Sequence record: MT446387.1
Source: Escherichia phage TH09
Direction: 5' to 3' (one strand)
DNA length: 64,000 bases
Shown one piece after another: positions 1 through 64,000 of the stretch. Made by a program: the position numbers and the translations under genes. Below the pieces are notes generated by a model. The model worked only from the letters and a program-made list of their open reading frames with translations, did not search any database and had not been told where the DNA came from. Each line of letters opens with the position of its first letter. Positions within the stretch are counted from its first letter, which is position 1.

Positions 1-1
1 T

Positions 2-229
2 GCGCTTTTGGTTGTTTTACTTATTATCGGTTCATTTGTTATTCCTGCACATTTGCATGAAAAATATAAAGATTATAAATGGAAAAAGGATTATGCTTTA
101 CACGTAGAAAATATTGATAGGGCGTATAAAGGTTTACCTCCTATTCAACCCAAGAAATCGGTTATCGTTGAATTTTTAAAAGCTCGTAAAGCTAAAGTAT
201 GTCCTGTTATTGAATATAAGGCTGAATGA
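2..229 (+). CDS. hypothetical protein, 5'-truncated at window edge
   Basis: Reading frame open from the first bases of the window; stop at 227-229. Confidence 0.35.
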   Translation, partial: ALLVVLLIIGSFVIPAHLHEKYKDYKWKKDYALHVENIDRAYKGLPPIQPKKSVIVEFLKARKAKVCPVIEYKAE

Positions 230-1239
230 TGAAAACAGTAATGAAAAGCTATTTTGGTAGTCATCTTTATGGAACTTCTACCCCAGAATCTGATGTAGAT
301 TTTAAAGAAATCTTTGTTCCTCCTGCTCGCGATATTCTTATCGGAAATGTCAAAGAGCACATGAGTAAAAACACTAACAACACATCATCTAAAAACACTA
401 AAGATGATATTGACCATGAACTATACAGTCTTAAATATTTCTTTAAATTAGCAGCAGATGGTGAAACTGTAGCGTTGGATATGCTTCACACTCCACCTGA
501 ACTAGTGGTTAAATCTGATTTGCCTGATGTGTGGAAGTTTATTCAAGACAACCGTTCTCGTTTTTATACGACTAACATGAAATCCTATTTAGGATATGTC
601 CGCAAGCAAGCTTCTAAATACGGTGTCAAGGGTTCTCGTTTGGCTGCATTACGTGATGTATTGAAAGTAGTTAATCAAATCCCCGAGCAATGGGTTGATT
701 ACCAAGAAGACGGTTCCATTAAGCAGCGTCGCACTAAAGTTGAAGATATTAAGCATCGTCTTCCAGAAAACGAATTCTGTGAATGGGTGTTCCATAATCA
801 TGAGAAAACAGGTCCACAAACGTTCTACACTGTATTGGGTCGTAAATATCAGACAACGCTTTCTCTTATTGAGCTTAAGCAGTCTTTGAATAAACTTGAT
901 GCTGAATACGGTGAACGTGCTCGTAAGGCCGAAGCCAATGAAGGCATTGATTGGAAAGCACTAAGTCATGCTTGTCGTGGTGGACTCCAACTATTGGAAA
1001 TTTACAAAACTGGTGACTTGGTTTATCCACTCAAAGATGCTCCATTTATTCTCGACGTGAAGTTGGGTAAACATCCATTTAAAACGGTTCAAGAGTTTTT
1101 GGAAGATGTGGTCGATCAAGTAGAAGCAGCATCTACTGAAGCTTCTAAGAACGGTATGCCTAAAACAGTAGACATGAGTTTCTGGGATGACTTCCTTGAG
1201 AAGGTCTATCTTGAAAACCACCGAAGTTATTATAAATGA
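226..1239 (+). CDS. nucleotidyltransferase-fold protein (Pol-beta superfamily motif), function unknown
   Basis: 337 aa; N-terminal FGSHLYGTSTPESDVDF matches the GS-x(9-13)-DxD NTase signature; terminator follows. Confidence 0.6.
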   Translation: MMKTVMKSYFGSHLYGTSTPESDVDFKEIFVPPARDILIGNVKEHMSKNTNNTSSKNTKDDIDHELYSLKYFFKLAADGETVALDMLHTPPELVVKSDLPDVWKFIQDNRSRFYTTNMKSYLGYVRKQASKYGVKGSRLAALRDVLKVVNQIPEQWVDYQEDGSIKQRRTKVEDIKHRLPENEFCEWVFHNHEKTGPQTFYTVLGRKYQTTLSLIELKQSLNKLDAEYGERARKAEANEGIDWKALSHACRGGLQLLEIYKTGDLVYPLKDAPFILDVKLGKHPFKTVQEFLEDVVDQVEAASTEASKNGMPKTVDMSFWDDFLEKVYLENHRSYYK

Positions 1240-1241
1240 TA

Positions 1242-1266
1242 GGGAGCCTTCGGGCTCCCTTTTTTA
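1242..1266 (+). terminator. rho-independent terminator
   Basis: GGGAGCC-ttcg-GGCTCCC hairpin followed by T-run. Confidence 0.6.
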
Positions 1267-1267
1267 T

Positions 1268-1325
1268 TTCAAAAATTTTTCACAAAACTGTTTACAAGCA
1301 TAAAGCTTTATGGTACTATACAACT
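1268..1325 (+). promoter_or_regulatory. T4-type early promoter
   Basis: AT-rich upstream element, GTTTACA (1290-1296), spacer, TGGTACTATA extended -10. Confidence 0.6.
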
Positions 1326-1357
1326 ATCAAAACAAATGAGTAAATTGGAGATACAAA

Positions 1358-1558
1358 ATGACTACTTTGAATAAACGTTTCGGTAAAGCTAAATCTGGGT
1401 GTGCAGCTGAACGTCGTTATGTTTTCGCTCAGTTAGAAGATGTAGAGTATCAGATTAATCAAGTTCACATTACTGGTATCGAGCCTATGTGTGGCCTTGA
1501 AGCTCTTCGTGAAGTTCGTGACGGGTATCGTCGTGCCATCGAAGAAATGTCAAAATAA
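1358..1558 (+). CDS. hypothetical protein
   Basis: 66 aa ORF with GGAG SD 8 nt upstream. Confidence 0.5.
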   Translation: MTTLNKRFGKAKSGCAAERRYVFAQLEDVEYQINQVHITGIEPMCGLEALREVRDGYRRAIEEMSK

Positions 1559-1615
1559 GTATACAAACTGATAGGACTATGTTATAGTAGTCCTATCAAA
1601 TCAAAGGAGAATAAA

Positions 1616-2584
1616 ATGAAAACTGTAACTATCAATAAGGGTATCTACTTCGGTAAAGAAATCTCTGGAACTTTTGAGCTCTTAGGTGAATGGTTCCCAG
1701 ATAATGCTCCGGTGGATGCACAAGGAGATGGTAAAGTTTTTGTTGAAATTGACGGTAAGCGTCGCGGTGTTTGGGTTTACAAATCAGACATTTCATATGA
1801 TGGTGTAAAAGTTGAAGAAGTTAAAGAATCATATGAAGATATGAAAACCCGCATTAATAAAAGATTTAATGTTATGGGAATGATGACGAATGGTATTATT
1901 AACGGAAACATTCGTTCATTAATTATCTCTGGTGCGGCAGGCATTGGTAAAACGTATTCTTTAGATAAAGCTTTAAATAAAGCAAATGATATTGGATACA
2001 TTGAATATAAAAGCATTAACGGTAAAATCTCTGGTATCGGTCTTTATGAACAGCTCTGGAATAATCGTGAAGAGAATTCTGTCCTTTTGATTGATGATGT
2101 GGATGTTTTCTCTGATATGGACATTCTTAATCTTTTGAAAGCTGCTCTGGACACTGGAGAGACCCGTAAAGTCTGCTGGAGCACTGCATCTTCTTACTTA
2201 GAAGAAAAAGGCATTGAGCGTGAGTTTGAATTTAAAGGAACGATTGTTTTTATCACAAACGTTGACATTGACCGCGAATTAGACCGTGGTACTAAACTTG
2301 CTCCACATTTACAAGCATTAGTTTCCCGCTCGGTTTATTTAGATTTGGGTGTTCACACTAATGAAGAAATTATGGTCAGGGTTGAAGATGTTATTCTTTC
2401 AACCGACATGATGCAAAAGCGTGGTCTTTCTGATGAAGAAACTTATAAAGCATTATCATGGATGAAAGTCAATGTTAATCGTTTACGCAATGTTTCACTG
2501 CGTACTGCTCTTTATCTTGCTGACTTTATTATGACCGACAAAAATGGTTGGGAAGAAATTGCTGAGGTTACTCTTCTGAAATAA
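1616..2584 (+). CDS. AAA+/P-loop ATPase, function unknown
   Basis: 322 aa; Walker A GAAGIGKT, Walker B LLIDDVD, sensor-1-like FITN; AAGGAG SD. Confidence 0.65.
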   Translation: MKTVTINKGIYFGKEISGTFELLGEWFPDNAPVDAQGDGKVFVEIDGKRRGVWVYKSDISYDGVKVEEVKESYEDMKTRINKRFNVMGMMTNGIINGNIRSLIISGAAGIGKTYSLDKALNKANDIGYIEYKSINGKISGIGLYEQLWNNREENSVLLIDDVDVFSDMDILNLLKAALDTGETRKVCWSTASSYLEEKGIEREFEFKGTIVFITNVDIDRELDRGTKLAPHLQALVSRSVYLDLGVHTNEEIMVRVEDVILSTDMMQKRGLSDEETYKALSWMKVNVNRLRNVSLRTALYLADFIMTDKNGWEEIAEVTLLK

Positions 2585-2685
2585 TTCATAAGAGGCCTTC
2601 TATGACAAAAAGGCAGTTCAGAAATAGATTATATGGACTGCCATTAAAAAGATGACTAGAATTAAACTGGTAAATGGAGGTAGTG

Positions 2686-2988
2686 ATGTTATACTCAAAG
2701 GCTCGTGAAATTTACGAAACTAAAATTAAAGAAGCAGTATTTCAGTTCGCAACAACGATGCGATGGACAAATGATTGGGAATACTCCAAGAATCATAAGA
2801 AGCCCTTGGTGACAAGAAAGGCTCATATGTTAGTGTTAATAGACCGTGAGCAGATTAAAGCCCGAGAAGCCCTCCAGAATCATAAAAAGGCTGCCTTTGA
2901 ATGGTTTATGGATAACACTGCTCCTGAGACTAAGAAAGCAGTGAGTGCGTGGTTCAGTGGAAAAAATTGTGAAAGAAGTTTCTTTTAG
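2686..2988 (+). CDS. hypothetical protein
   Basis: Track ORF 2674-2988; GGAGG SD favours ATG at 2686. Confidence 0.45.
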   Translation: MLYSKAREIYETKIKEAVFQFATTMRWTNDWEYSKNHKKPLVTRKAHMLVLIDREQIKAREALQNHKKAAFEWFMDNTAPETKKAVSAWFSGKNCERSFF

Positions 2989-3030
2989 TTGTTTACAATA
3001 CCGTTCCTCTGTGGTACTATACAACTATCA
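2975..3030 (+). promoter_or_regulatory. T4-type early promoter
   Basis: GTTTACA 2991-2997, TGGTACTAT -10 region; near-identical to cassette at 56060-56112. Confidence 0.6.
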
Positions 3031-3048
3031 ACTACGGAGGAACACAAA

Positions 3049-3576
3049 ATGAACGCTAAAGATATTTTCAACCTGGTAAATTACAACGATGGTAAATTTA
3101 AATCAGAAGCACAAAGCAAGTTCTTTAATGACATCTCAATTGGAGGTGAAATCACTGTTGATGGAGGACAAATTTACAAATCCCGTTGGAATTGGATCGT
3201 TATTATTGACGAGATCGGTATTGTAGAAATTTACAAGAATACGAATAAAAATCGTACATTACACTGGTCTCGTGATACTAACGAACAGTACAAAAAGGAT
3301 AAAGCATCTAAATTATCTCGTGTAACTCAAGAAGATATTGAGTTCATCAAGAAAGATATTTTGATGTATGATAACTTAATTGCTGAAGAGCAAGCTGTTA
3401 TTGATAAATTTGACGAGATTAAAGCTTCTCGTGAAATTCCTGATTTTATGAAAGAATCAGTAAATGAACGATACAATCTCATTTCAGAGCGTATTGAAAC
3501 TTACAAAAAGCAAAGAGCTGAACGCCAGAACACTCTTCGGAAGTTTGAAGAACGGTTAAAGACGGTACTCGCATAA
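3049..3576 (+). CDS. hypothetical protein with C-terminal coiled coil
   Basis: Track ORF starts inside promoter; ACGGAGG SD places start at 3049; heptad-like C-terminus. Confidence 0.55.
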   Translation: MNAKDIFNLVNYNDGKFKSEAQSKFFNDISIGGEITVDGGQIYKSRWNWIVIIDEIGIVEIYKNTNKNRTLHWSRDTNEQYKKDKASKLSRVTQEDIEFIKKDILMYDNLIAEEQAVIDKFDEIKASREIPDFMKESVNERYNLISERIETYKKQRAERQNTLRKFEERLKTVLA

Positions 3577-3631
3577 CCGCTTTATACCAAGGATGGTATA
3601 ATGGTTCTAAGCCCTTTTAATTGAGATTATT

Positions 3632-4039
3632 ATGAAACAGTTGATAATTAAAAGATTGAATTTATTGATATGTTGTTTATGTATAGCAATTGCATATGGT
3701 TATTATGCTATTAATGATTATATGCATTATAAAGATTATGATGTTACTGTAGTTAATACCTTTACAGGAACTCAAGGAAAGGGGTCTAGTTTATCGTTTA
3801 TTGCCGTATATGAACTAAATGACGGTTATAGATTTAGCGAATATATTTCACCGGAGATGTATTCTTCAATAGAAAAAGGTGATAATATTACTGTAAGTTT
3901 ACGTCCTTTCGACGTAAAACAGACATTGTTTGATAATATTGTTTGGTTCTTTGGAATGGTATTAGTTCAATCTGTGTGTGGTGCTTATATAGTCTGTTCC
4001 ATCTTATTCTGTATATTTAGTAAAATTGAAATTGAGTGA
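3632..4039 (+). CDS. hypothetical membrane protein
   Basis: 135 aa; hydrophobic N- and C-terminal segments. Confidence 0.5.
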   Translation: MKQLIIKRLNLLICCLCIAIAYGYYAINDYMHYKDYDVTVVNTFTGTQGKGSSLSFIAVYELNDGYRFSEYISPEMYSSIEKGDNITVSLRPFDVKQTLFDNIVWFFGMVLVQSVCGAYIVCSILFCIFSKIEIE

Positions 4040-4046
4040 GGAAAAT

Positions 4047-4934
4047 ATGTCAGTAGTAATTAATAATGTCAATGCAGTAATTAAATCTTTAGTTAATAAA
4101 AAATTGAATGAATGGACTGTACTTCGTCGTGGAGAGCCAGATAAATTTTTTCATAGATTTAACCCAACTTTGGATTTGAATGTTATTGACAGAGATGTTC
4201 ATGCAGAAATTTTAGATAAGTTTAAAGTTGATATTGGATTTGGATTAGAAAAACATTTACAGCGAACAAACGGATCTGGAATGAGTTTATCTAATCGCAT
4301 TATGAAAGCACTTAATAAAATTGGAGCATTGTCTCGTATTAACGCGAGTGAAATCCTTCGCAATTATAATAAAGGATACGACCTTTATGGTCGACTAATG
4401 CCGAAATTATCATTTGACCAAATGATTGCGGATTTGTGGGAAAATCAACGACGATTATTAGCATTAGGCGCTCGATTAGCTAAAGGTCTAGATAAACAAA
4501 TGATTTTTAAGACCAATAATACAGAAGACCTTAAATGCTTTAAATTTAGTATTCGCGGAGATGATTATTACATCAGAGCTCGCTCTACAGATTATGTTAA
4601 TATGGGGCATCATCTCTGTTTAGCTTTTGAAGTTTTAAAAGAAGTCGGAACATTAGAATATTCATCTGGTGCAAAATGTCCAATTGGTTCAAGTTGTATT
4701 TTAATTTATCGCCCGGATGAATCCAGTTCAACTAAATTGCCTACAAAACCTGTACCAGTTCGTAGTAACGAAAAACATTCTGAACAAATTGATTATTTTA
4801 ATAAGCAAATTGAAGAGCTGAATATTTCTATTCAACAGTATGACGATGAAATTTTCAGACTATCTGGATTGAGTAGTAAAGCTAAATCTGAGCGTGAAAA
4901 ATTAATTAAAATTGTTGATTTACTTAAATCTTAA
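4047..4934 (+). CDS. hypothetical protein with C-terminal coiled coil
   Basis: GAGGAAA SD before ATG 4047; C-terminal 45 aa heptad-like. Confidence 0.6.
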   Translation: MSVVINNVNAVIKSLVNKKLNEWTVLRRGEPDKFFHRFNPTLDLNVIDRDVHAEILDKFKVDIGFGLEKHLQRTNGSGMSLSNRIMKALNKIGALSRINASEILRNYNKGYDLYGRLMPKLSFDQMIADLWENQRRLLALGARLAKGLDKQMIFKTNNTEDLKCFKFSIRGDDYYIRARSTDYVNMGHHLCLAFEVLKEVGTLEYSSGAKCPIGSSCILIYRPDESSSTKLPTKPVPVRSNEKHSEQIDYFNKQIEELNISIQQYDDEIFRLSGLSSKAKSEREKLIKIVDLLKS

Positions 4935-4942
4935 GGAACACT

Positions 4943-5968
4943 ATGAAAACTCGTTCTCAAATTGAAGATATGGTTCGTAATGCCAGCTATACTCGTGATG
5001 TTATGACATTTTTGTGCCAAAATAATTTAGACCCTGATAAAGTTAATCGTGATATTCACTTTAAGTATATGAATAGCAGTGAATGGTTACGTCATTTTGA
5101 TAAAGCTGGATATATTACACAAATGACTGCTCGTGAGCAGCTCACCGATTTCTGTAAAACTATTGATTATAAAAATCCTCTATTTGTTCAAGGCGTCGGT
5201 CAGAGTAAGGTTGATTTATCAACAGGATTTTTTAATCCAAATCATTATCGTCTTGAATGGAGATTTATTGCTCTATTCCGTAAACAATTAAAGCAAATTT
5301 TGTCTACTGCTAGTCGATTAAAAGGCTCTGATATTAACTTAAAGAATTTGAAATTTGATGGTTATACTCTTCAGATGGAAGTAAGACCGTTAAAAGAAAA
5401 TAATAGAACTGCACGAATTAGCTTTAAACCTAATACAAAAAATTCTCTTTCAATTTGTGAATGTCTTAAATCACAGTTGACAGAAGCATTTAAGTATATG
5501 GATGTTGTTGCTGCTGTTCAATCTAAGATTTTACCTCGTTTTGAACGATTTAAATTAGACACAACAACATATGAACTTGATATGGTTGTTTCATTTAAAT
5601 ATGATTTTTTGAGAAAGGACGAAGTCCCGCAAGAGAAAAAGCAGGAAGTACAAGATAACTTAAATTTAAATTTATCCAATTACTTATCAAACGATCCTAA
5701 ATTTTGGATGTATAGTTCAGGTAATAAAGATGCATGGAAATTTAATAAAGTGAATTTTCTTCCTATTGAAAATCCGAGTCTTAAACCTGTTGAAAAATGG
5801 CATGCAGATGCGATTGAGAAGTCTATCAAGGCAGTAGATGATGAACTCGTTAAAGCAACTAATGAAGTGCTAGAAGCTGAAAAGATGTTGGAAAAAGCTC
5901 AAGAAAAAGTCAAAAATCTTACGAAGCAACGTTCTAAACTGAACAATGCACTAAATGCACTGAACTAG
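4943..5968 (+). CDS. hypothetical protein with C-terminal coiled coil
   Basis: 341 aa; AAGGAA SD; coiled-coil tail. Confidence 0.6.
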   Translation: MKTRSQIEDMVRNASYTRDVMTFLCQNNLDPDKVNRDIHFKYMNSSEWLRHFDKAGYITQMTAREQLTDFCKTIDYKNPLFVQGVGQSKVDLSTGFFNPNHYRLEWRFIALFRKQLKQILSTASRLKGSDINLKNLKFDGYTLQMEVRPLKENNRTARISFKPNTKNSLSICECLKSQLTEAFKYMDVVAAVQSKILPRFERFKLDTTTYELDMVVSFKYDFLRKDEVPQEKKQEVQDNLNLNLSNYLSNDPKFWMYSSGNKDAWKFNKVNFLPIENPSLKPVEKWHADAIEKSIKAVDDELVKATNEVLEAEKMLEKAQEKVKNLTKQRSKLNNALNALN

Positions 5969-6000
5969 TTTACTTTGCCACAAGGATGTGGTATAATGTT
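5960..6000 (+). promoter_or_regulatory. T4-type early promoter
   Basis: GTTTACT 5968-5974, TGTGGTATAAT 5987-5997. Confidence 0.6.
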
Positions 6001-6025
6001 CTTACTTTCTACTGAGGAGATTAAT

Positions 6026-7027
6026 ATGACTCGTAACGAATATATCAAATCATTCAATAGCGTTATTGATGATAAAGCTATACCGATGTTTGGTCAAAAT
6101 ATCGTTCTTTCTATTATCAATCAATGGCTCAATAGTGTTGATGCAAGTATTGTTTCTTCTACTAAATTTATTCATGAAATTCGTAAAATTTCTAGCCGTG
6201 TAGATAAAGATGTTATCAAGAAAACTTTTAAAGAGTCTCGTCTTCTTTCATATTTGGTTAATCGGGATATTCTTGGTAATTTTGGGAAAGAAATTAAACG
6301 AACCAAAGATGTAGTAGGATATAATTGGTTCGGTGATGTTAATTCTTATCATCTTAATAATAAAGAAGACCCTGAGAATATTTTTACTCGTCGTTGGATT
6401 AGTAATTTCAGACTTTTCAAAGGACAAATTCTAAAATCAGCTTCTAAATTATGTTATGGCGATTATCGTCAAATTCATCCTTTGGCTTCTGATATGATTA
6501 TCGTAAAAGAATATGAGCTTGATGAAAATAAAGTAGCTATTTTTGTGAATTATGGATTTTTTACACCAAACGCTAACCAAAAGAATATTAATAAATTTTT
6601 CTCAATTGCTAGCACTATAACTCGTCAGTTAGAGACTGCATTACTTTGTATGGAAACAGTAGAAAATATTCATACATATCCTTTTAAGAATATATGCGGA
6701 TGGGAAGGATATAAAATTGTAATTAGTCTTCGTGAAGTGAAATGTGCTTATTCACTGACTGATAAAGAAATTTACCAACAAAAATGTGATGAAATTGTGA
6801 ATACTCCTAAAGAAGAAACTACCCTTGAGGAATTAATGGAATGTCTTGACGATTCACCTGAATCGGTAGAAATTCGTCCAGAAGTTATTGCACTAGAAAA
6901 AGCTTATAAAGAAGTTCTAGAAATTTCTAATAAAGCGCAGAAAGAATATGAGCAGGCTAAAAAGATTTGGGAAGAATCTGTCAATCGCTTGGATCGTCTT
7001 GAACAAGCTTTACAGTTAATTAAGTAA
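6026..7027 (+). CDS. hypothetical protein with C-terminal coiled coil
   Basis: Track ORF 5975 overlaps promoter; GAGGAG SD places start at 6026. Confidence 0.6.
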   Translation: MTRNEYIKSFNSVIDDKAIPMFGQNIVLSIINQWLNSVDASIVSSTKFIHEIRKISSRVDKDVIKKTFKESRLLSYLVNRDILGNFGKEIKRTKDVVGYNWFGDVNSYHLNNKEDPENIFTRRWISNFRLFKGQILKSASKLCYGDYRQIHPLASDMIIVKEYELDENKVAIFVNYGFFTPNANQKNINKFFSIASTITRQLETALLCMETVENIHTYPFKNICGWEGYKIVISLREVKCAYSLTDKEIYQQKCDEIVNTPKEETTLEELMECLDDSPESVEIRPEVIALEKAYKEVLEISNKAQKEYEQAKKIWEESVNRLDRLEQALQLIK

Positions 7028-7079
7028 TTTAAAGCCAAGGATGGCTCGGAGCATAAATCATTAACCAAGTGAGAAGAAC

Positions 7080-8009
7080 ATGAAAACTCGTAAACATTAC
7101 ATTGATTATTTTGACAGTCTTATTACTAAACATCGTAATTATCAGATCGGACACAGAGCAGTAATCAATAATATTCTTCGTGATTTCCTTCAATATGTTG
7201 GCCAGGAAAATCATATCTGTAAAGATACTCAAAACGCTTATTCTCATTCGTTAGGTAATTTGCTTGAATGGTTTAAACGTTCTCGTATGTTATCTTCTAC
7301 TGTAGCTCACGATAACATTAAAAACTTTATGAAGCCGAGCTTTATTAAATCTGAGACATCTATAACCGATTTGGTTGAATTTACTATTGTTAACGATGTT
7401 AAAAAGACTCATTTGGCTGATTGGTTATCTACCATTCCTGAAACTAAATTTGCTGATAAATTTGCTTGTCAATTCAATGACCAAGTGAATATGCTTTTTA
7501 AGCATGCTCGCAAACTGTTTACCGCGGGTGATGACCGTACAAATACAGTTCATGTTAAGGACTGGGTTATTGCTGATGAAGTAACACACAAGCCAGGTGG
7601 TTCATCAGTATTAATTAATATCCAGGTTCCTTATTATTACTCACGTAATCTCGGCACCATGACAGCTAAAGAAATTAATAAGCACAACAAAACTATTCGT
7701 TCGTTGTCTTATAAACTCCGCATGATGTTAAAAATTATGGACGTAGTGGAAATGTATGACGAAACCGAAGATAATGGTTCAATGTTATACAGTTCACGCA
7801 TTCTAATTAAACTGAAGAACCCTAATACATATAAGACAGTTGTAAAAGAGCCTAAAGTAGAAAAGGTTGATAATCTGAGTGAAGAACGTGAATATCTCAA
7901 TGCCCGTTTGATTGAAGTTGAAGCCCAAATTGCAGAACACACCAAATTGTTAAAAGCTCTTAATGCAAAAGCAAATGGTTTACGTAATGCTATTGAGGTA
8001 TTGAAATGA
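7080..8009 (+). CDS. hypothetical protein with C-terminal coiled coil
   Basis: 309 aa; coiled-coil tail. Confidence 0.6.
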   Translation: MKTRKHYIDYFDSLITKHRNYQIGHRAVINNILRDFLQYVGQENHICKDTQNAYSHSLGNLLEWFKRSRMLSSTVAHDNIKNFMKPSFIKSETSITDLVEFTIVNDVKKTHLADWLSTIPETKFADKFACQFNDQVNMLFKHARKLFTAGDDRTNTVHVKDWVIADEVTHKPGGSSVLINIQVPYYYSRNLGTMTAKEINKHNKTIRSLSYKLRMMLKIMDVVEMYDETEDNGSMLYSSRILIKLKNPNTYKTVVKEPKVEKVDNLSEEREYLNARLIEVEAQIAEHTKLLKALNAKANGLRNAIEVLK

Positions 8010-8395
8010 AAAAGCGTTTATTAGAAGACATTGCAGCTTCAAGTAATTCCAGTTTAATTAAAATTATTATGGCTGGTGAGGAAGATGATATGGAAATGCG
8101 TGGAAAGATTCACGGCTGCGACGATTTAGATTTTAAACCTCCAGCATGGGATGCTATTATGGTTATGGTTGAACGACGTGAAAGAGCTTCTAAAAACGTT
8201 CCTAATTGCCCTGAATGCGGTACTGAACAAGTTCAATTGATTAACTGGCGTAAACCAGAGCTTGAATATAAATGCCGTCAATGTAAACATAAATTCAGTA
8301 AGCATGCTCCGGAAATGGTTAAATTGCCTGACTCTACTGAGTTCTTTAAAGAACTTGTGAGTGTTCAACCAATGCCTAATAATATTTTGGATTAA
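8006..8395 (+). CDS. zinc-ribbon protein
   Basis: 129 aa; CPECG...CRQC motif; ATGA overlap with upstream stop. Confidence 0.55.
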
Positions 8396-8397
8396 AA

Positions 8398-8640
8398 ATG
8401 ACCAAGCGTAAAGAATATATGGAGACTGCTGAAAAGGCAGTCCGTGAATTAGCAATAGCTTATTATAATGAACACGGTAAATTTCCTGATAGATGCAGCG
8501 TGCTTAAATCTGCTTTAACTCGTTCATACAAAAATATGCTATCAGAAGTAAGTGATATTATATACAAACATAAAGAACAAACAGGCCAAAGTCTTGATTA
8601 CGATGAGACTTTTAAACAAGTACTAGGAATTAAGGAATAA
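8398..8640 (+). CDS. hypothetical protein
   Basis: 80 aa ORF packed between neighbours. Confidence 0.5.
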
Positions 8641-8641
8641 T

Positions 8642-8905
8642 ATGTTTAAAGTATATGGTTATGATAGCAACATCCATAAATGTGTGTATTGTGATAATGC
8701 AAAGCGTCTTTTGACCGTGAAGAAACAGCCGTTTGAATTTATCAACATTATGCCGGAAAAAGGTGTTTTTGATGATGAGAAAATCGCTGAGCTTCTGACT
8801 AAACTAGGTCGTGATACTCAAATCGGCTTGACAATGCCCCAGGTATTTGCTCCTGATGGAAGTCATATTGGTGGATTTGACCAACTGCGAGAATATTTTA
8901 AATGA
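8642..8905 (+). CDS. nrdC: thioredoxin NrdC
   Basis: 87 aa; recognised as T4 NrdC; CVYC active site. Confidence 0.9.
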   Translation: MFKVYGYDSNIHKCVYCDNAKRLLTVKKQPFEFINIMPEKGVFDDEKIAELLTKLGRDTQIGLTMPQVFAPDGSHIGGFDQLREYFK

Positions 8906-9117
8906 TGCTCGAAGGAACTGACTATATTCATGATTACCGCGGAAGCGCGGTATATGTAGGTGATGAAGTTGCAGTTTATTATGGGTATGGAACTTTGATG
9001 ACAGCCAAGGTTATTCAAATTAAAAATAACCGTGCTAAACTTGAAGTTTATTATTCTAATGGCGAAAAGTCTATTTCTAAGTGGAAATATGGCGATTGTA
9101 TGGTTAAACTGGGGTAA
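8902..9117 (+). CDS. hypothetical protein
   Basis: 71 aa; start overlaps nrdC stop. Confidence 0.5.
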   Translation: MMLEGTDYIHDYRGSAVYVGDEVAVYYGYGTLMTAKVIQIKNNRAKLEVYYSNGEKSISKWKYGDCMVKLG

Positions 9118-9119
9118 AT

Positions 9120-9290
9120 ATGATTTACGATATTAGTGTATCAAGAACTCCGTCAATGGTTACTATTCCAGCCGAAGAACTAGATCGTCTTCAGAAAATT
9201 GAAGAACTTCTTTGGGAAATTGAATGTGACCTGCCATCGGGGCTAGAATCCTGGATTGATGATGAAGAACTTAATAAATTGCGAAATTAA
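9120..9290 (+). CDS. small acidic hypothetical protein
   Basis: 56-codon ORF below track cutoff; ATG 3 nt after upstream stop. Confidence 0.3.
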   Translation: MIYDISVSRTPSMVTIPAEELDRLQKIEELLWEIECDLPSGLESWIDDEELNKLRN

Positions 9291-9300
9291 TTGGTGAAAA

Positions 9301-9621
9301 ATGACTATTGAAAATAAATTAGATGTTGATGCAGTTCTGAGCGAAATCATTGAAGACCATGATGCATTTTCGGAAAACTATGATTTCGATTTTTCCGATT
9401 ATCTTAAACCTGTCGAAATAGAAGACTGGGTGCAAGATGGTAAATGTCAATATCGTCAGTGTGTTTACTTTAGTCCAAAACATAATGTACATGTGGCTGT
9501 AAATGAATCTCGGTCAGGTTCTTATCATTCTGACTGGTATTATGCAGTTCCGACTGTTGAACTAGTCGAGCCCCATGAACGTGTAGTAACTCAGACAGTA
9601 CGAGAATGGATTACGCTATAA
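9301..9621 (+). CDS. hypothetical protein
   Basis: 106 aa ORF. Confidence 0.5.
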   Translation: MTIENKLDVDAVLSEIIEDHDAFSENYDFDFSDYLKPVEIEDWVQDGKCQYRQCVYFSPKHNVHVAVNESRSGSYHSDWYYAVPTVELVEPHERVVTQTVREWITL

Positions 9622-9744
9622 AACCTTGGTGGGCGGCTAGATGGGAAACTGTAGAGCCAGAGCCGGAAGAACCGGTTTACACTGATGAAGAAACAGTATA
9701 TAATGAACCAACGATAAATGACTTAATTGATATGGAGATGGGAC

Positions 9745-10230
9745 ATGATTACAGTAGATAAGTGGTTTAGAATTAATCGTGCTGATACAGGGCTGTGTAA
9801 TTACTGGCCGGAACTTAGTGCAGGTACTGTCTTTAAAGTTCGTGAACTTGCAAAAGAATGTGAAGATGATATAGAGCCTGATACTGGAATTATTGAAATT
9901 GAACTTTCTGATGGAAAGATTATTAACATCTACGATAAGCCAATTACGTATTGGTGCTTGTGGAATACTGAATCAGTAGAAAATGGCGAAATTGAAGAAG
10001 TTGTAGATAGAACTAATCAAGTTGTTCAGAAGCCTAAAGCTGATTTTCAAGGTGAACGTATTTCATACGCATTAGCTAAATTAGCTGCACAAGAAAATAA
10101 CGATGGCTATGAAGGAAATTTAATGCAAGCTGCCGCAGAGTACATTGAATGGCTTGAAACTCAAATTTCTTTTTCTGACCAAAAGATTCGGCAATATAAG
10201 CGATTGAATCAAATGTTTTACAATACTTGA
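9745..10230 (+). CDS. pin: putative Pin (inhibitor of host Lon protease)
   Basis: 161 aa, size and position (just upstream of gene 49) match T4 pin; GGAG SD. Confidence 0.5.
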   Translation: MITVDKWFRINRADTGLCNYWPELSAGTVFKVRELAKECEDDIEPDTGIIEIELSDGKIINIYDKPITYWCLWNTESVENGEIEEVVDRTNQVVQKPKADFQGERISYALAKLAAQENNDGYEGNLMQAAAEYIEWLETQISFSDQKIRQYKRLNQMFYNT

Positions 10231-10239
10231 AAATAATAA

Positions 10240-10270
10240 ATACCCTTATCTATTTAAGGTAAGGGTTTAT
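10240..10270 (+). terminator. hairpin, possible terminator
   Basis: Inverted repeat TACCCTTA / TAAGGGT followed by TTTATT. Confidence 0.35.
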
Positions 10271-10271
10271 T

Positions 10272-10745
10272 ATGTTATTGACTGGCAAATTATATAAAGA
10301 AGAAAAACAGAAATTTTATGATGCACAAAATGGTAAATGTTTAATTTGCCAACGAGAACTAAATCCTGATGTTCAAGCTAATCACCTCGACCATGACCAT
10401 GAATTAAATGGACCAAAAGCAGGAAAGGTACGTGGATTGCTTTGTAATCTCTGCAATGCCGCAGAAGGTCAAATGAAACATAAATTTAATCGTTCTGGCT
10501 TAAAGGGGCAAGGTGTTGATTATCTTGAATGGTTAGAAAATTTACTTACTTATTTAAAATCCGATTACACCCAAAATAATATTCACCCTAACTTTGTTGG
10601 AGATAAATCAAAGGAATTTTCTCGTTTAGGAAAAGAGGAAATGATGGCTGAGATGCTTCAAAGAGGATTTGAATATAATGAATCTGACACTAAAACACAA
10701 TTAATAGCTTCATTTAAGAAGCAGCTTAGAAAGAGTTTAAAATGA
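10272..10745 (+). CDS. 49: endonuclease VII (Holliday junction resolvase)
   Basis: 157 aa; recognised as T4 gp49. Confidence 0.9.
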   Translation: MLLTGKLYKEEKQKFYDAQNGKCLICQRELNPDVQANHLDHDHELNGPKAGKVRGLLCNLCNAAEGQMKHKFNRSGLKGQGVDYLEWLENLLTYLKSDYTQNNIHPNFVGDKSKEFSRLGKEEMMAEMLQRGFEYNESDTKTQLIASFKKQLRKSLK

Positions 10746-12559
10746 CAATTGAAAAAGAAATTGAAGGATTGATTCATAAAACTAATAAAGACCTTTTAAA
10801 CGAGAATGCTAATAAAGATTCTCGTGTTTTTCCAACTCAACGGGACCTTATGGCTGGTATTGTGTCTAAACACATTGCCAAAAATATGGTCCCGTCTTTT
10901 ATTATGAAAGCGCATGAAAGCGGAATTATTCATTTCCATGATATTGATTATTCCCCTGCTCTTCCATTTACTAATTGTTGTTTAGTAGATTTAAAAGGAA
11001 TGCTTGAGAACGGATTTAAGCTTGGCAATGCGCAGATTGAAACTCCTAAATCAATTGGCGTTGCTACTGCAATTATGGCACAAATTACTGCGCAAGTTGC
11101 TTCCCATCAATATGGCGGAACGACTTTTGCGAATGTAGATAAAGTACTTTCTCCTTATGTTAAACGCACCTATGCAAAACATATTGAGGATGCAGAAAAA
11201 TGGCAAATCGCTGATGCGTTGAATTATGCTCAATCTAAAACAGAAAAAGACGTATACGATGCATTCCAAGCTTATGAATATGAAGTAAATACTCTCTTTA
11301 GTTCAAACGGACAAACACCTTTTGTAACAATTACATTTGGTACAGGAACTGACTGGACTGAACGAATGATTCAGAAAGCAATTCTGAAAAATCGTATTAA
11401 AGGTCTCGGTCGTGATGGGATAACTCCTATTTTCCCTAAGCTTGTTATGTTCGTTGAAGAAGGTGTTAATCTTTACAAAGACGATCCGAACTATGATATT
11501 AAACAGCTTGCTCTAGAGTGCGCAAGCAAAAGGATGTATCCTGATATTATTTCAGCTAAGAACAATAAAGCTATCACCGGCTCATCTATTCCTGTTTCTC
11601 CAATGGGTTGTCGTAGTTTCTTGAGCGTATGGAAAGATTCGACTGGCAATGAAATTCTTGATGGACGTAATAATCTCGGTGTTGTAACACTGAATCTTCC
11701 TCGTATCGCGTTAGATTCTTATATTGGAACACAATTCAATGAACAGAAATTTGTTGAATTGTTCAATGAACGAATGGATTTATGTTTTGAAGCATTGATG
11801 TGTAGAATTAGTTCCTTAAAAGGAGTTAAAGCGACTGTTGCTCCTATTCTTTACCAAGAAGGTGCATTCGGGGTTCGTCTTAAACCTGATGACGATATAA
11901 TTGAGTTATTTAAAAATGGCAGAAGTTCAGTGTCTCTAGGATACATTGGTATTCACGAATTGAATATTCTTGTCGGTCGTGATATTGGACAAGAAATTTT
12001 AACTAAAATGAATGCTCATCTTAAGCAGTGGACTGAAAGAACTGGGTTTGCTTTTAGTTTATATTCGACTCCTGCTGAAAACCTTTGTTATCGCTTCTGT
12101 AAACTTGATACAGAAAAATATGGAAGCGTAAAAGATGTTACTGATAAAGGCTGGTACACTAATAGTTTCCATGTTTCAGTAGAAGAAAATATTACTCCGT
12201 TTGAAAAGATTTCTCGTGAAGCGCCATATCATTTCATTGCGACAGGTGGTCACATTTCTTATGTTGAACTTCCTGATATGAAAAATAATCTAAAAGGTCT
12301 TGAGGCCGTATGGGATTATGCTGCACAGCATTTAGATTATTTTGGTGTTAACATGCCAGTAGATAAGTGTTTTACATGCGGAAGTACTCATGAAATGACT
12401 CCTACTGAAAACGGATTTGTTTGTTCTATCTGTGGAGAAACTGATCCTAAAAAGATGAACACAATAAGAAGAACATGTGGTTATTTGGGAAATCCGAACG
12501 AACGCGGATTTAATCTTGGCAAAAATAAAGAAATCATGCATAGGGTTAAACACCAATGA
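10742..12559 (+). CDS. nrdD: anaerobic ribonucleoside-triphosphate reductase
   Basis: 605 aa continuous ORF, no intron; glycyl-radical C-terminus and CxxC cluster. Confidence 0.95.
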   Translation: MTIEKEIEGLIHKTNKDLLNENANKDSRVFPTQRDLMAGIVSKHIAKNMVPSFIMKAHESGIIHFHDIDYSPALPFTNCCLVDLKGMLENGFKLGNAQIETPKSIGVATAIMAQITAQVASHQYGGTTFANVDKVLSPYVKRTYAKHIEDAEKWQIADALNYAQSKTEKDVYDAFQAYEYEVNTLFSSNGQTPFVTITFGTGTDWTERMIQKAILKNRIKGLGRDGITPIFPKLVMFVEEGVNLYKDDPNYDIKQLALECASKRMYPDIISAKNNKAITGSSIPVSPMGCRSFLSVWKDSTGNEILDGRNNLGVVTLNLPRIALDSYIGTQFNEQKFVELFNERMDLCFEALMCRISSLKGVKATVAPILYQEGAFGVRLKPDDDIIELFKNGRSSVSLGYIGIHELNILVGRDIGQEILTKMNAHLKQWTERTGFAFSLYSTPAENLCYRFCKLDTEKYGSVKDVTDKGWYTNSFHVSVEENITPFEKISREAPYHFIATGGHISYVELPDMKNNLKGLEAVWDYAAQHLDYFGVNMPVDKCFTCGSTHEMTPTENGFVCSICGETDPKKMNTIRRTCGYLGNPNERGFNLGKNKEIMHRVKHQ

Positions 12560-13026
12560 ATTATGATAGATTTTATCCTTGCGATTTTGTTAATGGCCCT
12601 GGTTGCAGGGTCGTTCTTTTCGTTACAGGTTGTTTGCATAAATGCGAAGGGTGTTATAATAAATCAACATGGAATGCTAGAAATGGTATTCCATTCACTG
12701 GAGAGACACTAGAGCAATTAATTGAATGTTTGAATAATGATTATATAGAAGGATTAACTATAACTGGGGGTGACCCTCTTTATCCTGATAACAGAGATGT
12801 GATTCATTGCATTGTTCAAACAGTAAAAAATCTTTATCCCAATAAAAGCATTTGGTTGTGGACAGGATATAAATTTGAAGATATTAAACAACTAGAAATG
12901 CTTAAATATGTTGATGTTATTATTGATGGGAAGTATGAGAAAAATCTTCCGACCAAAAAGCTGTGGCGAGGATCAGATAATCAGCGACTTTGGTCAAATA
13001 CCGATGGGGTGTGGAAACATGATTAA
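12556..13026 (+). CDS. nrdG: anaerobic RNR activating enzyme (radical SAM)
   Basis: 156 aa; CxxxCxxC motif (CLHKCEGC); overlaps nrdD stop. Confidence 0.9.
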   Translation: MNYDRFYPCDFVNGPGCRVVLFVTGCLHKCEGCYNKSTWNARNGIPFTGETLEQLIECLNNDYIEGLTITGGDPLYPDNRDVIHCIVQTVKNLYPNKSIWLWTGYKFEDIKQLEMLKYVDVIIDGKYEKNLPTKKLWRGSDNQRLWSNTDGVWKHD

Positions 13027-13140
13027 ATTGAATTATATTATGGACACTATAAATGATATGATTTTTCATTTTGGTCCAGAATTTTATTCGCAATATAGTT
13101 TAGTGCTTATCAATGCTTGGTTAATCAATTAAGGGTAAAT

Positions 13141-13353
13141 ATGTATAAATTTCGTAAAGGTTTAGCTGATTTTCTTACAACCGTAACATTCTTTTTGTTT
13201 ATGGCAGTTGGAGCTATTTTCCTTATTCCTTTTATTGCTATATTTTTCGTGATTAGTTTGATTTCTCCAGAAAAAGGACTATCTTCTAGTGAGTTCAATG
13301 AGCGTCTGGATAAAATTACTAATAAGCTGAATTCTGCTCTTAGTAAGGAATAG
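13141..13353 (+). CDS. small membrane protein
   Basis: 70 aa with hydrophobic core; AAGGG SD. Confidence 0.45.
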   Translation: MYKFRKGLADFLTTVTFFLFMAVGAIFLIPFIAIFFVISLISPEKGLSSSEFNERLDKITNKLNSALSKE

Positions 13354-13355
13354 TT

Positions 13356-13664
13356 GTGAAACAAAACAAGATTGAAGTCTATGGAATTCCAGATGAAGTA
13401 GGTCGTTGTCCTGGATGTCAATCAGTTACAAAACTTCTAAAGGAGCTCAATGCTCCTTTTACTTTCTATAAAGTTCTTACAAATAATGGTAAGATTGAGT
13501 ATGATCGTCCACTGATTGTATCTCTTGCTAAACGCGCTGGATTCACATCTCTTAACATTCGTTATCCAGTCATTTTCATCAATGATTCTAGACAAAAGAA
13601 CATTAAACACTTCAAAGAAACTCTCATTTCACTTGGATATGATAGAGATATCATAGAAGACTAA
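13356..13664 (+). CDS. nrdH: glutaredoxin-like protein
   Basis: 102 aa; CPGC redox motif; GTG start. Confidence 0.65.
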   Translation: MKQNKIEVYGIPDEVGRCPGCQSVTKLLKELNAPFTFYKVLTNNGKIEYDRPLIVSLAKRAGFTSLNIRYPVIFINDSRQKNIKHFKETLISLGYDRDIIED

Positions 13665-13666
13665 GA

Positions 13667-13690
13667 CGGGCCCTCTGGGCCTTTCTTTCT
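13667..13690 (+). terminator. rho-independent terminator
   Basis: GGCCC-tct-GGGCC hairpin then T-rich tract. Confidence 0.5.
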
Positions 13691-13744
13691 TACATTCTGT
13701 ATATTACCATTCTAAGCTATCGTTCCCTTCTTATCATTCCCTAA

Positions 13745-13800
13745 AATAATTTTCACAAAGTTGTTTACAACAAGTTCAAACCGTGGTATTATTAACATAT
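13745..13800 (+). promoter_or_regulatory. T4-type early promoter
   Basis: GTTTACA 13763-13769, TGGTATTAT -10. Confidence 0.55.
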
Positions 13801-13822
13801 GAATTGCCTTTGAGGATTTGAT

Positions 13823-14005
13823 ATGGTTGTGGTTGATAAAGAAATTAAAAAGGGACAATATTATTTTATTAATGGTAATGTTGTTCGTGTTACTTACGTA
13901 AATGGTTATGATGTTTATTATCTTATACTTAAGTTACATAAACACATGATTTGTGATCGTGCTGTATTTAGTTCAGTTGCTAAGGAAATTAAACTCCATG
14001 GGTAA
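13823..14005 (+). CDS. hypothetical protein
   Basis: 60 aa ORF. Confidence 0.4.
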   Translation: MVVVDKEIKKGQYYFINGNVVRVTYVNGYDVYYLILKLHKHMICDRAVFSSVAKEIKLHG

Positions 14006-14291
14006 AACGTATCGTCGTAAAGACTTGAAAGTTCGTGATTATGACTATTTCGGAAAGCGTAAAGCCCCTGATGGGGTAAGTCATAAAGATATGGTTGAAA
14101 ACATTTTTCGCTCAGATAAATGGCGTAGAATGAAAGGCATTGATTCAGAAGTTAAAGATGAGCTAAATCGCCAATTACGTGGTGAAGTAAGAAAGTTGAA
14201 AAAATCAGTTTACATTGACGATGATTTTGATTACAATACATCTCAACGAGTTGCTAAGCGCAAATCAAACGAGTGTTATCGTTACAGCTGA
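13998..14291 (+). CDS. hypothetical basic protein
   Basis: Track ORF 13953; AAGGAA upstream of ATG 13998. Confidence 0.45.
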   Translation: MGKTYRRKDLKVRDYDYFGKRKAPDGVSHKDMVENIFRSDKWRRMKGIDSEVKDELNRQLRGEVRKLKKSVYIDDDFDYNTSQRVAKRKSNECYRYS

Positions 14292-14298
14292 GGAAAAT

Positions 14299-14430
14299 AT
14301 GAATATCAAACGAATGCTTTTTAAGCAGGGGTTATACACTTTAAATGTTACTCCAAAAGGCGATACAACTAAGTGGTCAGTAAATGACTGGATTAAATTT
14401 ATTGATGAAAATGGTAACTGGAAAATTTAA
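14299..14430 (+). CDS. small hypothetical protein
   Basis: GAGGAAA SD before ATG 14299 in frame of track ORF 14215. Confidence 0.4.
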   Translation: MNIKRMLFKQGLYTLNVTPKGDTTKWSVNDWIKFIDENGNWKI

Positions 14431-14631
14431 ATGAATCCTGAATCTAAATTATCGCAACGAATTGCTGAAGCTCGTCGTCAGTTCTTTGAAAATATGATAG
14501 CCCAAGGTATTGATGACGAAGTTTTTCTAAACTGGTTTTGGAATCACAAATATTCAAAATGCTCAGGAGCAATATTAATATCAGCCGCAATGATGTACGA
14601 AGGCTGGAAGGGTGCCAAACAGTTTAGCTAA
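14431..14631 (+). CDS. hypothetical protein
   Basis: 66 aa ORF. Confidence 0.45.
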   Translation: MNPESKLSQRIAEARRQFFENMIAQGIDDEVFLNWFWNHKYSKCSGAILISAAMMYEGWKGAKQFS

Positions 14632-14650
14632 GGGCTTCGGCCCTTTTTGG
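14632..14650 (+). terminator. rho-independent terminator
   Basis: GGGCTTCGGCCC hairpin plus TTTTT. Confidence 0.6.
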
Positions 14651-14683
14651 ATAATAAAATTTTAACGCAATTGAGGATAATGT

Positions 14684-15010
14684 ATGACTATTCAAATTAA
14701 AAACGCCATCAATTCTTATGCATATGATAAAGTAGTTTCTTTGCTAGAAAAAGGCGATATTGTAACTCCTCAAAGTTTGGATAAATGGGAAAAAGAGCTT
14801 CATCAGACGATGAAACAGAATGATCAGAAGATTGGACGCAACACTATCCGCGAATTGTTGGTTCAATATATCTTGTCAGAATTTGATGTTAAAGCTTTTG
14901 GCGTAGAATCTAAAGCTTATCAAAAACATGAAATTTCCGATAAAACTATTCGTCGTATGAAAAATCAACGCAAGAAAAAATTTGCTGACCTGAAAATTAC
15001 TAAGGTATAA
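14684..15010 (+). CDS. hypothetical protein
   Basis: 108 aa; GAGGA SD. Confidence 0.5.
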   Translation: MTIQIKNAINSYAYDKVVSLLEKGDIVTPQSLDKWEKELHQTMKQNDQKIGRNTIRELLVQYILSEFDVKAFGVESKAYQKHEISDKTIRRMKNQRKKKFADLKITKV

Positions 15011-15012
15011 TT

Positions 15013-15228
15013 ATGAACGAAGCTCTTATTAACGATTTGCGTCTTGCCGGATATGAAGTAAATACAAATGGCATTGGTTTAACTCAAATTGAAGGAAATG
15101 GATTCATCCTTGAGTATGAATTTAGCCAATGGTGGTTATACGCTAATTACGGCGAATTGATTGAATACGTCGACCAATTTGATTCACTAGATGCAGCTCT
15201 CGAAGCGGCTAAGTTGATGAATGTATGA
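15013..15228 (+). CDS. hypothetical protein
   Basis: 71 aa. Confidence 0.45.
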   Translation: MNEALINDLRLAGYEVNTNGIGLTQIEGNGFILEYEFSQWWLYANYGELIEYVDQFDSLDAALEAAKLMNV

Positions 15229-15494
15229 AATTTATTAATATTTCTATTACTATTGAAAATTATGGAATTTTCTATGTTGACCAATACATGAAAATTTCAT
15301 TTTTCCCAAATAAGACTGGTGTTGGATATTGGGAAAGCCATGTTTCTGAATTAAATGAAAGCGAATATGCTAGCACACATGAAAAGTTTTTAGACTTTTT
15401 ATATCATGCTGATTTAACTAGTCATTATATAGATATTCATGAATTTAAAAAGATGATGGAAAAAGTGTTCCAAGCATACTGCTTACTTAGATAA
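15225..15494 (+). CDS. hypothetical protein
   Basis: 89 aa. Confidence 0.45.
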   Translation: MKFINISITIENYGIFYVDQYMKISFFPNKTGVGYWESHVSELNESEYASTHEKFLDFLYHADLTSHYIDIHEFKKMMEKVFQAYCLLR

Positions 15495-15572
15495 CTGATA
15501 TCCTCTATGCTTTAAGATAGATCTTCAAATATTATGATATAATAGATCTATGAATTGAGCTAAGAGGTGAAA

Positions 15573-16130
15573 ATGTCAGAAACTAAGCCTAAATATAATT
15601 ACGTAAACAATAAAGAGCTTTTACAAGCTATTATTGATTGGAAAACAGAATTAGCAAATAATAAAGACCCAAATAAAGTAGTTCGTCAGAATGATACTAT
15701 CGGATTAGCCATTATGCTTATTGCAGAAGGCTTATCTAAACGTTTCAACTTTTCAGGATACACCCAGTCTTGGAAACAAGAAATGATTGCAGATGGTATA
15801 GAAGCTTCTATTAAGGGGCTTCACAATTTTGATGAAACGAAATATAAAAACCCACATGCGTATATAACTCAAGCTTGTTTTAATGCATTCGTCCAGCGTA
15901 TTAAAAAAGAACGTAAGGAAGTTGCAAAGAAATATAGTTACTTCGTTCACAATGTCTATGACAGTCGTGACGACGATATGGTTGCGTTAGTAGATGAAAC
16001 TTTTATTCAAGACATCTACGATAAAATGACGCATTACGAAGAATCAACCTATAGAACACCCGGGGCTGAAAAGAAAAGTGTTGTAAACGATTCTCCTAGT
16101 TTGGATTTTTTATATGAGGCTAACGATTAA
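15573..16130 (+). CDS. 55: late-transcription sigma factor gp55
   Basis: 185 aa from ATG 15573 ([13 protein letters not shown]...); recognised as T4 gp55. Confidence 0.9.
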
Positions 16131-16332
16131 CCTCTCCGGATTCTTGGAAGAAATACCTGAAGTTGAAGCTATTCCCTATTTGCTTAAAATGTATCTCAGG
16201 GAAGTTTTAGCTCTTGACATTGATATTGATCCAGAAAATCCGTATGATACCGCTTTTAAATCTAATGGTGTAGAATTAAATTACAGGTATCATTTAACAG
16301 ATGATGATTTTTATTTTATATTAGAGAAATAA
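16114..16332 (+). CDS. hypothetical protein
   Basis: 72 aa overlapping the gene 55 stop. Confidence 0.4.
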
Positions 16333-16333
16333 T

Positions 16334-16651
16334 ATGACTGATAAACCCGAAATTAATGATGAAGTGGAAAAGCTTATTTCTTCTATTGAAGAAAAGAACC
16401 GTCTTGAAGCAGAAAGAAAAGCAAATAAGTTATTGTCTAAAAACAAACGCGAACTGAATCGTCTTTATAAGCACGCTCAGATCGCAGCTGAAAACAATAA
16501 TTTTGCTCAATACGAATATGCTATCAAGAAAAGTCGGGATATTCTAAAACAGCCATATAACGATGAACTCATCAGTATTCTTTGGAAGACTACTAGATCG
16601 CAAATTGAGGATATGATTGATGCTTACACACGTAAAATTCAAGCGTCTTAA
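16334..16651 (+). CDS. hypothetical protein
   Basis: 105 aa. Confidence 0.5.
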   Translation: MTDKPEINDEVEKLISSIEEKNRLEAERKANKLLSKNKRELNRLYKHAQIAAENNNFAQYEYAIKKSRDILKQPYNDELISILWKTTRSQIEDMIDAYTRKIQAS

Positions 16652-16823
16652 AATTAATGCAGGATTTACTGAATCTTTGAATGGTCATCTTTGTGTGAAA
16701 ATTTCTGAAAAAGAATACCATGATAGTTCAATTAAAGAAGTTAATCCTCCTATTGTAAGAGCAGACCCTAATATGAAAGTGTGGGTTGATTCTTATCAAG
16801 TCAAAAAATGGTGGCAGTTATGA
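16617..16823 (+). CDS. hypothetical protein
   Basis: 68 aa track ORF. Confidence 0.35.
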   Translation: MMLTHVKFKRLKINAGFTESLNGHLCVKISEKEYHDSSIKEVNPPIVRADPNMKVWVDSYQVKKWWQL

Positions 16824-16999
16824 AAGATGAACATCCAGACTTCTGAAATAGATTATAATAAAATTCGTTCCTCTAAAGAGGAAATGATGAGACGCTTTAA
16901 AGAGTCTCATGATAAAGCTAAAGCAGAAGGAACTATAAAATATAAGCGCATAAAATTTAAAAGTTCTAACGAGCCTCTGTATGGCGTATTATGCGGATA

Positions 17000-17013
17000 G
17001 GAGCTTCGGCTCC
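17000..17013 (+). other. UUCG-tetraloop hairpin
   Basis: GGAGC-TTCG-GCTCC; no strong T-run. Confidence 0.4.
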
Positions 17014-17015
17014 TA

Positions 17016-17045
17016 TATTGCTTTATAAATTTTTGGTAAAATAAA
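17016..17045 (+). promoter_or_regulatory. putative MotA-dependent middle promoter for a-gt
   Basis: MotA box TTGCTTTA 17018-17025, TAAAAT 17037-17042 after 11 bp. Confidence 0.4.
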
Positions 17046-17066
17046 CCAAAACAAAGAGGATATTAA

Positions 17067-18269
17067 ATGAAAGTATGTATTTTTATGGCTCGAGGTCTTG
17101 AAGGTTGTGGTGTAACAAAATTCTCACTCGAGCAACGTGATTGGTTTATTAAAAATGGTCATGAAGTAACTTTGGTTTATGCTAAAGATAAATCATTTAC
17201 TCGTAATTGCGCGCATGATTATAAATCATTTTCAATTCCGGTTTTATTGGCAAAAGAATATGATAAAACACTTAAGCTGGTAAATGATTGTGATATTCTA
17301 ATTATCAATTCGGTTCCTGCTACTTCGGTTGAAGAAGACACGATTAATAACTATAAAAAAATTATTGATAACATTAAACCTTCTGTTCGTGTTGTAGTTT
17401 ATCAACATGACCATTCTTCTCTTTCTTTGCGTCGAAATTTGGGATTAGAAGAAACTGTTCGTCGAGCTGATGTTATTTTTAGCCATTCTGATAATGGTGA
17501 TTTTAATAAAGTTCTGATGAAAGAGTGGTATCCTGAAACAGTTTCTCTGTTTGATGATATTGAAGAAGCGCCGACAGTATATAACTTTCAGCCTCCGATG
17601 GATATTGCGAAGGTTCGATCAACCTACTGGAAAGATGTTTCTGAAATTAACATGAATATCAACCGTTGGATTGGTCGTACTACTACATGGAAAGGTTTTT
17701 ATCAGATGTTTGATTTTCATGAAAAACATCTTAAACCTGCAGGACTAAGTACTATTATGGAAGGTCTGGAACGTTCTCCAGCGTTTATTCCTATTAAAGA
17801 AAAAGGAATTCCATACGAGTATTATCGTCTTCATCAAGTAGACCAAATTAAAATTGCTCCTAATTTGCCAACGCAAATTCTTGACCGTTATGTAAATAGC
17901 GAAATGCTTGAACGCATGAGTAAATCCGGTTTTGGTTATCAGTTGAGTAAGTTGGATAAAAAATATCTACAACGTTCTTTAGAATATACTCATCTCGAGC
18001 TTGGTGCATGTGGAACAATTCCGGTATTTTGGAAATCTACTGGCGAAAATTTAAAATTCCGTGTTGATAATAATCCTTTGACCTCGCATGATAGCGGTAT
18101 CATTTGGTTTGATGAAAATGACATGGAATCAACATTTGAACATATTAAAGAACTGTCATCTGACCGAGCTCTTTATGACCGTGAGCGAGAAAAAGCATAT
18201 GAATTTTTGTATCAGCATCAAGATTCAAGCTTCTGCTTTAAAGAACAGTTTGACATTATTACAAAATAA
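17067..18269 (+). CDS. a-gt: DNA alpha-glucosyltransferase
   Basis: 400 aa; recognised as T4 a-gt. Confidence 0.95.
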   Translation: MKVCIFMARGLEGCGVTKFSLEQRDWFIKNGHEVTLVYAKDKSFTRNCAHDYKSFSIPVLLAKEYDKTLKLVNDCDILIINSVPATSVEEDTINNYKKIIDNIKPSVRVVVYQHDHSSLSLRRNLGLEETVRRADVIFSHSDNGDFNKVLMKEWYPETVSLFDDIEEAPTVYNFQPPMDIAKVRSTYWKDVSEINMNINRWIGRTTTWKGFYQMFDFHEKHLKPAGLSTIMEGLERSPAFIPIKEKGIPYEYYRLHQVDQIKIAPNLPTQILDRYVNSEMLERMSKSGFGYQLSKLDKKYLQRSLEYTHLELGACGTIPVFWKSTGENLKFRVDNNPLTSHDSGIIWFDENDMESTFEHIKELSSDRALYDREREKAYEFLYQHQDSSFCFKEQFDIITK

Positions 18270-18286
18270 AGGGCTTCGGCCCTTTA
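18270..18286 (+). terminator. rho-independent terminator
   Basis: GGGCTTCGGCCC plus TTT. Confidence 0.55.
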
Positions 18287-18445
18287 GCTTTATACGGAGT
18301 TTGATATAATGATATTTCTTGGATATGTGATACTTTTTCTTGCATTTTATCTATTCACTAGAGCATGCTGGATTGGTTTCTTTAGCACTCCAGATGGATT
18401 TATTTCAATAATTTTATTTTGCATTTCAATGACGGTTCTTGATAT

Positions 18446-19465
18446 ATGAAAATTTTAAATTTAGGTGATTGGCATTTAGGCGTTAAAGCCGATGATGAGT
18501 GGGTTCAATCTATTCAGTTGGATGGAATTAAACAAGCAATAGAATATTCTAAGAAAAATGGAATTACTACATGGATTCAATACGGCGATATTTTTGATGT
18601 GCGAAAAGCAATCACACATAAAACTATGGAGTTCGCTCGTGAAATAGTTCAAATGCTTGATGATGCTGGTATTACCCTACATACTGTTGTAGGAAACCAT
18701 GATATGCACTTTAAAAATACTTTAACTCCAAATGCCTCTACTGAGCTTTTGGCTAAATATCCTAATGTTAAAGTATATGATAAGCCTACTACAGTAGATT
18801 TTGACGGGTGTTTGATTGATTTGATTCCTTGGATGTGCGAAGAAAATACTGGTGAAATTCTTGAACACATCAAAACTTCATCTGCTTCTTTTTGTGTTGG
18901 TCACTGGGAGCTGAATGGATTTTATTTTTATAAAGGAATGAAATCTCACGGTCTTGAACCTGATTTCCTTAAGACTTATAAAGAGGTGTGGTCTGGTCAC
19001 TTCCATACTATCTCTGAGGCTGCTAACGTCAGATATATTGGGACACCATGGACACTAACTGCAGGTGACGAGAATGACCCTCGTGGGTTCTGGATGTTTG
19101 ATACAGAAACAGAACGAATGGAATTTATTCCAAACAATACTACCTGGCACCGTAGAATTCATTATCCATTTAAAGGAAAAATTGACTATAAAGATTTTAC
19201 AAATCTATCAGTACGTGTTATAGTAACTGAAGTAGACAAAAATCTGACGAAGTTCGAATCTGAACTAGAAAAAGTTGTGCATTCATTACGAGTTGTGTCA
19301 AAGATTGATAACTCTGTCGAGTCAGATGACAGTGAAGAAGTTGAAGTTCAATCTCTTCAGACGTTGATGGAAGAATACATTAATGCAATTCCAGACATCA
19401 CTGATTCTGATCGTGAAGCACTTATTCAATATGCAAATCAGTTATATGTAGAGGCAACACAATGA
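18446..19465 (+). CDS. 47: recombination nuclease subunit gp47 (Mre11-like)
   Basis: 339 aa; GDWHLG and phosphoesterase histidines. Confidence 0.9.
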   Translation: MKILNLGDWHLGVKADDEWVQSIQLDGIKQAIEYSKKNGITTWIQYGDIFDVRKAITHKTMEFAREIVQMLDDAGITLHTVVGNHDMHFKNTLTPNASTELLAKYPNVKVYDKPTTVDFDGCLIDLIPWMCEENTGEILEHIKTSSASFCVGHWELNGFYFYKGMKSHGLEPDFLKTYKEVWSGHFHTISEAANVRYIGTPWTLTAGDENDPRGFWMFDTETERMEFIPNNTTWHRRIHYPFKGKIDYKDFTNLSVRVIVTEVDKNLTKFESELEKVVHSLRVVSKIDNSVESDDSEEVEVQSLQTLMEEYINAIPDITDSDREALIQYANQLYVEATQ

Positions 19466-19725
19466 CTTTTGATGAATTTAAAAATGTTATGATGAGTCAG
19501 CATTTTGAATGCGAAGTAAAAGATGATATTGGTCATAAAGAAATTATTGAATATTGGTTTGAACCGCTAGAGGTTGAAGATAATTGTATTAAAAAGGTTA
19601 CAGTCTGCACTGACTGGGCTGTATCTTTTAACTTCAACATTTTAGATAATGACACACCTAAATCATTGCGAGATATGGCTGTATCTTGTATTAAGGATGC
19701 ATACTGTGAAGTTTTCGACATTTGA
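19462..19725 (+). CDS. hypothetical protein
   Basis: 87 aa between genes 47 and 46. Confidence 0.5.
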   Translation: MTFDEFKNVMMSQHFECEVKDDIGHKEIIEYWFEPLEVEDNCIKKVTVCTDWAVSFNFNILDNDTPKSLRDMAVSCIKDAYCEVFDI

Positions 19726-19912
19726 CATTAATGATGAATTCATAGCAAATATTGATTATACCGAAGAAGATTCTAGATATGTTGGAATAATTTATATTAC
19801 ATCAAAAACAACACAAGGTGTTGTTTGCGTGGCTGAATTTGATGAATACTTTTTAGATTATGATGATATGATAGAATGGTCTAAAAGATACATTAAAAGG
19901 AATCTTTTGTGA
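19697..19912 (+). CDS. hypothetical protein
   Basis: Track ORF 19649; internal ATG 19697 more plausible; start uncertain. Confidence 0.35.
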   Translation: MHTVKFSTFDINDEFIANIDYTEEDSRYVGIIYITSKTTQGVVCVAEFDEYFLDYDDMIEWSKRYIKRNLL

Positions 19913-21591
19913 AGAATTTTAAACTAAACCGAGTTAGGTATCAAAATATAATGTCAGTAGGTGGAAATCCTATTGACATTCAATTAGATAAGGTTCAAAA
20001 AACTCTTATTACTGGACGAAATGGCGGTGGTAAGTCTACTATGTTAGAAGCCATCACGTTTGGGCTTTTTGGCAAGCCATTTCGTGATGTAAAGAAAGGT
20101 CAATTAATAAACAGCACAAATAAGAAAGAACTTTTAGTTGAACTGTGGATGGAATATGATGAGAAAAAGTACTATATCAAAAGAGGACAAAAACCAAACG
20201 TTTTCGAAATCACCGTTAACGGTACACGTCTTAATGAATCTGCCAGCAGTAAAGATTTCCAAGCAGAATTTGAACAGCTTATCGGAATGTCATATGCCAG
20301 TTTCAAGCAGATTGTTGTCCTTGGTACAGCAGGGTATACCCCTTTCATGGGTTTGTCGACCCCTGCGCGAAGAAAGCTTGTGGAAGACCTGCTTGAGGTA
20401 GGAACATTAGCTGAAATGGATAAGCTTAATAAAGCACTAATACGTGAATTAAATTCACAAAACCAAGTGCTTGATGTTAAAAAAGATAGTATTATCCAGC
20501 AAATTAAAATATATAATGATAATGTTGAACGCCAGAAAAAATTGTCTGGTGACAACCTTACTCGTCTACAAAATATGTATGATGATTTGGCAAAAGAAGC
20601 TAGAACGCTAAAATCGGAAATAGAAGAAGCTAATGAAAGATTAGTTAATATTGTTTTGGATGAAGACCCGACTGATGCATTTAATAAAATCGGTCAAGAA
20701 GCAGTTTTAATTAAATCAAAAATTGACTCGTATAATAAAGTCATTAATATGTATCACGAAGGTGGATTATGTCCAACCTGTTTGTCACAATTAAGTTCCG
20801 GCGATAAAGTTGTTTCTAAAATTAAAGATAAAGTTTCTGAATGTACGCATTCGTTTGAACAGCTTTCAACGCACCGTGATAATTTAAAAGTTCTTGTTGA
20901 TGAATACCGAGATAATATTAAAACCCAACAGTCGTTGGCAAATGATATTCGCAATAAAAAGCAATCTCTAATCACGACGGTAGATAAAGCTAAAAAGGTT
21001 AAAGCGGCTATAGAAAAAGCATCTTCTGAGTTTATTGACCATGCTGATGAAATAGCACTGCTTCAAGAAGAACTTGATAAAATTGTTAAGACAAAAACTA
21101 ATTTAGTAATGGAAAAATACCACCGAGGAATTTTGACTGATATGCTCAAAGATTCTGGTATTAAAGGTGCTATTATTAAAAAGTACATTCCATTATTCAA
21201 TAAGCAGATTAACCATTATCTTAAAATAATGGAAGCGGATTATGTGTTTACATTAGATGAAGAATTTAATGAGACAATTAAATCCCGTGGTCGTGAAGAT
21301 TTTAGTTATGCTTCATTTAGTGAAGGTGAAAAGGCACGAATCGATATTGCTCTTTTATTTACTTGGCGTGATATTGCTTCTATTGTATCTGGTGTTAGTA
21401 TTAGTACATTAATACTCGATGAAGTGTTTGATGGGTCATTTGATGCCGAAGGTATTAAAGGTGTAGCTAATATTATAAATTCAATGAAAAACACTAATGT
21501 TTTTATAATTTCACATAAAGACCATGACCCGCAAGAATATGGTCAGCATCTTCAAATGAAGAAAGTTGGTCGATTTACTGTAATGGTTTAA
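19909..21591 (+). CDS. 46: recombination ATPase gp46 (Rad50/SbcC-like)
   Basis: 560 aa; GTG start; Walker A GRNGGGKST, CxxC zinc hook, coiled coil. Confidence 0.9.
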   Translation: MKNFKLNRVRYQNIMSVGGNPIDIQLDKVQKTLITGRNGGGKSTMLEAITFGLFGKPFRDVKKGQLINSTNKKELLVELWMEYDEKKYYIKRGQKPNVFEITVNGTRLNESASSKDFQAEFEQLIGMSYASFKQIVVLGTAGYTPFMGLSTPARRKLVEDLLEVGTLAEMDKLNKALIRELNSQNQVLDVKKDSIIQQIKIYNDNVERQKKLSGDNLTRLQNMYDDLAKEARTLKSEIEEANERLVNIVLDEDPTDAFNKIGQEAVLIKSKIDSYNKVINMYHEGGLCPTCLSQLSSGDKVVSKIKDKVSECTHSFEQLSTHRDNLKVLVDEYRDNIKTQQSLANDIRNKKQSLITTVDKAKKVKAAIEKASSEFIDHADEIALLQEELDKIVKTKTNLVMEKYHRGILTDMLKDSGIKGAIIKKYIPLFNKQINHYLKIMEADYVFTLDEEFNETIKSRGREDFSYASFSEGEKARIDIALLFTWRDIASIVSGVSISTLILDEVFDGSFDAEGIKGVANIINSMKNTNVFIISHKDHDPQEYGQHLQMKKVGRFTVMV

Positions 21592-21646
21592 ATTTATAAG
21601 AGATTATGCTTTAATTTATTAGAGTATAATCTCTATGGAGGAAAAC

Positions 21647-21835
21647 ATGGAATATTCAACTGGACAGCATCTATTAACTATTCCTGAAATAAAACGATAT
21701 ATTCTGAGAAATAATTTTTCTAATGAAGAGCATATAGTTACTGAATCTATGCTTAGGAATGCATTTAAAGCAGAATATACAAAAATAATGTCCAATAGAA
21801 ATGAAGCTTGGACTGTTACTGATTATTATGACTAA
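21647..21835 (+). CDS. hypothetical protein
   Basis: GGAGG SD before ATG 21647. Confidence 0.45.
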   Translation: MEYSTGQHLLTIPEIKRYILRNNFSNEEHIVTESMLRNAFKAEYTKIMSNRNEAWTVTDYYD

Positions 21836-21844
21836 AGGTGTATT

Positions 21845-22234
21845 ATGACTAAAATTACTGTGAATTATACTGTTGACGTAAAAGATATTCAGCCAAAACA
21901 CGTGCGTTCTGAATCAAATCCACAAAATCAAAATAAAATTCGTCGAGCATGGGTTTTGTCTCTTTCTGATAACGCAATGGAAGTTATTCAGAACAAAATT
22001 AAATCTGCACCTGCTCGTCATGCGTATTATGAAGCTATCGATCGTGAAGTAAGTAATAAATGGATTGAACTAATGCGCAAACATACTGCAGAATCCCTAA
22101 ACGCCGGTGCTAAATTTATTATGACTTCATGCGGTGAACGTTTAGAAGATGATTATTGCGGTAATGCAGATGAACGTCTAATTGTTGCTGCTCAAATTGT
22201 TGCGGAAACAATTGCGGCTGATTTTAATCGTTAA
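21845..22234 (+). CDS. rpbA: RNA polymerase-binding protein RpbA
   Basis: 129 aa directly upstream of gene 45. Confidence 0.7.
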
Positions 22235-22262
22235 TTGCTTTATTAAATTAGTTATAAAATTA
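22233..22262 (+). promoter_or_regulatory. putative MotA-dependent middle promoter for gene 45
   Basis: MotA box TTGCTTTA 22235-22242, TATAAA 22253-22258. Confidence 0.45.
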
Positions 22263-22289
22263 AATCTCATTTGAATTGAAGGAAATTAC

Positions 22290-22976
22290 ATGAAACTGTC
22301 TAAAGATACACTGAATATTTTGAAAAATTTCGCTACTATTAACTCTGGCATTATGCTTAAATCCGGTCAATTTATTATGACTCGCGCAGTTAATGGTACA
22401 ACTTATGCAGAAGCAAATATTTCTGACGTTATTGATTTTGATGTAGCAATTTACGATTTGAACGGTTTTCTCGGTATTCTGTCTCTAGTTAATGATGATG
22501 CAGAAATTTCCCAGTCAGAAGATGGAAATATTAAAATTGCTGATGCCCGCTCAACAATTTTTTGGCCAGCAGCCGATCCGAGTACAGTAGTTGCTCCTAA
22601 TAAACCAATTCCATTCCCGGTAGCATCTGTTGTTACTGAAATTAAAGCTGAAGACCTTCAACAACTGTTGCGTGTATCTCGTGGTCTGCAAATTGATACA
22701 ATTGCTATCACGGTAAAAGAAGGTAAAATCGTAATTAACGGTTTTAATAAAGTAGAAGATTCTGCTCTGACCCGTGTTAAATATTCTTTGACTCTTGGTG
22801 ATTATGATGGTGAAAATACATTTAATTTCATTATCAATATGGCAAATATGAAAATGCAACCAGGAAATTATAAACTTCTGCTCTGGGCAAAAGGTAAACA
22901 AGGTGCTGCTAAATTTGAAGGTGAACATGCGAATTATGTAGTAGCTCTTGAAGCTGATTCTACCCACGATTTTTAA
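22290..22976 (+). CDS. 45: sliding clamp gp45
   Basis: 228 aa; recognised as T4 gp45. Confidence 0.95.
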   Translation: MKLSKDTLNILKNFATINSGIMLKSGQFIMTRAVNGTTYAEANISDVIDFDVAIYDLNGFLGILSLVNDDAEISQSEDGNIKIADARSTIFWPAADPSTVVAPNKPIPFPVASVVTEIKAEDLQQLLRVSRGLQIDTIAITVKEGKIVINGFNKVEDSALTRVKYSLTLGDYDGENTFNFIINMANMKMQPGNYKLLLWAKGKQGAAKFEGEHANYVVALEADSTHDF

Positions 22977-22979
22977 TAA

Positions 22980-22996
22980 AGGGCTTCGGCCCTTTA
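22980..22996 (+). terminator. rho-independent terminator
   Basis: GGGCTTCGGCCC plus TTT. Confidence 0.55.
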
Positions 22997-23027
22997 TAAT
23001 TTACACTAAAACTTGAATGAGGAAATT

Positions 23028-23987
23028 ATGATTACCGTAAATGAAAAAGAACACATTCTTGAACAGAAATATCGTCCATCTACTATCGATGAATGTATTC
23101 TTCCCGCCTTTGATAAAGAAACCTTTAAATCTATTACAAGTAAAGGTAAGATTCCACATATTATTCTTCATTCTCCTTCTCCAGGAACAGGTAAAACAAC
23201 TGTAGCAAAAGCATTGTGTCATGATGTAAATGCTGATATGATGTTTGTGAATGGATCAGATTGTAAAATTGATTTCGTTCGTGGTCCTTTGACTAATTTT
23301 GCCAGCGCCGCTTCATTTGATGGTCGTCAAAAAGTAATCGTTATTGATGAATTTGACCGCTCAGGATTAGCAGAGTCTCAGCGACATCTTCGTTCCTTTA
23401 TGGAAGCTTATAGTTCAAACTGTAGTATTATTATTACTGCTAACAATATTGATGGTATTATTAAACCGCTTCAGTCACGCTGTCGAGTTATTACATTCGG
23501 TCAACCAACTGATGAAGATAAAATTGAAATGATGAAGCAGATGATTCGTCGATTGACTGAAATCTGCAAGCATGAAGGAATTGCTATAGCTGATATGAAA
23601 GTTGTAGCAGCTTTGGTTAAAAAGAATTTTCCTGATTTTCGTAAAACTATTGGCGAGCTCGATAGTTATTCATCTAAAGGTGTTTTGGATGCTGGTATTT
23701 TATCACTGGTTACTAACGATCGTGGTGCTATTGATGATGTTCTTGAGTCTCTCAAAAATAAAGGTGTTAAACAACTCAGAGCTTTAGCACCAAAATATGC
23801 AGCTGATTATTCGTGGTTCGTGGGTAAACTTGCCGAAGAAATCTATTCACGTGTAACTCCGCAAAGTATTATTCGTATGTACGAAATTGTTGGCGAAAAT
23901 AATCAGTATCATGGTATTGCAGCTAATACTGAGTTACATTTAGCATATCTTTTCATTCAATTGGCATGCGAAATGCAGTGGAAGTGA
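23028..23987 (+). CDS. 44: clamp loader large subunit gp44
   Basis: 319 aa from ATG 23028 (GAGGAAATT SD); Walker A GTGKTT. Confidence 0.95.
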
Positions 23988-23988
23988 T

Positions 23989-24552
23989 ATGAGCTTATTT
24001 GAAGATGATATTCAATTAAACGAGCATCAAGTTGCTTGGTATTCAAAAGATTGGACAGCTGTCCAATCCGCTGCTGATTCTTTTAAAGAAAAAGCTGAAA
24101 ATGAATTTTTTGAAATAATTGGAGCTATTAATAATAAAACTAAATGCTCTATTGCTCAAAAAGATTATTCAAAATACATGGTTGAGAATGCATTATCACA
24201 ATTTCCTGAATGCATGCCAGCTGTATATGCTATGAATTTAATTGGATCAGGTTTAAGTGATGAAGCCCATTTTAATTATCTGATGGCTGCTGTTCCTCGG
24301 GGTAAAAGATATGGTAAATGGGCAAAACTGGTTGAAGATTCTACCGAAGTATTGATTATTAAGTTACTTGCTAAGCGGTATCAAGTTAATACAAATGATG
24401 CAATTAACTATAAATCAATTCTTACTAAAAATGGAAAACTTCCTTTAGTATTAAAAGAACTAAAAGGTTTAGTCACGGATGATTTTTTGAAAGAAGTGAC
24501 TAAGAACGTAAAAGAACAGAAACAACTCAAAAAACTAGCATTGGAATGGTAA
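23989..24552 (+). CDS. 62: clamp loader small subunit gp62
   Basis: 187 aa; recognised as T4 gp62. Confidence 0.9.
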
Positions 24553-24553
24553 A

Positions 24554-24922
24554 ATGATTGAAATTACTCTTAAAAAACCTGAAGATTTTCTGAAAGTAAA
24601 AGAAACTTTGACTCGTATGGGAATTGCTAATAATAAAGATAAAGTTCTGTATCAGTCCTGTCATATTCTTCAGAAAAAAGGACTATACTATATCGTTCAT
24701 TTTAAAGAAATGCTTCGTATGGATGGTCGCCAAGTTGAAATGACAGAAGAAGATGAAGTTCGTCGTGATTCGATTGCATGGCTATTAGAAGATTGGGGAC
24801 TAATTGAAATCGCTCCCGGTCAAAGAACTTTTATGAAAGACTTAACTAATAACTTCCGAGTTATTTCTTTTAAGCAAAAACATGAATGGAAACTCGTTCC
24901 TAAATATACGATTGGTAATTAA
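24554..24922 (+). CDS. regA: translational repressor RegA
   Basis: 122 aa; recognised as T4 RegA. Confidence 0.9.
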   Translation: MIEITLKKPEDFLKVKETLTRMGIANNKDKVLYQSCHILQKKGLYYIVHFKEMLRMDGRQVEMTEEDEVRRDSIAWLLEDWGLIEIAPGQRTFMKDLTNNFRVISFKQKHEWKLVPKYTIGN

Positions 24923-24925
24923 GCA

Positions 24926-24946
24926 AGGGGCTTCGGCCCCTTATTT
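24926..24946 (+). terminator. rho-independent terminator
   Basis: GGGGCTTCGGCCCC hairpin. Confidence 0.55.
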
Positions 24947-24963
24947 GGAGTATAATATATCAA

Positions 24964-24999
24964 GAGCCTAATAACTCGGGCTATAAACTAAGGAATATC
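24964..24999 (+). promoter_or_regulatory. putative gene 43 translational operator
   Basis: Short hairpin (AGCC...GGCT) immediately upstream of the gene 43 SD, as described for T4 gp43 autoregulation. Confidence 0.45.
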
Positions 25000-25000
25000 T

Positions 25001-27697
25001 ATGAAAGAATTTTATATCTCTATTGAAACAGTCGGAAATAACATTGTTGAGCGTTATATTGATGAAAATGGAAATGAACGTACTCGTGAAGTAGAATATC
25101 TTCCAACTATGTTTAGGCATTGTAAGGAAGAGTCAAAGTACAAAGACATCTATGGTAAAAACTGCGCTCCTCAAAAATTTCCATCAATGAAAGATGCACG
25201 AGACTGGATGAAGCGAATGGAAGACATCGGTCTCGAAGCTCTTGGTATGAACGATTTTAAACTTGCTTATATCAGTGATACATATGGTTCAGAAATTGTT
25301 TATGACCGAAAATTTGTTCGTGTAGCTAACTGTGACATTGAGGTTACTGGTGATAAATTTCCTGACCCAATGAAAGCAGAATATGAAATTGATGCTATCA
25401 CTCATTATGATTCAATTGACGATCGTTTTTACGTCTTTGATTTGTTGAATTCAATGTACGGTTCAGTATCAAAATGGGATGCAAAGTTAGCTGCTAAGCT
25501 TGACTGTGAAGGTGGTGATGAAGTTCCTCAAGAAATTCTTGACCGAGTAATTTATATGCCATTTGATAATGAGCGTGATATGCTCATGGAATATATCAAT
25601 CTTTGGGAACAGAAACGACCTGCTATTTTTACTGGTTGGAATATTGAGGGATTTGACGTTCCGTATATCATGAACCGTGTTAAAATGGTTCTCGGTGAAC
25701 GCAGTATGAAACGTTTCTCTCCAATCGGTCGAGTAAAATCTAAACTTATCCAAAATATGTACGGTAGCAAAGAAATTTATTCTATTGATGGCGTATCTAT
25801 TCTTGATTATTTAGATTTGTACAAGAAATTCGCTTTTACTAATTTGCCGTCATTCTCTTTGGAATCAGTTGCTCAGCATGAAACCAAAAAAGGTAAATTA
25901 CCATACGACGGTCCTATTAATAAACTTCGTGAGACTAATCATCAACGATACATTAGTTATAACATCATTGACGTAGAATCAGTTCAAGCAATTGATAAAA
26001 TTCGCGGGTTTATCGATCTAGTTTTAAGTATGTCTTATTACGCTAAAATGCCTTTTTCCGGTGTAATGAGTCCTATTAAAACTTGGGATGCTATTATTTT
26101 TAACTCATTGAAAGGTGAACATAAGGTTATTCCTCAACAAGGTTCGCACGTTAAACAAAGTTTTCCGGGTGCATTTGTATTTGAACCTAAACCAATTGCT
26201 CGTCGATATATTATGAGTTTTGACTTGACGTCTCTGTATCCGAGCATTATTCGTCAGGTTAACATTAGTCCTGAGACTATTCGTGGTCAGTTTAAAGTTC
26301 ATCCAATTCATGAATATATCGCAGGAACAGCTCCTAAACCGAGTGATGAATATTCTTGTTCTCCGAATGGATGGATGTATGATAAGCATCAAGAAGGTAT
26401 CATTCCAAAGGAAATCGCTAAAGTATTTTTCCAGCGTAAAGATTGGAAAAAGAAAATGTTCGCTGAAGAAATGAATGCCGAAGCTATTAAAAAGATTATT
26501 ATGAAAGGCGCAGGGTCCTGTTCAACTAAACCTGAAGTTGAACGATATGTTAAGTTCAGTGATGATTTCTTAAATGAATTATCGAATTACACCGAATCTG
26601 TTCTTAATAATTTGATCGAAGAGTGTGAAAAAGCAGCTACACTTGCTAACACAAATCAGCTGAACCGTAAAATTCTTATTAACAGTCTTTATGGTGCTCT
26701 TGGTAATATTCATTTCCGTTACTATGATTTGCGAAATGCTACTGCTATCACAATTTTCGGCCAAGTTGGTATTCAGTGGATTGCTCGTAAAATTAATGAA
26801 TATCTGAATAAAGTATGCGGAACTAATGATGAAGATTTCATTGCAGCAGGTGATACTGATTCGGTATATGTTTGTGTAGATAAAGTTATTGAAAAAGTTG
26901 GTCTTGACCGATTCAAAGAGCAGAACGATTTAGTTGAATTCATGAATCAGTTCGGTAAGAAAAAGATGGAACCTATGATTGATGTTGCATATCGTGAGTT
27001 ATGTGATTATATGAATAACCGCGAGCATCTGATGCATATGGACCGTGAAGCTATTTCTTGCCCTCCACTTGGTTCAAAGGGCGTTGGTGGATTTTGGAAA
27101 GCGAAAAAGCGCTATGCTCTGAACGTATATGATATGGAAGATAAGCGATTTGCTGAACCGCATCTAAAAATCATGGGTATGGAAACTCAGCAGAGTTCAA
27201 CGCCTAAAGCGGTCCAAGAAGCTCTTGAAGAAAGTATTCGTCGTATTCTTCAAGAAGGCGAAGAGTCTGTTCAAGAATATTATAAGAACTTTGAGAAAGA
27301 ATATCGTCAACTTGACTATAAAGTTATTGCTGAAGTAAAAACTGCAAACGATATAGCGAAATATGATGATAAAGGTTGGCCAGGATTTAAATGCCCGTTC
27401 CATATTCGTGGTGTGCTAACTTATCGTCGAGCTGTTAACGGTTTAGGTGTAGCTCCAATTTTGGATGGAAATAAAGTAATGGTTCTTCCATTGCGTGAAG
27501 GAAATCCATTTGGTGACAAGTGCATTGCTTGGCCGTCGGGCACAGAACTTCCAAAAGAAATTCGTTCTGACGTATTGTCTTGGATTGACTACTCAACTTT
27601 GTTCCAAAAATCGTTTGTTAAACCGCTTGCAGGCATGTGTGAATCGGCTGGTATGGACTATGAAGAAAAAGCTTCGTTAGACTTCCTGTTTGGCTGA
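25001..27697 (+). CDS. 43: DNA polymerase gp43
   Basis: 898 aa; family B polymerase and exonuclease motifs; recognised as T4 gp43. Confidence 0.97.
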   Translation: MKEFYISIETVGNNIVERYIDENGNERTREVEYLPTMFRHCKEESKYKDIYGKNCAPQKFPSMKDARDWMKRMEDIGLEALGMNDFKLAYISDTYGSEIVYDRKFVRVANCDIEVTGDKFPDPMKAEYEIDAITHYDSIDDRFYVFDLLNSMYGSVSKWDAKLAAKLDCEGGDEVPQEILDRVIYMPFDNERDMLMEYINLWEQKRPAIFTGWNIEGFDVPYIMNRVKMVLGERSMKRFSPIGRVKSKLIQNMYGSKEIYSIDGVSILDYLDLYKKFAFTNLPSFSLESVAQHETKKGKLPYDGPINKLRETNHQRYISYNIIDVESVQAIDKIRGFIDLVLSMSYYAKMPFSGVMSPIKTWDAIIFNSLKGEHKVIPQQGSHVKQSFPGAFVFEPKPIARRYIMSFDLTSLYPSIIRQVNISPETIRGQFKVHPIHEYIAGTAPKPSDEYSCSPNGWMYDKHQEGIIPKEIAKVFFQRKDWKKKMFAEEMNAEAIKKIIMKGAGSCSTKPEVERYVKFSDDFLNELSNYTESVLNNLIEECEKAATLANTNQLNRKILINSLYGALGNIHFRYYDLRNATAITIFGQVGIQWIARKINEYLNKVCGTNDEDFIAAGDTDSVYVCVDKVIEKVGLDRFKEQNDLVEFMNQFGKKKMEPMIDVAYRELCDYMNNREHLMHMDREAISCPPLGSKGVGGFWKAKKRYALNVYDMEDKRFAEPHLKIMGMETQQSSTPKAVQEALEESIRRILQEGEESVQEYYKNFEKEYRQLDYKVIAEVKTANDIAKYDDKGWPGFKCPFHIRGVLTYRRAVNGLGVAPILDGNKVMVLPLREGNPFGDKCIAWPSGTELPKEIRSDVLSWIDYSTLFQKSFVKPLAGMCESAGMDYEEKASLDFLFG

Positions 27698-27709
27698 TAG
27701 AATAAATCT

Positions 27710-27732
27710 AGGGACCTCCGGGTCCCTTTTTC
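27710..27732 (+). terminator. rho-independent terminator
   Basis: GGGACC-tccg-GGTCCC plus TTTTT. Confidence 0.6.
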
Positions 27733-27794
27733 ATACAAGTAATATAAATCTATACTTATGAAAAACAGATGATTCTGGACCTTTAGAATTCCCT

Positions 27795-27850
27795 AAAAAA
27801 TTTTCACAAAACTGTTTACAAGACTGTTCTTCCATGGTACTATACAACTA
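27795..27850 (+). promoter_or_regulatory. T4-type early promoter
   Basis: GTTTACA 27814-27820, TGGTACTATA -10. Confidence 0.6.
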
Positions 27851-27880
27851 TCAACTATTGATACAGATTTGGAGAATAAA

Positions 27881-28117
27881 ATGAAAATTGTTATGGGATG
27901 CTTAGCAGTTTGTTTAGTTGCATTAGCAGCAGTTCCATTTGTTAGTGTTGAAAATGATACTCAACCTGTGATTGAATCTAGCACCGTTATTCACACTAAT
28001 GGTAAAATATCAGTTAAAATTGATGATAATCTTCATGTGAATACAAATGGATCTTTAGGTGTGCAAATGGGTAATACCTGCATAAGCACTACTGGAGTAA
28101 TTACTACTTGCATTTGA
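27881..28117 (+). CDS. secreted small protein (signal peptide)
   Basis: 78 aa from ATG 27881; hydrophobic N-terminal leader. Confidence 0.5.
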   Translation: MKIVMGCLAVCLVALAAVPFVSVENDTQPVIESSTVIHTNGKISVKIDDNLHVNTNGSLGVQMGNTCISTTGVITTCI

Positions 28118-28127
28118 GGAAATTATT

Positions 28128-28508
28128 ATGAAAATCGCTATTTTGGTTATTGCATTAGGTCTTACTGGTTGTGTAGCTCAAGGACCGGTAGTAAATCAGT
28201 CTGATGTAGGAAAAATTGTAAACTGTTCAAGCAAATTTTATAATCCTAATGTCAAGTGTTATAAAGAAGCTCCAAAACAGACAGTAGAACAAATGCAGGC
28301 GAATTTTGACGAAGCTATTCGTCCAGATGAATCTGCTCAAGCATATCGTAATTCGGATGTAATTACACGCGAAGAAAAAATTGAAAACTACTGCGCCGAG
28401 CTTTGGGCTAATTGGGCTAATAATTACCAATGGCGTACTGGTAAAAATGCTCCGATGGAGTATGTAGTGAATTCTTATAATTCATGTGTAAAAAATTTGA
28501 CTAAGTGA
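28128..28508 (+). CDS. putative lipoprotein
   Basis: 126 aa; signal peptide with lipobox LTGC. Confidence 0.55.
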   Translation: MKIAILVIALGLTGCVAQGPVVNQSDVGKIVNCSSKFYNPNVKCYKEAPKQTVEQMQANFDEAIRPDESAQAYRNSDVITREEKIENYCAELWANWANNYQWRTGKNAPMEYVVNSYNSCVKNLTK

Positions 28509-28515
28509 GGAAAAC

Positions 28516-28767
28516 ATGGAAACTTTAGTAGCAGGTTCAATTTTTATGGTTTTAGTTTCAGGTGTGTTGGCTATTATTATATACATGCTTCCATGGTTTA
28601 TCGCCTTGATGCGTGGGTCAAAATCGACAGTAGGAATCTTTTTCACATCTTTACTGTTTAACTGGTCAATTATTGGTTGGTTTATTACATTTATTTGGTC
28701 AATTGCGGGTGAAACTAAAAAGTCTGCACAGCCAAATCAGGTAATTATCATCAGAGAGAAGGAATGA
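28516..28767 (+). CDS. imm: superinfection immunity protein Imm
   Basis: 83 aa, two TM segments, directly upstream of gene 42. Confidence 0.65.
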   Translation: METLVAGSIFMVLVSGVLAIIIYMLPWFIALMRGSKSTVGIFFTSLLFNWSIIGWFITFIWSIAGETKKSAQPNQVIIIREKE

Positions 28768-28913
28768 AAAGCAAAATTATAACAGTGTTGCTTTTAATCT
28801 TGATGATTATAATAAGTATATACTATAGTGTAACGGTTCCTCTTATGATTCCAACTATTATTTTAGGTTGGAGCTTATTACTGTTACAAGTTAAATATGA
28901 ATGTATCAATTGA
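28764..28913 (+). CDS. small membrane protein
   Basis: 49-codon hydrophobic ORF; ATGA overlap with imm stop. Confidence 0.35.
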   Translation: MKSKIITVLLLILMIIISIYYSVTVPLMIPTIILGWSLLLLQVKYECIN

Positions 28914-28920
28914 GGTTTAA

Positions 28921-29661
28921 ATGATTAGTGACTCTATGACAGTTGAAGAAATCCGTCTTCATTTGGGGCTTGCATTAAAAGAAAAAGATTTCGTAGTTGA
29001 TAAAACTGGTGTTAAAACTATTGAAATTATTGGCGCATCATTTATAGCAGATGAACCGTTTATTTTTGGCGCTCTTAATGATGAATACATTCAGCGTGAA
29101 CTTGAATGGTATAAATCTAAGAGCTTGTTTGTTAAAGATATTCCAGGTGAAACACCAAAGATTTGGCAGCAGGTAGCATCTTCTAAAGGCGAAATTAACT
29201 CGAATTACGGTTGGGCTATTTGGTCAGAAGATAACTATGCCCAGTATGATATGTGTTTAGCTGAACTTGGTCAAAATCCTGATTCTCGACGTGGTATCAT
29301 GATTTATACTCGTCCATCTATGCAGTTTGACTATAATAAAGATGGTATGTCAGATTTCATGTGTACGAATACAGTACAGTACCTGATTCGTGATAAGAAA
29401 GTCAATGCAGTAGTAAGCATGCGCTCAAATGATGTGGTCTTCGGATTCCGTAATGATTATGCATGGCAAAAATACGTATTAGATAAATTAGTATCTGATT
29501 TGAATGCCGGCGATTCAACTCGTCAGTATAAAGCAGGTTCTATTATATGGAATGTTGGAAGTCTTCATGTATATTCTCGTCATTTTTACTTGGTTGATCA
29601 TTGGTGGAATACTGGCGAAACTCATATTGTGAAAAAAGACTATAAAGGTGAGTGGAAATGA
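28921..29661 (+). CDS. 42: dCMP hydroxymethylase gp42
   Basis: 246 aa; recognised as T4 gp42. Confidence 0.95.
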   Translation: MISDSMTVEEIRLHLGLALKEKDFVVDKTGVKTIEIIGASFIADEPFIFGALNDEYIQRELEWYKSKSLFVKDIPGETPKIWQQVASSKGEINSNYGWAIWSEDNYAQYDMCLAELGQNPDSRRGIMIYTRPSMQFDYNKDGMSDFMCTNTVQYLIRDKKVNAVVSMRSNDVVFGFRNDYAWQKYVLDKLVSDLNAGDSTRQYKAGSIIWNVGSLHVYSRHFYLVDHWWNTGETHIVKKDYKGEWK

Positions 29662-30500
29662 TTCAATTCGTAATTCCGAGCTATCAGCGTGTTGGGGCAG
29701 TTTCTGCCCTTGATATGTTTCCGACTGATTATGAACCACATATTGTAGTGCGTGAACATGAAGAAAAAGCTTATCATGACGCTTATGGGTCTAGAGCTAA
29801 AATTATAGCTATTCCTGATGATGTAAACGGAATTGCCGGTACTCGTAAAGCAATTACTGATATGTATGCAGGTCAACGAATTTGGATGATTGACGATGAT
29901 ACTACTATTCGTATGAGTTCAATGCGAAAAAGAGATGATCGTCGTTGTGTGGATAAAGTCAATCAATTAACCCGTGAACAGTTCTATGAATTGATTCAAT
30001 ACGTTGAAGATGCTATGGATTGCGGGTATTATCACGGTCATGCTCGTCTACCTATTTTTAAAATTACTTCATCTTGGGGTAATTATCGTGAAAATTCATA
30101 TGGATTCACGAATACATGGTATGACCTCGGAAAACTTACGACAGAACAAATTGGGTATGGAAAAATTGATTTGTGCGAAGATATGTATGCATTTCTCAAT
30201 TTAATTAATCAAGGTTATCCGCATTTGGCCTTGTTCAAATATCTGGTTGTATCTGGAAAAGCACAAGCTCCTGGCGGGTGCAGTTCAATTCGCAGTAATT
30301 CTAAACATAATAGAGCGCTTGAGCAGATCAATAGAGAGTTTCCAGAGCAAGCTCGTTGGAAAACTTCTAATATTGAAAAACGAAAATCGTTGGGTGAAGA
30401 AGACGAGCCATTAAAGGTTCTTCGTATGTGTGTTTCACGTAAAGAAAAATCAGAAGCATTTCATAAGTTTAATGCTATTCATCCAATAGCAGTTGATTAA
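29658..30500 (+). CDS. putative DNA glycosyltransferase at the beta-gt locus (not T4 beta-gt type)
   Basis: 280 aa from ATG 29658; DxD-like WMIDDDTT; sits between 42 and uvsX. Confidence 0.55.
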   Translation: MIQFVIPSYQRVGAVSALDMFPTDYEPHIVVREHEEKAYHDAYGSRAKIIAIPDDVNGIAGTRKAITDMYAGQRIWMIDDDTTIRMSSMRKRDDRRCVDKVNQLTREQFYELIQYVEDAMDCGYYHGHARLPIFKITSSWGNYRENSYGFTNTWYDLGKLTTEQIGYGKIDLCEDMYAFLNLINQGYPHLALFKYLVVSGKAQAPGGCSSIRSNSKHNRALEQINREFPEQARWKTSNIEKRKSLGEEDEPLKVLRMCVSRKEKSEAFHKFNAIHPIAVD

Positions 30501-30577
30501 TGCCTAAATTTATTGTGTTATAATTACTCTATCTTTAACCAGTGAGGAAAATATAATGATGCCTATGGAAAAAATGA

Positions 30578-31759
30578 ATGTCTATTGCAGATTTAAAATC
30601 CCGTTTGATTAAAGCTTCCACTTCTAAAATGACTGCTGAACTGACTACATCTAAATTCTTTAATGAAAAGGATGTAATCCGTACAAAAATCCCAATGCTT
30701 AATATTGCTATTTCTGGCGCGATTGATGGCGGTATGCAGTCTGGTTTAACTATTTTCGCAGGGCCTTCTAAACACTTTAAATCAAATATGTCTTTAACTA
30801 TGGTTGCGGCATATTTGAACAAATATCCTGACGCAGTTTGTCTATTCTATGATAGCGAATTTGGTATTACTCCAGCTTATTTGCGATCCATGGGAGTTGA
30901 CCCGGAACGAGTAATTCATACGCCAATTCAGTCAGTTGAACAGCTGAAAATTGATATGGTGAACCAACTTGAAGCTATTGAGCGTGGTGAAAAGGTTATT
31001 GTATTCATCGACTCAATTGGTAATATGGCTTCTAAGAAAGAAACTGAAGATGCCTTGAATGAAAAATCTGTGGCAGATATGACTCGTGCTAAATCACTGA
31101 AGTCATTATTCCGTATTGTTACTCCTTACTTTAGCATTAAAAATATTCCATGTGTTGCGGTTAACCATACAATTGAAACAATTGAAATGTTTAGTAAAAC
31201 CGTGATGACAGGTGGTACAGGCGTAATGTATTCGGCTGATACCGTATTCATTATCGGTAAACGTCAGATTAAAGATGGTTCTGATCTTCAGGGGTATCAA
31301 TTTGTTCTAAATGTAGAAAAATCTCGTACCGTTAAAGAAAAAAGTAAATTCTTTATTGATGTTAAATTTGACGGTGGTATCGATCCTTATTCTGGATTGT
31401 TAGATATGGCTCTAGAATTAGGATTTGTTGTAAAACCTAAAAATGGCTGGTATGCTCGTGAATTTCTTGACGAAGAAACTGGCGAGATGATTCGCGAAGA
31501 AAAATCTTGGCGTGCAAAAGATACCAACTGCACTACATTCTGGGGTCCTTTATTTAAGCATCAACCGTTCCGAGATGCTATTAAACGTGCTTATCAGTTA
31601 GGTGCTATTGATAGTAATGAAATTGTTGAAGCTGAAGTTGATGAATTAATTAACTCAAAAGTTGAAAAATTTAAATCTCCAGAAAGTAAAAGTAAATCAG
31701 CTGCTGATTTAGAAACTGACTTAGAACAGTTAAGTGATATGGAAGAATTTAATGAATAA
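30578..31759 (+). CDS. uvsX: RecA-like recombinase UvsX
   Basis: 393 aa; Walker A GPSKHFKS; recognised as T4 UvsX. Confidence 0.95.
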   Translation: MSIADLKSRLIKASTSKMTAELTTSKFFNEKDVIRTKIPMLNIAISGAIDGGMQSGLTIFAGPSKHFKSNMSLTMVAAYLNKYPDAVCLFYDSEFGITPAYLRSMGVDPERVIHTPIQSVEQLKIDMVNQLEAIERGEKVIVFIDSIGNMASKKETEDALNEKSVADMTRAKSLKSLFRIVTPYFSIKNIPCVAVNHTIETIEMFSKTVMTGGTGVMYSADTVFIIGKRQIKDGSDLQGYQFVLNVEKSRTVKEKSKFFIDVKFDGGIDPYSGLLDMALELGFVVKPKNGWYAREFLDEETGEMIREEKSWRAKDTNCTTFWGPLFKHQPFRDAIKRAYQLGAIDSNEIVEAEVDELINSKVEKFKSPESKSKSAADLETDLEQLSDMEEFNE

Positions 31760-32096
31760 AGATGATTTGGATTTAGATCTAGAAATTATCGACGAATCCC
31801 CCTCTTCGGAGGGGGAAGAAGAAAGAAAAGAACGTCTTTTTAATGAATCTCTTAAGATAATTAAATCTGCCATGGAAAATGTTATCCAGGAGATTGTCAT
31901 TAAACTAGAAGACGGTTCTACACACATTGTGTATGTGACAAAATTAGATTGGGTTGATGGAAAAGTCGTAATGGACTTTGCTGTTCTTGACCAAGAAAGA
32001 AAAGCTGAGTTAGCTCCTCATGTAGAAAAATGTATTACAATGCAACTGCAAGATGCATTTAATAAAAGGTCAAAGAAAAAATTTAAATTCTTTTAA
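31752..32096 (+). CDS. 40: putative gp40 head assembly factor
   Basis: 114 aa from ATG 31752, between uvsX and 41. Confidence 0.55.
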   Translation: MNKDDLDLDLEIIDESPSSEGEEERKERLFNESLKIIKSAMENVIQEIVIKLEDGSTHIVYVTKLDWVDGKVVMDFAVLDQERKAELAPHVEKCITMQLQDAFNKRSKKKFKFF

Positions 32097-32105
32097 GGAG
32101 TAAGT

Positions 32106-33533
32106 GTGGTAGAAATTATTCTTTCTCATCTCATATTTGATCAAGCTTATTTTTCAAAAGTTTGGCCATATATGGATTCAGAATATTTTGAAAGTGGTCC
32201 AGCTAAAAATACATTCAAATTAATTAAATCTCATGTTAACGAGTATCATAGCGTTCCATCTATTAATGCGTTAAATGTTGCGTTAGAAAATAGTTCATTT
32301 ACTGAAACAGAATATTCTGGTGTAAAAACACTTATTTCAAAACTGGCCGATTCTCCGGAAGACCATAGCTGGTTAGTAAAAGAAACAGAAAAATATGTTC
32401 AGCAAAGGGCGATGTTTAATGCTACGTCTAAAATAATCGAAATTCAAACTAATGCTGAGCTTCCTCCGGAAAAACGAAATAAGAAAATGCCGGATGTTGG
32501 TGCTATTCCTGACATCATGCGACAAGCATTATCAATTTCATTTGATAGTTATGTTGGTCATGATTGGATGGATGACTACGAAGCACGCTGGCTATCTTAT
32601 ATGAATAAAGCTCGTAAGGTTCCATTTAAACTCAAAATTCTAAATAAAATTACTAAAGGCGGAGCTGAAACTGGAACACTGAACGTTTTAATGGCTGGTG
32701 TTAACGTTGGTAAGTCATTAGGTCTGTGTTCATTGGCAGCAGATTATTTGCAGCTCGGACATAATGTTCTTTACATTTCCATGGAAATGGCAGAAGAAGT
32801 CTGTGCTAAACGTATTGATGCTAATATGCTTGACGTTTCTCTTGATGACATTGACGATGGGCATATTTCTTACGCTGAATATAAAGGAAAAATGGAAAAA
32901 TGGCGTGAGAAATCTACTCTCGGCCGTTTAATCGTTAAACAGTATCCTACTGGTGGAGCAGACGCTAATACATTTCGATCGCTTTTAAACGAATTAAAGC
33001 TCAAGAAGAATTTTGTTCCAACAATCATTATTGTTGACTATCTAGGTATTTGTAAATCTTGCCGCATCAGAGTTTATTCAGAAAATAGTTACACAACTGT
33101 TAAAGCCATCGCAGAAGAATTGCGTGCTCTTGCTGTTGAAACCGAAACTGTTCTTTGGACCGCAGCACAGGTTGGTAAACAAGCTTGGGATTCTTCTGAT
33201 GTTAACATGAGCGATATTGCAGAATCTGCCGGTCTTCCAGCAACAGCCGATTTTATGCTTGCGGTCATTGAAACTGAGGAGTTAGCAGCTGCTGAACAAC
33301 AACTCATTAAGCAAATCAAATCACGATATGGCGATAAGAATAAGTGGAATAAGTTTTTGATGGGTGTTCAAAAGGGAAATCAGAAATGGGTAGAAATTGA
33401 ACAAGATTCTACTCCAACTGAAGTGAGTGAAGTAGCAGGTTCACAACAGATTCAGGCTGAACAGAATCGCTATCAAAGAAATGAATCCACTCGAGCACAG
33501 TTAGATGCTTTGGCAAATGAATTAAAATTTTAG
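32106..33533 (+). CDS. 41: replicative DNA helicase gp41
   Basis: 475 aa; GTG start; Walker A GVNVGKS. Confidence 0.95.
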   Translation: MVEIILSHLIFDQAYFSKVWPYMDSEYFESGPAKNTFKLIKSHVNEYHSVPSINALNVALENSSFTETEYSGVKTLISKLADSPEDHSWLVKETEKYVQQRAMFNATSKIIEIQTNAELPPEKRNKKMPDVGAIPDIMRQALSISFDSYVGHDWMDDYEARWLSYMNKARKVPFKLKILNKITKGGAETGTLNVLMAGVNVGKSLGLCSLAADYLQLGHNVLYISMEMAEEVCAKRIDANMLDVSLDDIDDGHISYAEYKGKMEKWREKSTLGRLIVKQYPTGGADANTFRSLLNELKLKKNFVPTIIIVDYLGICKSCRIRVYSENSYTTVKAIAEELRALAVETETVLWTAAQVGKQAWDSSDVNMSDIAESAGLPATADFMLAVIETEELAAAEQQLIKQIKSRYGDKNKWNKFLMGVQKGNQKWVEIEQDSTPTEVSEVAGSQQIQAEQNRYQRNESTRAQLDALANELKF

Positions 33534-33570
33534 TTTACAAGCTGACAAGACTATGGTATAGTAGTCTTGT
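33525..33570 (+). promoter_or_regulatory. T4-type early promoter
   Basis: GTTTACA 33533-33539 overlapping the gene 41 stop; TGGTATAGT -10. Confidence 0.55.
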
Positions 33571-33591
33571 TGGTTAAATGAGGAGATTGTT

Positions 33592-33774
33592 ATGGAATTG
33601 GTAAAGGTAGTTTTTATGGGGTGGTTTAAGAATGAAAGCATGTTTATTAAAGAAACCACAATGATGAAAGATGACGTTCAATGGGCTACTACTCAATATG
33701 CTGAAGTTAATAAAGCATTAGTTAAAGCTTTCATTGATGACAAGAAAGTATGTGAAGTAGATTGCCGAGGATAA
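33592..33774 (+). CDS. dmd: Dmd, antitoxin against host RnlA/LsoA
   Basis: 60 aa; recognised as T4 Dmd. Confidence 0.85.
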   Translation: MELVKVVFMGWFKNESMFIKETTMMKDDVQWATTQYAEVNKALVKAFIDDKKVCEVDCRG

Positions 33775-33775
33775 T

Positions 33776-34033
33776 ATGCATATTGTTTTATTTAAACCTA
33801 CTCCGTATAACGTCAGGAAAAATACGCAATTCAAAGCGCTTATTGCGGATACATGGGAATTGGTGTTAGATATTCCAGCAGAAGAAAGTCCTCCATTTGG
33901 TCGAGTGGAATTTATTAAGTTTGTTGTACGTCCTACGAAGAGGCAGATTCGTCAGTGTAAAAGGCATTTTCGTAAGATCGTTAAGCTAGAGAAACAGTTT
34001 GTAACATGTGATTATGCAGAAGTTTTAAAATAA
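33776..34033 (+). CDS. hypothetical protein
   Basis: 85 aa. Confidence 0.5.
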   Translation: MHIVLFKPTPYNVRKNTQFKALIADTWELVLDIPAEESPPFGRVEFIKFVVRPTKRQIRQCKRHFRKIVKLEKQFVTCDYAEVLK

Positions 34034-34093
34034 CTATTTACTTTTGTTGGAAATTGAGATACTATATAAACATAAACTACTGAGGAGATTATC

Positions 34094-34387
34094 ATGAAAA
34101 AATTTATTTTTGCTACAATTTTTACTTTGGCTTCTTGTGCTGCTCAGCCTGCTATGGCAGGATATGATAAAGATTTGTGTGAATGGTCTATGACTGCAGA
34201 TCAGACTGAAGTTGAAACTCAAATTGAAGCGGATATTATGAATATCGTTGAGCGCGATCGTCCTGAAATGAAAGCTGAAGTACAAAAACAGCTTAAGTCT
34301 GGTGGTGTAATGCAGTATAATTACGTTCTGTATTGTGATAAAAACTTCAATAATAAAAATATCGTAACCGAAATCACAGGCGAATAA
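34094..34387 (+). CDS. sp: spackle periplasmic protein
   Basis: 97 aa with signal peptide; size and position match T4 sp. Confidence 0.7.
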   Translation: MKKFIFATIFTLASCAAQPAMAGYDKDLCEWSMTADQTEVETQIEADIMNIVERDRPEMKAEVQKQLKSGGVMQYNYVLYCDKNFNNKNIVTEITGE

Positions 34388-34388
34388 T

Positions 34389-35021
34389 ATGATTTATTAT
34401 ATGCACAAAAATCCACCGTTTAAATACGGTAAATTTCCTGATGCACAATGTTATAATATAACGCCTGATGAAAATAACCGTGGATATCTTATTGGCACAA
34501 TTTTTGTAATTGTTAAAGATAACGAAATCGTTGCCTGGGCAGATTTTAAAGGTACAACATATGATGTTAATCCGGTGCCTTTCACATATTACAATTTAAT
34601 GGATTTGGCATACGATTATAATTGGTTTAATCATGACACTTTGGCTCATATTGAAGGTGTAGGATTTGATATTTCATATTCGGAATACACTTTAAGCCCT
34701 ATGAGTCGAGCCCATAAAGAACCTGAATATTTTTCATTTAGGAAACGTGTAAACTTTAAACGCAGCACAGAGTATGTCGGTGGAATATTTGTTAAAGATA
34801 ATCGAATTACTCGCATTATTTATCCTTTGGGCTGTGGTCAAAAAGATATTGATGTTAATTTAGACTTTACTGAAAACATCATTAATCATATTGCTTCTGT
34901 GTATTTTGGTATCGATCACAAAATTGTAATATGTGGATATGAATTACCGTTTGAAGAACAGCCTAAAGTAAAAGTTTCTATTGACGATCAAATTTTTAAT
35001 GCTTTTATGAATAAAGGTTAA
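34389..35021 (+). CDS. hypothetical protein
   Basis: 210 aa; C-terminal SIDDQIFNAFMNKG shared with next ORF. Confidence 0.55.
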   Translation: MIYYMHKNPPFKYGKFPDAQCYNITPDENNRGYLIGTIFVIVKDNEIVAWADFKGTTYDVNPVPFTYYNLMDLAYDYNWFNHDTLAHIEGVGFDISYSEYTLSPMSRAHKEPEYFSFRKRVNFKRSTEYVGGIFVKDNRITRIIYPLGCGQKDIDVNLDFTENIINHIASVYFGIDHKIVICGYELPFEEQPKVKVSIDDQIFNAFMNKG

Positions 35022-35025
35022 TATG
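34977..35025 (+). repeat. 49-bp direct repeat, copy A
   Basis: 46/49 identical to 35335-35383; covers last 14 codons, stop, SD and next ATG. Confidence 0.8.
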
Positions 35026-35379
35026 TATAGTTCTGAATTTTCATATTTAAAAATGGAAAAAATTTCATACGATTTTATAGATGAAAAGGTTTATTACAGT
35101 TTCCATGAACCGCGTTTTAATAGTGAGGTTGGGTTTATTGTAGTAAAAGACAATTTCATTTTAAAGATATATTCGGCATTAAAGGATTTTCACTATGAAA
35201 ATATTAACCTAAAATTTGATAAAGAAAACGTTCGTAATTGTGCAGTAACAATTACAGGAAATAAAGGTACGTGTGTTATGCTATCTGATGAAATTAATGA
35301 TTTGCTAAATGATGCAGAAAATATTACTGCGCCATCTATTGATGACCAAATTTTTAATGCTTTTATGAATAGAGGTTAA
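35023..35379 (+). CDS. hypothetical protein
   Basis: 118 aa; C-terminal SIDDQIFNAFMNRG. Confidence 0.55.
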   Translation: MYSSEFSYLKMEKISYDFIDEKVYYSFHEPRFNSEVGFIVVKDNFILKIYSALKDFHYENINLKFDKENVRNCAVTITGNKGTCVMLSDEINDLLNDAENITAPSIDDQIFNAFMNRG

Positions 35380-35383
35380 TATG
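35335..35383 (+). repeat. 49-bp direct repeat, copy B
   Basis: See copy A. Confidence 0.8.
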
Positions 35384-35545
35384 AAAACATATAAAGAATT
35401 TATCAAAGAAGATATGGTCGCTGGAGATTCAGGTGGTAGTCCTGAAAATATCTCTACTGGAACAACGTCAGGCGCTGTAGTAAATAAAGGTCCTGAACAG
35501 ATTCCTAAAAAGAAAAAAGAGGAATCTAAAGAAAAAGAAGAGTAA
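35381..35545 (+). CDS. small protein with capsid-targeting-like N-terminus
   Basis: 54-codon ORF below track cutoff; N-terminus MKTYKEFIKE resembles the T4 internal-protein targeting sequence; lysine-rich acidic tail. Confidence 0.4.
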   Translation: MKTYKEFIKEDMVAGDSGGSPENISTGTTSGAVVNKGPEQIPKKKKEESKEKEE

Positions 35546-35547
35546 AA

Positions 35548-36576
35548 ATGTCATCAATACCTTGGATTGATAATGAGTTTGCATACCGTGCATTAGCTCA
35601 TTTACCTAAATTCACACAAGTAAATAATAGTTCAACTTTTAAATTACGGTTTAGATGTCCTGTTTGTGGAGATTCAAAAACCGACCAGAATAAAGCTCGT
35701 GGATGGTATTATGGTGATAATAATGAAGGAAATATTCATTGTTATAACTGTAACTATCATGCACCAATCGGAATATATTTAAAGGAGTTTGAACCTGATT
35801 TATATCGTGAGTATATCTTTGAAATAAGAAAAGAAAAAGGTAAAAGTCGTCCAGTAGAAAAACCTAAAGAACTTCCTAAACAACCCGAAAAGAAAATAAT
35901 TAAATCTCTTCCGTCATGTGTTAGATTAGATAAACTGGCGGAAGACCATCCAATTATAAAATATGTAAAAGCTCGTTGTATTCCAAAGGATAAATGGAAA
36001 TATCTTTGGTTTACAACTGAATGGCCTAAATTAGTTAATAGCATAGCACCAGGAACATACAAAAAGGAAATTTCTGAGCCTCGTCTTGTTATTCCAATTT
36101 ATAATGCTAATGGAAAAGCTGAGTCTTTTCAAGGACGTGCATTAAAGAAAGATGCTCCTCAAAAATATATCACCATTAAAGCTTATCCTGAGGCAACAAA
36201 AATTTACGGTGTTGAACGAGTTAAAGATGGTGATGTATATGTTCTAGAAGGACCTATAGATTCACTTTTTATTGAAAATGGTATAGCTATTACGGGTGGT
36301 CAATTAGACCTAGAAGTTGTTCCATTTAAAGATAGACGAGTGTGGGTTTTAGATAATGAACCTCGTCACCCTGACACTATCAAACGAATGACTAAATTAG
36401 TTGATGCAGGAGAAAGGGTTATGTTTTGGGATAAATCTCCCTGGAAATCAAAAGATGTCAATGATATGATTAGAAAGGAAGGTGCAACCCCTGAACAAAT
36501 TATGAAATATATGAAAAATAATATTGCCCAGGGGTTGATGGCTAAAATGCGGCTATCTAAATATGCTAAGATTTAA
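35548..36576 (+). CDS. 61: DNA primase gp61
   Basis: 342 aa; zinc ribbon CPVCGDS...CYNC; recognised as T4 gp61. Confidence 0.95.
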   Translation: MSSIPWIDNEFAYRALAHLPKFTQVNNSSTFKLRFRCPVCGDSKTDQNKARGWYYGDNNEGNIHCYNCNYHAPIGIYLKEFEPDLYREYIFEIRKEKGKSRPVEKPKELPKQPEKKIIKSLPSCVRLDKLAEDHPIIKYVKARCIPKDKWKYLWFTTEWPKLVNSIAPGTYKKEISEPRLVIPIYNANGKAESFQGRALKKDAPQKYITIKAYPEATKIYGVERVKDGDVYVLEGPIDSLFIENGIAITGGQLDLEVVPFKDRRVWVLDNEPRHPDTIKRMTKLVDAGERVMFWDKSPWKSKDVNDMIRKEGATPEQIMKYMKNNIAQGLMAKMRLSKYAKI

Positions 36577-36773
36577 ATTAACCCAACTAAAGCAAATGCT
36601 AAATCTACGAATGTATCAAGAGTAACTACTGGAATATTAATACCATGTGCAATTGCAACAGGTGATAAAATAAAGTTCCAGAGTAAAATTCCTACCATAG
36701 CAGAAATAGTAAAAGCTATACGTTTTTTATTACCTTTTATGGCATTAACAAGTGCCATTAATTTTTGTACCAT
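36573..36773 (-). CDS. small membrane protein, antisense to surrounding operons
   Basis: 66 aa hydrophobic; GGAGGA SD 4 nt before the ATG on the - strand. Confidence 0.5.
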   Translation of the reverse strand: MVQKLMALVNAIKGNKKRIAFTISAMVGILLWNFILSPVAIAHGINIPVVTLDTFVDLAFALVGLI

Positions 36774-36783
36774 GTGTCCTCCT

Positions 36784-36812
36784 TATTGCTTTATATATTT
36801 ATTGTATAATTA
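36784..36812 (+). promoter_or_regulatory. putative MotA-dependent middle promoter for gene 56
   Basis: MotA box TTGCTTTA 36786-36793, TATAAT 36805-36810. Confidence 0.4.
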
Positions 36813-36844
36813 ATCTACTAACCCATGAATTGAAAGGAAAAATA

Positions 36845-37363
36845 ATGGCTTACTTTAATGAATGTTCACAACTGATCGAAGGCGCTGATAAAGCTCAAAA
36901 TGAATACTGGGATATTCTCGGTGATGAAAAAGACCCGCTGCAGGTTATGCTTGATATGCAGAAATCTCTGCAGGTTCGTTTAGCTAAAGATAAACCTGAA
37001 TATAACCGTCATCCTGATGATTTGGCTACTGCAGGTGAAGTTGTTGATTGGCTGCGCAATCAGAAAGATTATATTGATGATGAATTCCGCGAACTTCTGA
37101 CTTCTCTTGGTGGTATGAGCAATGGTGAAAAAGATGCATCTGCTGTATGGAAGCCATGGAAAGCTCAACATGGTGAACGTCGTGAAACTCTGATTACTGA
37201 TTTGTCTCCACAAGACCAGTTGGAAATTAAATTCGAAATGATTGATATTCTTCATTTCGTTCTGAACATGTTCCAAGGTCTCGGTCTTACGGCTGAAGAA
37301 ATCTTTAAACTTTATTATCTGAAAAATGCTGAAAACTTCGCTCGCCAAGACCGAGGTTACTAA
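36845..37363 (+). CDS. 56: dCTPase/dUTPase gp56
   Basis: 172 aa from ATG 36845 (GAAAGGAAAA SD); recognised as T4 gp56. Confidence 0.9.
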   Translation: MAYFNECSQLIEGADKAQNEYWDILGDEKDPLQVMLDMQKSLQVRLAKDKPEYNRHPDDLATAGEVVDWLRNQKDYIDDEFRELLTSLGGMSNGEKDASAVWKPWKAQHGERRETLITDLSPQDQLEIKFEMIDILHFVLNMFQGLGLTAEEIFKLYYLKNAENFARQDRGY

Positions 37364-37563
37364 TGGCTCGTTTAAATAAACGACAGCTTAAGAAAGCCCA
37401 CAAGAAACATATTGACCAGCTATTTAAAAATTATGACAAGGAGCTCGTATGTGAGCTCTTATCTAATCAGCTTCGTGTGGTTGATTGGGTTGTAGAAGAA
37501 GGTCCTGATGAAATTTTTGTCAGTGAAGAAGCTTTAAAATTAATTATAGAGCATTCAAAATGA
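37363..37563 (+). CDS. hypothetical protein
   Basis: 66 aa. Confidence 0.45.
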   Translation: MARLNKRQLKKAHKKHIDQLFKNYDKELVCELLSNQLRVVDWVVEEGPDEIFVSEEALKLIIEHSK

Positions 37564-37733
37564 AAATATCCAAAGAAGAATTTATTAGACGACAAAAAGC
37601 TTTAATTAATTTACACGAGTGGTATGCTTATCAGCTTAAAGTAGATAGCTCTAATATAAATGCTGTAATGGCTTTATATAAACAAATTCATGATGAACAC
37701 GAATTCCTAGCACAAGTTTTCATTGAAGACTGA
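37560..37733 (+). CDS. small hypothetical protein
   Basis: 57-codon ORF; ATGA overlap. Confidence 0.3.
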   Translation: MKISKEEFIRRQKALINLHEWYAYQLKVDSSNINAVMALYKQIHDEHEFLAQVFIED

Positions 37734-37741
37734 TATAAATA
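37734..37741 (+). promoter_or_regulatory. late promoter for soc
   Basis: Exact TATAAATA about 30 bp upstream of soc. Confidence 0.5.
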
Positions 37742-37772
37742 CACCTGTAATTAAACAATAAAGGAGTTTATT

Positions 37773-38009
37773 ATGGGTGGTTTCGTTAACATCAAGACCT
37801 TTACTCATCCAGCGGGTGAAGGCAAAGAAGTTAAAGGTATGGAAGTTTCTGTAGCATTTGATGTATATTCAAATGAACACCGTATCGCAGATTCTCATTA
37901 TCAAATCTTTCCGTCAGAAAAAGCAGCTTATTCTGATGTAGTTTCCGATGCAGCAACTTGGAAAACTAAGAATGCTGCAATGTTTACGCCTACAGAAATA
38001 GGTGGTTAA
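37773..38009 (+). CDS. soc: small outer capsid protein Soc
   Basis: 78 aa; recognised as T4 Soc-like. Confidence 0.85.
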   Translation: MGGFVNIKTFTHPAGEGKEVKGMEVSVAFDVYSNEHRIADSHYQIFPSEKAAYSDVVSDAATWKTKNAAMFTPTEIGG

Positions 38010-38016
38010 TAATTCA

Positions 38017-38042
38017 AGGACTCCCGAAGGAGTCCTTTTTTC
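38017..38042 (+). terminator. rho-independent terminator
   Basis: GGACTCC-cgaa-GGAGTCC plus TTTTTT. Confidence 0.65.
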
Positions 38043-38044
38043 AT

Positions 38045-38090
38045 TTTACCGGTTTACTTTCCAAAATGAGTATGGTATAATAGAATTATC
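38045..38090 (+). promoter_or_regulatory. T4-type early promoter
   Basis: GTTTACT 38052-38058, TGGTATAAT 38073-38081. Confidence 0.6.
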
Positions 38091-38107
38091 TTATAGAGGA
38101 GAGCACT

Positions 38108-38314
38108 ATGTTAAATCGCTGGATTAAACCAAATGAAGATTTAGATATTATCATTTCACGGCATGTAATGAAAAAATATGAACTGCAGCCATGGTCTACA
38201 GAAGTTGTTGTGCATTCATTTATGATGTACGCAGATGGTTCTGTCGAATTTAATGCAGAGATTCGATATGATTATGGCGAGAAGCAAGTCGAATTCAAAA
38301 GAGGCTTTTTGTAA
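38108..38314 (+). CDS. hypothetical protein
   Basis: 68 aa. Confidence 0.45.
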   Translation: MLNRWIKPNEDLDIIISRHVMKKYELQPWSTEVVVHSFMMYADGSVEFNAEIRYDYGEKQVEFKRGFL

Positions 38315-38655
38315 TGTTTATCTTTAATTGGTTTAAAAATTTCTTTACAGATTTTTTCTCTACAACTCCCGGAGAAGGTGTAGTTCCTATTTCAAATGAC
38401 TACCTTCCTTTAACTGTAGTTGAATATGTTTATATGGGAGATGGAACAGTAGAAGCAGTTACTATGACTTATGAAGAAGCCCAAGAATATTATAAAAATC
38501 CTTGGCGTTGGTCAACACCTACTACATCATCTAATGCACAGAATACACAGTCTAGTTCTGATTCATATGACACCAATGTTCCTGTTCATGTATGGGCAGG
38601 TGATTCATGTGGAAGTTCTTGTGATTCTAGTTGTTCATCTACATCTTGTGATTGA
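38314..38655 (+). CDS. hypothetical protein with Cys/Ser-rich C-terminal tail
   Basis: 113 aa; C-terminus [18 protein letters not shown]. Confidence 0.5.
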
Positions 38656-38663
38656 GGAAAATT

Positions 38664-39149
38664 ATGGAAGCGATTTTGTTTGAAATGTATATTAGCAGTA
38701 ATAGCATGTCGTTTGCTAAAGATGTTCCAATTACTGTAGCCGTAGTGATTGATAAGGGTTATTGTAACCCTATGTATCTCGTAGAAAATTTCGTTTCAAT
38801 GCCAGTTCCAGAAGATGTTGAAATAAAACTTAAAAAGATCGGAATTATTGAAACTGTGCCAAATAGTCCGTTTAGAGCAATTGAAGCATTTACTAAATCC
38901 GAATACATTAATGTTAGCGCAGAACAATATAATGGTAATCCTTTATCTTTTTATTCGTACGATTCAGTATATGACTGGAAAATAAATGAAGGAAATAAAT
39001 TTATAATTGCGAGTGAAGATGCTTTATCATACTTTATTTATTATGTATGGAATAATTTAAATCCAAAATTGCTAAAAATTCATGAATTTGACGATGCTCC
39101 TACTATTGTTTTAGGTAAAACAAATGAAAGTTCTGAAGAAAATGCTTGA
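38664..39149 (+). CDS. hypothetical protein
   Basis: 161 aa from ATG 38664 (GAGGAAAATT SD). Confidence 0.5.
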
Positions 39150-39327
39150 ATGGTTCAATAGACCAAACTCAATGTATATTGATGATGGTTGGGTTGAACA
39201 GGCAAATAAAGAAATGCAGAACGAATCGGAAGAATGGATGAAATCAATGATTAGTGCTGAGAAAGAAAAGAAATTAGAGCGCTCAGCTCTTAAATTAATG
39301 AGAGATATTTACGGTGATAAATCATGA
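39124..39327 (+). CDS. hypothetical protein
   Basis: 67 aa. Confidence 0.4.
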
Positions 39328-39488
39328 GCAAAGATATGACGTTAGAAGAGGCCAAAGCAAAAGCAAATGAAGCAATGGATTTGCTTCTTAAAATTGGTAG
39401 TAAAATGATGGAAGAAAATGAGAAATATATCCAGGAAAACAAAATTCCTGATGGTCCATTAGTAGGCAAGAGGAAATCACATGATTGA
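39324..39488 (+). CDS. small hypothetical protein
   Basis: 54-codon ORF; ATGA overlap. Confidence 0.3.
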
Positions 39489-39951
39489 AGTAGCAAAACT
39501 GTATTCAATAGGATTTATGTCTAAAGAAGGTAAATCAGTAAATACACTTGATAAAAAATGCTCGTTAATTATTCCTTTAGCAGAAAATCCGGATATTTTA
39601 ATTAAAGATATAAAAGAAAGAAAATATCCAGAAAATGTTATTCTAATTATAAAGCATACTGAAGATATTTTGCAGAATACTGATTCACCGTTTTCTTCTT
39701 CCGAAGCTTTAACTATTAAAGGCTATAAAAGAGCTCATGAATATGGTCTTTTTGACATGTTTGAAGACGATAAAGTTAAATTAGCGAGTCAACCTTCTAA
39801 AAGTAAAACATTCATTATTGAAGATATTAAAGATATAAATGCATTTGTTAGGATGGTCTGGGCTCATTTTGATGTTGGACTACGCTGGAGAATGTCCGAA
39901 GAAGAAAGAAAGATTATTGAAGCTAATCGTCAATTTGGTTTTTATCGCTAG
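39481..39951 (+). CDS. hypothetical protein
   Basis: 156 aa. Confidence 0.5.
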
Positions 39952-39959
39952 GAATTAAT

Positions 39960-40142
39960 ATGGATTTATTTGAGATGTTAGAAGATAATCATTCTACGAA
40001 TATCCAGAATGATTCTAGTGATTATAAGAAAGAGTACCGTATAGTATTACAGAATTATGGAATTGAAGCCCCAGATGCTCTTCTAGAAGAACTAGCTTCA
40101 TACCATCTTGACCCTCCGCCTTGGGCTCCCTGGGCAAAATAA
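39960..40142 (+). CDS. hypothetical protein
   Basis: 60 aa. Confidence 0.4.
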   Translation: MDLFEMLEDNHSTNIQNDSSDYKKEYRIVLQNYGIEAPDALLEELASYHLDPPPWAPWAK

Positions 40143-40192
40143 TTCAAAAAGTTGTTTACTTTCCTTTCTAACGATGATATGATAGCTTCTGA
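40140..40192 (+). promoter_or_regulatory. T4-type early promoter
   Basis: GTTTACT 40154-40160; TGATATGATAG -10 region. Confidence 0.5.
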
Positions 40193-40209
40193 AGTATACG
40201 GAGGCTATC

Positions 40210-40833
40210 ATGATTATTAATCCTGCAGATGTTGAACAGTTATCTATAAAAGCTGAAAGCGTTGATTTTCAATATGATATGTATAAAAAGGTCTGTGAAA
40301 AATTTACTGATTTTGAGCAGTCTGTTCTTTGGCAATGTATGGAAGCAAAAAAGAATGAAGCTCTTCACAGACAGTTGAATAAAATCATTAAAAAGCATTT
40401 AACTAAATCGCCTTATCAATTATATCGTGGTATATCAAAATCGACAAAAGAACTTATTAAAGATTTGCAAGTTGGAGAAGTGTTTTCAACGAACAGGGTA
40501 GATTCATTTACTACTAGTTTGCATACAGCGTGTTCTTTTTCTTATGCTGAATATTTCACTGAAATAGTACTTCGCTTAAAAACTGATAAAGCTTTTAATT
40601 ATTCTGACCATATCAGCGATATTATACTTTCTTCTCCTAATACTGAGTTTAAGTACACGTATGAAGATACTGATGGGTTAGATTCAGAAAGAACTGATAA
40701 CTTAATGATGATTGTACATGAACAAGAATGGATGATTCCAATTGGAAAGTATAGAATAACTTCTATTTCAAAAGAAAAATTACACGATTCATTTGGAACA
40801 TTTAAAGTTTATGATATTGAGGTAGTTGAATGA
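40210..40833 (+). CDS. modB: ADP-ribosyltransferase ModB
   Basis: 207 aa; R-S-E ADP-ribosyltransferase triad context. Confidence 0.65.
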   Translation: MIINPADVEQLSIKAESVDFQYDMYKKVCEKFTDFEQSVLWQCMEAKKNEALHRQLNKIIKKHLTKSPYQLYRGISKSTKELIKDLQVGEVFSTNRVDSFTTSLHTACSFSYAEYFTEIVLRLKTDKAFNYSDHISDIILSSPNTEFKYTYEDTDGLDSERTDNLMMIVHEQEWMIPIGKYRITSISKEKLHDSFGTFKVYDIEVVE

Positions 40834-41432
40834 AATACTCAGTAATGCAACTAAAAGATTTTAAAATAAAATCAATGGATGCATCGGTGCGTGCTTCTAT
40901 TCGTGAAGAATTACTTTCTGAAGGGTTTAATTTATCTGAAATTGAACTTTTAATTCATTGTATTACTAATAAGCCAGATGACCATACTTGGTTAAATGAA
41001 ATAATCAAATCTCGTTTGGTTCCAAACGATAAACCTCTTTGGAGAGGTGTTCCAGTCGAGACTAAGCAGGTGTTAAATCAAGGAATTGATATTATTACAT
41101 TTGATAAAGTCGTATCAGCTTCATATGATAAAAATATAGCTCTACATTTTGCTTCCGGTTTAGAGTATAACACACAGGTTATTTTTGAATTCAAAGCTCC
41201 TATGGTATTCAATTTCCAGGAGTATGCTATAAAAGCTCTACGCTGTAAAGAATACAATCCAAACTTTAAGTTTCCGGATAGCCATCGTTATCGTAATATG
41301 GAATTAGTTTCAGATGAACAAGAAGTAATGATACCAGCTGGAAGTGTATTTAAAATTGCAGATAGATATGAGTACAAAAAGTATTCAACATACACTATCT
41401 ATACTCTTGATTTTGAAGGATTTAATCTATAA
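40830..41432 (+). CDS. modA: ADP-ribosyltransferase ModA
   Basis: 200 aa; paralogue of the upstream ORF. Confidence 0.65.
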   Translation: MKYSVMQLKDFKIKSMDASVRASIREELLSEGFNLSEIELLIHCITNKPDDHTWLNEIIKSRLVPNDKPLWRGVPVETKQVLNQGIDIITFDKVVSASYDKNIALHFASGLEYNTQVIFEFKAPMVFNFQEYAIKALRCKEYNPNFKFPDSHRYRNMELVSDEQEVMIPAGSVFKIADRYEYKKYSTYTIYTLDFEGFNL

Positions 41433-41474
41433 TGGAAGGACTTAGATTCATTATACCATGAAATTTTTAAAGCA

Positions 41475-41525
41475 TTTTTACATAAAGTTGTTTACAAGTT
41501 AAAGTAAAAATGTTATAGTATAAGT
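41475..41525 (+). promoter_or_regulatory. T4-type early promoter
   Basis: GTTTACA 41490-41496, TGTTATAGTAT -10. Confidence 0.55.
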
Positions 41526-41555
41526 AGTTAACCGTCCGTAAGATGTGAGAAAAAT

Positions 41556-42311
41556 ATGAAACTGCATAATATGTCTAATAATCAAATTCGTAAAATTAAA
41601 CGTCGTTTAGAGCATACTCAGGCATCTGCAAAAAGACGTTCTAAAGATTTTAACTTAGACTTCAATTACATTAAGAACATTTTAGATCAAAAAGTTTGTG
41701 CTTACTCGGGAGAACCTTTTGATAATCGTATTGAAGGAGAGAAATTATCATTAGAACGTTTTGATAATAACATTGGATACATTAAAGGGAATGTTATTGC
41801 AGTAAAGAAAAAGTATAATACATTTCGTTCTGATTATACTTTAGAAGAGTTGATTGAAAAACGGGATTTATTTGCTTTGCGAATTGGTCGTTCATCTGCG
41901 AAAAAAGTTCATAAACTAAATTTAGATGAAAAGAAATGGGCTAAAATCAAAAAGACTTATAATCAAATTAAAGCTATACAGAAAAAGCGTGAAAATCGAA
42001 TTGAACACATTTCTCAGCTTTCTAAATCAAAACAGACCTCTGACATTAAGCTAAGGATTATAGCACTTAAAGCTCGTATTGATGGTTCTCGCATAGCAGA
42101 AGGCGCTGAAGTTGTTAAACTGAACGTTCTTCTTAAAGGCTCGGATTGGAAAATTGTGAAAAAGTTGTCAGAAGCAGAAATGCAATATGATATGTGTGAT
42201 AAAATTATTCAAGGTGTAGAGCGGTATCAAAACTTGTCTTTTATTGATAAACTTAAACTGAAAAGAGGATACCCGCTAAATTGTTCAATTTTTAAACTTA
42301 TCCGAGGATAA
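41556..42311 (+). CDS. srd: putative Srd
   Basis: 251 aa between modA and dda; assignment by position and size only. Confidence 0.4.
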   Translation: MKLHNMSNNQIRKIKRRLEHTQASAKRRSKDFNLDFNYIKNILDQKVCAYSGEPFDNRIEGEKLSLERFDNNIGYIKGNVIAVKKKYNTFRSDYTLEELIEKRDLFALRIGRSSAKKVHKLNLDEKKWAKIKKTYNQIKAIQKKRENRIEHISQLSKSKQTSDIKLRIIALKARIDGSRIAEGAEVVKLNVLLKGSDWKIVKKLSEAEMQYDMCDKIIQGVERYQNLSFIDKLKLKRGYPLNCSIFKLIRG

Positions 42312-42312
42312 T

Positions 42313-42624
42313 ATGGTTTATGTATATGCGATAGTTTACCGAGACAAAGACGGATTTACGGCGCCAGTTCCACTTGATGAACATCGTCCTGCTGTGTTTT
42401 TTGAAAGAGAGATTGCTGATAGAGTTTTTACTACTCTCAAAGACCAATATAAACTAGCTTTAGATATGGGAATTCCAAGACTAGTTGAGACTCCACGCAA
42501 GTTTTGGTTTAATAAAATAGAAGTTAAACATGTTAAGCCTGATGTAGATACACAAAGATTATATCAACGAATTCTAGATACTGGGCGTATTGTTAGTATT
42601 CCAATTGCAGGGACTTTCCGATGA
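42313..42624 (+). CDS. hypothetical protein
   Basis: 103 aa immediately upstream of dda. Confidence 0.5.
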   Translation: MVYVYAIVYRDKDGFTAPVPLDEHRPAVFFEREIADRVFTTLKDQYKLALDMGIPRLVETPRKFWFNKIEVKHVKPDVDTQRLYQRILDTGRIVSIPIAGTFR

Positions 42625-43940
42625 CATTTGATGATTTGACAGAAGGCCAGAAAAATGCCTTTAACATCGTTATGAGGGCTATTAAAGAAAAGAAACATCA
42701 TGTAACTATTAATGGACCTGCTGGTACTGGTAAGACTACTCTTACTAAGTTCATCATTGAAGCTTTAATATCAACAGGCGAAACTGGTATCATTTTGGTA
42801 GCTCCTACACATGCAGCTAAAAAGATTCTTTCAAAACTGTCGGGGAAAGAAGCGAGTACTATTCACAGTATTCTTAAAATTAACCCAGTTACGTATGAAG
42901 AAAACGTTCTTTTTGAACAGAAGGAAGTACCAGATTTAGCTAAATGCAGGGTATTAATCTGCGACGAAGTGTCAATGTATGATAGAAAGCTATTTAAAAT
43001 TCTGCTTTCAACTATTCCACCTTGGTGTACTATAATTGGAATAGGTGATAATAAGCAAATTAGACCTGTTGATCCAGGAGAAAATACTGCTTATATCAGT
43101 CCATTCTTTACACACAAAGATTTTTATCAGTGTGAACTTACTGAAGTTAAACGCAGTAATGCTCCTATTATTGATGTAGCTACTGACGTTCGTAACGGTA
43201 AGTGGATTTATGATAAAGTTGTTGACGGGCATGGAGTACGTGGATTTACTGGTGATACCGCTTTACGCGATTTTATGGTAAATTATTTTTCAATCGTCAA
43301 ATCTTTAGATGATTTGTTTGAAAATCGCGTAATGGCATTTACGAATAAATCTGTTGACAAGTTAAATAGCATTATTCGTAAAAAGATTTTTGAAACTGAT
43401 AAAGATTTTATTGTCGGTGAAATTATTGTAATGCAGGAACCATTAATTAAAACATATAAAATTGATGGAAAGCCTGTGTCAGAAATTATTTTTAATAATG
43501 GACAATTAGTTCGTATTATAGAAGCAGAGTATACATCAACCTTTGTTAAAGCTCGTGGTGTTCCTGGAGAATACTTAATTCGTCATTGGGATTTAACAGT
43601 AGAAACTTATGGCGATGATGAATATTATCGTGAAAAGATTAAAATAATTTCATCTGATGAAGAGCTATATAAGTTTAACCTATTTTTAGGTAAAACGGCA
43701 GAAACTTATAAAAATTGGAACAAAGGCGGAAAAGCTCCGTGGAGTGATTTTTGGGATGCTAAATCACAGTTTAGTAAAGTGAAAGCACTTCCTGCATCAA
43801 CATTCCATAAAGCTCAGGGTATGTCTGTAGACCGTGCTTTCATTTATACGCCTTGTATTCATTATGCAGATGCTGAATTGGCTCAACAACTTCTTTATGT
43901 TGGTGTTACCCGTGGTCGTTATGACGTATTTTATGTGTGA
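42621..43940 (+). CDS. dda: Dda DNA helicase
   Basis: 439 aa; Walker A GPAGTGKTT; recognised as T4 Dda. Confidence 0.95.
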   Translation: MTFDDLTEGQKNAFNIVMRAIKEKKHHVTINGPAGTGKTTLTKFIIEALISTGETGIILVAPTHAAKKILSKLSGKEASTIHSILKINPVTYEENVLFEQKEVPDLAKCRVLICDEVSMYDRKLFKILLSTIPPWCTIIGIGDNKQIRPVDPGENTAYISPFFTHKDFYQCELTEVKRSNAPIIDVATDVRNGKWIYDKVVDGHGVRGFTGDTALRDFMVNYFSIVKSLDDLFENRVMAFTNKSVDKLNSIIRKKIFETDKDFIVGEIIVMQEPLIKTYKIDGKPVSEIIFNNGQLVRIIEAEYTSTFVKARGVPGEYLIRHWDLTVETYGDDEYYREKIKIISSDEELYKFNLFLGKTAETYKNWNKGGKAPWSDFWDAKSQFSKVKALPASTFHKAQGMSVDRAFIYTPCIHYADAELAQQLLYVGVTRGRYDVFYV

Positions 43941-43946
43941 GGTTAT

Positions 43947-44207
43947 ATGATTAACATCAATTCAAAATATTTAAATCGTCTAATAGATGGTATAAGGAAG
44001 CATACTAATAAGCAAGATAATCTTAATGTTATGGTAACAGGAGCTGAGCTCCTTCATAAGCTTTATCTTATAAGTGATACTATATTAGCAATTAAACGAA
44101 TTGAAAAACAATCATATCACAGTAATACAGATACGGTAATTACACTAGATGAAAGTGTCTGTAAATTACTAATTAAATTTGAGGAAGCTATTCGTGGAAA
44201 TAACTAA
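43947..44207 (+). CDS. hypothetical protein
   Basis: 86 aa. Confidence 0.45.
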   Translation: MININSKYLNRLIDGIRKHTNKQDNLNVMVTGAELLHKLYLISDTILAIKRIEKQSYHSNTDTVITLDESVCKLLIKFEEAIRGNN

Positions 44208-44439
44208 AGATCAGTTTTATCTTCTTCAGGATAAAGTTAGCGAAATTTATGAAATTGCTCATGGTAAAAATCGTGAAACTGTAAAAATTGAATCTAGTAA
44301 GTTGATGCTTCAATTAGAAGAAATTGAACGAGATTTAATTGCGTTAGAATTCTTTTGTGGTGAAGTGAAAACTGTTACAATCAATGATTACGTTTTAGGC
44401 GAAATTAGCTATCTTTATGAGGCGATTATTAATGATTGA
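44179..44439 (+). CDS. hypothetical protein, tandem paralogue
   Basis: 86 aa; similar to the next ORF. Confidence 0.45.
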   Translation: MRKLFVEITKDQFYLLQDKVSEIYEIAHGKNRETVKIESSKLMLQLEEIERDLIALEFFCGEVKTVTINDYVLGEISYLYEAIIND

Positions 44440-44674
44440 ATTAAGTTGGTACCAGTTTAAATCTCTTATGACAAATGTTAAAGCTGTCATTCAAGAAAAT
44501 CCAGGACCTGATAATGTTACTATTCGCGAAAAAGCTTCAAAGATAGTATACAGTCTTGAAGAGATACAAAAAGACATTGAATCTATGGCAAAATTTATTG
44601 ATGAGCCTATTAATAAAGTTTATATTCAAGACTATACTGTAGGCCAAATTCGCGATTTAGCGAGGAAAGTTTAA
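44417..44674 (+). CDS. hypothetical protein, tandem paralogue
   Basis: 85 aa; similar to the previous ORF. Confidence 0.45.
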   Translation: MRRLLMIELSWYQFKSLMTNVKAVIQENPGPDNVTIREKASKIVYSLEEIQKDIESMAKFIDEPINKVYIQDYTVGQIRDLARKV

Positions 44675-45357
44675 TGTTTGATTTTATTATAGATTTTGAA
44701 ACAATGGGAAGTGGTGAAAAAGCAGCTGTTATTGATTTGGCTGTAATTGCTTTTGACCCTAATCCAGAAGTCGTTGAAACATTTGATGAATTAGTTTCAC
44801 GTGGCATTAAAATCAAATTTGATTTAAAAAGCCAAAAAGGACATCGTCTTTTTACTAAAAGCACTATCGAATGGTGGAAGAATCAATCCCCTGAAGCTCG
44901 AAAAAATATTGCACCATCAGATGAAGATGTAAGCACTATCGATGGTATTGTAAAATTTAATGATTACATCAATGCGCATAATATCGATCCTTGGAAATCT
45001 CAAGGCTGGTGCCGTGGAATGTCGTTTGATTTTCCAATTTTAGTCGATCTCATTCGTGATATTCAACGCCTTAATGGTGTATCTGAGAATGAGCTTGACA
45101 CATTTAAGTTAGAACCGTGTAAATTCTGGAATCAGCGTGATATTCGTACCAGAATTGAAGCACTTCTACTTGTTCGTGATATGACCACATGTCCTCTTCC
45201 AAAGGGAACTTTAGATGGATTCGTTGCACATGATTCTATTCATGACTGTGCGAAAGACATCCTGATGATGAAGTATGCTTTGCGATACGCTATGGGTCTT
45301 GAAGATGCTCCGTCAGAGGAAGAGTGCGATCCTCTGTCTCTTCCAACAAAACGATAA
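44674..45357 (+). CDS. dexA: exonuclease A DexA
   Basis: 227 aa; recognised as T4 DexA. Confidence 0.9.
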   Translation: MFDFIIDFETMGSGEKAAVIDLAVIAFDPNPEVVETFDELVSRGIKIKFDLKSQKGHRLFTKSTIEWWKNQSPEARKNIAPSDEDVSTIDGIVKFNDYINAHNIDPWKSQGWCRGMSFDFPILVDLIRDIQRLNGVSENELDTFKLEPCKFWNQRDIRTRIEALLLVRDMTTCPLPKGTLDGFVAHDSIHDCAKDILMMKYALRYAMGLEDAPSEEECDPLSLPTKR

Positions 45358-45400
45358 AAAGTTGTTTACTTCCTCGGTTAGTTGTGGTATTATAACACCA
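45350..45400 (+). promoter_or_regulatory. T4-type early promoter
   Basis: GTTTACT 45364-45370, TGTGGTATTATAAC -10. Confidence 0.55.
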
Positions 45401-45420
45401 TAGCTACTGAGGATAATAAA

Positions 45421-45933
45421 ATGAAAATTTATCGTGTTGAATCATCGTTTAGCGCATTAAATGATGATAGTGGTATAGTCAAAATTAGGCAAGAGTTATG
45501 CGTTCAATCAACTCCTTATCGTGGATTTGATTCTATGAAAACTCGAACTTGGCTAAAATTTTGTGGTATTAATTCATCGTCATTTCATCATCATAGCGAT
45601 AATTATGAAAGCCATGAAAGTATTCCTATTCCACACGATGATAAGTTATTAGTTGAAAATGCTAATGATGTTATTAAAACTAAATGGAATAAAGATTATT
45701 CACGAATTGAAAATTATATTCCATTGTGGTTTATTGCATTATATCATTTTGCTTTCGCTAGTGAATATGATATGATGAGATGGTTCACTCGAGAAGAGCG
45801 TGAAGACTTAAAAGAACGTGGAATGTACATTGCGATTTATGAAGTGCCAGATGACCAAGTTATCATTGGCGGGCACCAAGTAATGTTCCGTAAATCCCAT
45901 GCCGAATTAAAAGGCTTTATTACCTTAGATTAA
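45421..45933 (+). CDS. hypothetical protein
   Basis: 170 aa from ATG 45421 (GAGGATAATAAA SD). Confidence 0.5.
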   Translation: MKIYRVESSFSALNDDSGIVKIRQELCVQSTPYRGFDSMKTRTWLKFCGINSSSFHHHSDNYESHESIPIPHDDKLLVENANDVIKTKWNKDYSRIENYIPLWFIALYHFAFASEYDMMRWFTREEREDLKERGMYIAIYEVPDDQVIIGGHQVMFRKSHAELKGFITLD

Positions 45934-45943
45934 AGAGAAAATT

Positions 45944-46381
45944 ATGATTAAAAATAATGCTGTTTATCAATTGAAAAAATTTGATGAAATTAAGAATTTT
46001 TCGGTACTGTCTAATACAGCTCATAATAAGTTTTGTGAACTTCTTGGTTTAACTGGCGGATATCCTTTTACTGTTATTAGTGTTAATAGCGGAATTCTTA
46101 TCGGTATGATGTATATTGAAATTAGAAACTATTATGGAATGGTATCACCGCTTATTATTTATGAAAAAGATTTTAGTCTATTGACAGAAATTGAAAAACC
46201 TGAAGATCCAACTGATCTGCTGTGTAAGGCAGTTTATATTCGTCGTCCATTCGCGAATCCTGTGGGTGGATGGGTGACTGATCAGTGGATTGAAGATGGT
46301 GTTGAACTTCTGAACGTAGTTCATGCTGGAGAGTACTCTGTAGTTCCTCGCAGCGCAGTGATTAATGTTCGTGTAAGCTAG
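45944..46381 (+). CDS. MotB-region paralogue 1
   Basis: 145 aa; C-terminal WIEDGVELLNVVHAGEYSVVP shared with next two ORFs. Confidence 0.55.
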   Translation: MIKNNAVYQLKKFDEIKNFSVLSNTAHNKFCELLGLTGGYPFTVISVNSGILIGMMYIEIRNYYGMVSPLIIYEKDFSLLTEIEKPEDPTDLLCKAVYIRRPFANPVGGWVTDQWIEDGVELLNVVHAGEYSVVPRSAVINVRVS

Positions 46382-46415
46382 TTTACAAACTCTTGGGACC
46401 AGAGTATAATGGTCC
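46375..46415 (+). promoter_or_regulatory. T4-type early promoter
   Basis: GTTTACA 46381-46387, TATAAT 46405-46410. Confidence 0.5.
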
Positions 46416-46453
46416 TGCGGAGTATAAATCTTAACAACAAAGAGAGAAAAATT

Positions 46454-46927
46454 ATGATTACTATCGGTGAAATTAAGCGTGTATCGTCTGCATCTCGTTC
46501 TAAAGCTGCAGGTCGTCTAGTTGAAGTGGTAGGACTTCGTACTAATGGTACTGGTCGTGTTAAAGAAGTTAAAGTTCGAATCATTCCTAGTTCTGGAAAA
46601 ACTGAAACTCAGTACGCTTACGTAAGTCCTAAATTTCTGGAAACTCGTGTTAGCTCTCATTTTGCTTCTGTTGAAGAAGTTGAATCCACTGAGTCTAATA
46701 CACAATTTAAATGGGCGTTGTGTAAAGGCGTTGAATTTGTAACTGATGAAGAATTCGATTATATTGATGATTTCGCTGGTCCAAGTAAAACTGATAGGAT
46801 GTGTGGCTTCATCACAGACCAATGGGTTGAAGATGGTAAAAAGCTATACAATATTGTATTTTTAGGTGACTTCCGGGTTGTTGAAGAATCTGAAATCACT
46901 CGTTATGCTTCTCCTCGTAAAGCTTAA
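46454..46927 (+). CDS. MotB-region paralogue 2 (possibly motB)
   Basis: 157 aa from ATG 46454; shared C-terminal motif. Confidence 0.55.
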   Translation: MITIGEIKRVSSASRSKAAGRLVEVVGLRTNGTGRVKEVKVRIIPSSGKTETQYAYVSPKFLETRVSSHFASVEEVESTESNTQFKWALCKGVEFVTDEEFDYIDDFAGPSKTDRMCGFITDQWVEDGKKLYNIVFLGDFRVVEESEITRYASPRKA

Positions 46928-46936
46928 GGAATTATT

Positions 46937-47356
46937 ATGAATATTGTAAATCTCTCTACTGGTGATTACGTATATGTATCCGTTGCTTCTCGTTCTAAAG
47001 TTGCAGGAAAGCTGGTTGAAGTTCTTTCTGTAAGTGATCCAGTTTTTGGTCGTAACGAGGTTAAAGTTCGTGACGCTGATGGTAACATTGGTTATGTCTC
47101 AAGTCAGTTCATTGAGCCAGAAGAAAGCGCATTTAAATGGAAACTTTGTTCTTCAGTTTTAGTTGTAAAAGACCATAAATTCACAATTGCGGCGGCAACA
47201 GATGGAACTCCATGGACAACGAATCAAGTCGCTGGTTTTATTTCGGACCGTTGGGTAGAAGATGGTGTCAAGCTCTACAATATTGTTTTTGCAGGCCAGT
47301 TCATGGTAGTTCCTGAATTCCAAATTAAAAAATGGTGCGAAGCAGCTTTAGCATAA
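46937..47356 (+). CDS. MotB-region paralogue 3
   Basis: 139 aa; shared C-terminal motif. Confidence 0.55.
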   Translation: MNIVNLSTGDYVYVSVASRSKVAGKLVEVLSVSDPVFGRNEVKVRDADGNIGYVSSQFIEPEESAFKWKLCSSVLVVKDHKFTIAAATDGTPWTTNQVAGFISDRWVEDGVKLYNIVFAGQFMVVPEFQIKKWCEAALA

Positions 47357-47384
47357 ATTTGCATAAAGTTTAAAATTTTTTCAT

Positions 47385-47425
47385 AAAACTATATACATCA
47401 GTAGTTGATTATGGTACTATATCAA
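47385..47425 (+). promoter_or_regulatory. possible early promoter
   Basis: TGGTACTAT -10 at 47412-47420 but poor -35. Confidence 0.35.
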
Positions 47426-47463
47426 TATCAACTACTGATACAGAAAATAACTTGGAGAATAAA

Positions 47464-47733
47464 ATGGAAAACTTAATTATCATCGAGCAATCTTTTAACG
47501 ATTATGGTATGGCTTACGGTTATCGTGCGATAATGGAAGATTCTCGTGGATGTGTTATCGATATTGCTGAATGTAAAGATTTACTGCAGCTTTTGAAGAT
47601 TGTTCGTAAAAATTGGGATTGTGAAAATATTAAAGTTCGAGTTGTTACAGAAGAAGAAACTGTTTTTCATGATGTAAAATTCGCTAAAGGTGCTGCTACT
47701 CTTCTGAAACGTATCGCTCCAATGTTTAATTAA
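47464..47733 (+). CDS. hypothetical protein
   Basis: 89 aa from ATG 47464 (GGAGAATAAA SD). Confidence 0.5.
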   Translation: MENLIIIEQSFNDYGMAYGYRAIMEDSRGCVIDIAECKDLLQLLKIVRKNWDCENIKVRVVTEEETVFHDVKFAKGAATLLKRIAPMFN

Positions 47734-47746
47734 TGAGGAAATTGTA

Positions 47747-47962
47747 ATGAAACGTAAAATTGTTCAGAATTGCACTAATGACGAATTTGAAGATGTATTA
47801 TTTGACCCAGATTTGGTAGTGGTTCAAAAGGAACACACCATCAAGTTTACTCACTTGACTTCGGTTTATGTGTATGAAAAGGTTGGTGATAAACAACCAA
47901 TTTACGGTGTATTTCGTGAAATTACTGAAGATGGCACAACTTACTGGAAGGAAATTTATTAA
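47747..47962 (+). CDS. hypothetical protein
   Basis: 71 aa. Confidence 0.5.
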
Positions 47963-48387
47963 TGGCTATTAAATTTGAAGTTAATAAATGGTATCAATTT
48001 AAAAATAAACAAGCTCAAGAAGCTTTTATTAAAGACCATACTGATAACGGAATTTATGCACGACGTTTAGGTATGCATCCTTTTAAAATTTTAGATGTTG
48101 ACCATCTTGGTCGTCCTACTAAAATTATGTCATTTACTGGCACAATTGGATATGCAACACATGGTGATATCCTTGACGAAAACTTTATCTGGCTCTCTAC
48201 TAACGAAGCCGAGTTCTTTGATGAAGTGGAAAATCCATATCAGGCAGCTGAAGAGCAAGAGCAGGAAGAGCAAGAGCAAGAACAAATAGAAGATTTCACA
48301 GAATTCCCAGTCATGAAAGTTACTATTGAAAATAATGAACAGGCATGGTCCTTGTATCAGATGCTGAAAGCTCATTTTAAGGAATAA
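47962..48387 (+). CDS. hypothetical acidic protein
   Basis: 141 aa; [12 protein letters not shown] tract. Confidence 0.5.
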
Positions 48388-48389
48388 TT

Positions 48390-48566
48390 ATGCCAATGTA
48401 TGATTATAAATGCCAATCCGAAGATTGCGGGCATGAATATGAAAAAATTAAAAAGATTTCTGAACGAGAAAATGATGTTTGCCCTAAATGTCATCGTTTG
48501 TCTACTCGTCGGCCTTCTGCTCCTAAGCATGTGAATGGTGGTTTTTACGATTTACTTAAAGGGTGA
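48390..48566 (+). CDS. zinc-ribbon small protein
   Basis: 58-codon ORF below track cutoff; CxxC-x17-CxxC. Confidence 0.45.
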   Translation: MPMYDYKCQSEDCGHEYEKIKKISERENDVCPKCHRLSTRRPSAPKHVNGGFYDLLKG

Positions 48567-48568
48567 TT

Positions 48569-48940
48569 ATGTTTAAAATCGGTAAGAAATATCGTATTCG
48601 CGAAGGCGAAGAAAAGAAATATCTAATGTCTGCTATTTATAGGAATGGTTCTATTAATGCTGTAATATCTACAAGCGAATTTATCGTTGAAGATATGAAA
48701 GGTCATAATGTTACAATGATTAGTACAGCATCTGGAAATGATGGAAAAATTCTTCACAGCTTTCAGAGTAATGTTCTAATTTATGATGAAGAATTTGACT
48801 TCTTCGAAGAAGTTACAGAAGATTTTGATTTTGGATGCACCATCACTATGAAATCTGGTGACCCTCTTTCTTTTACAGTTAAAGATGAAAGAAGTCGCTT
48901 GAGAATTATTAGTCTTCTTCAAGCCATTAAATTTGAGTGA
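48569..48940 (+). CDS. hypothetical protein
   Basis: 123 aa from ATG 48569. Confidence 0.5.
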   Translation: MFKIGKKYRIREGEEKKYLMSAIYRNGSINAVISTSEFIVEDMKGHNVTMISTASGNDGKILHSFQSNVLIYDEEFDFFEEVTEDFDFGCTITMKSGDPLSFTVKDERSRLRIISLLQAIKFE

Positions 48941-48944
48941 AATT

Positions 48945-49205
48945 ATGAAATATGTTAATCGTTCTATCGCAGCATTAGTATTAGCAGTATCTTTAGTAGG
49001 ATGTACTGATGCTGATAATGCAACCAAAATTTTGTCTTCAAGCGGTTTTACTAATATTGAAATCACTGGATATAATTGGTTCGGTTGCTCTGAAAATGAT
49101 TTCCAACATACTGGATTTCGTGCTATTGGACCTACCGGGCAGAAAGTAGAAGGAACAGTATGTTCTGGTCTATTCTTCAAGGATTCGACTATCCGTTTTA
49201 AATAA
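48945..49205 (+). CDS. putative lipoprotein
   Basis: 86 aa from ATG 48945; lipobox LVGC. Confidence 0.5.
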   Translation: MKYVNRSIAALVLAVSLVGCTDADNATKILSSSGFTNIEITGYNWFGCSENDFQHTGFRAIGPTGQKVEGTVCSGLFFKDSTIRFK

Positions 49206-49226
49206 AAGGCCTTCGGGCCTTTAGCT
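49206..49226 (+). terminator. rho-independent terminator
   Basis: AGGCC-ttcg-GGCCT hairpin plus TT. Confidence 0.5.
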
Positions 49227-49271
49227 TTATGATTACCGGAGTATAATATTCCCGAAACCAAACGAGGATAA

Positions 49272-51092
49272 GTGATGATTAAGAATGAAATTAAAATTCT
49301 GAGCGATATTGAACATATCAAAAAGCGTAGCGGCATGTACATTGGTTCTTCTGCTAATGAAATGCATGAGCGCTTTCTGTTTGGTAAATGGGAAAGTGTT
49401 CAGTATGTACCTGGTCTTGTTAAGCTTATTGATGAAATTATCGATAACTCAGTAGATGAAGGTATTCGTACTAAGTTTAAATTCGCAAATAAAATTAATG
49501 TTACTATTAAAAACAATCAAGTAACAGTTGAAGATAACGGTCGCGGTATTCCACAAGCGATGGTTAAAACACCTACTGGTGAAGAAATTCCTGGTCCAGT
49601 TGCTGCTTGGACTATTCCAAAAGCGGGTGGTAACTTCGGTGATGATAAAGAACGCGTCACCGGTGGTATGAATGGTGTTGGTTCTAGTTTGACAAACATT
49701 TTTTCTGTGATGTTTGTTGGTGAAACTGGCGATGGTCAAAATAATATTGTAGTTCGTTGTTCAAATGGCATGGAAAATAAATCCTGGGAAACTATTCCTG
49801 GAAAATGGAAAGGAACTCGTGTTACTTTCATTCCAGATTTTATGTCATTTGAAACTAATGAGCTGTCCCAAGTTTATCTTGACATTACACTGGATCGTCT
49901 CCAGACACTTGCAGTAGTTTATCCTGATATTCAATTTACCTTTAATGGTAAAAAGGTTCAGGGCAATTTTAAGAAATATGCACGACAGTATGATGAACAT
50001 GCTATTGTTCAAGAACAAGAAAATTGTTCTATTGCGGTTGGTCGTTCACCGGATGGATTTCGCCAATTAACTTATGTGAATAACATTCACACTAAGAATG
50101 GTGGCCATCACATTGACTGTGTTATGGATGATATTTGTGAAGACCTTATTCCACAAATCAAACGTAAGTTCAAAATTGATGTAACTAAAGCACGTGTCAA
50201 AGAATGTTTGACTATCGTTATGTTTGTCCGTGATATGAAAAACATGCGATTTGATTCTCAAACTAAAGAGCGTTTGACTTCTCCATTTGGTGAAATCCGT
50301 AGTCATATTCAACTTGACGCTAAAAAGATTTCACGCGCTATTCTAAATAATGAAGCAATTCTGATGCCAATTATTGAAGCTGCACTAGCTCGTAAATTGG
50401 CAGCAGAAAAAGCAGCTGAAACTAAAGCAGCTAAAAAGGCTTCTAAGGCAAAGGTTCATAAACATATTAAAGCTAATCTGTGCGGTAAAGATGCTGATAC
50501 TACTCTTTTCTTGACTGAGGGTGATTCTGCTATCGGATATCTTATTGATGTTCGTGATAAAGAACTTCATGGTGGTTATCCATTGCGTGGTAAAGTTCTC
50601 AACAGTTGGGGTATGTCATATGCTGATATGCTTAAAAACAAAGAACTATTTGATATTTGCGCAATCACTGGATTAGTTCTTGGTGAAAAAGCTGAAAACT
50701 TGAATTATCATAATATTGCTATTATGACTGATGCTGACCATGATGGTCTAGGAAGCATTTATCCTTCTCTGCTCGGGTTTTTTAGTAATTGGCCAGAATT
50801 GTTTGAGCAAGGACGAATTCGCTTTGTCAAAACTCCTGTAATCATCGCTCAGGTCGGTAAAAAACAAGAATGGTTTTATACAGTCGCTGAATATGAGAGT
50901 GCCAAAGATGCTCTACCTAAACATAGCATCCGTTATATTAAAGGACTTGGCTCTTTGGAAAAATCTGAATATCGTGAAATGATTCAAAATCCAGTATATG
51001 ATGTTGTTAAACTTCCTGAGAACTGGAAAGAGCTTTTTGAAATGCTCATGGGAGATAATGCTGACCTTCGTAAAGAATGGATGAGCCAGTAG
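49272..51092 (+). CDS. 39: topoisomerase II large subunit gp39, intact (not split by gene 60)
   Basis: 606 aa single ORF with GyrB-like ATPase N-terminus and a C-terminus matching what T4 encodes as gp60. Confidence 0.95.
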   Translation: MMIKNEIKILSDIEHIKKRSGMYIGSSANEMHERFLFGKWESVQYVPGLVKLIDEIIDNSVDEGIRTKFKFANKINVTIKNNQVTVEDNGRGIPQAMVKTPTGEEIPGPVAAWTIPKAGGNFGDDKERVTGGMNGVGSSLTNIFSVMFVGETGDGQNNIVVRCSNGMENKSWETIPGKWKGTRVTFIPDFMSFETNELSQVYLDITLDRLQTLAVVYPDIQFTFNGKKVQGNFKKYARQYDEHAIVQEQENCSIAVGRSPDGFRQLTYVNNIHTKNGGHHIDCVMDDICEDLIPQIKRKFKIDVTKARVKECLTIVMFVRDMKNMRFDSQTKERLTSPFGEIRSHIQLDAKKISRAILNNEAILMPIIEAALARKLAAEKAAETKAAKKASKAKVHKHIKANLCGKDADTTLFLTEGDSAIGYLIDVRDKELHGGYPLRGKVLNSWGMSYADMLKNKELFDICAITGLVLGEKAENLNYHNIAIMTDADHDGLGSIYPSLLGFFSNWPELFEQGRIRFVKTPVIIAQVGKKQEWFYTVAEYESAKDALPKHSIRYIKGLGSLEKSEYREMIQNPVYDVVKLPENWKELFEMLMGDNADLRKEWMSQ

Positions 51093-51125
51093 TTTACTTT
51101 ACCACAAGGATGTGGTATAATTAAT
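51085..51125 (+). promoter_or_regulatory. T4-type early promoter
   Basis: GTTTACT 51092-51098, TGTGGTATAAT 51111-51121. Confidence 0.6.
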
Positions 51126-51146
51126 TGGGCAAATGAGGATATTGAA

Positions 51147-51350
51147 ATGAAATCATATAGAGTAAATTTAGAACTTTTTGATAAAGCAGTTCATCGAGAA
51201 TATAGAATCATTCAACGCTTTTTCGATATGGGAGAAGCCGAAGAATTTAAAAACCGCTTTAAGGATATTAGAGATAAAATTCAATCCGACACTGCAACTA
51301 AAGATGAACTACTAGAAGTTGCTGAAGTTATTAAGCGTAATATGAATTAA
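51147..51350 (+). CDS. hypothetical protein
   Basis: 67 aa upstream of rIIA. Confidence 0.5.
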
Positions 51351-51360
51351 TGAGGAAATT

Positions 51361-53538
51361 ATGATTATCACCACTGAAAAAGAAACAATTCTTGGCAATG
51401 GTTCTAAATCAAAAGCATTTAGCATCGCAGCAAATCCTAAAGTATTTAAAATCTTATCATCTGATTTGTATACAAACAAGATTCGCGCAGTTGTTCGTGA
51501 ATTGATTACCAACATGATTGATGCCCATGCTCTCAATGGAAATCCTGAAAAATTTATCATTCAAGTTCCTGGACGTTTAGATCCACGATTTGTTTGCCGA
51601 GATTTTGGTCCCGGTATGAGTGATTTTGATATTCAGGGTGATGATAATTCTCCCGGTCTGTATAATTCATACTTCAGTTCATCTAAGGCTGAATCTAACG
51701 ATTTCATTGGCGGATTTGGTTTAGGTTCTAAATCTCCGTTTAGTTATACTGATACATTTAGTATTACTTCGTATCATAAAGGTGAAATTCGTGGCTATGT
51801 AGCTTACATGGATGGTGATGGTCCACAGATTAAACCTACATTCGTAAAAGAAATGGGTCCAGATGATAAAACTGGTATTGAAATCGTAGTTCCAGTTGAA
51901 GAAAAAGACTTTAGAAACTTTGCTTATGAAGTTTCTTATATCATGCGACCGTTCAAAGATTTGGCTATCATTAATGGTCTTGACCGCGAAATTGATTATT
52001 TTCCGGATTTTGATGACTATTACGGTGTAAATCCAGAAAGATACTGGCCTGATCGTGGTGGATTATATGCTATCTATGGTGGTATTGTTTATCCTATCGA
52101 TGGTGTTATTAGAGACCGTAACTGGTTAAGCATTCGTAATGAAGTGAATTACATTAAATTTCCAATGGGTTCACTTGATATTGCTCCATCACGTGAAGCT
52201 CTTTCATTGGATGATCGCACTCGTAAAAATATTATTGAACGAGTTAAAGAGCTTAGTGAGAAAGCATTTAATGAAGATGTAAAACGATTTAAAGAATCTA
52301 CATCTCCTCGTCACACATACCGTGAATTGATGAAGATGGGGTATTCTGCTCGAGATTATATGATTAGTAATTCAGTCAAATTCACGACTAAAAATCTGTC
52401 ATATAAGAAAATGCAGAGCATGTTTGAACCTGACATTAAGTTATGCAATGCAGGAGTTGTGTATGAAGTAAATCTTGACCCTCGACTGAAACGCATTAAG
52501 CAAAGCCATGAAACTTCAGCCGTTGCATCAAGTTATCGTCTGTTTGGTATTAATACAACAAAAATTAATATCGTTATTGATAATATTAAAAATCGTGTTA
52601 ATATTGTTCGTGGATTAGCACGTGCGTTAGATGATAGTGAATTTAATAACACTTTGAATATTCATCATAACGAACGCCTTTTGTTTATTAACCCAGAAGT
52701 AGAATCGCAGATTGATTTACTCCCTGATATTATGGCAATGTTTGAAAGTGATGAAGTTAACATTCATTATTTGTCAGAAATTGAAGCTTTAGTTAAAAGC
52801 TATATTCCAAAGGTAGTTAAAAGTAAAGCTCCTCGTCCTAAAGCTGCTACAGCATTTAAATTTGAAATTAAAGATGGACGATGGGAAAAAGAGGAACTAT
52901 TTACACTTACGTCAGAAGCAGATGAAATTACTGGTTATGTAGCGTATATGCATCGTTCTGATATTTTCTCTATGGATGGTACTACATCGCTTTGTCATCC
53001 ATCTATGAATATTTTGATTCGTATGGCTAATCTTATTGGCATTAATGAATTTTATGTTATTCGTCCGCTTTTGCAGAAAAAGGTAAAAGAGCTTGGTCAG
53101 TGCCAATGTATTTTTGAAGCTTTACGTGATTTATATGTAGATGCTTTTGATGATGTAGATTATGATAAGTATGTAGGTTATTCAAGTTCAGCTCAACGAT
53201 ATATTGATAAAATTATCAAGTATCCTGAACTAGATTTTATGATGAAGTACTTCAGTACAGATGAAGTTTCTGAAGAATATACACGACTTGGTAATATGGT
53301 TAGTTCATTACGCGGTGTGTATTTCAATGGTGGAAAAGATACCATCGGTCATGATATCTGGACAGTAACTAATCTCTTTGATGAATTATCACGTAATGCT
53401 TCAAAAAATAGTGATAAAATGGTTGCTGAGTTTACCAAGAAATTCCGTATTGTTTCCGACTTCATCGGTTATCGCAACTCTTTAAGTGATGATGAAGTTT
53501 CCCAAATCGCTAAAACTATGAAGGCCCTTGCGGCCTAA
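51361..53538 (+). CDS. rIIA: rIIA protein
   Basis: 725 aa; recognised as T4 rIIA. Confidence 0.95.
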
Positions 53539-53549
53539 TAAGGAAAATT

Positions 53550-54488
53550 ATGTACAATATTAAATGCCTGACCAAAAACGAACAAGCTGAAATTGTTAAA
53601 TTGTATTCAAGCGGTAATTACACCCAACAGGAATTGGCTGATTGGCAAGGTGTATCGGTTGACACAATTCGTCGTGTTTTGAAAAATGCTGAAGAAGCTA
53701 AACGCTCTAAAGTTACTATTAGCGGTGACATTACGGTTAAAGTTAATAGCGATACAGCTATTGCTCCAGTTACTAAATCTGACATTATTTGGAATGCATC
53801 TAAAAAATTCATTTCAATTACTGTTGACGGTGTAACTTATAACGCAACTCCTAATACTCATTCAAACTTCCAGGAAATTCTTAATCTGCTTGTAGCTGAT
53901 AAGCTGGAAGAAGCAGCACAAAAAATTAACGTTCGTCGCGCTGTTGAAAAATATATTTCCGGCGATGTTCGAATTGAAGGTGGAAGCTTGTTCTATCAAA
54001 ATATTGAATTGCGGTCTGGTTTAGTTGATCGTATTCTCGATTCGATGGAAAAAGGTGAAAACTTTGAATTTTATTTTCCGTTCTTGGAAAATCTGCTGGA
54101 AAACCCAAGCCAGAAAGCGGTATCTCGACTCTTTGATTTCTTGGTAGCAAACGATATTGAAATTACAGAAGATGGTTACTTCTATGCTTGGAAAGTAGTT
54201 CGTGACAACTACTTTGACTGTCACTCAAACACCTTTGATAACAGTCCTGGTAAAGTAGTTAAAATGCCGCGTACTCGTGTGAATGACGATGATACACAAA
54301 CTTGTTCTCGTGGTCTGCATGTGTGTTCTAAATCTTATATTCGTCACTTTGGCAGTTCAACCAGCCGAGTTGTAAAAGTTAAAGTACATCCACGTGATGT
54401 AGTATCAATTCCGATTGATTACAACGATGCTAAAATGCGTACCTGCCAATACGAAGTAGTTGAAGACGTTACTGAACAATTTAAATAA
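53550..54488 (+). CDS. rIIB: rIIB protein
   Basis: 312 aa; recognised as T4 rIIB. Confidence 0.95.
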   Translation: MYNIKCLTKNEQAEIVKLYSSGNYTQQELADWQGVSVDTIRRVLKNAEEAKRSKVTISGDITVKVNSDTAIAPVTKSDIIWNASKKFISITVDGVTYNATPNTHSNFQEILNLLVADKLEEAAQKINVRRAVEKYISGDVRIEGGSLFYQNIELRSGLVDRILDSMEKGENFEFYFPFLENLLENPSQKAVSRLFDFLVANDIEITEDGYFYAWKVVRDNYFDCHSNTFDNSPGKVVKMPRTRVNDDDTQTCSRGLHVCSKSYIRHFGSSTSRVVKVKVHPRDVVSIPIDYNDAKMRTCQYEVVEDVTEQFK

Positions 54489-54503
54489 GGGCTTTGGCCC
54501 TTA
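54487..54503 (+). other. RNA hairpin after rIIB
   Basis: AGGGCTTTGGCCCT; weak T-run. Confidence 0.35.
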
Positions 54504-54516
54504 ACTAAGGAAAATT

Positions 54517-54711
54517 ATGTTAGGTTATCAAGCACGAGTAAAAGAAGAATACGATCAATTAATGCTCAAAATTAATGCACTGAGCAAATTTTTAGAAAGC
54601 ACAAAGTTTCTAACGATTAATGAAGTCGAGCAAGAATTACTGCTTTCGCAGTTTATTTCAATGAAATCTTACGCAGATTGTTTAGAGAAAAGAATTGCAC
54701 AATTCAAATAA
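54517..54711 (+). CDS. hypothetical protein
   Basis: 64 aa. Confidence 0.5.
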   Translation: MLGYQARVKEEYDQLMLKINALSKFLESTKFLTINEVEQELLLSQFISMKSYADCLEKRIAQFK

Positions 54712-54715
54712 AGTA

Positions 54716-54738
54716 AAGGGCTTCGGCCCTTTTGTTTT
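54716..54738 (+). terminator. rho-independent terminator
   Basis: GGGCTTCGGCCC plus TTTTGTTTT. Confidence 0.6.
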
Positions 54739-54775
54739 AAGAGAAATTATGATTCCGACATAAAGGAAAGTTTAA

Positions 54776-55333
54776 ATGCAGAAAACGAATCCGGGTTTAC
54801 AGAGACTATTTCAGATTCCGACATTTACCCTATCGAACAATGACTTGACTAGTGAAATGAAGGTCAAAATTGCTGATACAGCAAGATACTCTTTAAAACA
54901 AAATCCTAATCAGGATAAAGCAGAAGTCATCGAAAGATGCCGTATCGCTGTGTATGCAGAGTTTTTTGTAGCAGATTGGCTGAGCGGGTATGTTAACAAA
55001 GGCCAAGAGGATGTTAATGACCCGTATACATACGCATGGGATGTATTGGCGCATCCAAGATATTGCGGGCTTCGTGTAGAAGTTAAGACACACCAAACTG
55101 ACTCACGTTGGATTTCGGTAACAACTGGATGCAGCGGAGAATATCCATACGGTTCTGGAATAAATCTAGGGCCCATTCTGAATCACCAAGTCGCTGACTG
55201 TATAATTATATTCAACACTAAAGAAATTCATCCAGGTGTCATCCAATACACTCCGAAGTTCATCGGTGATAGAGAAGACCTTCGTAAAGTTGTAAGAAAA
55301 AGCAACTACAACGGATGGTATCTTTCCATTTAA
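54776..55333 (+). CDS. denB: endonuclease IV DenB
   Basis: 185 aa; size and position match T4 denB. Confidence 0.8.
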   Translation: MQKTNPGLQRLFQIPTFTLSNNDLTSEMKVKIADTARYSLKQNPNQDKAEVIERCRIAVYAEFFVADWLSGYVNKGQEDVNDPYTYAWDVLAHPRYCGLRVEVKTHQTDSRWISVTTGCSGEYPYGSGINLGPILNHQVADCIIIFNTKEIHPGVIQYTPKFIGDREDLRKVVRKSNYNGWYLSI

Positions 55334-55334
55334 A

Positions 55335-55388
55335 AATTTTCACAAAACGGTTTACATACCACAAGGACTGTGGTACTATACAACTATC
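55335..55388 (+). promoter_or_regulatory. T4-type early promoter
   Basis: GTTTACA 55350-55356, TGTGGTACTATA -10. Confidence 0.6.
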
Positions 55389-55413
55389 AACTGATACGGA
55401 TTTGGAGAATAAA

Positions 55414-55620
55414 ATGTTTACTACAGCTGAATTAAAACGAGCAAAAGCTAAGAAAGGGCAAGGAAAATATAAAGCTGAATTAGTTAAAGAACTTCAGTTT
55501 GCTGAGGCTGAATTGAATTCAATGATTATTCAAAATGCTCCAGAAACTGAAATTGCTCTTAAGCGTATTGCGAATAAGTGTCTTCGTGATGCAATCGTCG
55601 ATCTTTTAGCGGATTATTGA
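55414..55620 (+). CDS. hypothetical protein
   Basis: 68 aa from ATG 55414 (GGAGAATAAA SD). Confidence 0.5.
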   Translation: MFTTAELKRAKAKKGQGKYKAELVKELQFAEAELNSMIIQNAPETEIALKRIANKCLRDAIVDLLADY

Positions 55621-55625
55621 GTAAA

Positions 55626-55889
55626 ATGAAATTTAAATTTTATTACGCTAAACATAAAATAACTGATGAGTTTGTGTCAGTTGAATATTCTAGCGATGAT
55701 GAAGGTATGATTTATACTCGCTTGGGACTATCGCATTGGGAGTCTGATACGCCTTATTTTTCAACTCCTGAAGAAATTACACGTTTAGTTAATGGTCATA
55801 TGAATGACCACTGGAATGTAATTCTTTCAGATAGTCTTAAAGCGGCTATTAATAGTAATGAAATGAAAATCGCTGAGATTGAACTATGA
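55626..55889 (+). CDS. hypothetical protein
   Basis: 87 aa from ATG 55626. Confidence 0.45.
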   Translation: MKFKFYYAKHKITDEFVSVEYSSDDEGMIYTRLGLSHWESDTPYFSTPEEITRLVNGHMNDHWNVILSDSLKAAINSNEMKIAEIEL

Positions 55890-55972
55890 GTTCATTGTGG
55901 TGGTGTTTTATTTGGTTAATTAGTATTCCATTAATTTGTTTAACATTTACTTTTGTGATGAGGTTATTATGA
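55886..55972 (+). CDS. tiny hydrophobic ORF
   Basis: 28 codons; ATGA overlap. Confidence 0.25.
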   Translation: MSSLWWCFIWLISIPLICLTFTFVMRLL

Positions 55973-56067
55973 AAATTTTGAATTCTGTACTTATTGCTTG
56001 TGCATGGTGGGTTGCGCAAGTTTCAGCGGTAGTAGTTGGTATTCACATTTATTACGAATATTTTTAA
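55969..56067 (+). CDS. tiny hydrophobic ORF
   Basis: 32 codons, single TM-like segment. Confidence 0.3.
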   Translation: MKILNSVLIACAWWVAQVSAVVVGIHIYYEYF

Positions 56068-56112
56068 AAAAGTTGTTTACAAGACTGTTCCTCTGTGGTA
56101 CTATTACCCTAT
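56060..56112 (+). promoter_or_regulatory. T4-type early promoter
   Basis: GTTTACA 56075-56081, TGTGGTACTATTA -10; cassette similar to 2975-3051. Confidence 0.6.
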
Positions 56113-56132
56113 CAACTACGGAGGAACAGAAA

Positions 56133-56246
56133 ATGAAAAAGATTATTAAAGCTATATGGAATGTAGTTATAATACTAATAGTTTTGAGTATATTCCCAAT
56201 CGTTTTAATGATTGATGTATTAAACGCTTACTTTGGATTTATGTGA
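56133..56246 (+). CDS. small membrane protein
   Basis: 37 aa from ATG 56133 (ACGGAGG SD). Confidence 0.4.
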   Translation: MKKIIKAIWNVVIILIVLSIFPIVLMIDVLNAYFGFM

Positions 56247-56253
56247 GGAAAAT

Positions 56254-56451
56254 ATGAAGCGTAAACGCAGTGCTTTTACATTTATTGAATGGTTTTTCGA
56301 TAATATTTTTCCGGCTTTATTCATTTTCATGCTGATTTTCGCCTTGGGTTCAGTTGTAGTTGGAATCTATTTGATGGCAATTGTCGGAATGGACATTCAT
56401 CAAAATGGCTTAAAATCTGTGGTTGAAACAATTTGGAATGGTGTAAAATAA
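56254..56451 (+). CDS. small membrane protein
   Basis: 65 aa from ATG 56254 (GAGGAAAAT SD). Confidence 0.45.
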   Translation: MKRKRSAFTFIEWFFDNIFPALFIFMLIFALGSVVVGIYLMAIVGMDIHQNGLKSVVETIWNGVK

Positions 56452-56558
56452 TGAATTTACTAAGCATTTGGTTTTATATTCTTATGTTTTACATTGGTGC
56501 AAATTTCCCATACTGGATGGGATGGTCAACAACTGCATTCGGATTTTATACTCCTTGA
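56451..56558 (+). CDS. tiny hydrophobic ORF
   Basis: 35 codons; TAATG overlap. Confidence 0.3.
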   Translation: MNLLSIWFYILMFYIGANFPYWMGWSTTAFGFYTP

Positions 56559-56566
56559 GGCGAATT

Positions 56567-56782
56567 ATGAAAAGTTTTAAAGATGTAAAAGTTGGTGAAA
56601 TTTTCTGTTTAGATAACGGTGATCAGTTAATTCGTATTTCACCTCTTAAGAGCACTAGCGAGAAAATGACAGTTAACGCTACTTTAGCAAATAACAGTAA
56701 TGAACGTTTCTGTATTGAAAATGATACTGAAACTTATACTGTAGAAGAGTTTTGGGAATTGAGCGTCGACTGCGACGAGTAA
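56567..56782 (+). CDS. hypothetical protein
   Basis: 71 aa from ATG 56567. Confidence 0.45.
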   Translation: MKSFKDVKVGEIFCLDNGDQLIRISPLKSTSEKMTVNATLANNSNERFCIENDTETYTVEEFWELSVDCDE

Positions 56783-56842
56783 TTTAATGGCCGTGTGTAT
56801 TCATGCGGCCTTGGAGTAGAAAATAATTTAGAGGAAATTAAT

Positions 56843-57298
56843 ATGAAATATATGACTGTTACTGATCTGAACAACGCAGGTGCTACTGTTATTGGTACAA
56901 TCAAGGGTGGTGAATGGGTTTTTGGAACTCCGCATAAAGACATTTTGTCTAACCCTGGATTTTACTTTTTAGTGAGCAAATTTGGCGGTCCATTTGATAA
57001 TCCATGTGTGTCTGCACGATTTTATGTAGGTAATCAGCGTTCTAAGCAAGGATTCAGTGCAGTTCTAAGTCATATTCGTCAACGTCGGTCTCAGCTTGCA
57101 CGTACTATTGCAAATAACAATGTTCCATACACAGTATTTTATCTGCCTGCTTCTAAGATGAAACCTCTGACGACAGGATTTGGTAAAGGTCAGTTAGCTT
57201 TGGCGTTTACTCGTAATCATCATTCTGAGTATCAAACACTTGAAGAAATGAACCGTATGTTGGCTGATAATTTTAAATTTGTTTTGCAGGCATATTAA
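56843..57298 (+). CDS. ndd: nucleoid disruption protein Ndd
   Basis: 151 aa from ATG 56843 ([11 protein letters not shown]...); recognised as T4 Ndd. Confidence 0.9.
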
Positions 57299-57378
57299 TG
57301 AGCAATTTCCATAACGAACATGTGATGCAGTTCTATCGTAACAATCTTAAAACTAAAGGCGTCTTCGGACGCCAGTGA
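57298..57378 (+). CDS. stp: Stp peptide (activator of host PrrC anticodon nuclease)
   Basis: 26-codon [29 protein letters not shown], recognised as T4 Stp; TAATG overlap with ndd. Confidence 0.85.
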
Positions 57379-57385
57379 GGAAAAT

Positions 57386-57544
57386 ATGAATATCGCAAAA
57401 TTATTAGGAGTTATTTCATTTATTTGTTGGATAGTAGCATGTGTTTTAACTATTTGTATCGATGCTAGCAGTGTGTTTTCACAAGCTTTAGCCCAGGGTA
57501 TGTGTGCATATTTAACATTTGTGTTGTTATCTACTAATGATTAA
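57386..57544 (+). CDS. small membrane protein (possibly ac)
   Basis: 52 aa hydrophobic; GAGGAAAAT SD. Confidence 0.4.
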   Translation: MNIAKLLGVISFICWIVACVLTICIDASSVFSQALAQGMCAYLTFVLLSTND

Positions 57545-57677
57545 GAAAATCTTGGGCTATTCATTAGCCCTTGCTACTTTATTGGTAGCACTATATTATG
57601 GAGTAATGTTCGGATTAATTCAAGTCGTGCTTTTCATTTCTGATGTTATTATGGCACTACATTCACTAGTATGGTAA
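57537..57677 (+). CDS. small membrane protein
   Basis: 46-codon hydrophobic ORF. Confidence 0.3.
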   Translation: MIKKILGYSLALATLLVALYYGVMFGLIQVVLFISDVIMALHSLVW

Positions 57678-57681
57678 ATTT

Positions 57682-59370
57682 ATGCAACTGAATAATCGCG
57701 ATTTAAAAAGTATCATTGATAATGAAGCATTGGCTTATGCTATGTACACGGTTGAAAATCGTGCTATTCCAAATATGATTGATGGATTTAAGCCAGTTCA
57801 ACGATTTGTTATTGCTCGAGCTCTTGATTTGGCACGAGGAAATAAAGATAAGTTTCACAAACTCGCTTCTATCGCAGGTGGTGTAGCGGACCTTGGATAT
57901 CATCATGGCGAAAACTCTGCACAAGACGCAGGTGCTTTGATGGCTAACACTTGGAATAATAACTTTCCTCTGTTAGATGGTCAAGGAAACTTCGGTTCTC
58001 GTACCGTTCAAAAAGCAGCGGCAAGTCGTTATATTTTTGCTCGTGTAAGTAAAAATTTCTATAACGTATATAAAGATACTGAGTATGCTCCGGTACATCA
58101 AGATAAAGAACACATTCCGCCTGCTTTCTATTTGCCTATTATTCCTACTGTTCTTCTTAATGGCGTTTCCGGTATTGCAACTGGTTATGCAACTTACATT
58201 CTTCCTCATAGCGTTTCTTCTGTCAAGAAAGCTGTATTACAAGCTCTTCAAGGAAAGAAAGTAACTAAACCGAAGGTAGAATTCCCAGAATTTCGTGGTG
58301 AAGTCGTTGAAATTGATGGGCAATATGAAATTCGTGGAACATATAAGTTTACTTCACGAACTCAAATGCATATCACTGAGATTCCGTATAAGTATGATCG
58401 TGAAACTTATGTGAGTAAAATCTTAGACCCACTTGAAGATAAAGGCTTCATTATACATCAAGATAAAGAACACATTCCGCCTGCCTTCTATTTGCCTATT
58501 ATTCCTACTGTTCTTCTTAATGGCGTTTCCGGTATTGCAACTGGTTATGCAACTTACATTCTTCCTCATAGCGTTTCTTCTGTCAAGAAAGCTGTATTAC
58601 AAGCTCTTCAAGGAAAGAAAGTAACTAAACCGAAGGTAGAATTCCCAGAATTTCGTGGTGAAGTCGTTGAAATTGATGGGCAATATGAAATTCGTGGAAC
58701 ATATAAGTTTACTTCACGAACTCAAATGCATATCACTGAGATTCCGTATAAGTATGATCGTGAAACTTATGTGAGTAAAATCTTAGACCCACTTGAAGAT
58801 AAAGGCTTCATTACATGGGATGATGCTTGTGGTGAGCACGGCTTCGGCTTTAAAGTTAAATTCCGTAAAGAATATTCTTTGAGCGATAATGAAGAAGAAC
58901 GCCATGCAAAAATTATGAAAGACTTCGGGTTGATTGAGCGTCGTTCTCAGAATATTACCGTCATTAATGAGAAAGGAAAACTACAAGTTTACGATAACGT
59001 AGTTGATTTAATTAAAGACTTCGTTGAAGTTCGTAAAACTTATGTCCAAAAGCGAATTGATAACAAAATCAAAGAAACTGAATCAGCATTTCGTTTAGCC
59101 TTTGCCAAGGCACATTTCATTAAGAAAGTGATTTCAGGTGAAATTGTTGTACAAGGTAAAACTCGCAAAGAACTGACTGAAGAACTTTCTAAAATTGATA
59201 TGTATTCTTCTTATGTTGATAAACTAGTTGGAATGAACATTTTTCATATGACTTCCGACGAAGCAAAGAAACTTGCTGAAGAAGCTAAAGCTAAAAAAGA
59301 AGAAAACGAATATTGGAAAACTACTGATGTAGTTACAGAATACACTAAAGATTTAGAGGAAATCAAATGA
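57682..59370 (+). CDS. 52: topoisomerase II medium subunit gp52 carrying an internal 120-aa tandem duplication
   Basis: 562 aa versus about 442 aa expected; residues HQDKEH...EDKGFI occur twice. Confidence 0.9.
   Translation: MQLNNRDLKSIIDNEALAYAMYTVENRAIPNMIDGFKPVQRFVIARALDLARGNKDKFHKLASIAGGVADLGYHHGENSAQDAGALMANTWNNNFPLLDGQGNFGSRTVQKAAASRYIFARVSKNFYNVYKDTEYAPVHQDKEHIPPAFYLPIIPTVLLNGVSGIATGYATYILPHSVSSVKKAVLQALQGKKVTKPKVEFPEFRGEVVEIDGQYEIRGTYKFTSRTQMHITEIPYKYDRETYVSKILDPLEDKGFIIHQDKEHIPPAFYLPIIPTVLLNGVSGIATGYATYILPHSVSSVKKAVLQALQGKKVTKPKVEFPEFRGEVVEIDGQYEIRGTYKFTSRTQMHITEIPYKYDRETYVSKILDPLEDKGFITWDDACGEHGFGFKVKFRKEYSLSDNEEERHAKIMKDFGLIERRSQNITVINEKGKLQVYDNVVDLIKDFVEVRKTYVQKRIDNKIKETESAFRLAFAKAHFIKKVISGEIVVQGKTRKELTEELSKIDMYSSYVDKLVGMNIFHMTSDEAKKLAEEAKAKKEENEYWKTTDVVTEYTKDLEEIK
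58094..58453 (+). repeat. 360-bp tandem repeat unit 1 inside gene 52
   Basis: 359/360 identical to unit 2. Confidence 0.95.
58454..58813 (+). repeat. 360-bp tandem repeat unit 2 inside gene 52
   Basis: Single difference 58485 C versus 58125 T, synonymous. Confidence 0.95.
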
Positions 59371-59516
59371 GTCCATTCATAGGTATTACAAGCGCGGCAT
59401 TAGTATCTGGTAGCATTTTACTAGCGGGTTTAGGTGTTGTTCCAGCTGTAGCAGGAGGTCTTCTTGCGTTCGGCATTCAACGTGTTATCATGACAGTTAT
59501 CACAGTCATGCAGTAA
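59367..59516 (+). CDS. small membrane protein
   Basis: 49-codon hydrophobic ORF; ATGA overlap with gene 52 stop. Confidence 0.4.
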   Translation: MSPFIGITSAALVSGSILLAGLGVVPAVAGGLLAFGIQRVIMTVITVMQ

Positions 59517-59520
59517 TTTT

Positions 59521-59548
59521 AGGGAGAGCCAAGGCTCTCCCTTTTTAT
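59521..59548 (+). terminator. rho-independent terminator
   Basis: GGGAGAGCC-aa-GGCTCTCCC plus TTTTT. Confidence 0.65.
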
Positions 59549-59554
59549 TTTAAA

Positions 59555-59608
59555 ATTTTTTTCACAAAACGGTTTACAACCAAAGCATACTGTGGTACTA
59601 TACAACTA
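59555..59608 (+). promoter_or_regulatory. T4-type early promoter
   Basis: GTTTACA 59572-59578, TGTGGTACTATA -10. Confidence 0.6.
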
Positions 59609-59642
59609 TCAACTGCTGATACAGAATTACGGAGATTAGAAA

Positions 59643-60278
59643 ATGTCTAAAGTAACTTACATCATCAAAGCTTCTAACGATGTTCTGAATGAAAAAACTG
59701 CTGCGATTTTAATTACCATTGCTAAGAAAGATTTCATTACAGCTGCAGAAGTTCGTGAGGTGCATCCAGATTTAGGTAACGCAGTAGTTAATAGTAATAT
59801 TGGTGTATTGATTAAAAAGGGCCTGGTAGAGAAATCTGGTGATGGATTAATCATTACTGGTGAAGCTCAGGATATTATTTCAAACGCAGCAACTTTATAC
59901 GCACAGGAAAATGCTCCGGAACTGCTGAAAAAACGAGCAACTCGTAAATCTCGTGAGATTACTTCTGATATGGAAGAAGATAAAGACTTCATGTTAAAAC
60001 TTTTAGATGAAAATGGATTTGTTCTTAAAAAGGTTGAAACTTATCGCAGTAACTATCTCGCTATTTTAGAAAAACGCACTCACGGAATTCGTAATTTTGA
60101 AATTAACAACAATGGAAATATGCGAATTTTTGGATACAAAATGATGGAACATCATATTCAGAAATTTACTGACATCGGTATGTCATGCAAAATCGCTAAA
60201 AATGGTAATGTGTATCTTGACATTAAACGCTCGGCAGAAAACATTGAAGCTGTAATCACCGTAGCATCTGAACTGTGA
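59643..60278 (+). CDS. motA: middle-transcription activator MotA
   Basis: 211 aa; recognised as T4 MotA. Confidence 0.95.
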   Translation: MSKVTYIIKASNDVLNEKTAAILITIAKKDFITAAEVREVHPDLGNAVVNSNIGVLIKKGLVEKSGDGLIITGEAQDIISNAATLYAQENAPELLKKRATRKSREITSDMEEDKDFMLKLLDENGFVLKKVETYRSNYLAILEKRTHGIRNFEINNNGNMRIFGYKMMEHHIQKFTDIGMSCKIAKNGNVYLDIKRSAENIEAVITVASEL

Positions 60279-60288
60279 GGAATAAATA

Positions 60289-60618
60289 ATGAACAAGTTA
60301 GAAATTATTAATGAACTTCGTCGCTGTGCAGAACCCACTCAAGAGGGGTGGGATATCTGGTACCACGGAGCTTATCTTGGAACTATTGTAAAGATTAAGA
60401 CTGGTAAATATATGATTATTCGTGAAAGTAAAGATGCTCCAGTAGGTATTCGCAATAATTTCATGGCAGCTATAAGTTCCTTTACGGATTCAGCTTACGA
60501 AATTTACCTTGCTGATTATAAAGAATTCCAGGAATCTCAACCAGTTATTCGCTCAATTGGTGTTAACAAAGCTCAACAGAAAACTTTGTGGCAACGTATT
60601 AAAGGATGGTTTAAATGA
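60289..60618 (+). CDS. hypothetical protein
   Basis: 109 aa. Confidence 0.5.
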
Positions 60619-61076
60619 ATCCATTTATTAATCGTTTAAAAATGCTGAATGTTCCTTTATATCGTGAGACTCCAGAAAGTCTTGTTGAAAAATTTAAAGC
60701 ACACGGTTATAAATGCACAGAAGAAGATATTCTTGCAGAAGTTCCGGAAATCTGTTGGCAGTCTGCATACTGGGATGAAAACCAAAAGTACCAACGACGG
60801 ATTGTTTGCGCAGCCAACCGTTTTAAATTAAAAGATGGACGAATTCTTGTTATTCCGGGTGCTCGTCATTATTCTAAAGATATGGCAGCAGTTTTAGATG
60901 TAGTTAAACCTCAATTAGTTACTCAACAAGTTTGTGATGATGACCAAGGGTTTATTGACCAATATAGTAATTATTGGACACGTGAAGAAGCAATGATTAT
61001 TGCAACTTACGCTGGACAAGTACGTATTGAACGCGGTGGTAGTGAAAAAGAACTTTACTCTGAGGACCTTTACTAA
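60615..61076 (+). CDS. hypothetical protein
   Basis: 153 aa. Confidence 0.5.
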
Positions 61077-61372
61077 TGAATATTAAAAAGTTTCAAATTG
61101 ATGGAATTATGAATCAAATCCAGGCATTGGAATATGCCAATAAAATGATGTCAACCAAATGGGGAATTTATGCCAATGAACCGGCATTTCAGTTCTGTAA
61201 TATGGAATTCACTAAAAAGCTCGTAGGAAAAGATTATGTATGTCCATTTAGTTCCCCAATAAATGGAATGCTAAAGCCTGCTTTACGCGATCTTTATATT
61301 GCGATGAACGAAGAGATGATAAAAGAACTAAAACGTCAACTGAAGGTGATTCAATTTGGCCAGGGAAATTAA
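61076..61372 (+). CDS. hypothetical protein
   Basis: 98 aa. Confidence 0.5.
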   Translation: MNIKKFQIDGIMNQIQALEYANKMMSTKWGIYANEPAFQFCNMEFTKKLVGKDYVCPFSSPINGMLKPALRDLYIAMNEEMIKELKRQLKVIQFGQGN

Positions 61373-61574
61373 TTCAAAATCTGATTATTTTAATTCTCTC
61401 AATGATAAAGATAAAAATCTAATACGGCATTTTATTGTTGAGATGGGATATACCGATACACGTGATTTAAGAGAACATATATTTGAATGTGGTGTAGCTA
61501 AAAAGTTTTCATTCACATGCAAATGTTTGAGAGAGGTAATTCAGCACTATGAACAATTTAGTCGCAAAACATAA
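61356..61574 (+). CDS. hypothetical protein
   Basis: 72 aa. Confidence 0.4.
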   Translation: MAREINSKSDYFNSLNDKDKNLIRHFIVEMGYTDTRDLREHIFECGVAKKFSFTCKCLREVIQHYEQFSRKT

Positions 61575-61657
61575 TTTTAATAAAGCTTCTGTTCATAAGG
61601 ATAAGAAGAAAGCGTTTAAAGAATCTAATCGCAAACAGAAACATAAGGGGAAGGTCT

Positions 61658-61936
61658 ATGATTATTGATTCTCAGTCCGTGGTTCAATACACAATCAAAA
61701 TTGATATTCTAGAAAAGCTATATAAGTTTCTACCAAATTTATACCATTCAATTGTCAATGAATTAGTTGAAGAACTGCATCTTGAGAATAATGATTTCTT
61801 GATTGGAACTTATAAAGACCTCTCAAAAGCAGGATATTTTTACGTAATTCCAGCTCCAGGAAAAAGTATCGATGATGTATTAAAAACTATAATGATTTAT
61901 GTCCATGATTATGAAATTGAAGATTATTTCGAATGA
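61658..61936 (+). CDS. arn: putative Arn (anti-restriction, McrBC inhibitor)
   Basis: 92 aa acidic protein; size and position match T4 arn. Confidence 0.5.
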   Translation: MIIDSQSVVQYTIKIDILEKLYKFLPNLYHSIVNELVEELHLENNDFLIGTYKDLSKAGYFYVIPAPGKSIDDVLKTIMIYVHDYEIEDYFE

Positions 61937-62085
61937 GTCATAATCTTGAAAAAGTAATCGAGCATAATGTAGCTCAGGAACGTGAGTCGTTCAAAGAATT
62001 CGTAGAAAAAATTTTTGAAGAAAATAATACAGACCAGTTTACAAATCAAACGTCTGATGATATTATAACAAAGTCAACTAATTGA
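61933..62085 (+). CDS. small hypothetical protein
   Basis: 50-codon acidic ORF. Confidence 0.3.
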   Translation: MSHNLEKVIEHNVAQERESFKEFVEKIFEENNTDQFTNQTSDDIITKSTN

Positions 62086-62097
62086 GTGGTATAGTTA

Positions 62098-62370
62098 ATG
62101 AATAAAAACATTGATACAGTTCGTGAAATTATTACTGTTGCGTCTATTTTGATTAAATTTTCCAGAGAAGATATTGTTGAAAATCGTGCTAATTTTATTG
62201 CATTTCTGAATGAGATTGGAGTAACGCATGAAGGTAGAAAGTTAAATCAAAATTCATTCCGTAAAATTGTTTCTGAATTAACCCAAGAAGATAAGAAAAC
62301 CCTCATCGACGAATTCAACGAGGGTTTTGAGGGTGTATATCGATATCTAGAGATGTATACGAACAAATAA
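62098..62370 (+). CDS. asiA: anti-sigma70 factor AsiA
   Basis: 90 aa; recognised as T4 AsiA. Confidence 0.95.
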   Translation: MNKNIDTVREIITVASILIKFSREDIVENRANFIAFLNEIGVTHEGRKLNQNSFRKIVSELTQEDKKTLIDEFNEGFEGVYRYLEMYTNK

Positions 62371-63027
62371 TTATTTAGCCCTTCCTAATATTCTGGCCGC
62401 CTGAGCACATATTGATTCAAGGCGGTCATTACTTATATGATCATTTCTATACCAGTACATGGTTATCGTTCCAGCATAGATATTATCCAAATTAAAATAT
62501 GGACAACTGTACATGTAGTTTATTTCGGGAGTAGGCTTTTTAGTTGGTAAAAAAGCAAATTTTGAGTCAGAATAATAATGACGTCCATTTAAATGAACTG
62601 TATATTCATCCATAGTTTTATCAACAGGATATCCTCCAAGTGATTTTTCAGTTATTGTTGAAGGTAATCTTCCTTCGTATGCTATAATATCAACAAAATA
62701 GTTTAAGTTTTTAGGGCGGAAAGAATACACCGCACTAAAGTCTGCCTCAGATGATATATGAACTATCTGGAGTTGTTCCAGGGCGACAGATTCAAAGCGT
62801 GCATTTCTTTCCTTTTCAATAATTTCACTGTATGTTTCATACTTTGATTGCTTATAGTACTCAAAGAAACTATCTCCCCTATACCAAACAATCGCCATCA
62901 TAAATAAAAGAATTACGACAGCTACCCGGGAAGCAAGAACTTTCCCGGTAGCGTTATCTTTGAACAAGCGATCTAGAACACCAAATAGAATATCAGAGGG
63001 CGAAAATGATATTCTAGGTGCTGCCAT
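62371..63027 (-). CDS. t: holin T
   Basis: 218 aa; recognised as T4 holin; stop abuts the asiA stop. Confidence 0.95.
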   Translation of the reverse strand: MAAPRISFSPSDILFGVLDRLFKDNATGKVLASRVAVVILLFMMAIVWYRGDSFFEYYKQSKYETYSEIIEKERNARFESVALEQLQIVHISSEADFSAVYSFRPKNLNYFVDIIAYEGRLPSTITEKSLGGYPVDKTMDEYTVHLNGRHYYSDSKFAFLPTKKPTPEINYMYSCPYFNLDNIYAGTITMYWYRNDHISNDRLESICAQAARILGRAK

Positions 63028-63044
63028 AGACCCTCCTTTTAAGA

Positions 63045-63052
63045 TATTTATA
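63045..63052 (-). promoter_or_regulatory. late promoter for t
   Basis: TATAAATA on the - strand overlapping the gene 38 stop, followed by GGAGG and the t start. Confidence 0.5.
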
Positions 63053-63599
63053 CGTAATGCTTGAATAAACGCTTATACCAAGGCTTCTGTTCTTTTTCAG
63101 GCCATTTAGGAAATTCACCACCTAAATGCTCATGCTTTTCTAAAAGAGCAAAGAACCGCTTAAGGTTTTTATAATAGAATTTTTCCTTTTTATTCGCGAC
63201 AGAAGCTTCAATCATATTATTTAAAACTTGGAATTCTTTGTATAATTCTTCAATTTTTCTATTGCGAATTAAAACGCGTTTATATGTTTCGTCTTCTTTC
63301 CAACCATCATCAGTCCATATATCAAATTCGCCGGGTTCATCAAAAGTTATACCAACCGGGCTTCCTATGTCAGTTATTAAGATTTCTTCTTTATTAAAAG
63401 TCCAAGCCCGTTTACCGCGATGGTCTTCTTCATAAATCCAATCCTGAATACGTTCATCAAATACAACTGCGTATCCTTCTTTAGGTTCTAAAGGTTTTTT
63501 AATTGTTGAATGAGCAGGAAGACCGAGACCTTTAACAGGTTTGTAATTTTCTTCTTTGTAAAATTCTTTAGTGTCAAAATAATAATGATAGATTTTCAT
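63048..63599 (-). CDS. 38: gp38, T4-type 183-aa tail fibre assembly protein
   Basis: 183 aa; recognised as T4 gp38. Confidence 0.9.
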   Translation of the reverse strand: MKIYHYYFDTKEFYKEENYKPVKGLGLPAHSTIKKPLEPKEGYAVVFDERIQDWIYEEDHRGKRAWTFNKEEILITDIGSPVGITFDEPGEFDIWTDDGWKEDETYKRVLIRNRKIEELYKEFQVLNNMIEASVANKKEKFYYKNLKRFFALLEKHEHLGGEFPKWPEKEQKPWYKRLFKHYV

Positions 63600-63630
63600 A
63601 TTTAGAAGGGGCCGAAGCCCCTCTCCTTAT
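63600..63630 (-). promoter_or_regulatory. gene 38 split ribosome-binding site hairpin
   Basis: On the - strand AAGGAGAG, then GGGGC-UUCG-GCCCC hairpin, then the ATG; matches the known T4 gene 38 split SD. Confidence 0.5.
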
Positions 63631-64000
63631 GCTAAACGAACAATATAGTTAAAAGCAATGTTTTTAACCGTGTTTTCTGTATTACCTGTACTATTTACAG
63701 TGATAGTATGACCATGCGAGCCAATTGCTACCGTGTGGGTATGAGCACCGATACCTACAGTATGGGTATGAGCACCAATACCAACAGTATGCGCGTGAGC
63801 GCCTGCGCTTGCAGCAGTACCAGATATAGAGTGCGAATGTGCCCCAGAAGAAGAAGTTCCAAGCGTATTACCACCACCGGCGGATCCTCTTATAGAACCA
63901 GTACCAGGAGAGTTGTTACTTCCCGCATAAAGAGCGCTTGTGTGGCTGTGCGCACCGGCGGTGTTTGTGGAACCGCTCAAACTATGCGTATGAGCACCAG
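63627..64000 (-). CDS. 37: long tail fibre distal subunit gp37, C-terminal part (continues beyond window)
   Basis: C-terminus ...[11 protein letters not shown] with His-rich [16 protein letters not shown] repeats; ORF open to the window end. Confidence 0.9.

Follow-up and report, generated by a model that had tools for sequence, protein, structure and literature searches.

The gene at positions 226–1239 of the window, i.e., of the whole 64,000-nt stretch of Escherichia phage TH09 analyzed here (sequence record MT446387.1), raised the question of which nucleotidyltransferase family it encodes and what its product might act on. The initial annotation had recognized a Pol-beta-superfamily nucleotidyltransferase (NTase) of 337 aa with FGSHLYGTSTPESDVDF near its N-terminus, had named minimal NTases, antibiotic NTases and cGAS/DncV-like enzymes as candidates, and had considered the family undecidable from sequence. 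The first 6 kb of the window shared 97–99% identity with hundreds of Tequatrovirus (T4-like) genomes, and the product was identical to T4 NrdC.11 (NP_049709; 'nucleotidyltransferase' in RefSeq) in 327 of 336 residues (97%). The T4 gene occupies the same genome position, at the start of the nrdC.11-to-nrdC run. In TH09, the gene and its expression signals were located as follows:

226..1239, plus strand: nrdC.11 coding sequence, assigned to a long-form RlaP nucleotidyltransferase (ORF list, T4 identity, PF10127, PHROG 388)
218..221, plus strand: AAGG, Shine-Dalgarno-like, 4 nt 5' of ATG 226 and 7 nt 5' of ATG 229 (sequence reading)
1241..1270, plus strand: intrinsic terminator with an 8-bp stem containing 6 GC pairs, a CTTCGG loop and then a T-run (sequence analysis)

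The ORF is 337 aa long if translated from ATG 226 and 336 aa if translated from ATG 229 (start context gaATGATGaaa, read from the sequence), the latter being the start annotated for T4 NrdC.11 and most database orthologs (336 aa). The TGA stop codon of the upstream gene (227–229) overlaps this start region. The 5' neighbor is the tail of a gene for a predicted membrane protein, whereas in T4 the homing-endonuclease gene mobD, which TH09 lacks at this place, lies immediately upstream of nrdC.11. Since this strong terminator (1241–1260 with a T-run) begins 2 nt past the stop codon, the transcription unit ends with nrdC.11. Phage R5505 has an annotated terminator at the corresponding place, and a promoter-like site was found 3' of the TH09 terminator at 1291–1319. 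Beyond the terminator follow a 66-aa ORF and nrdC.10, which encodes an uncharacterized P-loop protein; in T4, nrdC.11 and nrdC.10 are separated by 114 nt, whereas TH09 carries the 66-aa ORF as an extra between them. Functional coupling of nrdC.11 with nrdC.10 was considered and dropped in favor of synteny, since a homolog of nrdC.10 was present near nrdC.11 in only 30 of 78 viral loci, all 30 of them from close T4-like relatives (at least 52% identity), and since the terminator lies between the two genes.

The family of the product was determined by profile comparison. It matched Pfam PF10127 (RlaP, 'RNA repair pathway DNA polymerase beta family'; COG3541) with 43.8 bits (cutoff 23; E = 3.2e-11), the match being confined to residues 7–135 and model positions 23–142 of 249, and it matched PHROG 388 'nucleotidyltransferase' with E = 7e-138. 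Because the Pfam match left the C-terminal half uncovered, this half was assessed separately with hhalign. A profile of 52 NrdC.11-type sequences aligned over both domains with a profile of three short RlaPs (252–269 aa) at a probability of 99.8% (E = 7e-28), with columns 8–320 of the long form corresponding to columns 19–248 of the short form and a single large insertion present in the former. A relative from Deferribacter (338 aa) matched the Pfam RlaP model from end to end. NrdC.11 almost certainly belongs to the RlaP family. Since both of its domains align with short RlaPs and the Deferribacter relative spans the Pfam model, it is, as judged from sequence, a bona fide RlaP carrying an insertion of about 90 aa. 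The family that had been left undecided could, hence, be named: RlaP/PF10127 (COG3541), with the gene as the ortholog of T4 nrdC.11.

Relatives of nrdC.11 were found by tblastn in 1,518 of 50,697 phage records, mostly at full length and largely in T4-like phages of Escherichia, Klebsiella, Aeromonas, Acinetobacter, Vibrio, Caulobacter and Sinorhizobium. Among 1.84 billion cluster representatives, 3,497 were related at E ≤ 1e-3, of which 835 reached E ≤ 1e-30, and the best 150 of these cluster-representative relatives aligned nearly end to end.

None of the three candidate families named initially was retained. The NCBIfam model for MntA scored 13.2 bits (cutoff 60), and NTP_transf_2 was matched with E = 0.09, below its cutoff. 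A minimal NTase (MNT/MntA) was rejected given this sub-cutoff score and the size of the protein, whose 337 aa include a fused helical domain, as compared to about 100–150 aa for an MNT with its HEPN partner. Antibiotic NTases (KNTase/ANT, LinB, AadA) were likewise rejected, as no family model was matched and the resemblance was confined to the fold. CD-NTase/SMODS gave no Pfam match at E up to 1 and no PADLOC match. Searches of PDB sequences with either the single protein or the 52-sequence profile returned no relevant chain and no RlaP structure.

The assignment of nrdC.11 to this family and the RNA-repair hypothesis are already present in the literature (PMC7824862, PMC12776372). The match of nrdC.11 to the COG3541 nucleotidyltransferase was described by Nolan et al. 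in 2006 (PMC1524935). Iyer et al. (2021) described RlaP as the commonest NTase in jumbo phages and predicted that it replaces nucleotides missing from cleaved RNA ahead of ligation (PMC7824862). The gene is, thus, a recognized member of a named and recently characterized family, and the novelty of its identification is low. It does provide a precise identity for a gene that is labeled 'hypothetical protein' in many phage records or, because of the nrdC.x gene names, wrongly 'thioredoxin'.

The activity of two family members, the RlaPs of P. fluorescens (PfRlaP) and P. aeruginosa (PaRlaP), was studied by Carruthers, Fatma and Huang (bioRxiv, December 2025), who also solved the structure of PfRlaP (PMC12776372). 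Both enzymes add one or two NMPs onto the 3'-OH of RNA with a preference for Mn2+, use all NTPs as well as dATP with little NTP specificity, and are inactive on DNA and protein (PMC12776372). On a mimic of cleaved tRNA, they favor the end next to the nick, and a tRNA that is short of one anticodon-loop nucleotide regains part of its aminoacylation through them (PMC12776372). Their product retains a 3'-OH that is usable by 5'-phosphate ligases such as T4 Rnl1 and Rnl2, and their non-templated addition gives the correct nucleotide in only a fraction of repair events (PMC12776372). The Pseudomonas RlaPs belong to cluster 1a of the PF10127 sequence similarity network (SSN), whereas T4 NrdC.11 was placed in cluster 5 and marked 'RlaP of unknown function' (PMC12776372); NrdC.11 also differs in lying outside an RtcB operon. 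Both types share PF10127, an N-terminal NTase domain followed by a C-terminal helical domain, and the GS, DxD and third-Asp positions. In the comparisons made here, by profile as well as by residue, other short RlaPs (252–269 aa) served as stand-ins for the Pseudomonas type.

The active-site positions were assessed in 147 full-length relatives with 36–58% identity. The sequence FGSHLYGTSTPESDVDF was located at residues 10–26 of the 337-aa product and comprises G11-S12, ten further residues and then D23-x-D25. Shuffled versions of the NrdC.11 sequence contained the loose pattern G[GS]x9-13Dx[DE] in 8.5% of cases and the strict pattern hG[GS]x9-13Dh[DE]h in 0.65%, so that the motif by itself is weak evidence; the NTase call rests on conservation, profile matches and structure rather than on the bare motif. 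The relevant positions were:

256..261, plus strand: G11-S12 of the hG[GS] motif (100% in 147 relatives; among short RlaPs, G in 16/16 and S in 15/16)
292..300, plus strand: D23-V24-D25, the predicted metal-binding DxD (99% in 147 relatives; invariant in long and short RlaPs)
412..414, plus strand: D63 in 'DDIDHE', the probable third catalytic Asp (97% D and 3% E in 147 relatives)
478..480, plus strand: D85 in VALDMLH (residues 82–88), a fourth conserved acid (97% D in 147 long forms)

The reading of GS and DxD as a catalytic signature was, thus, borne out by their conservation within the family. The suggestion that VALDMLH supplies a third acidic residue held only in part: D85 is indeed conserved, but the third carboxylate is more likely D63, with D85 as a fourth acid. 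When 60 long and 16 short RlaPs were aligned together, the position of D63 was D in every sequence (60/60 and 16/16), while that of D85 was E in 15 of the 16 short RlaPs. In Pol-beta-fold NTases, as classified by Kuchta et al. in 2009, the third carboxylate is located on a strand beside the DxD strand. In the AlphaFold2 model of NrdC.11, DxD opens strand 24–31, D63 lies on strand 62–68 and D85 lies on helix 81–87. Being on a strand and strictly conserved in long and short RlaPs, D63 is most likely the third catalytic carboxylate rather than the helical D85, its placement in the active site being predicted from the model. The RlaP preprint mentions 'three strictly conserved aspartic acids' (PMC12776372).

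Conservation extended beyond the acidic residues. Y132, H248, R251 and P268 were each 100% conserved in the 147 relatives, N57 and D61 reached 99% and 95%, respectively, and the residues common to the 60 long and 16 short RlaPs were G11, S12, S22, D23, D25, D63, K244, R251, P268 and K279. N57 and D61 were specific to the long form, and the position of H248 was mostly Y in short forms. Apart from the insertion of about 90 aa, NrdC.11 is, hence, set off from the short RlaPs by invariant N57, D61, H248 and Y228-G-x-R-A.

The AlphaFold2 model was obtained from 115 aligned sequences with a mean pLDDT of 87.9 and a pTM of 0.73. Structure prediction had been proposed as a check for a non-NTase fold; the model came out NTase-like, and its nearest solved neighbors were NTase-fold proteins. 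Together with PF10127 and PHROG 388, these neighbors agree with the membership in the Pol-beta superfamily noted at the outset. Among predicted viral structures, the full-length matches (TM about 0.6–0.7) were phage 'nucleotidyltransferases'. Three parts were distinguished:

226..630, plus strand: N-terminal Pol-beta-fold NTase domain, residues 1–135 (AlphaFold2 model)
658..933, plus strand: insertion specific to long RlaPs, residues ~145–236, about 90 aa (hhalign against short RlaPs; AlphaFold2 secondary structure)
934..1236, plus strand: C-terminal helical domain, residues 237–337, with K244, H248 and R251 (nt 955–978), P268 and K279

In the model, the N-terminal domain is built from strand 3–10, helix 12–15, strands 24–31, 45–49 and 62–68, and helices 69–77 and 81–87. 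The insertion consists of a small beta subdomain (strands 155–209) and a long helix that terminates in the conserved motif Y228-G229-x-R231-A232; it was present in 147 of 147 relatives with a mean gap fraction of 0.14. The C-terminal domain is homologous to that of short RlaPs and resembles helical bundles of the HEPN/KNTase-C type.

The closest solved structural neighbor was HalB of Hailong (PDB 9dbh, 9dbj), which makes oligodeoxyadenylate. Synthesis of DNA or oligonucleotides by a HalB-like enzyme, either de novo or on a 3' end, with a product that replenishes or mimics an inhibitory host signal, would agree with this rank; we regard it as very improbable. HalB is only 16% identical to NrdC.11 and differs in being a tetramer of 217-aa subunits that synthesizes protein(Tyr)-primed oligo-dA and has the channel partner HalA (PMC13434031). 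No HalA-like partner or Hailong context was found in the surveyed neighborhoods, and there was no match in PADLOC (PADLOC-DB v2.0.0, 2023, which may lack Hailong models). Neither PfRlaP nor PaRlaP extends DNA (PMC12776372), and the top rank of HalB may reflect the absence of an RlaP structure from the PDB set searched.

Nucleotidylylation of a protein or small molecule, as by KNTase/ANT, LinB, GlnE, DrrA or MntA, e.g., AMPylation of a host or phage factor, is improbable as well, if slightly less so than a HalB-like activity. The corresponding matches were at the level of the fold with 9–13% identity (9–12% for KNTase/ANT(4') and related enzymes, which have small-molecule substrates), none of their family models in Pfam or NCBIfam was matched, and the homology to RlaP detected by hhalign was far stronger. 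In addition, the two assayed RlaPs left E. coli proteins unlabeled (PMC12776372).

Least credible, at a barely appreciable probability, is a cGAS/DncV-like maker, or decoy, of a cyclic or linear signaling nucleotide directed against CBASS-type immunity. It can draw only on the shared Pol-beta fold and the GS/DxD signature, both of which are superfamily-wide, and cGAS, OAS and CD-NTase were absent among the listed best PDB fold matches of the model. No evidence was found for the role in making a signaling nucleotide that had initially been considered. The rivals to the RNA-repair reading are, altogether, without positive support beyond fold resemblance. The other possibility raised at that time, i.e., modification of nucleic acid, is the best-supported activity.

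Linkage to RNA repair was assessed from the gene neighborhoods of relatives, which were full length with 33–54% identity. On one viral contig (43% identity), the RlaP homolog is followed by an RNA ligase (PF09414) and then Pnkp (kinase and HAD phosphatase). An Asticcacaulis plasmid carries, in this order, Hen1, Pnkp, an NrdC.11-type gene and a short RlaP, and on a Deferribacter megaplasmid RtcB lies 2.5 kb upstream of the NrdC.11-type gene. From 156 cellular relatives, 80 loci were kept and 70 were analyzed by domain scans of the neighbors. Bacterial Pnkp was a neighbor in 5 of the 70 cellular loci, and Hen1, RtcB, RtcA and Ro60/TROVE in 2 of 70 each. The NrdC.11-type clade, thus, reproduces the RNA-repair linkage behind the RlaP name. 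No dominant partner gene was found across 45 diverse viral loci by BLAST clustering of neighbors; in domain scans of viral loci, HD, Pnkp and RNA-ligase neighbors were sporadic, and one viral contig family had a metallophosphatase gene two genes upstream.

At the TH09 locus, domain scans revealed no match to RNA repair families in either gene flanking nrdC.11, and in T4-like genomes and the present window no RNA repair gene adjoins it. The genome of phage R5505, with 97% identity to the first 6 kb of the window, carries genes for two RNA ligases and a polynucleotide kinase, but these ligase and Pnk genes are located 54–85 kb from nrdC.11.

The neighborhoods also bear on an RNA 3'-end enzyme that acts outside anticodon-loop repair, be it by mending or re-extending CCA ends, by tailing RNAs to alter their stability, or by MenT-type tRNA tailing that halts host translation. 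This explanation appears unlikely, although it is the least improbable of the four rivals. In six contigs, an HD-domain gene lies immediately downstream of the NrdC.11-type gene, a pairing that resembles the bacterial CCA-adding enzyme, in which an NTase is fused to an HD phosphohydrolase. On the other hand, Deutscher, Foulds and McClain reportedly found in 1974 that the CCA enzyme of the host is still required for some T4 tRNAs, which disfavors a CCA activity of the phage. No CCA-adding enzyme or poly(A) polymerase was among the Pfam matches at E up to 1, and the recurrent neighbors, i.e., ligase, Pnkp, Hen1 and RtcB, point to break repair and not to end maintenance. In favor of this explanation, RlaPs given total E. 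coli RNA in vitro label tRNAs and rRNAs of full length, and they have little NTP specificity (PMC12776372). The class II CCA-adding enzyme with its HD domain is a functional analogue in its template-independent addition to the tRNA 3'-OH, but it has a fixed CCA specificity, whereas RlaPs add 1–2 NMPs with little NTP specificity (PMC12776372), and it shows no sequence match to NrdC.11.

As to repair, NrdC.11 would be a template-independent Pol-beta-fold nucleotidyltransferase in which D23, D25 and D63 hold two divalent metal ions, and it would move one or two NMPs from NTPs onto an RNA 3'-OH. Extrapolating from two distant family members, NrdC.11 probably adds NMPs to RNA 3' ends. In the proposed pathway, a host ribotoxin would first cut a tRNA and trim a nucleotide, e.g., RloC removing the wobble base. 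Second, the polynucleotide kinase-phosphatase of the phage would strip the 2',3'-cyclic or 3' phosphate, leaving the 3'-OH that RlaP needs. Third, NrdC.11 would add a nucleotide back. Fourth, a 5'-phosphate RNA ligase (Rnl1 or Rnl2) would seal the break, so that a fraction of functional tRNA would be restored. For the more specific role in tRNA repair against nucleotide-excising ribotoxins, with damaged tRNA as the presumed target, the case is evenly poised. An RNA 3'-OH nucleotidyltransferase that is accessory to phage tRNA repair is the overall reading that we favor, if with some caution.

Repair of tRNA by Pnkp and Rnl1 against PrrC has its classic model in T4-like phages. RloC excises the wobble nucleotide, a harsher lesion that was proposed to defy phage tRNA repair (PMC2610378). 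Whether phages can reverse it has been a question since 2008 (PMC2610378), and NrdC.11 is the obvious candidate for restoring the nucleotide.

T4-like phages have the long form only. A short RlaP used in tblastn matched 80 phage records with no Escherichia phage among them, and the idea that T4-like phages carry a short RlaP as well was therefore dropped; among the 25 of these 80 matches that were listed, almost all were from genomes over 250 kb. In 13 of the 70 cellular loci, a short RlaP gene lies directly 3' of the NrdC.11-type gene in the same orientation, sometimes within a Hen1–Pnkp operon. This tandem arrangement suggests that the two forms are non-redundant. Given the insertion of about 90 aa and the co-occurrence of both forms in one operon, the substrate or specificity of the long form may differ from that of short RlaPs. 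It is rather doubtful that the insertion, with its beta subdomain and YGxRA helix, defines a long subfamily functionally distinct from the short RlaPs. If it does, the long form might select a specific lesion, e.g., a tRNA anticodon loop without the wobble nucleotide, or might choose the nucleotide that is added, and T4 would then possess in it the counter-measure so far missing against RloC-type 'nucleotide-excising' anticodon nucleases.

In T4, nrdC.11 is dispensable on laboratory E. coli and belongs to a fragment that genome-reduced T4 has lost (PMC9825161), which fits an accessory counter-defense role but does not positively support it. In the mutant clone T4_7t1, only the last 39 codons of nrdC.11 are left.

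Directly 5' of nrdC.11, T4 carries the HNH homing endonuclease gene mobD, whereas mobD is absent from this position in the window and likewise in the close relative phage R5505. The gene is flanked in the window by the following features.

1-229, + strand: upstream ORF, incomplete at the left edge of the window, matching PHROG 22816 and PHROG 944 ('membrane protein')
1291-1319, + strand: promoter-like site accompanying the 66-aa ORF
1358-1558, + strand: 66-aa ORF between nrdC.11 and nrdC.10; PHROG 6200, function unknown
1616-2584, + strand: nrdC.10 ortholog, 322 aa; PHROG 1250, function unknown

The gap between nrdC.11 and nrdC.10 comprises 114 nt in T4, where no gene is annotated in it, as compared to 376 nt in the window, which harbors the 66-aa ORF. 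This small gene is annotated in R5505, too. For the nrdC.10 product, weak P-loop/AAA-like matches were obtained (AAA_14, AAA_22, nSTAND3), every one below the Pfam cutoff. A homolog of nrdC.10 was found near nrdC.11 in 30 of the 78 viral loci. Since all 30 are close T4-like relatives, the proximity was ascribed to synteny, and a functional pair of nrdC.10 and nrdC.11 was rejected.

In one viral contig and in six further, mostly phage-like contigs, NrdC.11-type genes were found beside genes for RNA repair enzymes or phosphohydrolases, respectively.

L083:6001-9176 (53.7-kb viral contig): compact cluster of NrdC.11-type RlaP (43% identity), a 433-aa RNA ligase (PF09414) and a 295-aa polynucleotide kinase-phosphatase (AAA_33 + HAD_PNKP)
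L077:6909-7421, L078:6923-7432, L085:6926-7420, L006:6939-7445, L007:1913-2371, L008:2479-2910: HD-domain phosphohydrolase genes

In these six contigs, mostly phage-like, the HD-domain gene lies directly 3' of the NrdC.11-type gene. Bacterial CCA-adding enzymes show a nucleotidyltransferase plus HD layout, of which this arrangement is reminiscent, and the HD phosphohydrolase may be a 3'-end-healing partner.

In 13 of the 70 cellular loci, the gene directly 3' of the long NrdC.11-type RlaP (+1 neighbor) is co-oriented with it and encodes a short RlaP (about 250-290 aa).

L088:5001-6790 (Asticcacaulis plasmid), same strand: long-short RlaP tandem within a Hen1-Pnkp operon

The 13 loci include L097, L099, L106, L114 and L147. 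Because the two forms sit in tandem, non-redundancy of long and short RlaP is suggested. Full-length NrdC.11-type homologs (37-41% identity) are also carried by contigs L096, L127, L128 and L143, which were binned to archaeal MAGs (Bathyarchaeota, Methanolobus, Woesearchaeota and Thermoplasmatota).

In many GenBank/UniRef records, NrdC.11 and other nrdC.x proteins (orthologs of window 226-6000) are called 'thioredoxin', and a single record labels NrdC.11 'HNH homing endonuclease'. These names look like propagation errors originating from the gene symbol nrdC.

Follow-up and report, generated by a model that had tools for sequence, protein, structure and literature searches.

Why do near-identical promoter and leader sequences recur in front of unrelated small genes, and do such repeats impose a common control and act as points of genome rearrangement? 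The question is raised by the 64,000-nucleotide stretch of Escherichia phage TH09 DNA (MT446387.1) analysed here (the window). It comes from a T4-like Tequatrovirus, and its genes follow the order of the T4 early region (nrdC.11 ... 49, nrdD, 55, 47, 46, 45, 44, 62, regA, 43, imm, 42, uvsX, 41, 61, 56, modA/B, dda, dexA, motB, cef, 39, rIIA, rIIB, denB, ndd.x, 52, motA, asiA), on the opposite strand relative to the T4 record; the G+C content is 34.5%. Over a 4-kb stretch around the repeat first noted, Escherichia phage JLBYU31 (Tequatrovirus) reaches 100% identity, and hundreds of T4-like phages show ~98% identity to the same stretch. The regB gene lies outside the window; JLBYU31, whose identity to the window is 100% in the stretches compared, served as a stand-in for it, and its product matches T4 RegB at 152/153 positions.

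Taken as a whole, the repeats are very probably T-even immediate-early cassettes, subject to RegB shut-off and to PeSL shuffling. The finding is in this sense already known, for T4 early promoters (PMC2988021), for RegB (PMC1702504, PMC3014915) and for PeSLs (PMC2839356, PMC4122927). The window provides base-level examples of this biology, namely a cassette interrupted by an ORF, a locus whose alleles carry two ORFs, one or none, hybrid leaders and a module common to another genus, and these are usable as annotation landmarks or teaching cases, leaving existing knowledge unchanged.

One promoter core with exchangeable leaders

Seven copies of the cassette are present on the + strand of the window (Table 1). 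The 21-mer TGGTACTATACAACTATCAAC is found without mismatch at 3012, 27835, 55371 and 59593, with one mismatch at 1311 and with three at 47412, and these six matches compare with 0.00 expected from 100 dinucleotide shuffles; the seventh copy, at 56096, differs from the 21-mer at four positions, all of them in the four bases after the -10. A repeat search sorts the copies into families of 59-87 nt, and a 7-way alignment gives a mean column identity of 72% over 116 columns, with invariant columns extending from the UP element through the -35, TGGTACTAT and TATCAA to AAAATG. The similarity passes the start site into the leader, and therefore cannot be reduced to the promoter hexamers only. The repeats are real, lie statistically far beyond chance, and are functionally well explained.

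Table 1. Coordinates of the cassettes and of the inserted open reading frames in the window.
Feature	Span	Strand	Elements
Cassette 1, after nrdC.11	1242..1360	+	terminator-like hairpin GGGAGCC-TTCG-GGCTCCC + T-run 1242-1267; UP element; -35 TTTACA 1291-1296; TGGTACTAT 1311-1319; CTATCAA to 1330; foreign leader AACAAATGAG..GGAGATACAAA; ATG 1358 of inserted 66-aa ORF
Inserted 66-aa ORFan (ORF66)	1358..1558	+	absent from T4
Degenerate second cassette, detached 3' half	1559..1618	+	TATACA-18-TATAGT; CTATCAA; GGAGAATAAAA 1606-1616, abutting nrdC.10 ATG at 1616
Cassette 2, type 2, nrdC.8	2973..3051	+	-35 2992-2997; hairpin arms 3003-3015 / 3031-3043, SD GGAGG in 3' arm; TGGTACTAT 3012-3020; ATG 3049
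Cassette 3, after gene 43	27711..27883	+	terminator-like hairpin 27711-27731; UP element; -35 27815-27820; TGGTACTAT 27835-27843; core to 27855; RegB/S1 consensus GGAGAATAAAA 27871-27881; ATG 27881
Inserted 78-aa ORFan, between cassette 3 and imm.1	27881..28117	+	absent in T4, RB32
Cassette 4, after motB, upstream of cef	47363..47466	+	weak -35 TATACA 47392-47397; hairpin arms 47397-47409 / 47427-47439 around TGGTACTAT 47412-47420; GGAGAATAAAA 47454-47464; ATG 47464
Cassette 5, after denB	55332..55416	+	UP element; -35 55351-55356; TGGTACTAT 55371-55379; GGAGAATAAAA 55404-55414; ATG 55414
Two ORFans behind cassette 5, variably present	55414..55889	+	68 aa 55414-55620; 87 aa 55626-55889
Cassette 6, type 2, ndd.4	56057..56135	+	-35 56076-56081; hairpin arms 56085-56099 / 56115-56129, SD GGAGG in 3' arm; TGGTACTAT 56096-56104; ATG 56133
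Cassette 7, motA promoter	59521..59645	+	terminator-like hairpin 59521-59542; UP element; -35 59573-59578; TGGTACTAT 59593-59601; SD GGAG 59631-59634 (GGAGATTAGAA); MotA ATG 59643

The preliminary description placed type-1 cassettes at 27835-27883, 47412-47466 and 55370-55416 and type-2 cassettes at 2988-3051 and 56072-56135, in each case accurately to within 1 nt, and it rightly saw conservation reaching beyond the promoter hexamers, through the leader to the start codon. It did not list two further full copies (-35 elements at 1291 and 59573, the latter belonging to the motA promoter), the 3' half-cassette that stands detached before nrdC.10, or the inverted repeat inside the type-2 cassette. 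That the genes behind the cassettes are unrelated is borne out, as BLASTP among all pairs of downstream proteins gives no significant similarity and Pfam recognises only MotA among the downstream ORFs. The separation into two cassette types does not survive: types 1 and 2 are a single promoter core carrying interchangeable leader modules, which occur as hybrids in relatives.

Each cassette has the order A/T-rich UP element, -35, extended -10 TGGTACTAT, start-site block CTATCAAC, leader, GGAG SD and ATG. The -35 GTTTACA is followed by 14 variable bases and then TGGTACTAT in six of the seven copies, the copy at 47392 having TATACA. TGGTACTAT itself comprises the TGn and the -10 TACTAT, such that the promoter spacer is 17 nt, and either ACAA or TACC fills the four bases between the -10 and CTATCAAC. 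The UP block AAAAATTTTTCACAAAAC is found in five copies, with A/T-rich variants at 2973 and 56057. We assumed a start site 7 nt past the -10, which makes the A of ATCAAC the first transcribed base and would give leaders of 22-37 nt. In metagenomic T4-like contigs (C/A/T)TATCAA keeps a constant distance from the -10 amid varied spacers and leaders, and it is therefore a signal of the promoter or start site rather than of leader function.

Reviews of T4 early promoters describe the UP, -35, TGn and -10 elements together with further consensus regions (PMC2988021; PMC1524935). The window copies resemble these promoters (Hinton 2010, PMC2988021; Nolan 2006, PMC1524935) in the UP element, the GTTTAC -35, the 17-nt spacer and the TGn-extended -10, and the likeness includes the extra consensus past the hexamers, as well as early-gene location and orientation. 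A -35 GTTTAC(A/T), a spacer of 17±1 nt and a TGn with -10 TAnnnT are found together in 6/7 copies, and the A/T-rich UP element lies at about -40 to -60. Nothing essential differs from the T4 promoters, the window copies forming a subclass with -10 TACTAT and (ACAA)CTATCAAC; of the ~16 promoters of early type that can be made out in the window, seven belong to this TGGTACTAT/CTATCAAC subclass. The T4 genome has the identical 21-nt core at seven orthologous promoters, before ndd.6, motA (P(motA)), e.8, nrdC.10, nrdC.8, imm.1 and cef. From these T4 orthologues and the published work on P(motA) we infer that the cassettes are T-even immediate-early host sigma-70 promoters and that they fire in this phage. 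The combination of UP element, -35 GTTTACA, 17-nt spacer, TGn -10 and CTATCAAC would make a very strong host sigma-70 promoter, which host RNA polymerase would fire upon infection.

A probable RegB target in the leader

RegB, activated by ribosomal protein S1, requires a single-stranded site of 11 nt, for which GGAGAAUAAAA is the optimum and GGAGRAYARAA the general form (Durand, PMC1702504). The type-1 leader has a conserved 3' block, TTGGAGAATAAAATG, and its 3' end GGAGAATAAAA(TG) is exactly the published optimal RegB/S1 target. We judged enrichment by counting exact matches to the consensus in the window and in the T4 genome. GGAGRAYARAA has four matches in the window against 0.49 expected, a count that 0/100 shuffles reached, and each of the four is GGAGAATAAAA, lies on the + strand and has as its last base the A of the start codon (1606, 27871, 47454 and 55404). 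The whole T4 genome contains eight such sites, every one on the early-transcribed strand and at a translation start. The remaining cassettes have the SD variants GGAGATTAGAA (motA), GGAGATACAAA (1347) and GGAGGAACAC/G (type 2). The C residues of the type-2 site GGAGGAACACA/G are in keeping with the moderate cleavage of T4 nrdC.8 by RegB reported in PMC1702504, and the SD of T4 motA is likewise cleaved (PMC2988021, PMC1702504). The GGAU sites of 55.2 and motB.2, also reported cleaved, are present in the window as GGATAATAAAA at 14649 and 45411. When folded from the proposed start, the leaders reach only 0 to -5.1 kcal/mol, with the SD unpaired in five of the seven predicted folds, and this near absence of structure fits the RegB need for a single-stranded site.

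The sites thus share with those of T4 early mRNAs (PMC1702504; Uzan and Miller 2010, PMC3014915) the exact GGAGAAUAAAA at four starts, the GGAGG and GGAGAUUAGAA variants at other cassettes, the intergenic position in early transcripts and the predicted lack of structure. They differ in that the window site is one half of a repeated promoter-leader module, and in that cleavage is here predicted, for the phage and for its inserted ORFans. In the mechanism we propose, the SD lies within the 11-nt RegB/S1 site (GGAGAAUAAAA in type 1, GGAGG in type 2, GGAGAUUAGAA in motA), and RegB, itself an early product, would cut the SD between G and A, so inactivating the mRNA and confining expression to a burst. 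This course of events is read here from the sequence; experiments have demonstrated it for T4 motA and, moderately, for T4 nrdC.8. One compact module would in this way time expression, by a strong promoter followed by RegB shut-off, which is textbook T4 biology in a relative.

The preliminary description suggested shared post-transcriptional control, with RegA among the candidates. Its general part is upheld by the RegB/S1 consensus in the leader, whereas RegA finds no such enrichment. An operator for the RegA translational repressor might be sought in the shared leader given that RegA sites are loosely defined as A/U-rich, unstructured and overlapping the AUG (PMC3014915), which the cassette start AAUAAAAUG resembles, and the ORF at 27881 begins with AAAATTGTTATG, 12/15 nt of the RegA SELEX consensus. 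That consensus, AAAAUUGUUAUGUAA, is however matched in the window only 10 times against 14.3 expected and never in the shared leader, where instead the RegB/S1 site is matched exactly over 11 nt, and the clear RegA-type starts of gene 44 and rIIA (AATGAGGAAATTATGATTA) are unlike those of the cassettes. We accordingly rejected a RegA operator as the main control and consider it distinctly improbable. Still less credible is a type-1 leader that works as a structured cis-regulatory RNA, for example through a 5'-terminal stabilising hairpin UAUCA-loop-UGAUA. An inverted repeat TATCA(A)...(T)TGATA does stand at the proposed 5' end of four copies, but the stability predicted for this hairpin is negligible (-0.6 to -0.8 kcal/mol), it is lost from orthologous leaders such as CTATCAACTAATACGG, an Rfam scan of the window matches no known RNA family, and a structured leader would be at odds with the single-stranded site that RegB requires; the hairpin was discarded. 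GGAGAATAAAA being the exact RegB/S1 target, the sequence points to RegB, and not RegA, as the agent of shared control. Conservation within the genome also takes in the middle of the type-1 leader (ACTACTGATACRGA...), which has indels between orthologues, so part of the type-1 leader similarity may reflect concerted evolution rather than selection.

Gain, loss and exchange of genes at the cassettes

The preliminary description further supposed that the repeats could mediate rearrangement, and in kind this is right. BLAST of the window against T4 gives 17 collinearity breaks, and four of the seven cassettes lie on such breaks, inside the cassette or at its ATG (1330|1606, 27894|28128, 47471|47672 and 55416|55857); the chance that at least 4 of the 17 would fall at these seven junctions is ~0.007-0.03, a rough estimate that considers gene junctions only. 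At the remaining three cassettes the window and T4 differ by no indel. In relatives the cassettes at the breaks show allelic series and hybrid leaders.

At the first break, T4 collinearity ends within cassette 1, at 1330. T4 has one intact cassette before nrdC.10, whereas that of the window is split, its promoter half as far as CTATCAA preceding ORF66 and a degenerate half ending in GGAGAATAAAATG-nrdC.10. A 601-nt ORF66 query is covered to at least 80% in only 55/654 related records, and phage ECML-134 has two other ORFs between two cassettes at this site. The ORF66 module, with CTATCAA on both sides, recurs at ~91% identity in the Mosigvirus TU01, where it has a cassette of its own and adjoins the genes for a nudix hydrolase and lysozyme, which on the T4 map is the e region. 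The position of ORF66 between two cassette motifs is compatible with formation of a mini-circle between neighbouring cassettes. At cassette 3 (27894|28128) the T4 cassette stands directly before imm.1 and the window has the extra 78-aa ORF, an allele found in ~60% of relatives; TadeuszReichstein has a different ORF here and a type-2 leader on the same promoter. Behind cassette 4 (47471|47672) the 200 bp directly after the cassette ATG are missing from T4.

Cassette 5 (55416|55857) displays an allelic series: both ORFs are present in the window, the second alone in GiZh and the first alone in RB32, while T4 lacks the two. In Lutter and TadeuszReichstein the type-1 promoter of this locus is followed by a hybrid leader, CTATCAGCTACGGAGGAGTAAAAATG, and in the ndd.4 cassette of Lutter the discriminator TACC is swapped for ACAA. 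The endpoint of the T4 deletion, 55857-55874 (AATGAAATGAAAATCGCT, 18 nt), is identical to the translation start of T4 imm.1, a match that reads as the footprint of a cassette-to-cassette exchange.

These observations correspond closely to PeSLs, which were first described in RB49/phi1 with experimental evidence for promoter, terminator and mini-circles (Arbiol 2010, PMC2839356) and whose shuffling was extended to the T4/PST pair, including an ndd.4/.5 exchange (Comeau 2014, PMC4122927). The PeSL is the same composite of A/T-rich region, early promoter, stem-loop, SD and start codon, and likewise precedes ORFans in hyperplastic regions that undergo insertion, deletion and replacement between close relatives (PMC2839356, PMC4122927); the ndd region of the window is itself one of the published PST/T4 examples. 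In the window the repeated composite has a stem-loop in six of seven copies, and ORFan indels or replacements between close relatives affect four of the seven cassettes along with the multi-allelic loci. The elements themselves differ, those of RB49/phi1 having near-consensus TTGACA/TATAAT and compact G-run/C-run stem-loops shown to terminate transcription, and those of the window a -35 GTTTAC and a stem-loop that is either a terminator-like hairpin lying upstream or a long-range hairpin that lacks a U-run. Since one module of 50-110 bp stands before many genes that are unrelated, it would serve as a portable patch of homology, which phage recombination would use to insert, delete or swap small ORFs and leader halves as in the PeSL model. 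The module that times expression would then also be the exchange point for gain and loss of small accessory genes.

Two other explanations of these junctions need to be weighed. The similarity could be due solely to selection for a maximal promoter and ribosome-binding site, with indels merely falling at gene boundaries, since the best-conserved blocks (UP, -35, TGn/-10, start site, RegB/SD) are all of known function and the spacers differ, and many other T4 indels are homing-endonuclease genes and introns, not cassettes. We regard this as unlikely, as the junctions at four loci coincide at base level with cassette landmarks (CTATCAA, GGAGAATA, ATG), promoter and leader of different types are joined in hybrid cassettes, the 18-nt identity to the imm.1 start lies at the T4 deletion junction, the ORF66 module appears in another genus with cassette motifs on its flanks, and PeSL mini-circles have been experimentally shown in RB49/phi1 (PMC2839356). 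Alternatively the cassettes might be integron-like sites of site-specific recombination, at which a recombinase recognises the CTATCAAC core or the hairpin that spans the promoter. Arbiol et al. raised a dedicated system as a possibility (PMC2839356), crossovers do cluster in conserved blocks of 7-13 nt, and hairpins lie at the promoters. Against this, no candidate recombinase is known or seen, T4 general recombination works on short homologies, and the junctions vary among CTATCAA, SD and ATG with no single fixed point, and we find the proposal highly improbable. PeSL shuffling by phage recombination is the reading that we retain.

Hairpins across the promoter

In the two type-2 cassettes (2992 and 56076) the promoter spacer (C)TGTTCCTCTGTGGT complements ACTACGGAGGAAC(AG), forming a helix of 13-15 bp, with the -10 and the start site enclosed and the SD in its 3' arm (MFE -21.6 kcal/mol, z -4.9, at 2992; -23.2 kcal/mol, z -4.2, at 56076). 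A further 13-bp helix at 47392 (ATCAGTAGTTGAT/ATCAACTACTGAT, -20.2 kcal/mol, z -4.95) has as its 3' arm the start of the leader, not the SD. A promoter-spanning hairpin was sought in the other four copies and found in none (z between -0.5 and +0.6); three of these have an upstream hairpin resembling an intrinsic terminator (1242, 27711 and 59521), with a T-run that is absent from the promoter-spanning hairpins, and the copy at 55351 has neither form of stem-loop (z -0.49).

The helices of different cassettes differ in sequence, and the pairing of spacer with own leader is stronger than with other leaders, the mean duplex energy being -8.79 versus -6.88 kcal/mol for 15 pairs in the window (p=0.0026) and -8.54 versus -6.62 kcal/mol for 25 pairs in T4 (p=1e-4). 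The effect is carried in the window by 2992, 45365, 47392 and 56076, and in T4 by ndd.4, regB, nrdC.8, denV and motB.2. Among twelve close variants of the type-2 hairpin the changes are all C/U substitutions in one strand opposite G, with no pair altered on both sides, and so give no evidence of covariation, a result that is uninformative rather than negative.

The cassette orthologous to that of nrdC.8 has a stable promoter-overlapping hairpin in three other genera, with different sequences and partners. In Dhakavirus the spacer pairs with the SD through a different sequence, in Mosigvirus it pairs with the -10/discriminator, and in Gaprivervirus TATAAT lies in the hairpin loop and is followed by GGAGAATAAAATG, the SD being outside the hairpin in both of the latter. 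Masking of the SD, which would hold for Tequatrovirus and Dhakavirus and does not for Mosigvirus and Gaprivervirus, was therefore rejected as the conserved function, given that the Mosigvirus hairpin excludes the SD. The conserved property is a stem-loop with its 5' arm upstream of the start site, as in the PeSL stem-loop (PMC2839356).

The type-2 5' arm lies upstream of the start site, so that only read-through RNA can form the hairpin, and in the predicted fold of this RNA the type-2 RegB site is paired. Complementarity of spacer and leader at 2992, 47392 and 56076 would on this basis produce the 13-15 bp hairpin only in RNA reading through from upstream. Insulation of the cassette against upstream transcripts is the most likely role of the hairpin, which in type 2 would also mask the SD/RegB site; SD masking in type-2 read-through RNA is suggested by the modelled folds as a possibility and is not universal. 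We tentatively suggest, as an idea more doubtful than probable, that a subset of T-even early cassettes is self-insulating, the spacer complementing its own leader or SD and hiding SD and RegB site in read-through RNA. This subset would comprise 2992, 45365, 47392 and 56076 in the window and, in T4, also the regB and denV promoters. If it were so, RNA from the cassette's own promoter, started inside the loop, would be open and translated, and then cut by RegB, a scheme known from genes e, soc and 49 and here transferred to early promoters.

We found no self-insulating early cassette described in the T4 reviews consulted, and the window genes do not figure in the published list of hairpin-masked T4 starts, which comprises e, soc, 49 and I-TevI (PMC3014915 section 29). 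Complementarity of spacer and own leader is possibly under-described, and is the only part of our findings that might merit experiment. The listed starts are similar to type 2 in having the SD in the 3' arm and the 5' arm upstream of the start of the proximal promoter (PMC3014915). In those genes, however, the internal promoter is late (or middle) and expression is delayed, whereas in the window the internal promoter is early and the masking is predicted.

Gene content and internal repeats

With T4 as reference, the nrdD intron with I-TevII is missing from the window, as are the genes mobC, mobB, segA, dam and segF and the mobA/60.1/gene-60 insertion, and the beta-glucosyltransferase region is replaced. 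Gene 39 is a single fused 606-aa ORF, and there is therefore no gene-60 bypass in the window.

A perfect tandem duplication of 360 bp lies inside gene 52, which encodes the topoisomerase II medium subunit. It is in-frame, comprising 120 codons, and the gene product is 562 aa long, compared with 442 aa for the T4 protein. With a query of 151 nt spanning the duplication junction, 572 records gave a match, and among the top matches listed it aligned only as two separate pieces; the junction is either unique to this source or an artefact of assembly. In the 61.2 region, a 49-nt direct repeat (94% identity), the copies of which form the ends of two neighbouring ORFs, suggests a partial tandem duplication, and collinearity with T4 is interrupted at this repeat.

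Small-ORF modules at other loci and junctions

The 66-aa ORF, an insert absent from T4, is also carried by Mosigvirus TU01 (MZ560701.1, 2500-2860) with ~91% nucleotide identity. There, in a different genus and at a different locus, upstream of nudix-hydrolase and lysozyme genes, the module includes an early promoter of its own and, trailing the ORF, a half-cassette, i.e. part of the repeated promoter-leader unit. Towards its end, the 87-aa ORF, the second of two ORFans after denB, contains an 18-nt sequence that matches the translation start of T4 imm.1 without a difference; the T4 deletion has its endpoint exactly there.

Translation starts, leaders and terminators

The orthologues of 55.2 and motB.2 both have the motif GGATAATAAAA at their translation starts; these are the sole two GGAU sites for which cleavage by the endoribonuclease RegB has been reported in T4 (PMC1702504). 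In T4 itself (AF158101), the regB, denV and motB.2 early promoters (62796, 65412 and 8217) have spacers between -35 and -10 that complement their own SD regions over 10-15 nt, at -17 to -21 kcal/mol; the denV SD is reported to be RegB-resistant in vivo (PMC1702504). Gene 44, rIIA and a third gene share a translation start, AATGAGGAAATTATGATTA, which resembles the known gene 44 operator of the translational repressor RegA, AAAUUAUGAUU. A second family of early leaders is also present, as are two early promoters with 97% identity over 32 nt, which precede nrdC.4-like and rIIA.1-like genes, and a family of near-identical terminator hairpins with a UUCG tetraloop.

Positions in the window of the features described
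Feature	Position
Gene-content differences from T4	11277/11280, 12556-12576, 17051-17076, 29643-30590, 36784-38003, 50692-50757
Gene 52 ORF	57682-59370
Gene 52 duplication	58094-58813
49-nt repeat copies	34977-35025, 35335-35383
ORFs ending in the repeat	34389-35021, 35023-35379
66-aa ORF	1358-1558
AATGAAATGAAAATCGCT	55857-55874
GGATAATAAAA	14649-14659, 45411-45421
Shared AATGAGGAAATTATGATTA start	23007-23046, 46449-46472, 51349-51394
Second leader family, CTACTGAGGAGATTA..ATG	6009, 34077, 45404
Paired early promoters, GTTTACTTTRCCACAAGGATGTGGTATAAT	5966, 51090
Terminator hairpins, (A)AGGGCTTCGGCCCTT(T)	14630, 18263, 22973, 24920, 49200, 54710

Follow-up and report, generated by a model that had tools for sequence, protein, structure and literature searches.

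A T-even imm locus in Escherichia phage TH09 with an optional ORFan and a probable accessory to Imm

Introduction

Between the genes for DNA polymerase (gene 43) and dCMP hydroxymethylase (gene 42), Escherichia phage TH09 (MT446387.1) carries four small ORFs, referred to here as ORF-A, imm.1, imm and ORF-D, and the question that they raise is whether all four act together in superinfection exclusion or at the host envelope, or whether exclusion is a matter for imm and its immediate neighbour. A preliminary description of the same DNA had taken T4 to have only imm and one small ORF at this position, and had proposed the secreted-protein and lipoprotein genes of TH09 as extra genes with additional roles in exclusion or envelope remodelling. 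We analysed a stretch of 64 000 nucleotides of the TH09 genome (the window), and our preferred reading, to which we assign a probability of about 75%, is that the locus is the standard imm locus of the T-even phages (Tequatrovirus) together with one common, optional ORFan, ORF-A, and that Imm.1 is most likely an accessory to Imm. The locus is essentially already known, and ORF-A is common and has been deposited before as a hypothetical gene; what is added here is modest, namely the linkage between imm.1 and imm, the description of a polymorphic slot ahead of imm.1, and the observation that the T4 reference lacks the 49-residue gene.

Gene order and comparison with T4

The window belongs to a Tequatrovirus: the region 27650-28950 has the same sequence as Escherichia phage JLBYU31 (OK272473) throughout (100% identity), and its matches in 515 phage records are for the most part 95-99% identical. 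The four ORFs lie between genes 43 and 42 at the coordinates given in the preliminary description, all on the plus strand, and are listed in Table 1 with the neighbouring features. In the order of expression that we propose, gene 43 would end in the hairpin, the early promoter and leader would then drive the four small envelope-directed proteins, and transcription would run on into gene 42; beyond the glucosyltransferase gene lie uvsX, gene 40 and gene 41. No paralogues of ORF-A, Imm.1, Imm or ORF-D were found elsewhere within the 64-kb window, and a search of the literature found no functional study of imm.1, ORF-A or ORF-D. The JLBYU31 record annotates ORF-A, imm.1 and imm and leaves the 49-residue ORF unannotated; its label for imm.1, 'putative iduronate sulfatase', is supported by none of our searches.

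Table 1. Features of the imm locus of phage TH09 and its surroundings, numbered from the first nucleotide of the window
Feature	Position	Strand	Description
regA	24554-24922
gene 43	25001-27697		DNA polymerase
Hairpin	27710-27727	+	GC-rich with T run, terminator-like; just 3' of the gene 43 stop; 7 pairs, 5 of them G-C (terminator scan)
Early promoter and leader cassette	27788-27880	+	T-even type (promoter scan)
-35 box	27815-27820	+	TTTACA; 17-nt spacer to -10
Extended -10 box	27838-27843	+	TG-G-TACTAT
SD	27871-27874	+	GGAG; six nt 5' of the ORF-A ATG
ORF-A	27881-28117	+	78 aa; ATG start
imm.1	28128-28508	+	126 aa; DUF5481; UniProt P18057
imm	28516-28767	+	83 aa; PF14373
ORF-D	28764-28913	+	49 aa; phrog_3610
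gene 42	28921-29661	+	dCMP hydroxymethylase; downstream boundary; coordinates and annotation the same in JLBYU31 and T4
Glucosyltransferase gene	29652-30500		beta-glucosyl-HMC-alpha-glucosyltransferase, T2/T6-type

The imm locus of T4 (NC_000866 / AF158101) has the flanking genes, the hairpin, the early promoter and the leader in common with the window. It differs in having no ORF-A, the window carrying a 247-bp insertion between the SD and the imm.1 ATG; in the product of imm.1, shortened to 125 residues by a 1-bp insertion at the end of the gene; and on the 3' side of gene 42, where T4 has b-gt and segA and the window has its T2/T6-type glucosyltransferase gene. The same 1-bp insertion opens a 94-residue extended imm frame in T4, and the other Tequatrovirus loci compared all lack this frame. 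The view that T4 has only imm and one small ORF here is thus correct for the T4 annotation, which gives imm.1 and imm, but it passes over the 49-residue ORF, which is intact in T4 yet unannotated. Similarly, of the two genes regarded as extra, ORF-A is indeed absent from T4 and T6, but the lipoprotein gene is T4 imm.1 itself, with 99% identity. In gene content, one of the comparisons chosen beforehand as those on which the proposal of extra genes should stand or fall, three of the four genes match T4 and only ORF-A differs. Extending the comparison, imm.1, imm and ORF-D are present in both T2 and T6, and ORF-A is missing from T6 and replaced by an unrelated gene in T2.

Coding capacity of the four ORFs

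The four ORFs together cover 1016 of the 1033 nucleotides of the interval, all on one strand. In 2000 shuffles that preserved the dinucleotide composition, ORF coverage had a mean of 76 nucleotides and a maximum of 650, so that none (0/2000) reached the observed value. The frames are open in all of the Tequatrovirus loci with which they were compared (eight loci besides the window for ORF-A and 13 for each of the other three), and all of the indels are in frame, ORF-A occurring in length variants of 234, 240 and 255 nucleotides. The pN/pS values, which were obtained from a small sample of related sequences and are indicative only, were 0.044 for both imm.1 and imm, 0.40 for ORF-A and 0.35 for ORF-D.

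The values for ORF-A and ORF-D are around eight times those of imm and imm.1, both ORFs are short, and searches of Pfam and NCBIfam gave no family for either; ORF-D, in addition, is left unannotated in T4, T2, T6 and many other records, and in every case shares bases with the stop codon of the gene upstream. Such features would suit a reading in which one or both are non-coding, either as chance ORFs or, in the case of ORF-D, as a leader frame translated only to bring ribosomes on to gene 42. We consider this very unlikely, however, since both frames are open at every locus examined, the length changes of ORF-A keep the frame, and no shuffle came near the observed coverage. The ATG of ORF-A also follows a canonical early leader and a good, optimally spaced SD; the motif P.MIPT...W...LQ.K[YF].C[FI]N of ORF-D is kept over five genera despite diverged DNA; and an Rfam search of the region gave no relevant family match.

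The polymorphic slot upstream of imm.1

A base-by-base alignment with T4 showed that, relative to T4 and T6, ORF-A is a clean 247-bp indel (27881-28127) that carries ATGAAAAT at both of its edges, and the leader and SD of T4 and T6 therefore join imm.1 directly. The slot is likewise empty in RB55 and in three further loci (L021, L023 and L024), and, among 501 records with a T4-type imm.1, ORF-A is present in roughly two-thirds and absent from about one-third. Other occupants were also found: in T2, the slot holds an unrelated ORF of 83 residues with no signal peptide, a gene type that is present in 31 Tequatrovirus records, and in a metagenomic relative (L025) it holds a 70-residue gene of the Phage_FRD3 family. 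In Shigella phage CT01 the slot is scrambled, containing a truncated copy of imm.1, a fragment of ORF-A and a second leader. We interpret ORF-A as an optional ORFan cassette; the slot that holds it, with the leader and SD on one side and the imm.1 ATG on the other, would be prone to recombination, and the deletion in T4 and T6 may be a simple case of microhomology slippage.

The promoter and leader ahead of this slot consist of an A/T-rich upstream tract, a conserved leader and then the SD. This element of about 90 bp is a dispersed repeat, with at least seven further copies in the 64-kb window (eight copies were aligned). The hairpin 5' of it is kept in T4, T6 and the metagenomic relatives, and in phage DalCa it carries the annotation of a terminator. 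A 37-38-residue ORF that runs across the promoter in T4 and in sutha is broken in the window, and we judged it to be spurious.

The arrangement recalls the PeSLs, composite early-promoter/stem-loop elements of T4-type phages that precede variable ORFans and through which these ORFans are proposed to be inserted and deleted (Arbiol et al. 2010, PMC2839356); PeSL ORFan cassettes are also the subject of a later paper (Comeau et al. 2014, PMC4122927). As in those elements, the unit found directly 5' of a variable ORFan pairs a stem-loop with a strong early promoter that has an A/T-rich tract, and it recurs around the genome; the edge of the ORF-A indel, like the reported crossovers, falls 3' of the -10 box and 5' of the ATG. 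There are two differences: the stem-loop lies about 90 bp 5' of the -35 box, and ORF-A is not followed by a second PeSL, only the 8-bp ATGAAAAT repeat being present there. The locus has the one-sided form of the element, with the hairpin and repeated early promoter 5' of the variable ORFan, and not the form in which PeSLs on either side would let the ORFan be cut out as a mini-circle, as no second promoter or hairpin was found in the 10-nucleotide gap between ORF-A and imm.1.

The product of ORF-A

Rule-based inspection of the N-terminus of the ORF-A product found a lysine at position 2, a hydrophobic stretch within residues 1-25 (residues 3-15) and an A14-L15-A16 site, with a very short c-region. 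The product is predicted to consist of a signal peptide (residues 1 to about 16, the cleavage being a rule-based prediction) and a beta-rich domain of about 60 residues; the AF2 model, which is of low confidence (pLDDT 52.7), has one helix and six short strands, and the protein contains Cys67 and Cys77. We also considered ORF-A as a lipoprotein and rejected this for the window, whose allele does not match the lipobox pattern. Some other alleles have in-frame duplications of seven residues within the signal peptide, one of which creates an LAAC lipobox.

ORF-A matches phrog_4189 (4e-30) and is present in 325 phage records, in each of which it is named a hypothetical protein. The family is a small one, with only 14 clusters at 90% identity among 5.8 billion proteins, all from T4-like phages, and a sequence search of the PDB gave only chance-level matches (E > 0.2), among them a spike and a fibre protein. 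The product is probably periplasmic, and nothing ties it to exclusion; it is probably a dispensable, niche-specific, small secreted beta-rich protein.

These results bear on the proposal that the four proteins act jointly, as a single coordinated module, in exclusion or envelope remodelling, to which the two supposedly extra genes would add further exclusion activities. The common strand, the early promoter, the tight spacing and the translational coupling are all consistent with such a module, as is the prediction that all four products are envelope proteins. Nevertheless, we find the proposal unlikely. T4 and T6 show normal superinfection exclusion, and both lack ORF-A, as do about one-third of the records with a T4-type imm.1. 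A role for ORF-A in exclusion or envelope remodelling is weakened because the gene is optional and because elsewhere its slot holds genes of the T2 or FRD3 type, which are unrelated and lack a signal peptide.

Imm and Imm.1

The identification of the third ORF as a homologue of Imm was upheld: it matched Pfam Imm_superinfect (PF14373) with 58.2 bits (cutoff 27.9; 7.7e-16) and phrog_1039, and 82 of its 83 residues are identical to those of T4 Imm. Imm resides in the inner membrane, where it blocks the DNA translocation of a superinfecting phage by binding that phage's tape measure protein, gp29, and plasmid-expressed Imm alone excludes T4 (bioRxiv 10.64898/2026.03.06.709160). Given the near-identity of the two proteins, Imm of the window would be expected to exclude superinfecting T-even phages through gp29. 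That Imm alone suffices against T4 also counts against a single module of all four proteins.

The product of imm.1 matched Pfam DUF5481 over the whole profile (1-103 of 103) with 239.2 bits (cutoff 27), and it is 98-99% identical to the Imm.1 proteins of T2, T4 and T6. The criteria for a lipoprotein were basic residues in the n-region, hydrophobic ones in the h-region and a cysteine at positions 15-35 within a lipobox of the form [LVI][ASTVI][GAS]C, and Imm.1 shows all three; the segment MKIAILVIALGLTGC fits the PROSITE PS51257-like lipobox pattern with Cys15, and the LTGC lipobox noted in the preliminary description was recovered as this pattern match. The corresponding lipobox of T4 Imm.1 is LAGC. 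In E. coli, lipoproteins without Asp at position +2 go to the outer membrane, and the +2 residue of Imm.1 is Val. By these rules, from which the sorting is a prediction, Imm.1 is probably a lipoprotein processed by Sec, Lgt and LspA and sorted to the outer membrane, with its domain facing the periplasm. Of the four further cysteines in the mature domain, Cys33 and Cys44 are lost jointly in the Mosigvirus-type homologue and Cys89 and Cys120 are invariant, a pattern that suggests disulfides 33-44 and 89-120. Two divergent members of the family (P0019 and P0020) have no lipobox cysteine and instead have an ordinary signal peptide with an AHA cleavage site, and the constant feature of the family is therefore its location in the periplasm rather than the lipid anchor.

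The Imm.1 family is tiny. Out of 1.84 billion cluster representatives (50% identity), profile searching retrieved just six proteins, all of the same family, and word-indexed searches returned three and six clusters. The search of PDB sequences for remote homologues gave no match. The AF2 model has a mean pLDDT of 62, with only the four C-terminal helices moderately confident; Foldseek with this model found nothing below E = 4 in the PDB and only the protein's own family in BFVD. The lipoproteins found at the same locus in Dhakavirus, Winklervirus and Kanagawavirus share the motif GTGLxYxRxxNQCGxNC, and comparison of Imm.1 with them by hhalign gave a probability of 97.5% with the signal peptides included and 69.6% without them; pairwise BLAST between the two groups was not significant, and we leave their kinship unproven.

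The most constant property of imm.1 is its position. It lies immediately 5' of imm in all six of the divergent lineages that we checked (the T4 type, Mosigvirus and four more at 33-55% identity), with a gap of 7 to 61 nucleotides, the gap in the window being 7. In the Mosigvirus PhAPEC2, the imm.1-imm pair lies between dmd and sp, and the adjacent matches in CAU_ECP01 agree. The converse dependence is weaker, with imm counted in 1001 phage records against 656 for imm.1, which indicates that Imm works without Imm.1; in the Dhakavirus MX01, for example, imm and ORF-D are present and the DUF5481 gene is absent. T4 Imm.1 is early at both the RNA and the protein level (PMC9697503, supplements). Among these genes, imm.1 is the strongest candidate for an added role in exclusion, given that it was next to imm in every lineage checked, is under strong purifying selection and, in T4, is expressed early. 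Judged by synteny, Imm.1 is most likely a periplasmic accessory to Imm-mediated exclusion, lineage-specific and dispensable for the core activity of Imm, although common descent and tight linkage, rather than a common function, could also explain the adjacency. If Imm.1 does assist Imm, then superinfection exclusion in the T-even phages has an overlooked periplasmic component, at a time when the mechanism of Imm is only now being resolved.

The association with imm, and that of the pair with sp, a second exclusion gene, in Mosigvirus, is also what might be expected of the single four-protein module discussed above. The T4 Spackle protein (Sp), the product of sp, is a periplasmic inhibitor of the gp5 lysozyme. 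Spackle resembles Imm.1 in being an early, small, Sec-exported periplasmic protein, it acts in exclusion, and its gene directly follows imm.1-imm in Mosigvirus; it differs in that its similarity to the Imm.1 family is confined to the signal peptide. We therefore rejected kinship between the two proteins, as the similarity detected by hhalign comprised a 19-residue signal peptide only and Spackle was absent from the Foldseek matches.

A different role for a lipoprotein at this position would be receptor masking of the kind known for Llp of T5 and Cor, in which Imm.1 would bind the phage's own outer-membrane receptor, block adsorption and protect the progeny. The lack of Asp at +2 and the probable outer-membrane location of the predicted lipoprotein are compatible with this, as is its early expression in T4. 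The receptors of the three phages differ, however, being FadL and OmpF for T2, OmpC and LPS for T4, and Tsx for T6, and Imm.1 is near-identical in all three; by this indirect test, the protein does not follow receptor specificity, and receptor masking is therefore unlikely. The two family members without a lipobox cysteine show, further, that membrane anchoring is not essential, and neither Foldseek nor sequence searches of the PDB gave a significant match or an Llp-like or Cor-like fold. We regard this role as highly improbable, even with a precedent in Llp, a small phage lipoprotein that acts in exclusion (PMC9586334), and we retain the reading of Imm.1 as an accessory to Imm.

ORF-D

The product of ORF-D is very hydrophobic, and its start codon overlaps the imm stop codon (ATGA). 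It matched phrog_3610 over the full profile (8.4e-26), homologues are present in 747 phage records from at least five genera, and the ORF is intact in T2, T6 and T4, the last with two amino acid changes. The motif Y[YW]..xP.MIPT..[GA]W...LQ.K[YF].C[FI]N is kept in Tequatrovirus, Dhakavirus, Mosigvirus, Winklervirus and Kanagawavirus, and this conservation across genera favours a conserved peptide over a mere translated leader. The ATGA overlap with the upstream stop codon was present in all four of the genera in which the junction was read (Tequatrovirus, Dhakavirus, Mosigvirus and Winklervirus).

The upstream gene is not always imm. In Mosigvirus, Winklervirus and Kanagawavirus, ORF-D lies in the interval between genes 43 and 42 behind a gene for arabinose-5-phosphate isomerase, and imm is elsewhere or absent; conversely, the metagenomic relatives L023 and L024 retain imm.1 and imm and lack ORF-D. 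The separation of ORF-D from imm.1 and imm in Mosigvirus, and its loss from these two relatives, again argue against a single module of four proteins. ORF-A and ORF-D have each been gained, lost or separated from imm independently, and ORF-D appears to be a conserved, translationally coupled membrane micro-protein of the Tevenvirinae whose distribution is partly independent of imm.

A more speculative extension of these results, which we put forward tentatively and think rather unlikely as a whole, is that imm.1 and imm form a two-compartment exclusion module, in which a periplasmic lipoprotein and an inner-membrane protein would intercept the tail tip or the tape measure protein of the incoming phage. 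The slot ahead of imm.1, with its ORF-A, T2-type or FRD3-type gene, would in that case serve as a cassette site by which T-even strains could take up further early functions, aimed at competitors or at the envelope of the host, and ORF-D would be a separate, unrecognized micro-protein of the Tevenvirinae.

The gene for this 49-residue protein is conserved and widely unannotated, and it should enter the T4 reference annotation. RB55 is a record that does annotate ORF-D, which belongs to the RB69ORF054c type, with the note "42.1".

The polymorphic slot between gene 43 and imm.1

The site between the early leader 3' of gene 43 and the start codon of imm.1, occupied in TH09 by ORF-A, the 78-aa predicted signal-peptide protein, holds in a metagenome contig a Phage_FRD3-family gene, which makes a third unrelated cassette type at this slot. 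In Shigella phage CT01 (OK018184) the interval between genes 43 and 42 is scrambled; a copy of imm.1 truncated to 38 codons lies 3' of the first leader, and is followed by a fragment of ORF-A fused to a second copy of the leader and then by the full imm.1, an arrangement that looks like a recombination scar at the slot. Further copies of the early promoter and leader were found in the window, sharing a consensus of approximately 90 bp that matches the cassette ahead of ORF-A and in which an A/T tract is followed by GTTTACA, TGGTACTATACAACTATCAAC and then GGAGAATAAAATG. These copies are PeSL-like dispersed repeats, and could be substrates for recombination.

ORF-A itself varies in its signal-peptide region, where some alleles (the homologous proteins P0005, P0011 and P0012, and comparison locus L006) carry an in-frame tandem duplication of the LAVCLVA-coding stretch. 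Because the duplication creates a lipobox in one of these alleles, replication slippage may switch ORF-A between secreted and lipid-anchored forms.

Features and their coordinates in the window and the comparison loci
Feature	Sequence	Coordinates	Strand	Remarks
Further early promoter + leader copies	Window	~1253-1363, 2960-3070, 13720-13830, 47360-47470, 55314-55424, 56044-56154, 59541-59651		Consensus match
LAVCLVA-encoding stretch of ORF-A	Window	27890-27935
imm.1	Window	28128-28508
1-bp insertion, imm.1 3' end	T4 (L001)	~4625-4640		Window 28495-28516
TAGT-family glycosyltransferase	Window	29652-30500		282 aa; overlaps gene 42 end
Phage_FRD3-family gene	SRR30535852_365571 (L025)	450-662		70 aa; slot, gene 43 to imm.1
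Different lipoprotein, 43-42 interval	MX01 (L014)	3101-3601
Different lipoprotein, 43-42 interval	CBH8 (L013)	1414-1827
Different lipoprotein, 43-42 interval	Kosakonia phage 305 (L012)	1301-1837
RB69ORF054c-type ORF	PhAPEC2 (L015)	7517-7660	minus	Annotated length 36 aa

Reading frames, relatives and names of the neighbouring genes

At its 3' end, imm.1 of T4 carries a 1-bp insertion, which sets the length of its product at 125 aa and opens an N-terminally extended imm frame of 94 aa, the form on which cryo-EM of Imm was carried out (2026 preprint, bioRxiv 10.64898/2026.03.06.709160). The extended frame is closed in the window, in T2, T6 and RB55, and in every other Tequatrovirus locus compared, which supports the start that gives the 83-aa protein.

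The lipoproteins encoded between genes 43 and 42 in MX01, CBH8 and phage 305, which belong to other Tevenvirinae genera, are 137-178 aa long and have in common the motif GTGLxYxRxxNQCGxNC. Their alignment with Imm.1 by hhalign, at a probability of 97.5% with the signal peptides and 69.6% without them, suggests that they may be distant relatives of Imm.1.

Several public names in this region are misleading: imm.1 is called 'iduronate sulfatase' in RefSeq T4 and JLBYU31, 'immunity protein' is applied to imm.1 or the 49-aa ORF preceding gene 42 in many records, and the slot gene of T2 appears in its record as 'tail tape measure protein'. Pfam, NCBIfam and PHROGs gave no support for any of these assignments. 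The homologue of the 49-aa ORF in PhAPEC2 is probably 47 aa long; the start codon of this longer frame and the stop codon of the arabinose-5-phosphate isomerase gene share the sequence ATGA, an overlap that other genera show too.

Downstream of gene 42, b-gt and segA of T4 are absent from TH09, and the glycosyltransferase gene found instead encodes an enzyme of the beta-glucosyl-HMC-alpha-glucosyltransferase type of T2 and T6; this gene content points to DNA glucosylation that is probably of the T2/T6 type.

Follow-up and report, generated by a model that had tools for sequence, protein, structure and literature searches.

The window analysed here is a 64,000-nucleotide (64-kb) stretch of the genome of Escherichia phage TH09 (sequence record MT446387.1). 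Between gene 42 and uvsX it carries an open reading frame of 280 codons, as had been described in a sequence-only reading of the same DNA; the ORF listing and the PHROG matches of the two flanking genes agreed with that placement. The features of the locus, with the alpha-glucosyltransferase gene found elsewhere in the window, are the following.

17067-18269, plus strand: alpha-glucosyltransferase gene (a-gt), coding for 400 residues; full-length match to PHROG 2888 'alpha-glucosyltransferase' (E = 8.6e-222).
28921-29661, plus strand: gene 42, coding for dCMP hydroxymethylase of the thymidylate-synthase family; match to PHROG 160 (E = 6.6e-67).
29658-30500, plus strand, stop codon included: the ggt gene (ba-gt, TAGT gene), from the ORF, Pfam PF20691, PHROG 842 and the match to phage T2.
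29658-29661, plus strand: ATGA overlap between the start codon of ggt and the TGA stop codon of gene 42, read directly from the sequence.
29883-29906, plus strand: WMIDDDTT motif, residues 76-83 in the translation, with D79-D81 at 29892-29900.
30501-30577, no strand assigned: spacer of 77 nt between ggt and uvsX, read from the sequence; T4 carries segA at the same place.
30578-31759, plus strand: uvsX recombinase gene, the downstream flank of ggt; match to PHROG 97 (E = 7.4e-110).

Translation of ggt from the ATG at position 29658 gives the 280-residue protein, and the ORF listing also shows an in-frame GTG at 29652, two codons 5', from which the product would have 282 residues. The ATG is directly preceded by the sequence GGTGAG. 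The gene starts four bases inside the end of gene 42, so that its expression is probably linked to that of the early nucleotide-metabolism genes; the ATGA overlap suggests, as far as it can be read from the DNA, translational coupling and co-transcription of ggt with gene 42. Gene 42 of the window is syntenic with gene 42 of T4, T2 and T6, and the order gene 42-ggt-uvsX is common to the window, T2 and T6. The DNA polymerase gene and the genes of the imm region are located further 5' of gene 42, and homologs of genes 40 and 41 are found 3' of uvsX. The order of the T2 locus (43, imm region, 42, ggt, uvsX, 40, 41) is the same as that of the window, and the four-base overlap of ggt with gene 42 is annotated in T2 as well.

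The region 28700-30700 was also scanned for promoters and terminators, and the site counts were not above those of shuffled sequence. One terminator-like site was found in this region against 0.9 expected by chance. At this site a hairpin rich in G and C (GGGGCAG TTT CTGCCCT) lies at 29694-29710 on the plus strand, 36 nt inside the ggt open reading frame, with a T-rich tract after it.

According to the T4 map, the same interval is occupied in T4 by the 351-residue b-gt, as the earlier reading had stated, and by the homing endonuclease gene segA. The BLASTP comparison of the ggt protein with T4 b-gt gave only chance fragments, the best at E = 2.2, and tblastn searches of the whole 64-kb window with T4 b-gt and T4 SegA returned nothing better than E = 1.4. 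Since neither BLASTP nor tblastn found any similarity, a beta-gt of the T4 type, even in diverged form, was ruled out. The earlier observations that the protein does not resemble T4 beta-gt and that no segA-like gene stands beside uvsX were thus both borne out, only the 77-nt spacer lying between ggt and uvsX. T4 b-gt and ggt of the window are syntenic, both lying between gene 42 and uvsX, and from the literature both types of enzyme use UDP-glucose as donor and attach the glucose in beta linkage to modified phage DNA. They differ in the acceptor, which is bare hmC for T4 b-gt and alpha-glucosyl-hmC for the ggt type, and segA accompanies b-gt in T4 whereas the window is without it.

The ggt protein was identical to the phage T2 protein at 276 of 280 positions (98.6%) and about 99% identical to the counterparts in T6 (AP018814) and teqskov. 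It matched PHROG 842 'beta-glucosyl-HMC-alpha-glucosyltransferase' over its full length (E = 1.9e-88). In the Pfam scan of the protein, PF20691 (TAGT, TET-associated glycosyltransferase) was the only family matched, scoring 41.8 bits where the curated cut-off is 27.5 (E = 1.5e-10), and the alignment placed residues 3-207 on profile positions 2-205 of 205. The alpha-gt (17067-18269) and gp42 (28921-29661) co-occur with ggt in the window. The T2/T6-type beta-glucosyl-HMC-alpha-glucosyltransferase, which was the identity preferred in the sequence-only reading, is upheld by the near-identity to T2, the shared synteny, the PHROG and Pfam assignments and the presence of alpha-gt. We conclude that the open reading frame is very probably the Tequatrovirus ggt (ba-gt), a PF20691 member orthologous to the T2/T6 enzyme, whose product would add the second glucose to give gentiobiosyl-hmC.

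The ggt gene of T2 and T6, also called ba-gt or g-gt, likewise codes for 280 residues, sits in the gene 42-uvsX slot, carries the DDD motif and has an alpha-gt partner. Four residues distinguish the T2 protein from that of the window, R11, H40, A51 and P251 being replaced in T2 by His, Tyr, Thr and Ser, respectively. Earlier work had already described the gene, the place where it lies, the family to which it belongs and what its enzyme makes, and none of the four is new; Winkler and Rueger reportedly cloned the T2 and T6 genes and determined their sequences in 1993.

We investigated the WMIDDDTT motif in a family alignment of nine homologs, the most distant of them at 48% identity. The motif had been noticed in the sequence-only reading, and the translation confirmed it at residues 76-83. 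The alignment showed 93 invariant positions, including D79, D80 and D81, and the N-terminal block IQFVIPSY-x-R was also among the invariant positions. An AlphaFold model built on the nine-sequence alignment had a mean pLDDT of 75 and a pTM of 0.75, with pLDDT below 50 at residues 129-139. The predicted strand formed by residues 74-79 ends at D79 and is followed by D80 and D81, and D79-D81, just after this beta-strand of the model, probably form the DxD-type metal/UDP-sugar binding motif. The best Foldseek matches in the PDB were GT-A/GT2 enzymes (RmlT, TarS, SpsA, chondroitin polymerase, GtrB and Dol-P-Man synthase), with probabilities of 0.85-1.0 and TM-scores of only 0.2-0.42. Nucleotidyltransferases, which share the GT-A-type fold, were matched as well. 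With moderate confidence, the model points to a GT-A-like (GT2-like) DxD glycosyltransferase fold, in contrast with T4 b-gt, the fold of which is GT-B. A sequence search of the PDB found no solved structure of a TAGT relative and returned only chance matches at E > 1, so that the inverting, metal-dependent mechanism is proposed from the fold class and the product stereochemistry. Inverting enzymes are well established among GT-A glycosyltransferases, and the UDP-alpha-glucose donor together with the beta-1,6 product of T2 and T6 would fit an inverting GT2-like DxD enzyme.

The chemistry and genetics of the pathway come from the literature on T2, T6 and related phages. In the proposed pathway, gp42 would make hm-dCMP, through which the phage DNA would contain hmC, and the alpha-gt encoded at 17067-18269 would then put an alpha-linked glucose on the hmC. 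The ggt enzyme, predicted to be GT-A-like with a DxD motif and presumably metal-dependent and inverting, would take a second glucose from UDP-glucose and attach it in a beta-1,6 linkage to the 6-OH of the first one, yielding gentiobiosyl-hmC. As gp42 and a full-length alpha-gt are both encoded, the three-step pathway would be complete inside the window. The PF20691 TAGT of T2 and T6 has been described to glucosylate alpha-glucosylated cytosine to 5-gentiobiosyl-methylcytosine (PMC13216743). HPLC/MS analysis of ten Tequatrovirus isolates showed 5-hmdC, alpha-glucosyl-hmdC and alpha-gentiobiosyl-hmdC, with no beta-glucosyl-hmdC, and these isolates encode, like T6, an alpha-GT and a TAGT syntenic with T4 beta-GT (PMC13390438, AEM 2026). 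The genome of T6 (delta g-gt) has been described as about 75% alpha-glucosyl-5hmC, and BapA freed glucose from this DNA, whereas wild-type T6 DNA, with most of its hmC gentiobiosylated, released none (bioRxiv 10.64898/2026.02.25.707755).

The same fold and family could in principle serve another specificity, the enzyme transferring a sugar other than glucose or beta-monoglucosylating bare hmC in replacement of T4 beta-gt. The TAGT homologs of T4-like phages of Klebsiella, Enterobacter, Salmonella and Citrobacter are about 64% identical to the window protein and share with it the Pfam family, the gene 42 neighbour and the invariant motifs. In phages of the Moon, S16, STML-198 and Merlin type, the TAGT adjoins a beta-gt homolog and is without alpha-gt, whereas the window ggt pairs with alpha-gt. 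A beta-gt about 50% identical to that of T4 adjoins the ~64% identical TAGT in Citrobacter phage Moon (NC_027331) and Salmonella phage S16 (NC_020416), and the table of PMC6024577 lists no alpha-gt for Moon, STML-198, Merlin, PS2 and STP4-a. From this gene pairing, the TAGT of the Moon/S16/STML-198/Merlin-type phages probably extends a beta-linked first glucose, with beta-glucosyl-hmC as acceptor. The family evidently takes more than one acceptor, since these ~64% identical homologs adjoin beta-gt without alpha-gt (PMC6024577), and distant TAGTs even exist with neither an alpha- nor a beta-GT (PMC13216743). Against a different specificity in the window stand the identity of its protein to the T2 (98.6%) and T6 (~99%) enzymes, the presence of alpha-gt, and the lack of beta-glucosyl-hmdC in Tequatrovirus phages with the alpha-GT and TAGT pair (PMC13390438). 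With 98.6% of the residues shared with the T2 protein, the 'different sugar specificity' that the sequence-only reading had kept as an alternative is very unlikely, and the preferred identity remains the T2/T6-type enzyme acting on alpha-glucosyl-hmC.

We then considered how far this T2/T6-type enzyme would diglucosylate the DNA. Gentiobiosyl-hmC was reported at 72% in T6 and 5% in T2, the enzymes being homologous ba-gt (PMC6024577). The T2 and T6 ggt enzymes are about 98% identical to each other, and yet their product differs 14-fold, so that the extent of diglucosylation is not predictable from the sequence. The allele of the window is intact and full length, and it keeps Q10, R11, the DDD motif and all other invariant residues. 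It differs from close relatives at positions 40 and 51, both variable in the nine-sequence alignment. We infer that this allele would be active, since every family-invariant residue is retained.

The two T6 reference sequences each carry a different lesion in ggt. In MH550421 (locus L003, 4138-4980) a stop is present at codon 10 and the gene is annotated from Met20 as coding for 261 residues, and in AP018814/NC_054907 (locus L004, 101-940) one Asp of the DDD motif is lost in frame, leaving 279 residues. These lesions may be laboratory-stock changes or sequencing errors.

A weakly active or inactive ggt in the window would leave the DNA essentially alpha-monoglucosylated, as in T2 or with even less of the second glucose. 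This reading draws on the T2 gene, which gives about 5% gentiobiosyl-hmC in spite of its 98.6% identity (PMC6024577), and on the lesions of MH550421 and AP018814, which indicate that ggt is dispensable in the laboratory. The intact, full-length gene with all invariant residues argues against it, as does the location of the differences at positions 40 and 51, which are variable sites of the alignment. Environmental Tequatrovirus with the same gene pair, moreover, had about two fifths to two thirds of their cytosines gentiobiosylated (PMC13390438). We therefore give a weak allele only a slim chance and retain an active ggt enzyme as the preferred reading.

Residue 11 was His in all eight T2 records (for example T2 PV648363, locus L002, 3001-3843) and Arg in the window, in T6, in teqskov and in all aligned homologs down to 48% identity. 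It is conceivable, and in our opinion rather doubtful, that R11H is a hypomorphic change in T2 that would account for the difference between T2 (~5%) and T6 or wild isolates (~40-72%), in which case the phage of the window would be heavily diglucosylated. If true, this idea would concern T2 more than the window phage.

The position between gene 61 and gene 56 was searched for a dam gene, this being where dam sits on the T4 map. No dam gene was found there in the window, in which 175 nt separate the gene 61 primase homolog (35548-36576, assigned by size and position) from the gene 56 dCTPase (36752-37363). Among the isolates of PMC13390438, it was the ones lacking a Dam-like gene in the region examined that had about two thirds gentiobiosyl-hmC. 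The relation between the absence of dam and the gentiobiosyl-hmC level is a correlation in a small set only, and we give it little weight.

The distribution of ggt among phages was investigated in a collection of 50,697 phage records, of which a tblastn search with the protein matched 472 at an identity of at least 90% and a further 203 at 60-80%. At the same 90% threshold, the records with T4 b-gt numbered only 29. A word-index protein search with the ggt protein gave just 10 clusters, each of them from T4-like phages. The 1.7-kb stretch around ggt was at least 97.8% identical in the 30 best-matching records of Escherichia, Shigella and Yersinia T4-like phages, with Escherichia phage JLBYU31 as the closest match (99.9%), and at least 95% identical in 375 records, including RB51, RB68 and wV7. 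In the literature, most phages pair an alpha-GT or a beta-GT with a TAGT: of the 753 phages that have a T-even-type GT, the great majority combine alpha-GT or beta-GT with TAGT, and only six, including T4, have alpha-GT with beta-GT (PMC13216743). The alpha-gt and TAGT pair is the commonest arrangement in T4-like coliphages (Tequatrovirus), and the T4 beta-gt is the exception.

These counts bear on the view of the sequence-only reading that the genome appears mosaic at this locus, next to an adjacent T4-type gp38.

63048-63599, minus strand: gp38, 183 residues, identical to T4 gp38 at 179 of 183 positions.

The T4 type and the 183-residue length of gp38 were confirmed by this match, but the gene is not adjacent to ggt, being about 32.5 kb away. 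A noteworthy mosaic at the ggt locus was not supported, since the T2-type gene is the majority state (472 records against 29), and mosaicism as a notable feature of the locus was rejected on these counts, with which PMC13216743 agrees. The genome background of T2 and T6 does differ from that of the window, which has the T4-type gp38. That a T4-type gp38 and a T2-type ggt occur in one genome is the usual mosaicism of T-even phages, for which no particular explanation is required.

Two other observations were made in the window. The gene 52 homolog (topoisomerase II medium subunit; 57682-59370, plus strand) contains an in-frame tandem duplication of 360 bp, giving a product of 562 residues. The repeat copies, at 58094-58453 and 58454-58813, are identical at 359 of 360 positions, and gene 52 measures 1329 bp, without the duplication, in all of the eight best-matching phage records; the duplication could be a real recent event or an assembly artefact. 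The plus-strand open reading frames at 38652-39149 (165 residues) and 39481-39951 (156 residues) both matched PHROG 1234 'Mrh transcription modulator under heat shock', and these two neighbours may be paralogs.

As a discovery the identification of ggt carries little weight, and its practical value is that of an annotation. The annotation predicts a phage DNA that would contain hmC, alpha-glucosyl-hmC and gentiobiosyl-hmC and would be without beta-monoglucosyl-hmC. Brig1 acts on alpha-glucosylated cytosine, and GmrSD targets both stereoisomers of glucosyl-hmC as well as gentiobiosyl-hmC (PMC13216743). BapA, for its part, freed no glucose from the largely gentiobiosylated T6 DNA (bioRxiv 10.64898/2026.02.25.707755). 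According to the papers cited here, the sugar pattern predicted for this phage would bear on sensitivity to several defence systems.
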